Assembly: GCA_902826465.1 (NCBI GenBank)
Contig: CADEEX010000003.1
Location: 1-38,668, forward strand
DNA: 38,668 nt
Source of the DNA: an uncultured Acidobacteriota bacterium
Lineage (GTDB): Bacteria; Acidobacteriota; Vicinamibacteria; Vicinamibacterales; CAVVIG01
Reading direction: 5' to 3'
This document shows positions 1 through 38,668 of the stretch, one piece after another. The position numbers and the translations under genes are program-made. Positions within the stretch are counted from its first letter, which is position 1. Each line of letters opens with the position of its first letter. The notes beneath the pieces are model-generated. The model saw only the letters and a list, made by a program, of their open reading frames with translations, made no database searches and was not told the DNA's origin.

Positions 1-80
1 GGTCCACGGGTCCACGGGTCCACGGGTCCACGGGTCCACGGGTCCACGGGTCCACAGGTCCACAGGTCCACAGGTCCGCG
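1..80. repeat. Tandem octanucleotide microsatellite: GGTCCACG x6, GGTCCACA x3, GGTCCGCG x1; truncated by the window edge
   Basis: Direct reading shows head-to-tail 8-bp units from nt 1 to 80. The unit length is not a multiple of 3, so the tract is not coding. Confidence 0.95.
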
Positions 81-92
81 GTGTTGTAGCTT

Positions 93-106
93 GGGGCTTC
101 AGCCCC
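93..106 (-). terminator. GC hairpin GGGGC-TTCA-GCCCC just downstream of the RES toxin stop; possible terminator or REP-related element
   Basis: Perfect 5-bp stem with a 4-nt loop, 5 nt beyond the stop at 111-113. It shares the GCTTCAGC core with the REP hairpins at 18517 and 29097. There is no clear U-tract. Confidence 0.3.
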
Positions 107-110
107 GCGT

Positions 111-662
111 CTATCGCCGCATCGCGAAGAAGTCCGCCGCGTCCTGCACTGCGGCATGCTCGAGCGTCAGCGCCTCTACCGATTCGAGCTTCAGCCGCCT
201 GCTCGCACGATCGAACAGCGTGACGTGTGTCCACTGCGATTCAAAGGTCGACCACCAGCGCAGCCCGGCCAGCTGTCTGTGCCGCTTGTACAGGGTTCGC
301 GCCTGAGGCTGCGTCATCTTGCGGTCGCGCGTGGCGACCTGCGACGGACGGAGCTTCTCCCGGTCGAGGACCTGCGGGTCGTCGAGGTCGACGAGTTCTG
401 CGCGAGCGTCGAGCGTCAGCGTGGCCAGTGCCAGCGGACGTTCGCGCCGGTGGAGCAATGCCATCGTGAGTCGCTGGCCGCGAAACCGCGCCAGTTGTTC
501 GACGACGGCCGAGATCGGGCGGTCGGCCAGATAGAGACAACCGTAGATGTCGGGGTTATCGTGGCGTCCTTCGCCCTGGAAGATCTTCGGAAACCAGAGC
601 GGGCCGTCAGGCTCGTGGTGGTCGGCGCGCTCCTGCCAGGCGAAGCATCGATACAGAATCAC
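111..662 (-). CDS. RES-domain toxin (RES/Xre type II TA; NAD+-targeting family)
   Basis: C-terminal 183 aa of track ORF 111..1100. Motifs GEGRHDNPDIYGCLYLADRPISAVVE and LRWWSTFES give the R/E/S order of RES domains. The GTG start at 662 overlaps the antitoxin TGA (GTGA overlap). Confidence 0.8.
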   Translation of the reverse strand: MILYRCFAWQERADHHEPDGPLWFPKIFQGEGRHDNPDIYGCLYLADRPISAVVEQLARFRGQRLTMALLHRRERPLALATLTLDARAELVDLDDPQVLDREKLRPSQVATRDRKMTQPQARTLYKRHRQLAGLRWWSTFESQWTHVTLFDRASRRLKLESVEALTLEHAAVQDAADFFAMRR

Positions 663-991
663 GCGAAGGCGTCCGAACGTTCGGCACGAATGGCGCGCGT
701 CAGCTCTTCGGTGCGACCGGCGCGAATCAGGTCGATGGGGCGGCGATCGCCGAGGGCGGGGTTGAGGCCGAACAGCCACGCCAGGGCCGCTTCGCGATCG
801 TAGAGCCGCAGCAGGTTCGACCAGACGAGTTCGAGCAGTTCGACCTTCTCGGCGTTGGAAGGATCGAGCCCGGCACCGCGGAGCCACCGCGTGACCTGCG
901 AGCGGCTGACACCGAGCATGTCGGCGAGCCTCGCTGCCGACTGGAAATCGACCGTGAGGGCTTCGACCTTGCGCATGATCGCGACCGGCAT
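659..991 (-). CDS. Xre-like antitoxin with DUF2384 (ParS/MbcA-type) toxin-binding domain
   Basis: Track ORF 659..1063. HTH-like AARLADMLGVSRSQVTRWLRG is followed by ALAWLFGLNPALGDRRPIDLIRAGR. Start placed at ATG 991 (MPVAIMRK); ATG 976 is also possible. The first 24 codons of the track ORF run into the microsatellite and were discarded. Confidence 0.8.
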   Translation of the reverse strand: MPVAIMRKVEALTVDFQSAARLADMLGVSRSQVTRWLRGAGLDPSNAEKVELLELVWSNLLRLYDREAALAWLFGLNPALGDRRPIDLIRAGRTEELTRAIRAERSDAFA

Positions 992-1021
992 GAGTGCAGC
1001 GTAGCGCGACGCGCATCGTTG

Positions 1022-1040
1022 CGCAACAGAATCTGTTGCG
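1022..1040. promoter_or_regulatory. Perfect inverted repeat CGCAACAG-AAT-CTGTTGCG; candidate operator for the Xre antitoxin
   Basis: 8-bp arms with a 3-bp spacer, 31-49 nt upstream of the antitoxin start on the minus strand, immediately next to the second microsatellite array. Confidence 0.4.
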
Positions 1041-1080
1041 GGTCCACGGGTCCACGGGTCCACGGGTCCGCAGGTCCGCA
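1041..1080. repeat. Second array of the same octamer: GGTCCACG x3, GGTCCGCA x2; same orientation as array 1..80
   Basis: Direct reading. A lone related copy (GGTCCACT) is also seen at 1853-1860, just after the M50 gene stop. Confidence 0.95.
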
Positions 1081-1143
1081 GGTGTGGGGCGCGATTCCAA
1101 GCGGCGAGTCTGCGACCGGTATAGTTGGCCTGAGGAGCGCCGG

Positions 1144-1848
1144 ATGCCCGATCTCGCGTCAGGGTTTGTGTACTACGTCGTGTTTCTGCTGTCGACCACG
1201 ATGCACGAGGCGGCGCATGCGCTGGCCGCGAAGCTGGGTGGTGACCTGACCGCCTATCACGGTGGTCAGGTGACGCTGGATCCCCGGCCGCACATCAAGC
1301 GCGAGCCGTTCGGCATGGTGGTGCTGCCGCTATTGTCTGTGCTGGTGTCGGGGTGGCCGTTCGGGTTCGCGAGCGCGCCCTACGATCCTCAGTGGGCGCT
1401 CCGTCATCCCCGCCGTGCCGCGTGGATGGCGTTGGCAGGTCCGGGCGCGAACCTGCTGCTGGTGATCGCGGCATTCCTCCTGATCAAGGCCGGCCTCTTC
1501 GCGGGCGTCTTCGAGTCGCCAGCCTCCGCCAATTTCGGTCGCGTCGTCGTCAGCGCACCGCTCGCGGACCACTGGCGCGGTGTGGCGTTCGTGCTGAGCG
1601 CCTTCTTCTCGATGAACCTCGTGCTGTTCGCGCTGAACCTGATTCCGCTGCCGCCGCTCGACGGCAGTGCCGGAGTGGCGGTGCTGATGCCTGAACCGGC
1701 AGCCGCCCGCTACGTGCAGTGGCTGCACGACAACCGCACGCTCGGCATGATCGGCATGCTCGCGGCGTGGCGCCTGTTCGACGTGATCTACGAGCCGGTG
1801 TTCGTGTTCGCCCTCAACCTGCTGTATCCGGCCGCGAACTACGGATAG
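1144..1848 (+). CDS. Site-2 protease family (M50) integral membrane metalloprotease
   Basis: HEAAH zinc motif in the first TM segment and NLIPLPPLDG (NxxPxxxLDG) motif, with several hydrophobic segments. ATG 1144 is preceded by GAGGAG. The upstream part of track ORF 994.. lies in the repeat tract. Confidence 0.85.
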   Translation: MPDLASGFVYYVVFLLSTTMHEAAHALAAKLGGDLTAYHGGQVTLDPRPHIKREPFGMVVLPLLSVLVSGWPFGFASAPYDPQWALRHPRRAAWMALAGPGANLLLVIAAFLLIKAGLFAGVFESPASANFGRVVVSAPLADHWRGVAFVLSAFFSMNLVLFALNLIPLPPLDGSAGVAVLMPEPAAARYVQWLHDNRTLGMIGMLAAWRLFDVIYEPVFVFALNLLYPAANYG

Positions 1849-1934
1849 CACAGGTCCACTGTCGCGCACCCAAGCCCCCCCGCACCGAAGCCCCTCTAGC
1901 CCTGTGCGCCCGAGCACCTTTCGCACCATTAAAG

Positions 1935-1943
1935 TGGTAAAAC
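1935..1943 (+). promoter_or_regulatory. Extended -10-like element TGgTAAAAC, 9 nt upstream of the pckG ATG
   Basis: AT-rich element in a GC-rich intergenic region. There is no Shine-Dalgarno between it and ATG 1953 (spacer ACGAAGCTT). Confidence 0.3.
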
Positions 1944-1952
1944 ACGAAGCTT

Positions 1953-3788
1953 ATGAGCGTAACGGCCAAGCGTCTGGTATCGGAACCCCTGAGCACGAAC
2001 CCGCACCTGCTGCAGTGGATCGCGAAGATGACCGATCTCTGCAAGCCCGCCGGCGTCCATTGGGTAGACGGCTCGCAGGACGAGTACGACGCGCTGTGCG
2101 ACGAGATGGTCGCCATGGGCACCTTTACCCGGCTCAACGCCGACCTGTGGCCCGGGTGCTACCTGGCGCGCAGCGACGCGAGCGACGTGGCCCGGGTGGA
2201 GGACCGTACCTTTATCTGCTCGCTGTCGAAGGAAGCCGCGGGGCCGACCAACAACTGGGTCGATCCGTTCGACATGCGGAAGACCCTGAAGCGCGTGTTC
2301 GACGGCTGCATGCAGGGGCGCACGATGTACGTGCTGGCGTTCAGCATGGGCCCGATTGGCTCGCCCATGTCGCAGATCGGCGTGCAGATCACCGACTCGC
2401 CCTACGCTGTCGTCAACATGCGGATCATGGCCAGGATTGGTCAGGCGGTGTTCAAGCTGATCGACCACGACTTCAAGCGCGTGGTGCCGTGCGTGCATTC
2501 GGTCGGCGCACCGCTGGCGCCTGGGCAACACGATGTGCCGTGGCCCTGCAACAAGGAGAAGTACATCGTTCACTTCCCTGAAGGCCGGGAAATCTGGAGC
2601 TACGGCTCCGGCTACGGCGGCAACGCGCTGCTTGGCAAGAAATGCTTCGCACTGCGCATCGCCTCCGTGATTGCCCGCGACGAGCAATGGATGGCCGAGC
2701 ACATGCTCATCGTCGGCATCGAGAACCCGCAGGGGCAGAAAGTGTACGTGGCCGGCGCGTTTCCGAGTGCGTGCGGCAAGACCAACTTTGCGATGCTCAT
2801 TCCGCCGCCGCACTTCCAGGAGCAGGGCTGGAAAGTGTGGACCGTGGGCGACGACATCGCCTGGATCAAGCCGGACAAGACGGGACGCCTGCGCGCGATC
2901 AATCCCGAGGCTGGTTTCTTTGGCGTCGCACCCGGCACCGGCCACAAGAGCAATCCCAACGCAATGAAGACGCTGACGCGAAACACCATCTTCACCAACG
3001 TGGCGCTCACGCCCGATGGTGGCGTGTGGTGGGAGGGGATGACCGACGAACCGCCGGCCCGCGCCATCGACTGGCAGGGGCGTGAATGGACGCCCGAAAT
3101 CGCGAAGACATCAGGGGTGACGGCGGCGCATCCGAACGCGCGCTTCACCGCGCCGGCCAGCCAGTGTCCGACGATGGATCCCGACTGGGAGAACCCGGAA
3201 GGGGTGCTCATCAGCGGCTTCATCTTCGGTGGGCGCAGGGCCACCACGATGCCGCTGATCTATCAGGCCTTCAACTGGTCGAGCGGCGTGTACATTGGCG
3301 CGACGATGGGATCGGAAACGACCGCGGCGGCGGCGGGCGCGGTCGGCAAGGTGCGGCGCGATCCCATGGCGATGCTGCCGTTCTGCGGTTACAACATGGG
3401 CGACTACTTCCGTCACTGGATCAACATGCAGCGGAGCCTGAGCGAGACGCCGCGCATCTTCCACGTGAACTGGTTCCGGAAAAACGAACAGGGCAAGTTC
3501 GTCTGGCCGGGTTTCGGCGAGAACATGCGCGTGCTCAAGTGGGTGTTCGACCGCATTCGTGGCGAAGGGCGCGCCCGCGAAACACCGATTGGGTGGATGC
3601 CACGTTTCACCGACATCGATTGGACTGGTCTCGATTTTTCAGAGGAACAGTTCGAGAAGCTGCAGTCGTTCGATCGCGCGGCGTGGCGCGAGGAAGTGAT
3701 CCGGCAGGAAGAACTGTTCATCGACGTGCACTCGACGTTGCCAAAGGAACTGGTCTTCGAGCGCGAACTGCTCATCTGCAGAATGTGA
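1953..3788 (+). CDS. pckG: Phosphoenolpyruvate carboxykinase (GTP)
   Basis: 611 aa with typical GTP-PEPCK sequence along the full length (e.g. FPSACGKTN kinase-1a motif, GDDIAWI, WFRK). Confidence 0.97.
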
Positions 3789-3798
3789 GGGTAACGGC

Positions 3799-5364
3799 AT
3801 GACTCGCGTACGACAGGACGTGTGGGGGCTGGGCGCCGGGTGGAACGACACGCTGCTGTGGTACGCCAGAGCCATACGAACACTGCAGTCACGACCGCTC
3901 ACCAGTTCCACCAGCTGGAAGTTCCTGGCGGCGATGCACGGCATCCATCCGGTCGTCTGGCGCGAGTTCGGCGTCACCACCGAGAACGAGTCGATGCCGT
4001 CGGCCGCCATCCAGCGCCGTTTCTGGAGCCAATGCCAGCATCAGAGCTGGTACTTCCTCCCCTGGCATCGTGGCTATCTGGCGGCATTCGAGGAGATCGT
4101 CCGCGATGCCATTGTCTCGGCCGGCGGCCCCGACGACTGGGCGCTGCCGTACTGGAACTACAGCGATGCGACGCAACCCACGGCGCGCACGCTACCTGAC
4201 GCCTTCGCGGCCCGCACCCTTCCCGACGGCACAGCCAATCCGCTGCGCGTCGATCGCCGGTTCGGCAGCGGGACGAGTCCGCTGCAGATCGATCCGCGGC
4301 TCGTGGCGCTCGATGCGCTGCAGGACACGGAGTTCGAAGGCGGCGAAGACGACATTCCACCAGGATTCGGCGGTCCGGTGACGCTGTTCCATCACGGGCC
4401 CGAATCGCAAACCACGAACGGCAGCCTCGAGTCGCTTCCGCACAACGTGCTGCACGGTGCGATTGGCGGCAGCGCCCCCGGCCGGAATCCCAACGATTGG
4501 CGCAACCTGGGATTGATGTCGATGCCGATGACGGCCGCGCTCGATCCGATCTTCTGGCTGCATCACGCCAACATCGATCGACTCTGGAGCGTCTGGCTGC
4601 GCGATACGAGGCACAAGAACCCCGATCAGGTCAGCTGGCTCGACGGCCCGACCGACCGCAGCTTCGTGATGCCGAGGAGCGACCAGAGCGAGTGGACCTT
4701 CACGGCGCGCGACGTGCTCGACACGACCGCGCCGCCGCTCGAATATCGCTATGAAGACGAGACGCCACCGGTCGTCGATCGACGTGTGGTGCGCCGTATG
4801 AGCCGGCTGGGCGCACGATCGGCTGGCGACCGCATGCGGGAAAGCGAGGACGCGACCGTGAGTCCACATCAGCCTCCCGAGCTCATCGGTGCCAGTGACG
4901 GCAGCGTGCGCGTATCGGGCGACACCAGCGCCGCGGTCCGCCTCGACGCCCCGGCCACCCAGCAACTGCGCCGCACCCTGACGCGCGCGGCCGCCGCCGA
5001 CGCGGGAACTGTCGCGGAACCGGCACGCGTCTTCCTGAAGCTGGAAGGGATGCGCGGTACCGCGGATGCCGCGATTTATCACGTCTACATCAACCTGCCA
5101 CCCGACGCCGATCCAGTGGACCACGGCGATCAACGCGCCGGCGTTGTGTCGTTGTTCGGCATCTCGGCGGCCAGCGATCCCGACGGGCCGAACGCGGGCA
5201 GCGGCATCAATCAGGTGTTCGAGATCACCGACATCGTGGATGGCCTTCACTTGTCGGGTGCCGACCTTGCGGGGCTCGACGTCCGGTTCGTTCCGGCCAA
5301 TAGCTCCGTGGCGGCGGCGAACTTCTCGATTGCGCGCCTGAGCGTCTTCAAGCTCGAACGGTAA
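3799..5364 (+). CDS. Tyrosinase / polyphenol-oxidase family type-3 copper protein with a long C-terminal domain
   Basis: CuA-like CQHQSWYFLPWHRGYL and CuB-like LPHNVLHGAIGG ... DPIFWLHHANIDRLW. No obvious signal peptide. Starts 10 nt after the pckG stop. Confidence 0.9.
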   Translation: MTRVRQDVWGLGAGWNDTLLWYARAIRTLQSRPLTSSTSWKFLAAMHGIHPVVWREFGVTTENESMPSAAIQRRFWSQCQHQSWYFLPWHRGYLAAFEEIVRDAIVSAGGPDDWALPYWNYSDATQPTARTLPDAFAARTLPDGTANPLRVDRRFGSGTSPLQIDPRLVALDALQDTEFEGGEDDIPPGFGGPVTLFHHGPESQTTNGSLESLPHNVLHGAIGGSAPGRNPNDWRNLGLMSMPMTAALDPIFWLHHANIDRLWSVWLRDTRHKNPDQVSWLDGPTDRSFVMPRSDQSEWTFTARDVLDTTAPPLEYRYEDETPPVVDRRVVRRMSRLGARSAGDRMRESEDATVSPHQPPELIGASDGSVRVSGDTSAAVRLDAPATQQLRRTLTRAAAADAGTVAEPARVFLKLEGMRGTADAAIYHVYINLPPDADPVDHGDQRAGVVSLFGISAASDPDGPNAGSGINQVFEITDIVDGLHLSGADLAGLDVRFVPANSSVAAANFSIARLSVFKLER

Positions 5365-5369
5365 CGCAC

Positions 5370-6059
5370 ATGTGGCTGCGCGCCTTGCTGACGGTGGCGC
5401 TGCGCGCGCCGGGGCCGGCGTTGTTGATCACCAGTGCCGTCGGCTGGACTACGCTCGCCTGGTTGCTCGCGGATGATGGACATGATCATTCGCGGAGCCG
5501 CTTCGCGACGATCTGGGTAGTGATGATCGTGGCGATGGCGCCGCCGCTGCTGGTCCGCGAGGTGGGACGGCTATGGCGCGCCAGCCTTCGTCGTCTGCGG
5601 CACGTCACGGTCGTCTCGTTTATCTGCGGCTACGTGGGAGTGTGGCTGCTCGCGGGCGTGCCGCTGGCGCTGCTCTCGGGGTGGTTCTCTGCGAGTGCAG
5701 AGCGGGTGGCTCTGGCGGCCGTGCTTGTGGCGCTGTGGCACTGCACACCGGCGCGACAGCGCTGGTTGAATGCCTGCCATCGAGCGCCGACGTTGCGCGT
5801 ATTCGGCATGCCGGCTCTCGGAGACTCGCTGCGATATGGTGTCGCCACCGGCAGCGCCTGCGTGGCGACGTGCGGGCCGGCGATGCTGCTGGTGCTGCTC
5901 GTCGGACGCCACCATCTTGGCGCTATGACCATCGCGATGCTGTGGGTGACCGTGGAGCGATATGCGCCGCCCAGGCGTCCACGCTGGCGGATGCCCTTCC
6001 TGGCAGACCGGTCGTTTGACTGGCCCGACCTCGCGGTTGCGACGCGGGCGCCGCTATAG
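5370..6059 (+). CDS. DUF2182-like predicted metal-binding integral membrane protein
   Basis: Multi-TM protein with WVVMIVAMAPP and CVATCGPAMLLVLLVG / VTVERY segments that resemble the DUF2182 signature. Starts 5 nt after the tyrosinase stop. Confidence 0.6.
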   Translation: MWLRALLTVALRAPGPALLITSAVGWTTLAWLLADDGHDHSRSRFATIWVVMIVAMAPPLLVREVGRLWRASLRRLRHVTVVSFICGYVGVWLLAGVPLALLSGWFSASAERVALAAVLVALWHCTPARQRWLNACHRAPTLRVFGMPALGDSLRYGVATGSACVATCGPAMLLVLLVGRHHLGAMTIAMLWVTVERYAPPRRPRWRMPFLADRSFDWPDLAVATRAPL

Positions 6060-7784
6060 CCGCGACAGCAGTGCCGCCGCCTGCGCCCGCCATGCGGCCA
6101 GTGTCGTGCGCACCTCGGCCCACCTCGTCTGCTCGGCGCGGACGAATCGGCTGTACGGACCGATGCTGTCCGACAGCCGCCGCACACTGCGTCCGCGCGC
6201 CATCGCAAATTCGCCGTGCAGCGCGTCGGCGAGGCGCTGACGCAGCGCGCTGATCTTGGCCTGCAGGTCGGCGCGCGCCCGCCGACGCTTCGCTGGAAGA
6301 ATCAACATGCCCACCGCGCCGAGGACACCTGCCGCGAGGAGTCCGCTCACATCCGCCGCCGCGGTCGTCGCCAGCACGGTGACGAGCGCCCCAAGACCAA
6401 GCGCGCTGGCGCCCATCGCCGCCGTGGCGGCCACCGCGGTGCGCGCGCCATCGGCCAGTGCCTCTGCCTCGCGGCGACGATCGAACGTTTCGACGACGCG
6501 CTGGGTCTCGCGGCCAACCGAGTCGATGAGCGCCGTGCGATCGCTTTGAAAACCACCGGCGTCATCGTGGCCGACGATGCGTTCGCCATGTTCCCGACGG
6601 CGCTGAGCGAGCCGCACTGACAACGCCTGCCATTGACGCAGATCCTGATCGACCAGCCAATCGATCAGCTCGGTGACGCGCCGCTCGACGAGGGCTGGCG
6701 CATCGGCGATCACGCGTGTTTCGAACTCCTGCTGGATGCGCGGGCGATTCATGAGGTCGAAGACGCGGCCGATGCGCAACGTGTCGTCGAGGAAGGCATG
6801 GCCGCGCGATTCCATGTCGCCCAGCACCTTCTCGACAACCGACATGCGCAGACCAAAGCCGCGCTCGAGGTCTTCTTCGTAGAGCGCCAGCTGGCGTGTG
6901 GTTTCGTCGAGTGCCTCGATGTCTGACGACAGCAGACCGAGGCGCTCGCCGGCCAACGCCTCGTAGCGACGTGCCAGCGATTCGCCGACGCCAATCGGAC
7001 TGGACAGCTTCAACCGCGATCGTGCCGTGTCGTCGAGCGTGTCGTGCAGGAACGTTTCGAGCCGGTCGAAGCCGCTGGCAGTCCATTGCTCCGGGCTGCC
7101 ATGCTTGGCGCGCCACGCCTGTCGCGCACTGACCGCGAACAGCTCGGGGTCGACCTGCAGCAGTTCGCGTGCGGCCGCCCGCACGAACGTCAGCACCTGG
7201 GCGAGGTCGGCGTCGTTGTCGAAAATGTCGACCTTGTTGACGAGGATGACAATCTTCTTGCCCCACTCGCGGATGGTGTCGAGGAACGTGCGCTCGGATT
7301 CGGTGAACGGGCGGTCGGCGGAGGTGACAAACAGCACCAGGTCGGCGCGGGGCAGGAAGTCGCGCGTCAGCCGCTCGTGTTCCCGTTGAATGGCGTTGGT
7401 GCCAGGCGTATCCACAATCTGCAGGTCGCGCAGCAACTCGACCGGCGCAGTCACCACAATGCCGCGCCCATCGTCAGCCGTGGTGGTCTCGGCGCCGTGC
7501 CGCACCAGCTGGATGCGCGCCGTGGTCGGTGTGACGCCCTCTTCGAACACGCGCGTGCCGAGCAGCGCGTTCACGAGCGCGCTCTTGCCGGCGTTGAACT
7601 CGCCGGCGACGACGATCATGAACAGCTCGTCGAGCTGCCGCATGGCGTCAGCATGCGTCCCGAGATCCGATGGGCTCGCCGGCAGTGGCACGAGCGTGTC
7701 GCGCAGGTCGGCCAGCAGGCGGCGCACTTCGACGAGCTGGTGCTCGAGGGCGGGTGTGAGGAGACGGGACGATCCGAACGACAT
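6054..7784 (-). CDS. Bacterial dynamin-like GTPase (BDLP/DynA family) with a C-terminal hydrophobic paddle
   Basis: G1 GEFNAGKS, G3 DTPG, G4 NKVD, and a hydrophobic stretch AVAATAAMGASALGLGALVTVLATTAAADVSGLLAAGVLGAVGMLIL. Start moved to ATG 7784 (MSFGSSRLL) because the track N-terminus overlaps vapC. The stop overlaps the convergent DUF2182 stop within CTATAG. Confidence 0.85.
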   Translation of the reverse strand: MSFGSSRLLTPALEHQLVEVRRLLADLRDTLVPLPASPSDLGTHADAMRQLDELFMIVVAGEFNAGKSALVNALLGTRVFEEGVTPTTARIQLVRHGAETTTADDGRGIVVTAPVELLRDLQIVDTPGTNAIQREHERLTRDFLPRADLVLFVTSADRPFTESERTFLDTIREWGKKIVILVNKVDIFDNDADLAQVLTFVRAAARELLQVDPELFAVSARQAWRAKHGSPEQWTASGFDRLETFLHDTLDDTARSRLKLSSPIGVGESLARRYEALAGERLGLLSSDIEALDETTRQLALYEEDLERGFGLRMSVVEKVLGDMESRGHAFLDDTLRIGRVFDLMNRPRIQQEFETRVIADAPALVERRVTELIDWLVDQDLRQWQALSVRLAQRRREHGERIVGHDDAGGFQSDRTALIDSVGRETQRVVETFDRRREAEALADGARTAVAATAAMGASALGLGALVTVLATTAAADVSGLLAAGVLGAVGMLILPAKRRRARADLQAKISALRQRLADALHGEFAMARGRSVRRLSDSIGPYSRFVRAEQTRWAEVRTTLAAWRAQAAALLSRL

Positions 7785-7824
7785 CGAGGCTGATTGTATG
7801 CGGCGAGTCGTCGTCCGGCGCGCC

Positions 7825-8238
7825 TCAGCGAGGCGACCAGACGGTGAGGCCATGCGCCTCTGCAGCGGCCGCCAATCGCCGATCGTAGGCGACGATGCCT
7901 GCGAGATCCGACCCGAACATCTCGGCGGTGGCAAGATGAACCGCATCGAGCGAGCGGAGGCCGACCGGGCTGATGTCGGCCGCCCGCAGCACCACGTCGT
8001 CGTCCATGCGCACCATGTGGACGCCTCGCAGGACACGCTGGGCCTCGCGCTCGGCTGCCGCATCCTGGACGCGGGCGACGATACGCGTGACTTCGATGCG
8101 GGCGAGGGTACTCGACACGCGATGGGGCCAGTCGACGAGAAAGGCGGCGAGCGCCGCCGTTTCGGTCTCCTCGAAGACCAGCTTGAGCAGCGCCGAGGAG
8201 TCGAGGTAGACGACGGTGCTGGCGGCGGCGCCGGTCAC
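7825..8238 (-). CDS. vapC: PIN-domain toxin (VapC family)
   Basis: VYLDSSALLKL (first acidic residue), later ...DAVHLATA... and a typical ~137-aa length. The GTG start at 8238 overlaps the antitoxin stop (GTGA). Confidence 0.8.
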   Translation of the reverse strand: MTGAAASTVVYLDSSALLKLVFEETETAALAAFLVDWPHRVSSTLARIEVTRIVARVQDAAAEREAQRVLRGVHMVRMDDDVVLRAADISPVGLRSLDAVHLATAEMFGSDLAGIVAYDRRLAAAAEAHGLTVWSPR

Positions 8239-8516
8239 ACGTTGCGGTCGTCGCGCTCGCGCTGCAGTGCTCGGGCGATGGTTCCAGGCGCCGGGCCTCG
8301 CCTGCGGCGTCCGTCCAGCAAGTCGGTGGTTGCCGGGACCAATCGCCCCTCGCGCTTGAGACGTGCCAGACTGGATTCGTTGCGCACCAGCGGCGCCAGC
8401 ACGGCGACCGAGTGCCCGCGGTCGGTCACTTCGAGCGTTTCGCCGGCGATGACCCGGGCCAGATGCACGCTGAGGTTCTGGCGCAGCTCGCGCACCCCGA
8501 CCTTTGTGTCCCGCAT
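8235..8516 (-). CDS. Phd/YefM-type antitoxin partner of VapC
   Basis: MRDTKVGVRELRQNLSVHLARVIAGETLEVTDRGHSVAVLAP is a typical Phd/YefM N-terminal fold sequence. The alternative ATG at 8525 adds 3 codons. Confidence 0.75.
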   Translation of the reverse strand: MRDTKVGVRELRQNLSVHLARVIAGETLEVTDRGHSVAVLAPLVRNESSLARLKREGRLVPATTDLLDGRRRRGPAPGTIARALQRERDDRNV

Positions 8517-8568
8517 GTAGCACATGGTAGCACCATGGTCTGATGCACGCGATGGCCGGGACGCGGGC

Positions 8569-8931
8569 TCATGGCAGGGTGGCGACGTTGAAGAACGCCT
8601 GGGTCATTTCCCGACGCAGCGCCACATCGTCCACCCGTCGCACTTTCTCGACCACCTCGTCGTAGGCGTGTTTCGGGTCGTCCTGCTGCAGATCCCTCGG
8701 GCTCAAGCCAAGGGTCGTGAGGTGGCCGCCGAAATCCGACTGCAGGTCCTCGCCGTTGGCGATCAGCTGGTCGTGAAAATACTGGACCCGCGGATCGGAC
8801 GACACGACGTCAGTGGGTTCCGCCGGTTGCACGGCACCGGGAGTCGCGGGTTCGGATTGCGGAGGTGTCTCACATCCGACCATGGCAAACGCCACCAGCA
8901 ATAGTCCGGTGGCCAGAGTGACTCTCAACAT
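8569..8931 (-). CDS. Hypothetical lipoprotein
   Basis: Signal peptide MLRVTLATGLLLVAFAMVGC with a lipobox-like MVGC. No recognisable domain. Confidence 0.6.
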   Translation of the reverse strand: MLRVTLATGLLLVAFAMVGCETPPQSEPATPGAVQPAEPTDVVSSDPRVQYFHDQLIANGEDLQSDFGGHLTTLGLSPRDLQQDDPKHAYDEVVEKVRRVDDVALRREMTQAFFNVATLP

Positions 8932-9029
8932 AGCGCTGACATTTTACTGCTCGATCGTCATGGCGTTGCACCGGGCGTTGGCGACCGCTTCCCTACGGTC
9001 TCGAGGTCGCCTGGGCATCAATCCGGTGC

Positions 9030-9058
9030 TTGACGATCGTGGTGGCCGCCGATAGAGT
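9030..9058 (+). promoter_or_regulatory. Sigma70-like promoter candidate TTGACG-N17-TAGAGT upstream of beta-helix paralogue 1
   Basis: Hexamers at 9030-9035 and 9053-9058 with an exact 17-nt spacer, about 100 nt upstream of ATG 9160. Confidence 0.4.
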
Positions 9059-9159
9059 GCCGGCGCAGCAGATTGGACAGAGGTGCGCGCTGCGAACGAC
9101 AGCGGTGACGCGTCGGCTGTCGATTGACAACGGGCGTGGCGCCGCCGCCAGAGGACACC

Positions 9160-11190
9160 ATGATTCGACGGACATTGCGGGTGGCGTGCGTTGGCGTCGT
9201 GCTCATCGCGGGAGCAGGTGTGGCGCCGGGCACAGCGGCGCCAGCAGATTTCAGCGTTAGGCCCGGCGAACTGATCGTCGATCATCCGACGCTGATCAAC
9301 CTCGGCTTTGAGTGGCTGATTGACGGCGATGCCAACCGTAACGCCTCGGTGGCCGTGACGTTCCGCAAGGTCGGCGATTCCGCCTGGACGACCGCACTGC
9401 CGCTGATGCGCGTGCAGGGTGAGCGCATCGCGCAGCCGAACGTCTGGAACTTGGTGCCCCCGAACATGTTTGCGGGCAGCGTGCTCGACCTCGAACCCGG
9501 TACCGCGTACGAGGCGCGCTTCGTGCTCACCGATCCCGACGGCGTGACCGGACCGGCCGCGGACGCCACGAAGGTGGTCACGGTCAGGACCCGTCCCGAA
9601 CCGATGCCGGCCGCTGGCGGAAAGGTCTACCACGTCTATCCCCTGAGCTGGACCGGCCCGAAGGAGCAGCCCAATTTCGAAGGGATCATGTGCGCCTACA
9701 ACTACCACTGTGGTGCGGGTGACGCCTCGCCTGCCGGGCGTCCGCGTGTACGGCCCGGTGACACCGTGCTGGTGCACGCCGGTGTCTATGCCTGGCACTA
9801 CGAGTTCTATGGCAACGATCGTCGCGTCAACACGACGACGACTTATGAGGGCACCCATTACCTGACCGCCGACGGCACCGCTGAAAAGCCTATCGTCATC
9901 AGGGGCGCAGGCGACGGTGAAGTGGTGCTCGATGGTCGTGGCAACTTCAATCTGTTCAACACCAAAGCCGCCGACTACAACTATTTCGAAGACATCACCT
10001 TCCGCAACACCGGCATCGCGATCTGGGCCGGCACACAGTTCATTGCCGGGTCGAAAGGGCTGACGGTGAAACACTGTCGCTTCGAGCAGGTGGGGCTGGG
10101 TGTCTTCACCAATTACTCCGGCTCGAGCGACTTCTACATTGCCGACAGCACGTTTCTCGGCAAGAACGACTCGCAGAAGCTGATCGGCTGGAACGGCGAC
10201 TTCTGGCGGCAGTTTGCCGGCATCGAAGGGCAGACCTTTCCGCCAGTGATGGCGTCGTACACGGCCATTCGCCTCTACGGTCCTGGTCATGTCGTCGCGT
10301 TCAATTACATCGCTGACTTCCACGACGGCATCGACATCGAAACGTACGGCAATCCCGACGGGTCGAGTGCCGTTGAAGGTCCGGACTACCCGCCGCGTGA
10401 GTACTGGGATCTGCGGCCGGTTGCGATCGATTTCTACAACAACTACTTGACCAACTTTCACGACAACGCCTTCGAGATCGACGGCGGATTGCACAACATC
10501 CGGGTGATGCGGAATGTGATGATGAACTCGGCGTCGCACCCGATGTGCAATCAGCCCGTGGGTGGCGGGCCGGCCTACTGGATCCGTAACGTCGTCTATC
10601 ATGCGCCGGGCGGCTCGAGCCGACTGACGAGCGGCTCTGCCGGTGTGGTGTTCTACAACAACACGATCGTCACCGAGACCGCTGCTGGATCGGCGGCGAA
10701 TGTGCACTGGCGCAACAACCTGATGCTTGGCGAGAACGCGGCGCCGGCGATCTTCAACGTCACCACCAACACCGCCTACAGTTCATCCGACTACAACGGC
10801 TTTCGTCCCAACCCAGGCGCGGCGTCGTCGTTCGTGTGGAATTCGCCCGCGCCTCCGACGCTGGTGGGTGATGGCACGCGAGAATCGCTGCAGCTACGGC
10901 AGTTTCCGACGCTCGCCGCCTACTCCACCGCCACTGGACAGGATCAGCACAGTGTCAGCGTCGACTACGACATTTTCGTCAACGTGCCCAAGCTCGACGC
11001 GAAGGACCTGCGCACCGTTCAGCGGCTCCACGACTTCAGGACGCTCGATTTCCGTCTGAAGCCGCAAGCGTCGGCGATCGACAAGGGCCTCGCGCTGCCG
11101 GGCATCACCGATGGCTTCACCGGGCGCGCGCCCGATCTCGGCGCATTCGAGCTGGGACAGCCGTTGCCCACCTATGGACCCCGGCGCTAG
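9160..11190 (+). CDS. Secreted FN3-like + right-handed parallel beta-helix repeat protein (paralogue 1); polysaccharide lyase/hydrolase-like, family not identified
   Basis: Signal peptide MIRRTLRVACVGVVLIAGAGVAPGTAAPA after GAGGA. The N-terminal beta-sandwich-like segment is followed by repeated short N/D/G-rich turns (DFHDGIDIE, FHDNAFEIDG, IRVMRNVMMNSASH, VFYNNT). Aligns end to end with 18597..20645 and 22513..24567. Confidence 0.85.
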   Translation: MIRRTLRVACVGVVLIAGAGVAPGTAAPADFSVRPGELIVDHPTLINLGFEWLIDGDANRNASVAVTFRKVGDSAWTTALPLMRVQGERIAQPNVWNLVPPNMFAGSVLDLEPGTAYEARFVLTDPDGVTGPAADATKVVTVRTRPEPMPAAGGKVYHVYPLSWTGPKEQPNFEGIMCAYNYHCGAGDASPAGRPRVRPGDTVLVHAGVYAWHYEFYGNDRRVNTTTTYEGTHYLTADGTAEKPIVIRGAGDGEVVLDGRGNFNLFNTKAADYNYFEDITFRNTGIAIWAGTQFIAGSKGLTVKHCRFEQVGLGVFTNYSGSSDFYIADSTFLGKNDSQKLIGWNGDFWRQFAGIEGQTFPPVMASYTAIRLYGPGHVVAFNYIADFHDGIDIETYGNPDGSSAVEGPDYPPREYWDLRPVAIDFYNNYLTNFHDNAFEIDGGLHNIRVMRNVMMNSASHPMCNQPVGGGPAYWIRNVVYHAPGGSSRLTSGSAGVVFYNNTIVTETAAGSAANVHWRNNLMLGENAAPAIFNVTTNTAYSSSDYNGFRPNPGAASSFVWNSPAPPTLVGDGTRESLQLRQFPTLAAYSTATGQDQHSVSVDYDIFVNVPKLDAKDLRTVQRLHDFRTLDFRLKPQASAIDKGLALPGITDGFTGRAPDLGAFELGQPLPTYGPRR

Positions 11191-11297
11191 CGATCGACTT
11201 GAGCCGCGTGTCGAAGGAATCGACCATGCGTTATGTGAGAGAGCACAGCGTCGATCTGGCGACCGCCGAACGAGCCTAGCGGCTCTGGAGTTCCTGC

Positions 11298-12560
11298 ATG
11301 AAGCTGTCACGTCGCGAGTGGATGACGCGGTTCCTGGCCTCGGCTGCCGGCGCGTCGCTGGCCCCCCTGTTCTCGCCAGAAGGTCTGCTCGCGCAGGCGC
11401 GCGAGAAGGCCAGGCCGCTCAATCTGACGATCACCGGTCTGAAGACATTCCTCGTCGCACCCACCGTCTCCCCGGGTGCTGGCATCTTCGTGAAGGTGTA
11501 CACGAATCAAGGGCTGGTCGGCCTGGGCCTGGCGACGCAGAGCAGCAAGGAGATGTCCACCGCTGCCGCAATCAACGAGTTCACGCCGGTGCTGATTGGT
11601 CGCGATCCGACGCAGATCGAGGCGATCTGGGAAGACCTCTACGAAGGGCCGCGGTGGCGTGGCGGTCCGCTGACCGCGGCGTTGAGCGCGGTCGACATTG
11701 CGCTGTGGGACATCCTGGGGCAGGCGCTCGGTCAGCCGATCTACAAGCTGCTCGGTGGGCCGATCCACGACAGGATTCGCGTCTACGGCGGCACTGGCGG
11801 CGTCACACCTGAATCGTGGGCGAAGACCAAGGCCGACGGGTATACCGCGAGCCGTGTGCAGTGGCCGCGCGGCTCGATCACCGAGATGATTGCGTACACC
11901 AAGGCCATGCGTCTGGCGGCGGGGCCCAAGCATGAGATCGCGATTCACGGTGCTGGACGGCTGCCGACGTCTGATGCGCTGCAGTACCTGCGCGGCGTCG
12001 AGGAGTGCAATCTGCTCTTCGTCGAAGAGCCGATTCAGATGGACGACATCGAAGACTGGGTGCACCTGCGGGCGCATACGACGACGCCGATCGCGACCGG
12101 CGAACGGCTCACCACCAAGTTTGCCTTCAATCCGTATCTGTCCAGGCACCTGATCGATTTCGCGCAGCCTGATCTCTGTGCCTGTGGTGGCATTACCGAA
12201 GCGCGGAAGATTGCGGCCATCGCCGAAGCGAACCGTATCCGCATGGCGCCGCATGGCCCGCACGGGCCGGCGGGCGCGCTCGCCAATTTCCACTTCGACG
12301 CGGCGACGCCGAACTTCTACGTGCAGGAAACGCGTGTCTATACCGGGCAGTTCGACCTGGACCTGCACGAGGGCATGGTGCCCGTCATCAAGAACGGATT
12401 CTGTGAGCTTCCCGATCGGCCGGGGCTTGGTACCGTGCTCAACGAGAAGGTGGCCGCCACTCGGCCGTATCAGCCGATCAACCGTGGACGTGGCATCGGC
12501 CTGAGCACGGGCGTCAGCGCGCACGACGAGGACGCGGCCCGCGCCGCTAACCCGCAGTAG
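11298..12560 (+). CDS. Enolase-superfamily (galactonate/mannonate dehydratase-like, MR/MLE) protein with a Tat-type signal peptide
   Basis: MKLSRREWMTRFLASAAGASLAPL... (SRRxW/F twin-arginine motif). Enolase-superfamily landmarks LLFVEEP, IATGER, DFAQPDLCACGGIT and MAPHGP are present. Confidence 0.85.
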   Translation: MKLSRREWMTRFLASAAGASLAPLFSPEGLLAQAREKARPLNLTITGLKTFLVAPTVSPGAGIFVKVYTNQGLVGLGLATQSSKEMSTAAAINEFTPVLIGRDPTQIEAIWEDLYEGPRWRGGPLTAALSAVDIALWDILGQALGQPIYKLLGGPIHDRIRVYGGTGGVTPESWAKTKADGYTASRVQWPRGSITEMIAYTKAMRLAAGPKHEIAIHGAGRLPTSDALQYLRGVEECNLLFVEEPIQMDDIEDWVHLRAHTTTPIATGERLTTKFAFNPYLSRHLIDFAQPDLCACGGITEARKIAAIAEANRIRMAPHGPHGPAGALANFHFDAATPNFYVQETRVYTGQFDLDLHEGMVPVIKNGFCELPDRPGLGTVLNEKVAATRPYQPINRGRGIGLSTGVSAHDEDAARAANPQ

Positions 12561-12589
12561 CGACGTTCGCATCCGTTACACTGGCGCCG

Positions 12590-14857
12590 GTGCGCGCGAC
12601 CGACACCCTGACCTATTCGCCCCCGCGCAATCCGGCCCCGGCCGATCTGGCCGAACTGTCGGCGTTGGCCCGTCACGTCAAGGCGGGACGCTGCGCACTG
12701 TTTGTCGGGGCAGGGCTCTCAGCGCCTGCAGGGCTGCCGACGTGGGGTGCGTTGATGCAGCAACTGATCGATCGCGCCACACCGTGGGCGGTCGATCCCG
12801 CACTCTTTTCGACACCGATCGACTTCGAATCTCCCGTGCGATCGGCACTCAAGGAGCCGCGCGTGGCGGCGGTGCGTCGAGCGCTGGGTGACGCGTCGTT
12901 TCGTCGCTTGTGCGATGGCGTCCGCCGTGTTCGCGGCGGTTCGTTCGATCTGCAGGAGCTGCTGCACGTGCTCGACACCGTGTATCAGGACTCGGCCGAC
13001 CGCGCGGAGCTGGCAAGACTCACGACGCAGCGCCGTTACACCGAGCTGGCCGAACATTGCCGCACGCGGCTCGGCCGTGAGCGTTTTCACGCCATCGTTC
13101 GAGAGGCGCTCACGACGACGGCGGAATTGCCCTCGACGCATGTCGACATCGTCCGCACCCCGTATTCGTGCGTGGTGACGACGAACTTCGACACGCTGCT
13201 GGAGGACGCGTACGCCAGGTACGCCGGCTTCGTACCGAGAACGCCGACCGGCGCCGAGCTGGGGCAGCAGGGAACGCTGTTGCTGGACGAGGCGTTCTTC
13301 ATCCTGAAGGCGCATGGCGACGCCGCCCGGCCAGAGACGATGGTGTTCACAGCCGACGACTACCGCCGGATCATTCACGCCACGCCGGCGTTTCAGGCGG
13401 TGCTCGGCGGCATTCTGCTGACGCACGCGGTGCTCTTTGTCGGCTACTCGCTGAACGACGTCAATTTCCGGCTGCTCCTCGACAATCAGCTCACGGTCTT
13501 CAACGGACATGTGCCGCCGCGCTATGCGTTGCTCAGCGGCGTCGGGCCGGCCGAAGCGGATTTGCTGTGGCAGACCGCCAAGCTGCAGGTGCTGTCGTAC
13601 CCCGACGGGCAGCACGATGCCGTCGGGAGATTTCTGGGCAGGCTTGCAGAAGAATCGGCACCGCGATCGCTGCTGGCAACGAAGCGCGTGCGCACGGATC
13701 GGTCGAGCCGTGTCGCGACACTGCGCATCGACAGCGATGGCAGCCGCGTGATCTACGAACTGACCGATGCGGATGGCGGCAAACCGTGGATCGGATCCGG
13801 ACGTCATCCGGATACGCACGCGATCGGCACCTGGCTACGGAACGCCGATCAGCAAGCGGGACGCGGACACTCGCCGCGGGCGCTGGTCCAGCGTATAGGA
13901 AAGGCGCTGGCGGCGTCACTGCCAGACGACCTGCAGCGCCGCTTGAGCCATCTGCCGGCCGGACAGACGCTGGAACTCGCCTGCTCGACGCAGGCGACGC
14001 GGATTCCGTGGGAATGGCTCGATGCCGGCGGGCAGGAGCTGGCGATGAAGCGTCCGTGCGTGCGACGGCCCGTCGGTGTCAGCCACCAGGCCCGTGGTCG
14101 CCGTCAGCCGGGGGCGCCACTGCGGGCGCTCGTGCTGGGCGATGCCGGCGACGCTGCGGAAGGCCAGGGGATGCCACAGTTGTTCTACGCCGATCTCGAG
14201 GCGAGGGTCATTGCGCGGTTGCTCGAGACGCGGGTGGGGGCCACAGTCACCTGCCTGTCGAGGGAACAGGCGGTGCACGCACGGGTGATGGACGAGATCG
14301 AGCGCGGCCAGTACGACATCATCCATTTCGCGGGCCACGCGTGGTTCGATGATCGCGAAGCCTACTTCTATACCTGGGACCGCATCATTCTCGGCTCGGA
14401 ACTGGCGCCGCTGCTGACGCGCAGTCCACCGGCGCTGCTGGTGCTCGATACGCACTACACCGCGTTTGTGATCAGCGAAGTGGACGCGCGCACGCGCGAT
14501 CTGGTGGGGACACCGACGAGCGAACGCTTGTATCACGCCGAGGGGCCGCGCGGCTTTGCCGATGCTGCGATGCGCTGCGGTGTGTCGTCGTTTGTCGGTG
14601 CGTTCGGCACCGTCACCGATCTGCCCGCCGCCGAATTGATGGTCGATTTCTACGAACGCCTGTTGAAAGGGCGCACCGTCGCCGAGGCGCTGCTCGACGC
14701 GCGCCAGATGAAGAATCCACTGGCCGCGGATTCCGGTCTGTTCTATACCGCGGTGGGTTACCCGGATTTCGGCCTCACGCGCCACCGACACAAGGCCCGC
14801 CACCCGCTCCCGTCGGTCGCGTCGCTCAAGCGCGACGTCGGCTGGCCGGCGGCATGA
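12590..14857 (+). CDS. SIR2-like (SIR2_2 defence-type NADase fold) domain fused to a C-terminal CHAT (caspase-fold) domain
   Basis: N-terminal motifs in order: CALFVGAGLSAPAGLPTW, VVTTNFDTLLE (Asn199), FFILKAHGD (His242), FTADDYRR, LFVGYSLNDVNFRLLL. C-terminal motifs: RIPWEWL, DIIHFAGHA, ALLVLDTHY, GVSSFVGAFGTVTD, FYERLLKGRTVAEALLDAR. The GTG start at 12590 is uncertain (a TTG near 12665 is possible). Starts 29 nt after the enolase-like gene. Confidence 0.8.
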   Translation: MRATDTLTYSPPRNPAPADLAELSALARHVKAGRCALFVGAGLSAPAGLPTWGALMQQLIDRATPWAVDPALFSTPIDFESPVRSALKEPRVAAVRRALGDASFRRLCDGVRRVRGGSFDLQELLHVLDTVYQDSADRAELARLTTQRRYTELAEHCRTRLGRERFHAIVREALTTTAELPSTHVDIVRTPYSCVVTTNFDTLLEDAYARYAGFVPRTPTGAELGQQGTLLLDEAFFILKAHGDAARPETMVFTADDYRRIIHATPAFQAVLGGILLTHAVLFVGYSLNDVNFRLLLDNQLTVFNGHVPPRYALLSGVGPAEADLLWQTAKLQVLSYPDGQHDAVGRFLGRLAEESAPRSLLATKRVRTDRSSRVATLRIDSDGSRVIYELTDADGGKPWIGSGRHPDTHAIGTWLRNADQQAGRGHSPRALVQRIGKALAASLPDDLQRRLSHLPAGQTLELACSTQATRIPWEWLDAGGQELAMKRPCVRRPVGVSHQARGRRQPGAPLRALVLGDAGDAAEGQGMPQLFYADLEARVIARLLETRVGATVTCLSREQAVHARVMDEIERGQYDIIHFAGHAWFDDREAYFYTWDRIILGSELAPLLTRSPPALLVLDTHYTAFVISEVDARTRDLVGTPTSERLYHAEGPRGFADAAMRCGVSSFVGAFGTVTDLPAAELMVDFYERLLKGRTVAEALLDARQMKNPLAADSGLFYTAVGYPDFGLTRHRHKARHPLPSVASLKRDVGWPAA

Positions 14858-15276
14858 ACTGGACCTCCATGGAACCCATTTCGATCAGTTACCTGGCCGT
14901 GCTGGTGGCGGTGATCATCCGCATGATGCTCGGCGCCCTCTGGTACTCGCCGCTGCTCTTCGTTCGTCGATGGCAGGCGCTGACCGGCGTGTCCAATGCG
15001 ACGCTGGGCGCCCGCCTTGGTCGTGGCATCGCGGTCGACGCCATCACGTCGCTGATCATGGCTTTTGCGCTCGCCAACATCATCGGCGCCTCGCGCATCA
15101 ACGACTGGGCCAACGGCGCGGGTGCCGGCTTCTGGGTCTGTCTGGGATTCATCGCGACGACCGCGGCACCGCTCTGGGCGTACGAAGATAGGCCGCCGGC
15201 GCTGCTGGCGATCAACGTTGGCTATAACTTCGTGGCGCTCCCGATGATGGGCGCTTTGCTCGCCGTGTGGCGCTAG
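14854..15276 (+). CDS. DUF1761-like small integral membrane protein (about 4 TM segments)
   Basis: Hydrophobic 140-aa protein with YLAVLVAVIIRMMLGALWYSP near the N-terminus, typical of DUF1761. The ATG overlaps the SIR2-CHAT stop (ATGA). Confidence 0.6.
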   Translation: MNWTSMEPISISYLAVLVAVIIRMMLGALWYSPLLFVRRWQALTGVSNATLGARLGRGIAVDAITSLIMAFALANIIGASRINDWANGAGAGFWVCLGFIATTAAPLWAYEDRPPALLAINVGYNFVALPMMGALLAVWR

Positions 15277-15279
15277 TGG

Positions 15280-15777
15280 TCAGATCCGCAGCACGTCGCT
15301 GCGGCCCGGCATCGTGTCGGCCGCCTTGCAGGGACCGAGCACGATCGCGATCACGATCGCGCGACGCAGTTCCTCCGGTGACCCGATCGCCGAGCGCCGT
15401 CGTCGCAAAGGTCGGGTCGGGCGAGAGGCGCCACTCGCCAGCGGCGGAACACTGGCGCGCGCGCCGATTTCGTCTCCCAGGACTTCCAGCGATTTCCCTT
15501 CGAGGGTGATCGGGAGCTGTGCGCCGAGGCGAGGAGCCGGCACCGGTTCCGGCGGTATCGTCGGCGTGGCTGGCGGAAGTGCCGCCGTCTGTACAGACGG
15601 ATCTCTCCGTCTGGGCGCGGGTGACCGCTGGGTCGCTCCTGGTGCTCTCCCAATCGGCCGTGGCACCGGAGGCCGGCGTTTCTCCGGCGTACCGGCTTCC
15701 CGCGCTCGCCGGACCACGAACTCCAGCAACGGCACCACCACCAGGAACGCGATGAACAGCAGCTGCTCAAGCGACAT
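15280..15777 (-). CDS. Hypothetical N-terminally membrane-anchored Pro/Arg-rich protein; third gene of the nfeD-floA operon
   Basis: TM segment LLFIAFLVVVPLLEFVV followed by a low-complexity P/R-rich region. Lies 35 nt downstream of floA on the same strand. Confidence 0.5.
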   Translation of the reverse strand: MSLEQLLFIAFLVVVPLLEFVVRRAREAGTPEKRRPPVPRPIGRAPGATQRSPAPRRRDPSVQTAALPPATPTIPPEPVPAPRLGAQLPITLEGKSLEVLGDEIGARASVPPLASGASRPTRPLRRRRSAIGSPEELRRAIVIAIVLGPCKAADTMPGRSDVLRI

Positions 15778-15812
15778 CGGTGGCCCCCCGTTCCCTGCCT
15801 TTCATCGTCTGC

Positions 15813-16799
15813 TCAGCGTCCCATCGGTTTCGGGCCCTGGTCTTCGCCCCGGTCGGCAATCGATTCGCGCATCGACGAATCGGCCTGGATGTTCTGCATC
15901 CGGTAGTAGTCCATGACGCCGAGCGTCCCATTGCGGAACGCTTCGGCCATGGCGCGGGGCACTTCCGCTTCGGCCTCGACGACGCGGGCGCGCATCTCCT
16001 GTTCGTGCGCGACCGCCATCGCGCGTCGCTCTTCGGCCTTGGCCTGGGCAATCTGCTTGTCAGCGTTGGCCTGATCGATCTGCAGCTTGGCGCCAATGTT
16101 CTCGCCGACGTCGACGTCGGCAATGTCGATCGACAGAATCTCGTAGGCCGTGCCGGCATCGAGGCCGCGCGCCAGGATGTTCTTCGAGATGTGGTCGGGA
16201 TTCTCGAGCACGTCCTTGTGCGACGCCGCAGAGCCGATGGTGCTGACCATGCCTTCGCCGACGCGCGCAATGATCGTTTCCTCGCCGGCGCCGCCGACGA
16301 GGCGATCGAGGTTGGTACGCACCGTGACGCGCGAGACGGCAATCAGCTGAATACCGTCTTTGGCCACCGCGGCGATGCGCGACGTTTCGATCACCTTCGG
16401 GATCACCGACATCTTGACGGCTTCGAGCACGTCGCGACCAGCGAGGTCGATCGCCGCCGCCCGCTTGAACGGCATCTGGATATTCGCCTTGTCGGCAGAG
16501 ATGAGCGCGTTCACGACCCGCACGACGTTGCCGCCGGCAAGATAGTGGGCTTCAAGATCGTTGATCGAAATCCCCTCCAGTCCAGCCTTGACGGAGCTGA
16601 TGCGGGCGTTGACGATGGTGGCCGGCGGTACGCGGCGCAAGCGCATACCGACAAGGGTCAACAGTCCGACGTAGGCGCCCGACGACCACGCGGCAATCCA
16701 CAGCGGTACCGGTACGAAGTACAGGACGAACATGAGGAGCAGCACGGCCACGACGAGCAGGCCGAGCGCGCCAAACGCCGCCGGATCGAATTCATTCAT
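15813..16799 (-). CDS. floA: Flotillin-like protein FloA (UPF0365/YqfA family)
   Basis: N-terminal hairpin TM followed by [39 protein letters not shown]..., characteristic of FloA. Follows nfeD after a 5-nt gap. Confidence 0.9.
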
Positions 16800-16804
16800 G
16801 ATGG

Positions 16805-18256
16805 TTATCCATTCTTCGTGTGACGAAGGTGCTCGCGAACGACCACCCGGTTACCGTCCACTCGTGTCACTTCTATGGCGGTGCCCGCGTCGATGAAACC
16901 TCCATCGGACACCACATCGACACGCGTGCCGTCCATGTCGGCGATTCCGGCCGGCCGCAGAGGGGAGTGCGCGATGCCGGTGCGGCCGACCCACTGCTGA
17001 TCGCTCGGCGGCGCCGAGGCATAGCCGAGCGTCGCCTTCATATTCGTGTCGAGCACCAGTTGCTGACCAAACGGCAACGACGGCAGGTATCGCAGGATCA
17101 CCACGCCGAGACCGAGCGCGATCAGAATCGAGATCGCCACCTGCCCGAGCGCGCTGATGATGATGGCGCCCGTGGCGCCGGCGCCGACCAGTGTCAGCGC
17201 CAGTCCGGCAATGAGCGCAACAATGCCTGCCAGCCCCGTGACACCGAAGCCGGGAACGACCAGCACCTCGAGGGCAAGAAGCGCCAGTCCTACGGCAATC
17301 AGCATCAGCTCCTCCCAGCCGGCCAGCTGGACGATCCAGTGCCCCCAGAAGAAGAGACCGAGGAATGTCATGCCGAGGACACCCGGCAGGGCGAACCCTG
17401 GCGTTCGGATCTCGACCATCACGGCCAGCAGGCCAATGGTCATGAGGAGCGAACTGACTACTGGATTGGTGAGGAAGCGCACGAGCGTCTCGGCCCAGCT
17501 CTCGGTGCGGCGCTCAATCGTGACCGCGCCCAGTCCCGCCTTGGCGAGTGCGTCCTCGAGCGAGTTCGCACTCAGGTCGGCCACTTTGTGCGCGAGCGCC
17601 TCCGACGAGGTCAGCGTCAGCAGTTTTCCCTTCTCGATCAGGCCGTCGATCGCCACGTCGGCGTCGACCATGGCTTCGGCGATCAGTGTGGGACGGCCGC
17701 GCTGCTCGGCCGTGGCAGCGAACTCCTTGCGCACATACGACAGCGACTTCTCATCTGCCGCTTGCGGCGGTCCGGTGCCGCCAACCACCGGGGTGGCGGC
17801 GCCAATAGTGCCGCCGTCGGCCATGACGATGGTGTGGGTGGCGAGCGCGATCAGCGCGCCTGCGGAAATGGCGCGCGGGTTGATGAAGGCGATGGTGCGA
17901 ACGGGGGAGCGGATAATGGCGTCGCGCATGGCCACCGCGGCGTCGACGCGTCCGCCGAAGGTGTTGATGTCGAGGACCACCGCAGCGGCCTTCGCCTGTT
18001 CCGCTTCGTGGAGAACGCGGTTCAGGTAGGGCGCGAGGCCGAGGTCGATCATGCCGTCGATGGCGACGACGTAAACGAGCGCGGGGGGCTGGCTGGCGTT
18101 CTGGCCGTGCACGGCGGCTGGCGCTGATAGTAGTTGCGCGCACGCGGAGGCCACCAGCACACAGCGGCCGAGGTGTCGCCACCTGTGCCAGGTGAGGTTC
18201 GCTCGGTTGAGTCGGTGCCGAGGGCGCGCGTGCGGTTCACTTCGGGGCCACTGCAT
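16805..18256 (-). CDS. nfeD: NfeD-family membrane-bound ClpP-class serine protease (YqeZ-like)
   Basis: ClpP-like N-terminal domain, a central multi-TM block, and a C-terminal NfeD OB-fold ([31 protein letters not shown]). The exact start is uncertain. Confidence 0.85.
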
Positions 18257-18348
18257 CAGATTTCGTGCAGTATGACCTATGGCGGATGCATCAGGGGGTC
18301 AAGGTTCGAACGCCCCTGCCGATACGAGGTACAGGGGAGGGAGCACGC

Positions 18349-18477
18349 ATGGATACCTCGAACCTCACGTGGCGCGACAAGGTGGCGATTCTTGACGTGA
18401 CGGCGCGCATTGCCGCCGGCATGTTCCTCTCAATCGCCCTGTTCTCGGAACTGGTCGTCGTCGTCATTCGCCACTGA
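18349..18477 (+). CDS. Possible 42-aa small membrane protein
   Basis: ATG 18349 lies 8 nt after a strong GGGGAGGGAG Shine-Dalgarno. Single TM segment IAAGMFLSIALFSELVVVVI. No homology evidence. Confidence 0.3.
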   Translation: MDTSNLTWRDKVAILDVTARIAAGMFLSIALFSELVVVVIRH

Positions 18478-18516
18478 CGTCTATCGCGACGTCGCATCCG
18501 ACGTGACTTTCGTCGT

Positions 18517-18558
18517 GTCCGGCTTCAGCCGGACGACGTGGTCCGCCTGAAGGCGGAC
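18517..18558. repeat. REP-like palindromic elements: GTCCGGC-TTCA-GCCGGAC and GTCCGCC-TGAA-GGCGGAC
   Basis: Two perfect 7-bp-stem hairpins (18517-18534 and 18541-18558) between convergent genes. The same two hairpin types recur at 29028-29114. Confidence 0.85.
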
Positions 18559-18596
18559 ACCACGTGGTCTCTGAAGCCCCGCGCTACGAACGACGT

Positions 18597-20645
18597 TTAC
18601 CGCGGTCGTGGGCCGTAGATCGGTGCTGGCTGGCCCACCTCCAGCGCACCGAGGTCTGGCGCCTGGCCGGTGAATCCATCCGTCACATTCGGCAGCGCTA
18701 CACCACGGTCCACCGCCGCTGAACCCGGCTTGAGCCTGAAGTCGAGATCCTCCGCCTTGTAGAGACGCTGCACGGTGGCCAGATCCTTCGCGTCGAGCTT
18801 CATCACCTTCGTGAACACGTCGTAGTCGACCAGCACGCTGTGCTGGTCCTGCTTCGTCGCCTGAGCGTAGGCCTCGAGCGTGGCGAACTTCCGCTGCTCG
18901 ATCTTCTCGGCGCTGCTGCCGTCAGCGCGAATCGACGCGATGGCGGCCGGCGGCGAATTCCACTGGAACGACTCAGTGCCGGCATTGGGGCGGAAGCCGT
19001 TGTAATCCGACGAACTGTAGTTCGTGTTCGTGTTCACCGTGAACACCGACGCCGAGACGTTCTGCCCGAGCATCAGGTTGTTCCGCCAGTGCGAATTGGC
19101 CGACGAGCCGGCCGACGTTTCGGTGGTGACGGTGTTGTTGTAGAAGAACACGCCGGGCGAGCCAGCGGTGGCGCGCGTCGATCCGCCGGGTGCGTGGTAG
19201 ACGATGTTGCGGATGAAATAGAACGGGCCGCCGACCGACGGCTGCGTGCTCATCGGATGCGAGGCGGAGTTGATCAGCATGTTCCGCATGATGCGGATGT
19301 TGTGCATGCTGCCGTCCATCTCGATCGAGTTGTCGTGCGCGTTGGTGATGTAGTTGTTGTAGATATCGATCGCGGTCGGACGGCGGTCCCAGAACTCCTT
19401 CGGCGGATAGGTCGGACCGTCGATCGGATGTGAACCGTCCGGCATGCCGTACATCTCGGTGTCGATGCCGTCGTGGAAGTCGGCCACATAGTTGAAAGCG
19501 ACGACGTGGCCGGGACCGTAGAGGCGAATGGCGGTGTACGACTTCATCACCGGCGGATACTCCTGCCCCTCAACGTTCTCGAACTGCTGCCAGAACGGAC
19601 CGTTCCAGCCAGTGAGGTGCTTCGAGTCGTTACGACCGAGGAAGATGCTGTCGGCGATGTAGAAGTCGCTCGAGCCAGAGTAGTTCGAGAACACGCCCAT
19701 GCCGACCTGGTCGAAGGTGCAGCGCTTGACGGTGAGCCCCTTCGAGCCGGCGATGAACTGCGTGCCGGCCCAGATCGCAATGTCGGTGTTCTTGAACGTG
19801 ATGCCTTCGAAGTAGTTGTAATCGGCCGCCTTCACGTTGAACAGGTTGAAGTTGCCGCGGCCGTCGATGATCACCTCGCCGTCGCCGGCCGCCTTGATCA
19901 CAATCGGTCGCTCGGCGGTGCCGTCAGCCGTGAGGTAATAGGTGCCTTCGAAGGTGGTGGTGGCGTTGATGGTGGTCTGGTTGGCGTAGAACTCGTAGTG
20001 GTAGGCGTAGGTGCCGGTGTGGACGAGGAGCGTGTCACCCGGCTTGACGCGGGGCCGCCCGCCCGGCGCGGTGTCGCCGGCGCCGCAGTAGTAGTTGTAG
20101 GCGCACATGATCCCCTCGAAGGCCGGCTCGGTCTTCGGGCCAAGCCACTTGGTCGGGTAGACGTGGTACACCTTGCCGCCCGTCGCGGGCACGGGTTCAG
20201 GACGCGTACGCACGGTCACCACCTTCGTGGCGTTTGCGGCGGGACCGGTGATGCCGTCCGGGTCGGTGAGTACGAAGCGCGCTTCGTAGGCGGTACCCGG
20301 TTCGAGGTCGAGGATGCTGCCGGCGAACATGTTCGGCGACACCAGGTTGAAGACGTTGCGTTGGAAGACCTGCTCGCCCTGCGATCGCACCAGTGGTAAC
20401 GCCGTGCGCCACGTGGCGTCGCCAGGCTTCCGATACGACACGTCCACCCGCGCGTTACGATTGGCATCGCCGTCGATGTGCCACTCGAACCCCAGGTTGA
20501 TGAGCGTCGGGTGCTCGATCACGAACTCGCCGGGAGTCACTCCAGCGTCGCCAGGCGCCGCGATGAGTGGCTGGCTCACGCTGGCCAGGCCGGCCACAAG
20601 GATCATCGGAGCACAGGTGTGAAGCAGGTGACGAGATACGCGCAT
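18597..20645 (-). CDS. Secreted FN3-like + parallel beta-helix repeat protein (paralogue 2)
   Basis: Collinear with paralogue 1 over the whole length. Start moved to ATG 20645 (MRVSRHLLHTCAPMILVAGLASVSQPLIAAPG signal-like). Confidence 0.85.
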   Translation of the reverse strand: MRVSRHLLHTCAPMILVAGLASVSQPLIAAPGDAGVTPGEFVIEHPTLINLGFEWHIDGDANRNARVDVSYRKPGDATWRTALPLVRSQGEQVFQRNVFNLVSPNMFAGSILDLEPGTAYEARFVLTDPDGITGPAANATKVVTVRTRPEPVPATGGKVYHVYPTKWLGPKTEPAFEGIMCAYNYYCGAGDTAPGGRPRVKPGDTLLVHTGTYAYHYEFYANQTTINATTTFEGTYYLTADGTAERPIVIKAAGDGEVIIDGRGNFNLFNVKAADYNYFEGITFKNTDIAIWAGTQFIAGSKGLTVKRCTFDQVGMGVFSNYSGSSDFYIADSIFLGRNDSKHLTGWNGPFWQQFENVEGQEYPPVMKSYTAIRLYGPGHVVAFNYVADFHDGIDTEMYGMPDGSHPIDGPTYPPKEFWDRRPTAIDIYNNYITNAHDNSIEMDGSMHNIRIMRNMLINSASHPMSTQPSVGGPFYFIRNIVYHAPGGSTRATAGSPGVFFYNNTVTTETSAGSSANSHWRNNLMLGQNVSASVFTVNTNTNYSSSDYNGFRPNAGTESFQWNSPPAAIASIRADGSSAEKIEQRKFATLEAYAQATKQDQHSVLVDYDVFTKVMKLDAKDLATVQRLYKAEDLDFRLKPGSAAVDRGVALPNVTDGFTGQAPDLGALEVGQPAPIYGPRPR

Positions 20646-20654
20646 GGTGCGCGG

Positions 20655-20660
20655 ATTATA
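20655..20660 (-). promoter_or_regulatory. Perfect TATAAT (minus strand) 9 nt upstream of the paralogue-2 ATG
   Basis: Plus-strand ATTATA at 20655-20660. The spacer CCGCGCACC has no Shine-Dalgarno. Confidence 0.35.
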
Positions 20661-21487
20661 TGACGCACTTCCGTGGATGGGCGAAGCCGGGCCCGGTGCC
20701 GCCTGGCGCAGAGGCGCGGCCCGACGTGCCACCCGACGAATCACTCGACGCCATCAGCGGGCACTTTCGCCTGTTCCAGCTGCGCGACGGGCATCGATTC
20801 TCGACCGACGATGTCCTGACGGCGTGGTACGGCAGTTCGTGGGCGCCGACGGCATCGACCGTGCTCGACCTCGGTTCTGGTATCGGGTCGGTCGGCATGG
20901 TGGCGGCGTGGCGTCTGCCGGGTGCGAGGTTCGTGACGATTGAGGCGCAGGACGAGAGCGTGCGCCTGGCCCGAAAGTCAGCGGTCTACAACGGTCTCGC
21001 CGCGCGCTACGAGATCCGCCACGGCGACTTCCGCGATCCTCAGGCGCTCGGTGCCGACGAGCGTTTCGATCTGGTCCTCGGCAGCCCGCCGTACTTCCCG
21101 CTTGGCACCGGCGTCGAAGGCGACCATCCGCAGAAGGTGCAATGCCGGTTCGAGGTGAGGGGCGATATCAGCGACTACGTCCGTGTAGCGGTCGCGCACC
21201 TCGCACTTGGAGGGCTGTTCGCCTGTGTCTTCCCGGAGAATCAGCTGGCGAGAGCGGAGCAGGCCGCGGCGGATGCCGGAGCCGTGATCGTACGGCGTCG
21301 GCCGGTGGTGTTTCGCGAGGGCGACGCGCCACTCGTCGCCCTCTTCGCGATGATGCGCGCGTCCGACTTACCTGAAAACATGCGACAGCGCACGTGGGTC
21401 GAGCCGCCACTCGTGATCAGGACGGCTGATAGTCAGGTCCATCCGGAGTACGCCGCCGTGAAACTGTCGTTCGGCTTCCCGCCGTAA
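20660..21487 (+). CDS. Class I SAM-dependent methyltransferase, tRNA1(Val) m6A37 (YfiC/TrmN6)-like
   Basis: FRLFQLRDGHRFSTDDVLTAW, SAM motif VLDLGSGIGSVG, catalytic-type GSPPYF. The start is uncertain (ATG 20660, or GTG at 20696 or 20726). The track start 20567 overlaps paralogue 2. Confidence 0.8.
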   Translation: MTHFRGWAKPGPVPPGAEARPDVPPDESLDAISGHFRLFQLRDGHRFSTDDVLTAWYGSSWAPTASTVLDLGSGIGSVGMVAAWRLPGARFVTIEAQDESVRLARKSAVYNGLAARYEIRHGDFRDPQALGADERFDLVLGSPPYFPLGTGVEGDHPQKVQCRFEVRGDISDYVRVAVAHLALGGLFACVFPENQLARAEQAAADAGAVIVRRRPVVFREGDAPLVALFAMMRASDLPENMRQRTWVEPPLVIRTADSQVHPEYAAVKLSFGFPP

Positions 21488-21496
21488 GTGGTCGCG

Positions 21497-22390
21497 CTAT
21501 TTCTTGCCGAGCGTTTTCTCGAACCAGGCTAGCAACAGCCCCTGGGCCTTGGTCAGGTCGGCGTCGCGAAATCCGTGACCGGCGCCAGGGATGGTGACGA
21601 AGTCTGACGTGATGCTGCTCTCCTTGAGCGCCTTGATCATCCGCTGGCTGTGTTCAATCGGCACGGTGGTGTCTTTGTCGCCGTGAATCAGGAGTGTCGG
21701 TGGATCGTCTGGCGTCACGAACAGGATGGGGGAGATGGCGGCCGCCTTCTCTTTTTCGAAGTTCAGCGCCGGGAAGCGCTGCCCTTCGCTGGCCAGCATG
21801 ACGCCGCGGGCCCACGTACGAAGATCGACGGGCGGGTAGTAGGCCACGACCGACGCTACCTTGTCGCTCTCGTGCATGAACGGCTCCTCGTCCGCCGGGT
21901 CGCCGGCATCGGGGGCAAGGCCGAGCATCAGCGACAGATGTCCGCCGGCACTGCCGCCGTGGACGCCGAGCCGGTTCGCATCGACGCCCCATTCCTTCGC
22001 GTGGTAGCGCACGTAGCGCACGGCGCGACGGACATCGCTCACCGCATCCGGCACGTGATAGCGCGGGCTGCTGCCGTGCCGAATGACGACGACCGTGAAG
22101 CCTTTGTCGAGGAGGAATTGAAAGCGACCGGCTGTCTGCGCCGGTGGCGTCCAGCGCGAGACCCAGCCGCCGCTCACCATGTAGAGAATCGCCGCGCCGT
22201 TGGCGCCGCGTTTCGGCGTGAGCACGTCGAGCGTCATGGCCAGGCCGTCTTTGTGGCCGTAGACGAGGTCGGGCTTCACCGCGACTTCGACGGCTGCCGC
22301 TCGCGTGACCGGCAGCAGTACACACACGAGGGCGAGAGCCCGGACGATCAGAGCGGAACGGGAATGGATGAATGCCGCGCGCACGCGCAT
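21497..22390 (-). CDS. Secreted alpha/beta-hydrolase (esterase / S9-like)
   Basis: Nucleophile elbow HGGSAGGHL, and IHGDKDTTVPIEHS near the C-terminus. Start at ATG 22390 after GGAGG, with a signal-like MRVRAAFIHSRSALIVRALALVCVLLPVTRAAA. Confidence 0.8.
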   Translation of the reverse strand: MRVRAAFIHSRSALIVRALALVCVLLPVTRAAAVEVAVKPDLVYGHKDGLAMTLDVLTPKRGANGAAILYMVSGGWVSRWTPPAQTAGRFQFLLDKGFTVVVIRHGSSPRYHVPDAVSDVRRAVRYVRYHAKEWGVDANRLGVHGGSAGGHLSLMLGLAPDAGDPADEEPFMHESDKVASVVAYYPPVDLRTWARGVMLASEGQRFPALNFEKEKAAAISPILFVTPDDPPTLLIHGDKDTTVPIEHSQRMIKALKESSITSDFVTIPGAGHGFRDADLTKAQGLLLAWFEKTLGKK

Positions 22391-22499
22391 GTTGATGCCT
22401 CCTGCTAAGACGGTCGACAAAACCGCGCCATCATACTGCGACAGCCGCGGTGACGCCGAGGTCGGGCGACTTTCTCTCAAAGGGACGCCAAATCGCCGA

Positions 22500-22505
22500 T
22501 AGAAT
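22500..22505 (+). promoter_or_regulatory. -10-like TAGAAT 7 nt upstream of the paralogue-3 ATG
   Basis: GCCGATAGAATCGCGCGCATG with no Shine-Dalgarno. GCCGATAGA is shared with the paralogue-1 candidate -10 (GCCGATAGAGT). Confidence 0.35.
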
Positions 22506-22512
22506 CGCGCGC

Positions 22513-24567
22513 ATGAAATGCACCGTCGCGTGTTGTATCGCCCTTGTCACTGTTCTTGCCGCCGCGGTTCACCTTGGAGCGCCGCTTGGTGCCCAATCAG
22601 CCCAGGTTGGCAACGCGGTCGTGGCAGGGGAGTTGGTCATCGATCCGCCGACACTCATCAATCTCGGCTTCGAATGGCTGATCGAGGGCGACGCCAACCG
22701 GACGGCGTCAGTCGCCGTGCAGTATCGGAAGGCCGGCGAGTCGGCGTGGCGGCAGGCGCTGCCGCTGGTGCGACTGCAGGGCGAGCGCGTTCGGTCGGGG
22801 CGGCAGATCGACGTCACCGTGCCGAACATGTTCGCCGGCAGCATCCTCGACCTCGAGCCGGACACCAGTTACGAGGCGCAGTTCGTGCTGACCGACACTG
22901 ACGGCGTGAGCGGGGACGCGCGCAAGACGGTGACCGTGCGGACGCGTCCGGAGCCGATGCCGTCGCGCGAGGGACGCACGTTTCACGTGTATCCGCACGG
23001 GTTCAAGGGCGAGAAGCAGCAGCCGGCGTTCGAAGGGCTGATGTGCGCCTACAACCTCTCGTGCTCGGGGACCGACTACGCGACCATCGGCCGGCCCCGC
23101 GTGAAGGCGGGAGACACGATCCTGGTGCACGCGGGACTCTACAAGTACAACCGCTACGAATACACGACCAACCCCACGGTGAACAGCACGCAGCCGCTCG
23201 ATGGCACCTATTACTTCACGGCCGATGGCACCGCCGAAAAGCCGATCGCGATCAAGGCCGCTGGCGACGGCGAGGTGGTGTTTGACGGCGCTGGCAACTA
23301 CGCGCTCTTCGATGTGCGCGCGGCCGACTACACCTACGTCGAGGGGATCACCTTCCGCAACACCGAGTACGGCATCCTCGCCGGCACGCAGTTCCTGATC
23401 GGCGCCAAGGGACTGTCGGTGAAGCATTCGCGCTTCGAAAACGTGGGTGCGGGGGTGTGGACCAACTATTCGGGTTCGAGCAACTTCTATATCGCCGACA
23501 ACGTCTTCATTGGCCGCGACGATCCGGACCATGTGATCGGCTGGTCAGGCGCGATCTGGGAACCGTTCAACGGCGTCGACGGTCAGAAGTTTCCGCCGCC
23601 CATGTCTTCGTACGTGGCTGTCAAAATCTACGGTCCGGGCCATGTCGTCGCCTACAACTACGTGGCGAACTTCCACGACGGCATCGACATTGAGACGTAC
23701 GGAAACCCCGACGGCTCGTCGGCTGAGGACGGCCCCCCGTATCCGCCGCGGGAGTCGTGGCACCTGCGCCCGGTCGCCATCGACTTCTACAACAACTTCA
23801 TGACCAACTTTCACGACAACCCGTTCGAGATCGACGGCGGGCTGCACAACATCCGCGTGATGCGGAACATGATGCTGAATTCGGCGTCGCACGCGTTCTG
23901 CAATCAGCCGTCGTTCGGCGGCCCCACCTACTGGATTCGCAACATTGCCTACCACCTGCCAGGTGGGGCGGTGCGGCTCACTGGTGGCTCGGCCGGTGTG
24001 TTCTTCTACAACAACACAATCCTGTCTGAGATTGCGCTGGCGTCAGGGTCGAACGTCCACTTCAGGAACAACCTGGTGCTCGGCGAGCAGTCGTCGCCGG
24101 CGCTGTTTGCCATCAACACGCTCACCAACTACTCGTCGTCTGATTTCAACGGCTTCAGACCGAATCCCGGTGCACCGTTTTCGTTCGCCTGGAACTCACC
24201 GTCAGCGGAGAAGCCGGCTGACTACACCAGCCTGACGACCACGGCGGCGCAGGGCGGTGGTCGATCGCTCGAGACGCGGCAGTTCCCAACGCTGACGGCG
24301 TATGCGCAGGCCACCGGGCAGGATCGGCGCAGCGTGCTGGTGGACTACGACGTGTTCGTGAAGGTGCCGCCGCTCAGCGCCCTGGATCGCGCCACGGTGC
24401 AGAAGGTCTACAAGATGGACGGGCTCGACTTCGGCTTGCGCGCCGGCTCGGCCGCTGTTGATGCCGGCACGTCGCTGCCCAACATCACCGAGGGATTCGC
24501 CGGTCGTGCCCCCGATCTCGGTGCGCTCGAATTGAACAGCCCGCCGCCACATTACGGCCCGCGGTGA
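22513..24567 (+). CDS. Secreted FN3-like + parallel beta-helix repeat protein (paralogue 3)
   Basis: Collinear with paralogues 1 and 2. Start at ATG 22513 (MKCTVACCIALVTVLAAAVHLGAPLGAQS signal peptide). Confidence 0.85.
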   Translation: MKCTVACCIALVTVLAAAVHLGAPLGAQSAQVGNAVVAGELVIDPPTLINLGFEWLIEGDANRTASVAVQYRKAGESAWRQALPLVRLQGERVRSGRQIDVTVPNMFAGSILDLEPDTSYEAQFVLTDTDGVSGDARKTVTVRTRPEPMPSREGRTFHVYPHGFKGEKQQPAFEGLMCAYNLSCSGTDYATIGRPRVKAGDTILVHAGLYKYNRYEYTTNPTVNSTQPLDGTYYFTADGTAEKPIAIKAAGDGEVVFDGAGNYALFDVRAADYTYVEGITFRNTEYGILAGTQFLIGAKGLSVKHSRFENVGAGVWTNYSGSSNFYIADNVFIGRDDPDHVIGWSGAIWEPFNGVDGQKFPPPMSSYVAVKIYGPGHVVAYNYVANFHDGIDIETYGNPDGSSAEDGPPYPPRESWHLRPVAIDFYNNFMTNFHDNPFEIDGGLHNIRVMRNMMLNSASHAFCNQPSFGGPTYWIRNIAYHLPGGAVRLTGGSAGVFFYNNTILSEIALASGSNVHFRNNLVLGEQSSPALFAINTLTNYSSSDFNGFRPNPGAPFSFAWNSPSAEKPADYTSLTTTAAQGGGRSLETRQFPTLTAYAQATGQDRRSVLVDYDVFVKVPPLSALDRATVQKVYKMDGLDFGLRAGSAAVDAGTSLPNITEGFAGRAPDLGALELNSPPPHYGPR

Positions 24568-24572
24568 CCGCG

Positions 24573-25133
24573 CTACTTCCGCAGCAACACATACACCGCG
24601 CCGCCGCCGCCATCTGTGCGAGGAGCATCCGTGTAGGCCAGCACCACGTGCTGCTGTCTGAGGAATGCTCGCACGCGCGTCTTGAGCACGGCCACATTGC
24701 CGCCCGAGTGCAACCCTTTGCCGTGCACGATGCAGACGGTGCGGTGGCGATGCCGAGCGCCGTCAATGAATCGCTTCACGGTGGCGACCGCCTCTGCGGC
24801 CGTCTGGCCGTGCACATCGAGACGGCTGCCGGCGGCATGGACGCCCCGCTTCAGCTTCCGCAGTTCGCGACGGTCGACGCCGTCTGCGGCGTAGCTCCCG
24901 TCGGCATCCTCATCGTCGAGCAGTGACGCGTCGCGCGGTGCGGGGACGGCATCCGACGGTGGCTCTGGCATGTGGACCGGGCGCGCCGGGCGCACGCGCC
25001 CACGCGGGTCCGGCGGCAACGGCACGACGTCTGCCATAGCGCGCTGAAACTCGTCGTCTTTCTCAACGATGGGCTCGGCCGCCTTCTTCGCGTCGTGCTC
25101 GCCCGCACGATGCGGTTGCTTGTCGCGCGTCAC
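24573..25133 (-). CDS. Smr (small MutS-related) domain protein
   Basis: DDEFQRAMADVVPL N-terminal motif as in SmrA/SmrB, then LDVHGQTAAEA ... CIVHGKG ... GGGGAVYVLLRK. The proposed GTG start overlaps the sigma-factor stop (GTGA). Confidence 0.8.
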   Translation of the reverse strand: MTRDKQPHRAGEHDAKKAAEPIVEKDDEFQRAMADVVPLPPDPRGRVRPARPVHMPEPPSDAVPAPRDASLLDDEDADGSYAADGVDRRELRKLKRGVHAAGSRLDVHGQTAAEAVATVKRFIDGARHRHRTVCIVHGKGLHSGGNVAVLKTRVRAFLRQQHVVLAYTDAPRTDGGGGAVYVLLRK

Positions 25134-26407
25134 TGGCTGGTTCCGATGCCTGGAATCGCGCAGTTGGCGGCCCTCGACAGCAACAGCTGCCGCTCGCGCG
25201 TGTTATTCGTCATGCTCGCGGCCTTCTCGAACTCGGCCTTCGCTTCGTGCGTTCTCCCAAGCTTCACGAGAAGATCGGCGCGGACCGCGGGAAGGAGATG
25301 ATACGCGCGAAGGGCCGGTTCTTCAGCCAGTGCATCGACCAGCGACAGCCCGTCCGCCGGGCCGTAAGCCATCGAGATCGCGACGGCACGATTCAGTTCA
25401 ACCACCGGCGAACCGGTCAGTTCCACCAGACCGTCATACAGCGCGACGATGCGGTTCCAGTCAGTGTCTGCCGGGGTGCGGGCGCGCGCATGGCAACCGG
25501 CAATGGCCGCCTGCAGCGTGTATGGACCGAGTGGCTGCGTCAGCGACTCAGCACGTGCCAGCGCACGGAGCCCGCGTGTGATCAGCAGCCGATCCCACTT
25601 GCTGCGATCCTGGTCGAACAGCAGCACCGGCGCGCCGTCCGGTCCCACTCGCGCGCGGCTTCGTGACGCCTGCAACTCCATCAGGGCCAGCAGCCCCCAG
25701 ACCTCTGCGTCGCCTGGGACCAGTCCGACCAGCAGGCGGCCGAGGCGCATCGCTTCCTGACACAGCTCCGGCCTCAGCCAATCGTCGCCGGTGGTCGCCG
25801 AGTACCCTTCGTTGAAAATGAAGTAGATCACCTCCAGCGTCGGAGGAATCCGCGCATGCAGGTCGTCACCCATCGGCACTTCGAACGGCACCTTGGCTTC
25901 GGACAGCGTCCGCTTCGCCCGCACAATCCGTTGCGCCATCGTCGTTTCGGTGGCGAGAAACGCACGGGCGATCTCGGTGGTGGAGAGGCCGGCCACCAGA
26001 CGAAGGGTGAGCGCGACGCGGGCGTCTTTCGACAGCACCGGGTGGCACGCGACCAGGATCAGCCGCAGCACGTCGTCGCCTACGGCATCATCGAGTGCCC
26101 CGACGTCGATCGTCGTGAAGCGCGGTGCGCTGCGCTCGATCTCGCCGTGCTTGTCGGCGATCATTGCGCGGCGGCGGCCGGCGTCGACGGCGCGGTTCTT
26201 GGCCGTGGTCATGAGCCACGCGCCCGGGTTGTCGGGGATGCCGGTGTCAGGCCAGCGCTCGAGTGCAGTGACGAGCGCTTCCTGGGCCAGGTCTTCCGCG
26301 TGATCGACGTCGCGCACGAAGCGCACGAGGCCGCCGATGAGCCGGGCGGCCTCGATACGCCAGATCGCCTCGATCGTTGTGCGCGTCAGCGTCTCGGCGT
26401 CGCGCAT
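25130..26407 (-). CDS. ECF-type RNA polymerase sigma factor with a long C-terminal extension (COG4941 / DUF6596-like)
   Basis: Region-2-like AEDLAQEALVTALERWP ... NPGAWLMTTAKNRAVD and region-4-like LTLRLVAGLSTTEIARAF, plus a ~230-aa helical tail. Shows the classic pairing with an upstream YciI gene. Confidence 0.85.
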   Translation of the reverse strand: MRDAETLTRTTIEAIWRIEAARLIGGLVRFVRDVDHAEDLAQEALVTALERWPDTGIPDNPGAWLMTTAKNRAVDAGRRRAMIADKHGEIERSAPRFTTIDVGALDDAVGDDVLRLILVACHPVLSKDARVALTLRLVAGLSTTEIARAFLATETTMAQRIVRAKRTLSEAKVPFEVPMGDDLHARIPPTLEVIYFIFNEGYSATTGDDWLRPELCQEAMRLGRLLVGLVPGDAEVWGLLALMELQASRSRARVGPDGAPVLLFDQDRSKWDRLLITRGLRALARAESLTQPLGPYTLQAAIAGCHARARTPADTDWNRIVALYDGLVELTGSPVVELNRAVAISMAYGPADGLSLVDALAEEPALRAYHLLPAVRADLLVKLGRTHEAKAEFEKAASMTNNTRERQLLLSRAANCAIPGIGTSQ

Positions 26408-26416
26408 GACCCACCG

Positions 26417-26848
26417 TTACTTCTGCCGCTGTTCGACCGTGGCACGCAGCCGTTCGTCCTGTGCGCGCAACTCGGGTGTGTAGGCCTTGCCGAAGTCTTC
26501 CGCCTCGAAGATGGGACGAATCTCGAGTTCGCCCTCCTCACCAGGCATCGGGTTCGGACAGCGACGCGCCCACTCGACCGCCTCTTCCATCGACCGCACC
26601 TGCCAGATCCAGTAGCCGGCGATCAGCTCCTTGGTTTCGGCAAACGGCCCGTCGACGACGGTGCGCTTGCTGCCGGCGAAGGTGATGCGCTTGCCCTTGA
26701 CGCTCGGCTGGAGTCCATCGCCAGCGAGCATGATGCCCGCCTTCACCAGTTCCTCGTTGTAGGTGCCCATTTCGGTGAGCAGCTGTTCGCTCGGCATAAG
26801 CCCAGCTTCACTGTTTTTCGAGGCTTTGACGATTACCATCACCTTCAT
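26417..26848 (-). CDS. YciI (YCII/DGPF) family protein
   Basis: MKVMVIVKAS... DGPFAETKELIAGYWIWQV is a characteristic YCII-related domain sequence. Confidence 0.85.
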   Translation of the reverse strand: MKVMVIVKASKNSEAGLMPSEQLLTEMGTYNEELVKAGIMLAGDGLQPSVKGKRITFAGSKRTVVDGPFAETKELIAGYWIWQVRSMEEAVEWARRCPNPMPGEEGELEIRPIFEAEDFGKAYTPELRAQDERLRATVEQRQK

Positions 26849-27024
26849 CGCTGTATCCTTTCAGCTCCGGCGCTCTCGCGCCCTGGTTTGTGTGTTCGTC
26901 CAAGCGACGATTGGGCCAGGGCCAGATCGACACGGCTTCTCACTACTTCATCTGGCAACACCTCGGAGAGGCGTGCAGTGGCGCGCGCTTGTGCCGATAC
27001 GAGAATGCAGAGGTTTCGTTCTTG

Positions 27025-27366
27025 ATGCGACAGTCGATTGTTCTTGGCCTGCTCCTGACCACCGCCGCCTGCGCACTGCCCGCGCCGAGCACACCGTCAA
27101 GCGGACCTTTCCGCTTCACGGGCACTGTGTCGGGGATGGAAGGCGCCCGCGCTGGCGGGCCGATCGCCGGGGCAGAGCTGAGCGTCGTCAGCGGTGTGAA
27201 CAGTAACGCCCGGGTATGGAGCGACGCCACCGGCCGCTATGTCTTCGATGGGCTCGAAAGTGGCCGCTTCACGGTGAGCGTGTCTGCGCCCGGCTACCTT
27301 AGTGCCACCCCCGTCATCGATCTCTACCGCGATACAGACGCGAACTTCGCCCTCAAACCTCGGTAG
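27025..27366 (+). CDS. Carboxypeptidase-regulatory-like (CarboxypepD_reg) domain lipoprotein
   Basis: MRQSIVLGLLLTTAAC signal/lipobox, then GAELSVVSG...TGRYVFDGLESGRFTVSVSAPGY, a typical CarboxypepD_reg beta-sandwich. Confidence 0.65.
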   Translation: MRQSIVLGLLLTTAACALPAPSTPSSGPFRFTGTVSGMEGARAGGPIAGAELSVVSGVNSNARVWSDATGRYVFDGLESGRFTVSVSAPGYLSATPVIDLYRDTDANFALKPR

Positions 27367-27405
27367 TAGCGCGCGGCTTCAGCCCGCAAGAGCGTCGCTT
27401 CAGCG

Positions 27406-27957
27406 CTAATAGCGTTCGACGCTGAACTTCTGACCGCCGACGGTGGCTTCATACATCAGGCCGCCAATCGCTGCCGTCACAACCTTCACCCCGTCCGAAT
27501 ACTTGGCGTTCGCGGAAGCGCCTGAAGCCGCCGCCACGGCGCTGGCCTGCGCCGCCAGCGTGAACTTGCCGGCGAGGTAGCGGTCGAGTGCTTCTTTGTT
27601 CTCGAACAGAATCATCTCGATGTACTTCTGACCGCCGAGCTGAAGGCCAATCGTCACCTGCGTCAGGGTCGTCTTGGCGATGGGGGCACCGTTGACGATC
27701 ACCTGCCCGTTGCCGCGGGCGGCGCCAAGGCCGATGCCACCCTTGCCGACGCCAGGGAAGACCGCGTAACCAGCGGCCGCGGCCATTTCGTCAGCCAGGC
27801 TCGGATCGCGCTTCACCAGGGTGTCTGTGGCTTCCTTGGTTTCTTCGGTCATCCGGCTCTTCTCGTCCGCCAGGGCAGGCGTTGGGTGCAACGCATTCAG
27901 CGACAACGCGAAAGCAACGGCGGTGAAACCGGTCCGAATCGAAGTGGCGAACGTCAT
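27406..27957 (-). CDS. SYLF (DUF500 / Ysc84-like) lipid-binding domain protein, secreted
   Basis: AGYAVFPGVGKGGIGLGAARGNGQVI ... GLQLGGQKY ... LAAQASAVAAASGASA matches the SYLF repeat pattern. N-terminal signal peptide present. Confidence 0.75.
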   Translation of the reverse strand: MTFATSIRTGFTAVAFALSLNALHPTPALADEKSRMTEETKEATDTLVKRDPSLADEMAAAAGYAVFPGVGKGGIGLGAARGNGQVIVNGAPIAKTTLTQVTIGLQLGGQKYIEMILFENKEALDRYLAGKFTLAAQASAVAAASGASANAKYSDGVKVVTAAIGGLMYEATVGGQKFSVERY

Positions 27958-28090
27958 GGCACTCTCCTATATCGCAGCCTATCACGCAGAGCCGAACCTG
28001 ACTCTGCCGTATCTTGCGTCGCGCTCGCGAGGCCGAGAGCCCCGTGTTGCTCGTGGCTCGCAAGGACATGCACGGCACGCCTCGAGTCGG

Positions 28091-28096
28091 TAGAAT
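28091..28096 (+). promoter_or_regulatory. -10-like TAGAAT upstream of hypothetical gene 28139
   Basis: An isolated AT-rich hexamer in GC-rich intergenic DNA, about 40 nt upstream of the preferred GTG start. No convincing -35. Confidence 0.25.
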
Positions 28097-28138
28097 TCAG
28101 GCGCCAGTCGGGGCCGGGTGGTTCCCAGGGAGCATTTC

Positions 28139-29014
28139 GTGTCAGAGACAAACGGCAGACTCGAGCTCGACATCGTTGACGTGCACGGCTTTCATCTCAC
28201 CGAGCCGGCGGACGTTCTGGTGCGTCACCATTCGCTGCACGAGCAGCGCCGCGCGCCGTCGGCCGATGCCAGCCGCACCATCGTGATTGACGGGCTTCGC
28301 ACCGAGCCGCAGGGGCTTCACGTGCTCGAGATCGCCACACGGTCGTACCACCGGTTTCGCCAGTTCGTGACCATCCCGTCAACCGGGATCAGGCACGAAA
28401 CCGCAGTGTTGCCGATTCGGGCGGACAAGGCTCGTGGCCTCTTCCCGTCGTATGACGCGCTCGACGAACGGGTGAAGGGCGTGCTCGAGCGCAGCACCAG
28501 CGTGCGTGGCCATGAAGGCCTGTCCGGACGCGCGCTCTACGACGCGCTCCGCGAGGTACCGAAGGCCGGGCTGCTGAACATCGCGAAGAAATCGCTCGTG
28601 ACGACCTTCAAGAACGGCGGCGATCTTCTTCCAAAGATCACATTGCTCGACGCCGTTGGCGATCGCTGCTTCGTTGAGGTGCCCTCGGCGCTGCCGGATC
28701 AGATGCTGGACCTGGTAGACGACGATCTGTTCAAGGCCGTCAATGGCGCCTTGCACGAGGCGCCGCCGGGATTCGCGCCGTCGGGGAGCTATAAGACGCC
28801 CGACGATTTCGGCAACCTGCAGCTCACCTTCTTCCGCAGTCCGGGTGCCTGCCGCGCCGATGTCGATATCGACGATGCTGGAGGGCTCGGGCACGTGTTC
28901 CAGGTGGTGCGCAACACCATCACGGGGGATCCGACACACCCGTTCAACATCCACCAGATTCTGATGAAGCACCAGCATCTCGATGCCGGATACCGGCTGG
29001 TGCCAAACGCGTAG
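28139..29014 (+). CDS. Conserved-looking hypothetical protein (about 291 aa), no recognisable domain
   Basis: Track ORF 28118..29014. GTG 28139 is preferred because AGGGAG lies 6 nt upstream. Composition looks coding, there is no signal peptide, and no motif I can name. Confidence 0.6.
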   Translation: MSETNGRLELDIVDVHGFHLTEPADVLVRHHSLHEQRRAPSADASRTIVIDGLRTEPQGLHVLEIATRSYHRFRQFVTIPSTGIRHETAVLPIRADKARGLFPSYDALDERVKGVLERSTSVRGHEGLSGRALYDALREVPKAGLLNIAKKSLVTTFKNGGDLLPKITLLDAVGDRCFVEVPSALPDQMLDLVDDDLFKAVNGALHEAPPGFAPSGSYKTPDDFGNLQLTFFRSPGACRADVDIDDAGGLGHVFQVVRNTITGDPTHPFNIHQILMKHQHLDAGYRLVPNA

Positions 29015-29027
29015 GAGCCGTTGCATC

Positions 29028-29114
29028 GTCCGCCTGAAGGCGGACACTACGTCAGTGAGTCCGCCCGAAGGCGGACACTACGTCAGTCTCGGTCGTGTCC
29101 GGCTTCAGCCGGAC
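29028..29114. repeat. REP-like cluster: two tandem 31-bp units (GTCCGCCyGAAGGCGGACACTACGTCAGT..) plus a GTCCGGCTTCAGCCGGAC hairpin
   Basis: Hairpins at 29028-29045, 29059-29076 and 29097-29114 fill the gap between convergent genes. The last one abuts the zwf stop. A 23-nt identical string GTCGTGTCCGGCTTCAGCCGGAC is shared with 18512-18534. Confidence 0.9.
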
Positions 29115-30578
29115 CTAGCTCCCGATCCGATTCGGGTCGCGCCACGCCCGCTCGAACGGTAGTCGCCAGGCGTGCGGCGCAATCAGCTGATGAATCGCGG
29201 TTGGTCCCCACGACCCTGGCGCATACAGGTGCACGCGCGGGGGTGATTGCAGCAGCGGTGTGGACACCTGCCACAGGCGTTCAATCCCTTCGGCGGTGTT
29301 GAACAGCGTGTGGTCGCCGCGCATGGCGTCGAGAATCAGCCGCTCGTAGGCCTCGAGCACATCGCCAATCAGGCCGGTGTCGTGCATCGCGAACTGCAAA
29401 CTCAGTTTGTCGAGCCGCATGCCCGGCCCCGGACGTTTGCCATAGAACGAAAGCGATACCTTCGACGCGTCGGCCAGATCGAACGTCAGGTGGTCGGGTC
29501 CGTGTTCGCCGACGCCGGAGCCTGCAGGAAACATGCTCTTCGGCGGTTCCCTGAACGCGATCGAGATGATGCGTTGTCCTTCTGCCAGGCGCTTGCCGGT
29601 GCGGAGGAAGAACGGGACGCCGGCCCAGCGCCAGTTATCGATGAAGCACTTCAGCGCGATGAACGTCTCGGTTTCAGATTCCGGATCGACACCTTCTTCT
29701 GAGCGATAGCCGTTGTACTGGCCACGCACCACGTGCGCGGACTGAATCGGCAGCATGCTGCGAAACAGCTTGTTCTTTTCTTCGCTGATCGGCACGGGCT
29801 CGAGCGACGTCGGCGGCTCCATCGCCATGAACGCGAGAATCTGGAACAGGTGGGTGACCACCATGTCGCGGTACGCGCCGGTCTGCTCGTAGAAGCCGGA
29901 GCGTTTGCCCAGACTCAGCGTCTCCGGCACATCGATCTGCACGTGGTCGATGAAGTTGCGGTTCCAGATCGGTTCGAAGAGTCCGTTGGCGAAGCGGAAC
30001 GCCAGGATGTTCTGCGCCGGCTCCTTGCCGAGGAAGTGGTCGATGCGGAAGATCTGCTCTTCGGAGAACACCTCGTGCAACCTGGTGTTGAGCAGCACCG
30101 CGCTCGTGAGGTCGGTGCCGAACGGCTTCTCCATCACAATCCGCGAGCGTTCCACGAGCTGTGCGTCCGCGAGCATGTGCACCGCGGAGAGCGCGGCGCT
30201 TGGTGGCACGCTCAGATAGTGGAGACGCCGGCTCTCGCCGGTGAAGGTCGCCTCGGCCCTGTGCACCGCGTCCCTGAGCGCGGCCGGTCCTGCGCCGAGT
30301 GGCACGTAGTCGAGACCGCTCGCGAAGGCATTCCACTCGGCGTCGTTGACCTTGCGGTTGAAGAACTCGTCGATCGCACTCTTCGCGAGCTGGCGAAACG
30401 CGTCGGCGTCGAGGTTGTCAAGCGAGACGCCAACGATGCGGCAGCCGGGGATGAAGCCGGCACTCGCGAGGTGATAGAGGCCGGGAATCAACTTGCGGCG
30501 CGCCAGGTCGCCGGTGGCGCCGAAGAGCACCACCACCTGCGCGTGGCGCGGACCGACGTCAGGGGGAATCTTTGCCAC
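29115..30578 (-). CDS. zwf: Glucose-6-phosphate 1-dehydrogenase
   Basis: [18 protein letters not shown] motif and RIDHFLGKE active-site motif; 487 aa. The start is GTG. Confidence 0.95.
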
Positions 30579-30694
30579 TCAATATCCTTCACGAGTCTGA
30601 GCCACGAGCGTTAACCACGACAACACGACAACGCGAACCCCAGCACTGATTGCGTGATGTCGCGCTTTCGTGGCGATGGCACGAGACGATGATG

Positions 30695-31318
30695 TCAACG
30701 GCGCAGGCCCGAGGCGTCGCGCGCCAGGGCGGTGATCGCGGTCCAGTCGCCTGCCGTGACGAGGCTGCGCGGCGTCAGCCACGACCCACCGACACAGGCG
30801 ACATTCGGAAGTGCCAGATACTCCGGTGCAGACGCGGCGGTGATGCCACCCGTTGGACAGAACGTCACGCCTGGGAACGGTCCACCCAGGGCCTTGACCA
30901 TGCCGACGCCACCGGCCTGCTGTGCGGGAAACAGCTTCAGCGCGTTGAAACCGGAGGCACGGGCGGCGATCACATCGGACGGTGTCATCACGCCGGGCAG
31001 CAGCGGCAATCCGGACGCCCGCGCGGCCTCGATCAACGCCGGTGTCAGTCCAGGGCTGACACCGAACCGCGCGCCAGCGTTGATGGCGCGGTTGAAGTCG
31101 TCCGGTGTCGTGATCGTACCGACGCCGACGAACGCGCCTTCTACCTCGCGCGCGATTGCGCTGATGGCCTGCAGCGCCACCGGCGTGCGCAAGGTCACTT
31201 CGAGCACGCAGACGCCACCGGCGACGAGGGCCCGTGCCAGTGGGACGGCGTGAGCGAGATCGTCGATCACGATGACCGGAATCACCGGTCCGAGGCGCAT
31301 CAGGTCGAGCACGTTCAT
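30695..31318 (-). CDS. eda: 2-keto-3-deoxy-6-phosphogluconate (KDPG) aldolase
   Basis: VIPVIVIDD ... LEVTLRTP ... GVGTI ... LKLFPA ... CPTGGI, typical of Eda. The ATG overlaps the edd stop (ATGA). Confidence 0.93.
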
Positions 31319-33216
31319 GCGGGGCTTTCCTCTGGCAGGTCCATGCGATCGTGCATGGCGCTGGTGTCGAGAGCGGGCACCACGTCCTCGGCCCCTGGCG
31401 CCTGGAAGGTGATGGCGCCCTGCTCGGCGCCGAGCGCGTTGGCGCGAAACGCGCCAAAGAGCGCACGGCCCAGACCTTGATGATAGTGGCTCAAATCAGG
31501 TACCACGAGCGTTCGTGTCATCCACTGCGGTGCCGGCACTTCGGCCTCGAGCACACCCGTCTCCGCGTCGAGCCGCATCATGTCGCCATCTCGTACGCGC
31601 GCCAGCGGGCCACCGGCCAGGCACTCCGGCGTTACGTGAATGGCCGCGGGAATCTTCCCCGACGCACCCGACATGCGTCCGTCAGTCACCAGCGCCACGT
31701 GGAACCCCTGATCCTGCAACACGCCGAGTAGCGGCGTCAGCTTGTGCAGCTCCGGCATGCCGTTGGCACGCGGCCCCTGATAGCGCAGCACCGCCACGAA
31801 GTCGCGCTGCAGTTCGCCGCGATCGAACGCCGCCATCACCGCTTCCTGGCTGTCGAACACGATCGCGGGCGCGCGCACCGTCCGGTGCTCGGCCTTCACG
31901 GCTGACGTCTTCATAATGGCGCGGCCGACATTGCCCGTAAGCAGCTTCATGCCGCCGTCGGTGCTGAACGGTGCGCTCACAGTGGAGAGCACCGTGCTGT
32001 CGCCGCTCACGGAAGGGGCATCGCGCCAGGCGAGCTGGCCGTCATCGAGCCACGGCTCCTGTCGATAGCGTTCGAGTCCGCCATCGCCGGCCACGGTACG
32101 GACATCAGCGTGCAGCAGCTTCGCGTCGAGCAACGCGCCGATCACGTAGCCCATGCCACCGGCCGCATGGAAATGGTTCACGTCGGCCTTACCGTTCGGA
32201 TACACACGGGCCACGAGCGGGATCACTTCCGACAGATCGCGGAAGTCGTCCCAGGTGATCACGACGCCCGCCGCTCGGGCGATCGCCACAAGGTGAATGG
32301 TGTGATTGGTCGATCCGCCGGTGGCCAGCAGCCCGACGATGGCATTCACCAGCGTCCGTTCGTCGACGACCTCGCCAATCGGCGTGTATTCGGCGCCGAG
32401 CGCCGTGATGGCGAGGGCGCGCGTGGCGGCGGCGGCGGTGAGCGCGTGGCGCAGTGGCGTATCGGGGTTCACGAAGGCGGCGCCCGGCAGGTGCAGTCCC
32501 ATCACTTCCATCAGCATCTGGTTGCTGTTGGCGGTGCCGTAGAAGGTGCAGGTGCCGGGGCCGTGGTACGACTTCTCTTCCGATTCGAGCAGTGCCTCGC
32601 GTCCCACTTCGCCTTTGGCGAAGCGTTGCCGCACTTTGGCTTTCTCGTCGTTCGAGACGCCGCTCGCCATCGGGCCGCCGGGGACGAAGATCGTCGGCAG
32701 GTGGCCGAACTGCAGCGCGCCGATGAGCAGGCCCGGCACGATCTTGTCGCAGATGCCGAGGCACAGCGCCGCATCGAACATGTTGTGCGAGAGCGCAATC
32801 GCGGTCGACATCGCGATCACATCGCGACTGAAGAGCGACAGTTCCATGCCCGGTTCGCCCTGGGTGACGCCGTCGCACATTGCCGGCACGCCGCCGGCGA
32901 ACTGTGCCGTGCCGCCTGCTTCGCGCGCCGCCTGTTTGATCAAGGCGGGGAAGCGCTCGAACGGTTGATGCGCCGACAGCATGTCGTTATAGGCCGACAC
33001 GATGGCCAGGTTGGGGCGCTGGTTCTCGCGCAGCATGATCTTGTCCCCGGTGGGTGCCGCCGCGAAGGCGTGGGCAAGATTGGTGCAGCCGAGCGCCTTG
33101 CGGATCGGTCCGCGGCTGAGGGCTGGTTCGAGCCCGCGCAGGTAGGCGTGCCTCGAGTGGAGGCTGCGTTCACGGATGCGGTCGGTGACGCGGGCGAGGG
33201 TGGGATGCAGGGTCAT
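31315..33216 (-). CDS. edd: Phosphogluconate dehydratase
   Basis: Near-collinear with the E. coli Edd N-terminus as I recall it ([10 protein letters not shown] ... [12 protein letters not shown] ... [13 protein letters not shown] ... CDKIVPG). Start moved to ATG 33216 ([10 protein letters not shown]). Confidence 0.95.
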
Positions 33217-33431
33217 AAACGGCCTCGTGCTCGCGCTGGGTCCCGCGCGAACATGCCACAAGTGTGCAAGCTCGTTGCCGTTGTTACCGCGTCAATCGCG
33301 CAAAACAGGCGCAAATTCTGCGGCGGCGCTACTGTGGACCGACAACTCTGTGCGACGAGCCATGAATCTCGACATCGTTGTCCGCTGGTTGGTATGCGGC
33401 GTATCTGCGAACCGGTCGTGTGGTCAGAACT

Positions 33432-33451
33432 ATTCAGGACAGATTCAGGAC
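33432..33451 (+). promoter_or_regulatory. Direct repeat ATTCAGGAC-AG-ATTCAGGAC (11-bp period) upstream of gene 33493
   Basis: Two perfect 9-mers one helical turn apart, 42-61 nt upstream of the ATG (Shine-Dalgarno GGAGGTG). The geometry fits response-regulator-type binding sites. Confidence 0.35.
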
Positions 33452-33492
33452 TTACGTTTCGGGCCATGCCACCATCGGCGCGGAGGTGACCT

Positions 33493-34002
33493 ATGAATGT
33501 CGCACAAACCTGGCGTCTGACTTCGTTGATCGTCCTGCTTTCCTCCGTGTCCCCCGCGACCGTGACTGCGCAAGAGGTGAGCTCCGTGACGGCGATGAGG
33601 CCAATCGCCAAGCTTGTCGAAGTGTTTGCGCACGACGGCGATGTCCATCCGACAGTGGTCGGTACGCTACTGCGCCTCGGGCCCGATGCGGCAACCCTCC
33701 TCGTCAACGGTCAGGAACGCGAACTACCGCTGACCGAGGTGGCTCGCATCGAGACGCCCCGTGACGGGCTGAAGAACGGTGCGATCATCGGTGCAATCGT
33801 GCTGGGCAGCTGGTGCGCAATCATCTGCGGGCAGGGGCTCGATAGCGGCGGGCAGCTCTCGGCAGCGATCGTCGCCAACGCGGCGTTGGGCGCATCGATC
33901 GGAGTCGGGTTCGACGCGCTGGTCGGCGGACGCAAGACGATCTACCAGCAACGCGCGCGTCAGGCCGCCGCCCTCGGGTTCGCGTTCAGCTGGCGGTTTT
34001 GA
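33493..34002 (+). CDS. Hypothetical secreted/membrane protein with a glycine-zipper-like C-terminal half
   Basis: Signal peptide MNVAQTWRLTSLIVLLSSVSPATVTAQ, and GAIIGAIVLGSW...ALGASIGVGFDALVGG. GGAGG Shine-Dalgarno. Confidence 0.55.
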   Translation: MNVAQTWRLTSLIVLLSSVSPATVTAQEVSSVTAMRPIAKLVEVFAHDGDVHPTVVGTLLRLGPDAATLLVNGQERELPLTEVARIETPRDGLKNGAIIGAIVLGSWCAIICGQGLDSGGQLSAAIVANAALGASIGVGFDALVGGRKTIYQQRARQAAALGFAFSWRF

Positions 34003-34054
34003 GGCGCGAATGCGAAGCCGCGCGAGCTCAGCTGTTCACAGCGCTGGTATCCCT

Positions 34055-34438
34055 TCAATCCTTTTCTGCCCTGAATCGACCGATCCGGTTGCCCGTGGTG
34101 TCCTCGAGCCGCCACGTCCCGGCGATAGCAGCGTCGGTCGCCTCGAGCCTTCCTGAAAACCGTGCGGGCAGCAGATTGTCCTGTCCGGTCATGATCACGA
34201 ACGTCACGCTGCGGTCGGCGAGCGTTCCGGCGATCGTCGGCACGTTGTCGCACTCGAGCGTGAACGCCTGACCATCCTGCGCGAGCTCGCAGAGAAGCGT
34301 CGCCGGTTCGTCGCTGAAACCGGGATCGAGGTCGAGACGCCAATGCCCGGACATGTTGGCATTGTTGACGGGGGCACCGTTCACGTGCGTCGCCGCGAGC
34401 ACTACCGCAATCACCATCGCCGACGTCAATGACGGCAT
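34055..34438 (-). CDS. Hypothetical small secreted protein
   Basis: Signal-like MPSLTSAMVIAVVLAATHVNGAP. The 127-aa beta-rich sequence has no recognisable motif. Confidence 0.5.
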   Translation of the reverse strand: MPSLTSAMVIAVVLAATHVNGAPVNNANMSGHWRLDLDPGFSDEPATLLCELAQDGQAFTLECDNVPTIAGTLADRSVTFVIMTGQDNLLPARFSGRLEATDAAIAGTWRLEDTTGNRIGRFRAEKD

Positions 34439-34842
34439 GGCTCATTGTGCATCGCTGCCACGGAAGTTTCATACCCGGCGGCCGTTCTGTTCGCCTTCGT
34501 GCTGCCGCTCCAGACCGCGGACGGCGTCATCAGCGACGCCGAGCCCCTCTACCTCGTCGTCGCGGCGAGTGACTCGCCACGTCGGCGCCAGCTGGCCACG
34601 GCAGGCGTGACCGTGTGGTTCGACGCGGTCGGCGGCAAGAAGCAGCTGCGGCACCCGCATCCCCGGTGCCGGATTGCCACCGATACGACGCGTCGCTGAC
34701 CCACGGGGCCGTACTCCCGACGACCGATCCGACGACCGTTACAACTTGTTACAACCGCTCGTGGCGTGTCGCCCATAGCATCGCCGCGGCCCCGAACGCA
34801 CCGCACTCGCGCGTGCGTATGGGCCCAACTGAGGGAGACGAC

Positions 34843-36408
34843 ATGAGCAGGTGGAAGGGATTCAGTGTCGCCATCGTCGGCGCGCTGGCATTGACGGTCA
34901 GCGTTGCGGCACAACGGCCATCTGGTGGCGAGGCGCGCAACGCCGGGGCGTCAGGCGTCTGGTTTGGTGTTCCGCTTCCTGCCGGTCTCGGCGACCCGCA
35001 TCGGCCGATTCTCGACGTCTCGGCGGCCAGGCCTGCCGCGGCCGTGGTGCCGCCAGGCGAAGAGGGGAATCGCGAACTGACCGGGGCAGCGGTTCGGCGG
35101 CATCTCGAGGCGATCGTCGCGTTCTCGAGAGCAGACCGCGCGCGCGGCGAGAGAGCCTGGGGCCGCATCACCGGATTCCGTGGCGCCGACGAGACCCACG
35201 CGTGGGTACTCGGGCAGTTCAAAGCGGCAGGGCTGCGCGACAGTGACACGCAGACCTACACGGCCACGCAGCCGACCTGGTATCCGAAAGACTGGGAAGT
35301 AAAGCTCGTGGCGGGAACCGTGGCCGGTGCAGGGAGCCGCGACGTGGTGCTGGCATCGGCGTTCCCGACCAGCGGTTCGCGGTTGCCGAACGGTCCGCTC
35401 TCCGCACCACTGGTCTTCGTTGGCGCGACCACCGATACGGCGTTGCCCGCGGTCGACGTGGCTGGCAAGGTGGCCGTGCAGACGCTGCATCCGATGGCTG
35501 GGGCGTTTTCCGAGCGCACCAGGGCCACCGAGCGCGCGCGTGAACTTGCCAGGCGTGGCGCCGTGGCGGTGCTCAACGTGATCGAGCAGGCGGGCAACAT
35601 GCACGTCCGCGACTTCAGCAACTGCGGCGTCCCCTGCTTCAATATTGGAACCGACGATGGCCGGTTTCTGAAGGCCGTGGCGGAACGAGCGACGGCCGCC
35701 GGGAAGCTCGCGGACCTCAGAGTCGGAATCAATCTTCAGACCGAGATGCGTCCAGGCCTGAAAGGACATAACACGATTGGCATGATTGCCGGTCGCCGCC
35801 CTGACGAGATCGTCATCGTCAACGCGCATGCCGACGGCTGGTTCGACGCCGCAGGAGACAACGCCGACGGGCTGGCGGTGCTCATTGCCCTGGCGCGGCA
35901 CTTCGCCGTTCCCGCGAATCAGCCGGAACGTACGCTGCTGTTTGTGGCGAGCGGCGGGCATCATGGCGGCGGCATGAACGGTCCGGGCAACTTCGTGACG
36001 ATGAATCCGCAACTGGGCGCGAAGACCGTGCTGGTGCTGAATCTCGAACACATCGCGCAGCTCAGATTCCAGAACGACCCGTTCCGCGTCGAGGGCACGG
36101 AGCAGCCGATGGGATTCGGCATTTCGAATGAGGCGCCGTCGATTGCCGACATCGCGAAGCGCGGCGTGCAGCGTTACGGCTTCAACCTGCGGCCGAACTT
36201 TTCGAACTCGACCGCAGGTGACCTCGGCGGCTACACTCCGCTCGGTGTGCCGCGGGTGCAGGCGATTCATTCGGGACCGATGTATCACACGAGCGGTGAC
36301 ACGCTCGACACCATCTCGACGACCGGTCTCGAACGAGCGGCGCGGTTCTACGCGTTTTTCGTCTCGGAGATCGCGAAAATAGAGCGAGCCGCACTTCAGC
36401 CGAAGTAG
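34843..36408 (+). CDS. M28-family secreted metallopeptidase (aminopeptidase-like, with PA-like insert)
   Basis: Start at ATG 34843 after GAGGGAG, with signal MSRWKGFSVAIVGALALTVSVAAQ. IVNAHADGWFDAAGDNADGLAVLIALARHF matches the M28 zinc-ligand region. Confidence 0.85.
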   Translation: MSRWKGFSVAIVGALALTVSVAAQRPSGGEARNAGASGVWFGVPLPAGLGDPHRPILDVSAARPAAAVVPPGEEGNRELTGAAVRRHLEAIVAFSRADRARGERAWGRITGFRGADETHAWVLGQFKAAGLRDSDTQTYTATQPTWYPKDWEVKLVAGTVAGAGSRDVVLASAFPTSGSRLPNGPLSAPLVFVGATTDTALPAVDVAGKVAVQTLHPMAGAFSERTRATERARELARRGAVAVLNVIEQAGNMHVRDFSNCGVPCFNIGTDDGRFLKAVAERATAAGKLADLRVGINLQTEMRPGLKGHNTIGMIAGRRPDEIVIVNAHADGWFDAAGDNADGLAVLIALARHFAVPANQPERTLLFVASGGHHGGGMNGPGNFVTMNPQLGAKTVLVLNLEHIAQLRFQNDPFRVEGTEQPMGFGISNEAPSIADIAKRGVQRYGFNLRPNFSNSTAGDLGGYTPLGVPRVQAIHSGPMYHTSGDTLDTISTTGLERAARFYAFFVSEIAKIERAALQPK

Positions 36409-36429
36409 ACCAGCGAGAGCGAGGCACGC

Positions 36430-37773
36430 GTGAGGCAGTGGTCAATCGGAGTAGTCGCCATCGTTCTGATGGCGACCTGTGCAACGGCGCAGGAGCGGAC
36501 CCTCGTCCTTGAGGGCGCCACGCTGATCGACGGCACCGGCAAGCCGCCTGTCGCCGATGCGGTGGTCGTCGTTCGCGGCAATCGCATTGCCGCGGTCGGC
36601 ACGCGTGGGCAGGTGCAGGTTCCGCCCGGCGCCACGGTGCTGCGCCTCAACGGGCGAACCATCCTGCCTGGCCTCATTGATGGTCACGTGCACCTGCGTG
36701 ACTACCAGCCGCCACTGTTCCTGCCCCACGGCGTCACCACCATCGCCGATATCCACAACGACACGGCGTGGAGCATTGCCGAGCGCGAAGCGCTGAAGCA
36801 GGGGAGGCTCAAGGGGCCGCGTCTTTTTGTTTCTGGCGCCCGGGTGACTGGGCCCAACGGACCGCCAACGACCGACGGCAGTTATGTGAAGGACGCTGCC
36901 GAAGCCCGCGCCTATGTCAGGGCGCTGGTGAAGGCCGGCGTTGATCACATCAAGGTCGATCTGACGATCACCGACGATCAGCTCCGCGCCGTCATTGAAG
37001 AAGCGAACGCCGCGCAGATCAAGGTGCTCGGGCACACGCAGAACATCAAGACAGCCGTGGCCATGGGCTTCAAGCACATGGAACACATGGACACCATGGG
37101 ACGCGCGCTCCTGGTGCAGGAGGGGAAGAACCCGCGGCCTCAGGGAACCACGCCGGAGGCGGCGGTGAACCCGGCGCTGTTCCCGCCGCTCATCGCCGAA
37201 ATGGCGCGGCAGGGCGTCTACGTGAACGCGACGCTCGTGCTTTCGTGGAGCCCGTCGACCGAGCGGTGGCGCGATCAGGCGAAAGACATCGCCGCGCTGC
37301 TGAAGGATCCAGGGCTGGCATTTGTGCCGGCGGATGTGAAGGCCGCGTGGGCGCGCGAGCCGGGTCGGCCGCGTGCGGGCTACGAGCACGTCACGGAATT
37401 TCTCCGTCAGTACTCAGAGGCTGGCGGAAAAATTCTCGCCGCGTCCGATACCGGCTGCTGCGCGCAGATTGTGCCGGGGCTGAGCCTGCACTACGAAATG
37501 CAGATGCTCACTGACATGGGCATTACACCGATGAAGGCACTGCAGGGCGCCACGCTGTGGGCGGCCGAGGTGATCGGTCAGGAGAAGGATCTGGGCAGCG
37601 TCGAGCCCGGCAAGCTGGCCGACTTCACGATCATCGACGGTGATCCGCTGACCGATATCAGCGCCACCAGGAACGTGCGAATGGTAATCAAGGACGGCCA
37701 GGTGGTGGACACCGCCTACGATCCGAACTGGGTCAATCCGGTGCCGCGCCCGCGGCGGCCCTCTAACCCGTAG
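36430..37773 (+). CDS. Secreted amidohydrolase-family protein (metal-dependent hydrolase, imidazolonepropionase/Xaa-Pro dipeptidase-like)
   Basis: Signal peptide, then LIDGTG ... ILPGLIDGHVHL (HxH metal motif) and C-terminal GSVEPGKLADFTIIDGDPL, typical of Amidohydro_1/3. Confidence 0.85.
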   Translation: MRQWSIGVVAIVLMATCATAQERTLVLEGATLIDGTGKPPVADAVVVVRGNRIAAVGTRGQVQVPPGATVLRLNGRTILPGLIDGHVHLRDYQPPLFLPHGVTTIADIHNDTAWSIAEREALKQGRLKGPRLFVSGARVTGPNGPPTTDGSYVKDAAEARAYVRALVKAGVDHIKVDLTITDDQLRAVIEEANAAQIKVLGHTQNIKTAVAMGFKHMEHMDTMGRALLVQEGKNPRPQGTTPEAAVNPALFPPLIAEMARQGVYVNATLVLSWSPSTERWRDQAKDIAALLKDPGLAFVPADVKAAWAREPGRPRAGYEHVTEFLRQYSEAGGKILAASDTGCCAQIVPGLSLHYEMQMLTDMGITPMKALQGATLWAAEVIGQEKDLGSVEPGKLADFTIIDGDPLTDISATRNVRMVIKDGQVVDTAYDPNWVNPVPRPRRPSNP

Positions 37774-37805
37774 CGCGGGCGTCCGGCCGCGTCGCGGACG
37801 GGATC

Positions 37806-38258
37806 CTAACGGGTCGTGGTGCGAAGGACCTTCAGGTGTTCGACGAGGGCCCACACGTCGTCCCTGGTCAACGTGTCCTTGAATGCCGGCATGTCGTCGA
37901 TCTGCACCCGTAGCTGCACGGCGTGACCGTTCCATACCTTGTAGAAGAGGACTCCCTCGGGGTTGATCGAACTGCGGAGGTCGTCGGTGAGATCGGCGGC
38001 GTGGTCAGAGTCTGTGCCATTGCCCTTGCCCTCCGGGCCATGACAGCGGGCGCAGTTCGCGGCGAACAACGCCTTGCCTTTGGTCGCCGCGCTGCGGGCT
38101 GAGGTGACGGGGCTCCTCTCGTCCCTGCCACCGGGCGGTATCAGCCAGCCCTGGTATTGAGCGGCCGCGTCTGCCGTAACAACCGCAAGCAGCATCAGCG
38201 CTGCCACTCCTCGTCGTTGTCGCTCGCCTTGTGGAAACCACGTGCGCATCGGGAACAT
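37806..38258 (-). CDS. Small c-type cytochrome (class I-like)
   Basis: Signal peptide, a single haem motif CARCH, and a distal Met candidate in IDDMPAF. Confidence 0.75.
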   Translation of the reverse strand: MFPMRTWFPQGERQRRGVAALMLLAVVTADAAAQYQGWLIPPGGRDERSPVTSARSAATKGKALFAANCARCHGPEGKGNGTDSDHAADLTDDLRSSINPEGVLFYKVWNGHAVQLRVQIDDMPAFKDTLTRDDVWALVEHLKVLRTTTR

Positions 38259-38367
38259 GGTACCTCTGGCGCGTGCCGCCTCAGCGTTGGCACATCACGA
38301 CCAGCTCATGTCGCTTTCCTCGCACCTAAAGACGACCGGCATTCGTCTGAACCTATAGAGGTGTGTG

Positions 38368-38668
38368 ATGACTGCACAACGAATGCGTACGCCGCTGGCT
38401 GGGCTGCTGCTCGCCACGCTGATCGGTTTCCCGGCGGTGTCGCGCGCGGCTGACCCGGCGCCTCCTGTCACGTTCACCAAAGACGTGGCGCCGATCTTTC
38501 AGGCGAAGTGTCAGTCGTGCCACGAGCCTGGCTCGATCGCGCCAATGTCGCTCGTCAGCTACAAGGACGCGCGGCCGTGGGCGCGCTCGATCAAGAACCG
38601 CGTCGAAACGCGACAGATGCCGCCGTGGCACATCGACCGCAGCGTCGGCGTGCAGAAGTTCAAGAACG
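38368..38668 (+). CDS. N-terminal fragment of a secreted cytochrome-c-domain protein (open at the window edge)
   Basis: Hand translation: MTAQRMRTPLAGLLLATLIGFPAVSRAADPAPPVTFTKDVAPIFQAKCQSCHEPGSIAPMSLVSYKDARPWARSIKNRVETRQMPPWHID... The CQSCH haem motif and an AGAGGTG Shine-Dalgarno are present. It is absent from the ORF track because it has no stop codon in the window. Confidence 0.6.
   Translation, partial: MTAQRMRTPLAGLLLATLIGFPAVSRAADPAPPVTFTKDVAPIFQAKCQSCHEPGSIAPMSLVSYKDARPWARSIKNRVETRQMPPWHIDRSVGVQKFKN

Follow-up and report, generated by a model that had tools for sequence, protein, structure and literature searches.

The window, by which we mean the whole 38,668-nucleotide stretch of DNA analysed here, carries a gene whose 755-residue product joins a SIR2_2 domain to a CHAT (caspase-hemoglobinase fold) domain. 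The gene was delimited from the open reading frame listing, Pfam and AlphaFold2, homologues share its N-terminus, and its GC3 of 0.79 is typical for genes in the window. Its first half comprises the following features:

12590-14857, + strand: SIR2_2 plus pseudo-CHAT gene, GTG start, 755 aa
12647-13639, + strand: SIR2_2 NADase-type domain (aa ~20-350) with a clade-specific helical insert (aa ~65-139), from PDB sequence matches and Foldseek
12707-12721, + strand: GAGLS NAD-binding loop (aa 40-44)
13184-13192, + strand: Asn199 (the SIR2 catalytic Asn, codon 13184-13186) and Asp201 in the TTNFD motif
13313-13315, + strand: His242 of the KAHGD motif, the SIR2 catalytic His
13640-13954, + strand: linker module of low conservation (aa 351-455), made up of three beta-strands then three helices in the AlphaFold2 secondary structure

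Pfam finds two families in this protein, SIR2_2 (PF13289; aa 194-334, 89.2 bits against a cut-off of 24.5, E 3.6e-25) and CHAT (PF12770; aa 435-706, 69.8 bits against a cut-off of 24, E 3.5e-19), both far beyond chance, and no NTPase family. Foldseek searches with an AlphaFold2 model of the 755-aa protein (pLDDT 85.9, pTM 0.85) retrieved Csx29/TPR-CHAT for the CHAT half and KomC, DSR2 and ThsA for the SIR2 half. An earlier note on this DNA, which had read SIR2 and CHAT domains in one polypeptide, is borne out by these results: both assignments exceed the Pfam cut-offs, the structural matches include Csx29, DSR2 and ThsA, and also KomC, and the motifs and codon coordinates that it quoted were all found to be correct when re-checked against the sequence.

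The NADase-type SIR2 half

In PDB sequence searches the SIR2 half matched SeThsA (7uxt, 1.6e-13), ThsA (6lhx, 1e-11) and KomC (8zsf, 1.3e-11), and also DSR2; the mutant chains KomC H146N and DSR2 H171A scored lower against the query than the wild-type chains. The GAGLS loop, almost invariant across the family alignment, aligns with GAGLS of ThsA, KomC and 7uxt, the TTNFD motif with TTNYD of the same three proteins, and His242 with the KMHGD/KFHGD histidine of ThsA and KomC. Conservation was counted over 147 two-domain family members, all of which possess the Asn199/Asp201/His242 triad (147/147), so that the catalytic site, which to the earlier note looked intact, holds up on both motif alignment and conservation. 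ThsA, DSR2 and KomC are NADases, and the SIR2_2 domain is a predicted enzyme that most likely hydrolyses NAD+ as these closest characterised relatives do. Sequence inspection found no CxxC Zn-ribbon in the SIR2 domain of the window protein.

Outside the family, the nearest SIR2 modules are fused to NACHT+HEAT, nSTAND1, NA-iREase1+NACHT, LRR and kinase modules, and some relatives to histidine-kinase/receiver modules. Sequence comparison places the SIR2 module as a relative of the effector heads of STAND/NLR-type proteins. Across the family alignment, mean pairwise identity is 61% in the SIR2 core (aa 140-350), with 46 of 211 columns invariant, 22% in the linker, with none invariant, and 40% in the CHAT domain, with 17 of 275 invariant. 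Arg492, Arg502 and Arg512 count among the invariant residues.

The CHAT domain and its nucleophile position

The second half of the protein contains four features:

13955-14779, + strand: CHAT domain without a Cys nucleophile, a predicted pseudo-protease, from Pfam CHAT and Foldseek
14336-14338, + strand: His583, at the catalytic His position of the caspase fold (HFAGHA)
14453-14455, + strand: His622, in the column of the canonical CHAT catalytic Cys
14486-14539, + strand: variable low-confidence loop (aa 633-650) after the nucleophile-position strand

The top Foldseek match of this half was Csx29/TPR-CHAT (E 3e-12), with separase also matched, and the CHAT motifs are recognisable as PWEW (aa 473-476), HFAGHA (aa 579-584) and LLVLDTH (aa 616-622). 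A phmmer search of the CHAT half against the PDB returned no match, and a family profile returned weak matches only (8tl0, the sole CHAT sequence match in the PDB, at 0.038, and MALT1 at 1.4), which helped to fix the register of the histidine alone. The register of the cysteine was set using canonical CHAT proteins encoded in homologue loci (neighbours in loci L031 and L021). His583 aligns with the histidine of YAGHG in MALT1, HFIGH in 8tl0 and HYAGHA/HYAGHG in the canonical neighbours; its column holds His in about 77% of members and another residue in about 23%. The family motif LLVLNTH aligns column by column with LVFFNAC of the L031 neighbour and LIVANAC of the L021 neighbour, with His622 in the position of the Cys, and not one of the 147 two-domain members has Cys at this column. 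Since His replaces the nucleophile Cys, the CHAT domain is predicted not to act as a cysteine protease; judged from the alignment, this half is a CHAT fold without an active cysteine peptidase. The view implied in the earlier note, that CHAT is a second effector acting by proteolysis, is therefore not supported, either for the window protein or across the family. The motif first given as LLVLDxx covers the canonical catalytic Cys position, and the residue found there, His622, had been missed.

The His583/His622 pair is present in 106 of the 147 members (72%), and has been lost jointly in at least three independent lineages that make up about a quarter of the family, in which the protein and its SIR2 site are conserved. 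The alignment shows the pair to be evidently dispensable, while its retention in most members suggests that the old active site may still have some role, in ligand or metal binding or in catalysis. A new metal site formed by Asp576, His579, His583 and His622 was considered and dropped, since two of these residues, Asp576 and His579, belong to the usual CHAT motifs and occur in canonical CHAT proteins too. The loop at aa 633-650 has pLDDT below 50 and varies in length and sequence across the alignment; in the model, it would be topologically equivalent to the caspase inter-subunit linker.

Family distribution, neighbourhoods and known systems

The two-domain architecture is common to more than 120-140 clusters at 90% identity, and an exhaustive profile search returned 426 clusters at 50% identity (E ≤ 1e-30). 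Full-length members comprise about 29 species representatives spread patchily over at least eight phyla (Acidobacteriota, Gemmatimonadota, Verrucomicrobiota, Planctomycetota, Bacteroidota, Actinomycetota, Myxococcota and Pseudomonadota), with paralogues inside a single locus in one case (L029). On plasmids and phages there were no full-length copies, only partial matches to SIR2 alone or CHAT alone. The literature searched, covering NADase, conflict-system and anti-phage contexts, yielded no description of a SIR2-CHAT fusion. SIR2-CHAT is a real, recurrent and widespread bacterial family, unnamed and stand-alone.

Within the window, the SIR2-CHAT gene lies between an enolase-superfamily gene upstream and a DUF1761 gene downstream, as identified by Pfam:

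14854-15276, + strand: DUF1761 membrane-protein gene (Pfam DUF1761, 5.8e-24), overlapping the SIR2-CHAT gene by 4 bp (ATGA)

The coupling to this membrane gene described in the earlier note is real as far as the ATGA overlap goes, but DUF1761 lies downstream of the homologue in no other locus examined, relatives at 57-63% identity included; it is a mere neighbour and no conserved part of a system. The surrounding genes are metabolic and envelope genes, as had been noted; they are housekeeping genes, GC is uniform, and the window contains neither mobile elements nor conflict-type neighbours. The reported lack of an NTPase, TIR, Argonaute or helicase partner was likewise confirmed. To ask whether the gene is an accessory insertion, orthologues (82-87% identity) of the enolase-superfamily gene that lies upstream were taken as anchors on three related contigs; no SIR2-CHAT gene follows them, but no other window neighbour is kept there either, so that the comparison carries no weight either way.

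We compared neighbourhoods at ~30 loci, taking five ORFs per side and clustering them all against all. No neighbour family occurred in more than three of the ~30 loci. Scanning 121 neighbours with Pfam and PADLOC gave the same picture, which shows that an obligate partner gene is absent. Neighbourhoods differ even among relatives that are ~60% identical. The suggestion of a self-contained sensor-effector is compatible with these results, because no neighbour is conserved. The large ORFs next to the gene in L010, L020 and L031 proved to be unrelated to one another; their products are an alpha-2-macroglobulin, an FG-GAP/PKD protein and an RTX-subtilase protein. Conflict-type neighbours were seen in roughly four of eight distinct Pfam-annotated homologue loci, a raw count taken without a background rate, and PADLOC matches were scattered among the 121 neighbour proteins. 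One such locus, in Burkholderiales JOSHI_001, has NACHT, integrase, RadC, SSB and DUF932 genes nearby; another has two SIR2_2 genes and nSTAND1, a further one PIN-RHH and AbiEii, and one more a second SIR2-TPR gene. On these counts, any association with defence islands appears weak.

Defence-model matches in PADLOC v2 and NCBIfam were confined to the SIR2 core and no named system fits, in agreement with what the earlier note had supposed and with the literature searched. In architecture the protein resembles DSR2, which is also a single polypeptide with an N-terminal SIR2_2 NADase bearing the same Asn/His motifs, a C-terminal non-catalytic sensor (a putative role in the window protein) and no partner gene, and whose SIR2 half agrees in sequence and fold. 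However, the match to the NCBIfam Dsr2 equivalog reaches 30.6 bits where the cut-off is 1400 (Dsr1, 20.5 bits against 1400), and the C-terminal half is a caspase-fold CHAT domain whereas that of DSR2 is a helical sensor. ThsA of Thoeris and KomC of Kongming (HAM-SIR2) are the best sequence and structure matches of the SIR2 half, and are described in PDB entry titles as NADases activated by filament assembly. The PADLOC match to ThsA (3e-26) nevertheless spans only positions 67-224 of a 478-position model, its SIR2 part, and the window system has no SLOG/STALD domain and no ThsB/TIR, KomA or KomB partner gene; the annotated genes of the window include none with a TIR domain. Avs5 and the NACHT/STAND proteins with an N-terminal SIR2 share the logic of effector plus sensor, and the nearest SIR2 modules outside the family head NACHT/nSTAND1 proteins, but the window protein has a short beta/helical linker as its middle region in place of an NTPase.

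For the C-terminal half, the best structural match is Csx29/TPR-CHAT of the type III-E CRISPR Craspase, with the same fold and the PWE and HxxGH motifs, as in SAVED-CHAT. These two are active His-Cys proteases under the control of Cas7-11 or cyclic oligoadenylate, whereas the window protein has His for Cys and neither a TPR nor a SAVED domain, and the window contains no CRISPR-associated genes. Pseudo-caspases and pseudo-orthocaspases (such as cFLIP and dyad-substituted cyanobacterial orthocaspases) retain the caspase fold, have lost the dyad and serve as regulators or scaffolds; they are not known to be fused to an NADase, and the Cys-to-His change together with the SIR2 fusion is specific to the SIR2-CHAT family. 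Borvo (BovA) is a stand-alone CHAT-domain defence protein, and the domain table of PMC10952713 lists no other CHAT defence system outside CRISPR. In the papers searched it appears as a CHAT protease system only and SIR2 is not mentioned, while the nucleophile is missing in the window protein; the PADLOC match to BovA (aa 532-590, 59 residues, E 0.0034) is too weak for membership.

Function of the SIR2-CHAT protein

On balance, SIR2-CHAT is probably a conflict effector of the DSR2 type that stands alone as a single polypeptide and depletes NAD+, the pseudo-protease CHAT domain serving as its sensor or regulator. From the evidence above we infer NADase activity, sensing of a trigger by CHAT and an anti-phage or abortive-infection role, and as a family these proteins would most likely act as one-protein sensors and suicide or defence switches. 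The CHAT domain would act as a regulatory or sensor module that keeps the SIR2 domain off at rest; a trigger (protein, peptide or ligand) would bind CHAT, or CHAT would drive assembly, and the released SIR2 domain would deplete NAD+ and cause growth arrest. This would follow the logic of DSR2, in which a SIR2 domain is joined to a C-terminal sensor. The higher conservation of the SIR2 core relative to the CHAT domain is what is usually seen where a conserved effector is joined to a faster-evolving sensor. Several points count against this reading: the housekeeping context in the window, the roughly half of Pfam-annotated loci with no conflict-type neighbours, the lack of full-length copies on plasmids or phages, a His/His pair kept in most members whose role the model does not specify, and the fusion of SIR2 relatives to histidine-kinase/receiver modules, which hints at non-defence signalling.

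As to the trigger, we tentatively entertain the possibility that the dead CHAT cleft, with His583 and His622, binds a substrate-like peptide of the invader, a phage protease inhibitor or a small phosphorylated ligand, and so switches the SIR2 NADase on. If true, abortive-infection systems made of a single protein would gain a new class of sensor, and the pseudo-caspase regulators would have a counterpart in bacteria. SIR2 NADases are a major effector class of bacterial immunity whose systems differ by how they are switched on, and the CHAT domains so far known in defence are all active proteases (type III-E Craspase, SAVED-CHAT, Borvo), whereas the form described here is apparently catalytically dead. 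Should the family be a defence system, it would be a compact, one-gene system common in the under-studied soil phyla Acidobacteriota, Gemmatimonadota, Verrucomicrobiota and Planctomycetota, and a tractable example of a pseudo-protease as sensor.

An unlikely alternative is a role in the physiology of soil bacteria as an NAD+-linked regulator, whether a stress or dormancy switch, a protein deacylase or an ADP-ribosyltransferase, in which the CHAT fold would be a protein-interaction module. The housekeeping context of the window and of several homologue loci, the uniform GC, the absence of the family from plasmids and phages, and the two-component signalling domains fused to related SIR2 modules would all fit such a role. 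Yet the patchy spread over at least eight phyla, the neighbourhoods that change at ~60% identity and the L029 paralogues are typical of accessory conflict genes that move horizontally, and the Zn-ribbon of deacylase sirtuins is missing from the SIR2_2 class, whose characterised close relatives are all NADases. If the family does not act in defence, the annotation SIR2_2 + CHAT should still not be taken to mean 'NADase plus protease'.

More improbable still is that the pseudo-CHAT domain pairs with a separate, active CHAT protease, which would activate SIR2 in a proteolytic cascade, either as a heterodimer like that of pseudo-caspase and caspase or by cleavage within the variable loop. A Cys-containing CHAT protein adjoins the family gene in three of ~30 loci, and in two of these (JOSHI_001 and Bradyrhizobium sp. 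21) it lies immediately upstream on the same strand and shares a lipase-like (LCAT/PGAP1/DUF7379) + Peptidase_M17_N + CHAT architecture; apart from CHAT and SIR2_2, no Pfam family recurs in three neighbour sets, and the disordered loop is probably placed where caspases have their inter-subunit linker. However, ~27 of the 30 loci, the window included, have no CHAT gene within three genes either side, and although a partner could lie elsewhere in the genome, nothing points to one.

That CHAT is still an enzyme and a second effector, working through His583/His622, perhaps with a metal or activated water, and not through a His-Cys dyad, is very improbable: the pair is widespread and tends to be lost jointly, which suggests a functional unit, but we know of no caspase-fold peptidase with a His nucleophile, the repeated losses leave the remainder of the protein, SIR2 site included, conserved, and the neighbouring Asp576 and His579 belong to canonical CHAT proteins as well. 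This enzyme is the nearest surviving form of the two-effector idea in the earlier note.

The SIR2-CHAT gene and its fold

The earlier note had described a single gene fusing a SIR2-like NADase to a CHAT domain, and the ORF listing contains it exactly as described, between an enolase-superfamily gene and a membrane-protein gene:

11298-12560, enolase-superfamily gene, upstream side
12590-14857 (+), SIR2-CHAT gene, GTG start, 755 aa
14854-15276, DUF1761 membrane-protein gene, downstream side, with an ATGA overlap with SIR2-CHAT

Pfam scanning placed SIR2_2 at aa 194-334 (3.6e-25; 89.2 bits against a cut-off of 24.5) and CHAT at aa 435-706 (3.5e-19; 69.8 bits against 24), confirming both halves in one polypeptide. 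All of the motifs quoted previously were recovered, and a coordinate check placed the codons of Asn199 (nt 13184-13186) and His242 (nt 13313-13315) exactly where they had been assigned. In a PDB sequence search with the window protein as query, matches were confined to the N-terminal half (SeThsA 7uxt, 1.6e-13; ThsA 6lhx, 1e-11; KomC 8zsf, 1.3e-11; and DSR2), with GAGLS, TTNFD and KAHGD aligning with their equivalents, and the C-terminal half found none. An AlphaFold2 model computed from an alignment of 35 sequences was confident (mean pLDDT 85.9, pTM 0.85). Searching the PDB with this predicted structure by Foldseek gave KomC, DSR2 and ThsA as best matches of the N-terminal half; for the C-terminal half they were separase and, at E 3e-12, Csx29/TPR-CHAT of the type III-E Craspase.

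By sequence the protein belongs to the SIR2_2 superfamily. Matches to PADLOC v2 and NCBIfam models were confined to the SIR2 core (PADLOC v2 ThsA, model positions 67-224 of 478; NCBIfam Dsr2, 30.6 bits vs 1400), apart from a weak PADLOC v2 BovA match (E 0.0034 across 59 residues). Within the domain table of one review, CHAT is listed only for Borvo and type III-E CRISPR, SIR2 for Thoeris, SPARSA, DSR1/2, SIR2-HerA, Avs type V and PD-T7-2, and no system joins the two (PMC10952713). Full-text literature searches found no description of a SIR2-CHAT fusion. The fusion is real and its architecture unnamed, and flagging it was justified.

GC is flat along the whole window, the GC3 of SIR2-CHAT (0.79) is similar to that of other window genes, and the 38,668 bp contain neither an integrase nor a transposase, nor any defence gene that could be recognised. 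The remaining genes are chromosomal housekeeping (PEPCK, tyrosinase plus copper chaperone, dynamin-like GTPase, FloA, NfeD, an ECF sigma factor, zwf, eda, edd, peptidases). FloA of the window falls into a cluster at 90% identity with a Vicinamibacterales MAG among its members, which makes an acidobacterial source probable. At 3799-6059 (+), a tyrosinase fused to DUF7868 and a following PpoB2 copper-chaperone gene resemble a cassette for melanin or a phenol oxidase. Paralogous genes at 9124-11190 (+), 18597-20744 (-) and 22450-24567 (+) encode three ~700-aa proteins that share 70% and 61% identity, carry predicted signal peptides and had no match in a Pfam scan; the first two, inverted, flank a block of the enolase-family gene, SIR2-CHAT, DUF1761, FloA and NfeD. 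The 15280-18256 (-) segment holds an NfeD-FloA operon, then a proline-rich 165-aa ORF (15280-15777) without a family match, which converges on the DUF1761 gene with 3 bp between them.

Active sites of the two halves

Asn199, Asp201 and His242 are invariant in the 35-sequence alignment, and the N-D-H triad is present in all 147 retrieved proteins containing both halves. In the CHAT half, the later His of HFAGHA (His583) falls in the column of the catalytic His in both MALT1 (YAGHG) and the 8tl0 CHAT protein, and is matched by HYAGHA/HYAGHG in two canonical CHAT proteins encoded near homologues. The family's 'LLVLNTH' lies in column-for-column register with the canonical 'LVFFNAC' and 'LIVANAC', which puts His622 in the place of the nucleophile Cys; none of the 147 full-length members carries Cys in this column. 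CHAT peptidases are defined by that Cys, whereas the CHAT-fold domain here lacks it. Of the earlier 'NADase + caspase protease' reading, the fold stands and the protease does not, and the label should become 'NADase + pseudo-protease'.

The D576-H579-H583-H622 signature reads 'DHHH' in 106/147 members, and most others have lost both His583 and His622 (V/D, V/L, I/L and similar). Fitch parsimony on a neighbour-joining tree gave at least three independent double losses, and single-loss intermediates (HE, HS, YH, FH, GH) also occur. Because the SIR2 triad is invariant, the Cys absent and the His583/His622 pair repeatedly lost, the conserved function would appear to need SIR2 catalysis and the CHAT scaffold, and not CHAT catalysis. 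Domain-wise conservation agrees: mean pairwise identity is 61% in the SIR2 core (46/211 columns invariant), 40% in the CHAT half (17/275) and 22% in the linker (none).

Just ahead of the first caspase-core strand lies a family-specific motif, 'R-x-P-x-G-x-S-x-x-A-R-G-R ... P-L-R' (aa 492, 502-503, 512; nt ~14063-14128), in which Arg492, Arg502 and Gly503 are invariant. It was not found in the canonical CHAT neighbours and might serve to bind a ligand or phosphate.

Distribution and neighbours of homologues

Of the 188 proteins found by a word-indexed search, 120 were listed, and almost all of these are SIR2_2 + CHAT proteins of 650-800 aa whose source annotations go no further than 'SIR2 family protein', 'CHAT domain-containing protein' or 'hypothetical'. 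When 1.84 billion representatives were searched exhaustively with a profile, 426 clusters reached E<=1e-30; roughly 50-60 of these, counted at 50% identity, are full length. Scanning species-representative genomes yielded about 29 full-length loci, in Acidobacteriota (Blastocatellia, Pyrinomonadaceae, Bryobacteraceae, Thermoanaerobaculia), Gemmatimonadota, Verrucomicrobiota, Planctomycetota, Chitinophagaceae, Thermoleophilia, Sorangium, one deltaproteobacterial MAG, Burkholderiaceae and Bradyrhizobium; no full-length copy was found in PLSDB plasmids or GenBank phages. A Gemmatimonadaceae MAG (L029) carries two paralogous SIR2-CHAT genes within about 7 kb (2749-4812 (+) and 9872-11950 (+)), both of the His/His form.

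Clustering of five ORFs per side at about 30 loci revealed no conserved neighbour, no family being common to more than three loci; CHAT and SIR2_2 were the sole Pfam families seen three times in an aggregated scan of 121 neighbour proteins. The proposed coupling to the downstream membrane gene did not hold: DUF1761 is missing even beside relatives at 57-63% identity, so the ATGA overlap is local to the window.

Some loci, L029 with its two paralogues among them, have a setting suggestive of conflict systems or mobile elements. The Burkholderiales JOSHI_001 locus encodes an NNH1-NACHT protein, a 2033-aa CHAT protein, integrase, SRAP, RadC, SSB and DUF932; one locus has PIN-RHH and AbiEii, and another a second SIR2-TPR gene. 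On a Thermoleophilia-like contig (L007, 256-4405), two extra stand-alone SIR2_2 genes and an nSTAND1 gene lie within 7 kb upstream of SIR2-CHAT and may form a small SIR2-rich conflict island. PADLOC matches among neighbours (mad2, mad6, mad8, HEC-06, 'Orf5', kinases) were aggregated over loci L008-L036, L001 and L003 rather than assigned per locus; the mad models are those of the methylation-associated defence system. Since these matches are scattered, other loci are plainly housekeeping and the counts come without a background rate for comparison, the tie to defence islands is only suggestive.

Proposed function and alternatives

We infer a defence role, and modestly favour the prediction that SIR2-CHAT is an effector which, as one polypeptide, depletes NAD+ in the manner of DSR2. 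Its SIR2 domain would be the effector part and the pseudo-CHAT domain a sensor, autoinhibitor or assembly module; trigger binding would release NADase activity, leading to growth arrest. In its proposed working the window protein resembles DSR2 and Avs5-type SIR2 effectors, although it falls in neither family. That SIR2-CHAT is instead a non-defence physiological NAD+-linked regulator seems unlikely. We consider it more doubtful still that the pseudo-CHAT half acts with a separate active CHAT protease, as a heterodimer or through cleavage of variable loop 633-650: a Cys-containing CHAT gene adjoins SIR2-CHAT in three loci, two of them with a lipase-like + Peptidase_M17_N + CHAT gene directly upstream, but this support is limited to 3 of about 30 loci. 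An unconventional His/His hydrolase is the least probable reading, disfavoured because its histidine pair is repeatedly lost.

The two giant CHAT genes, 1548-7649 (+) in Burkholderiales JOSHI_001 (L001) and 7568-10780 (+) in Bradyrhizobium sp. 21 (L031), lie on the same strand as SIR2-CHAT in two distant Pseudomonadota; their lipase-like part is LCAT/PGAP1/DUF7379, the L031 protein has an intact catalytic Cys, and each may form a functional pair with SIR2-CHAT.

SIR2-only matches to the family profile fuse the module to NACHT + HEAT or nSTAND1 (+ HisKA-HATPase-REC), and further fusions join it to NA-iREase1 + NACHT, LRR + metallophosphatase, protein kinase or histidine-kinase/receiver modules. 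From this variety the SIR2 subtype is best described as a shuffled 'head' joined to many sensor or switch modules, an architecture shared with NLR-like conflict proteins, some fusions being signalling variants. In P0243, P0245 and P0247 the same subtype accompanies HisKA-HATPase-receiver modules, in one case also nSTAND1; this unusual SIR2-histidine-kinase hybrid suggests phosphorelay control of a putative NADase.
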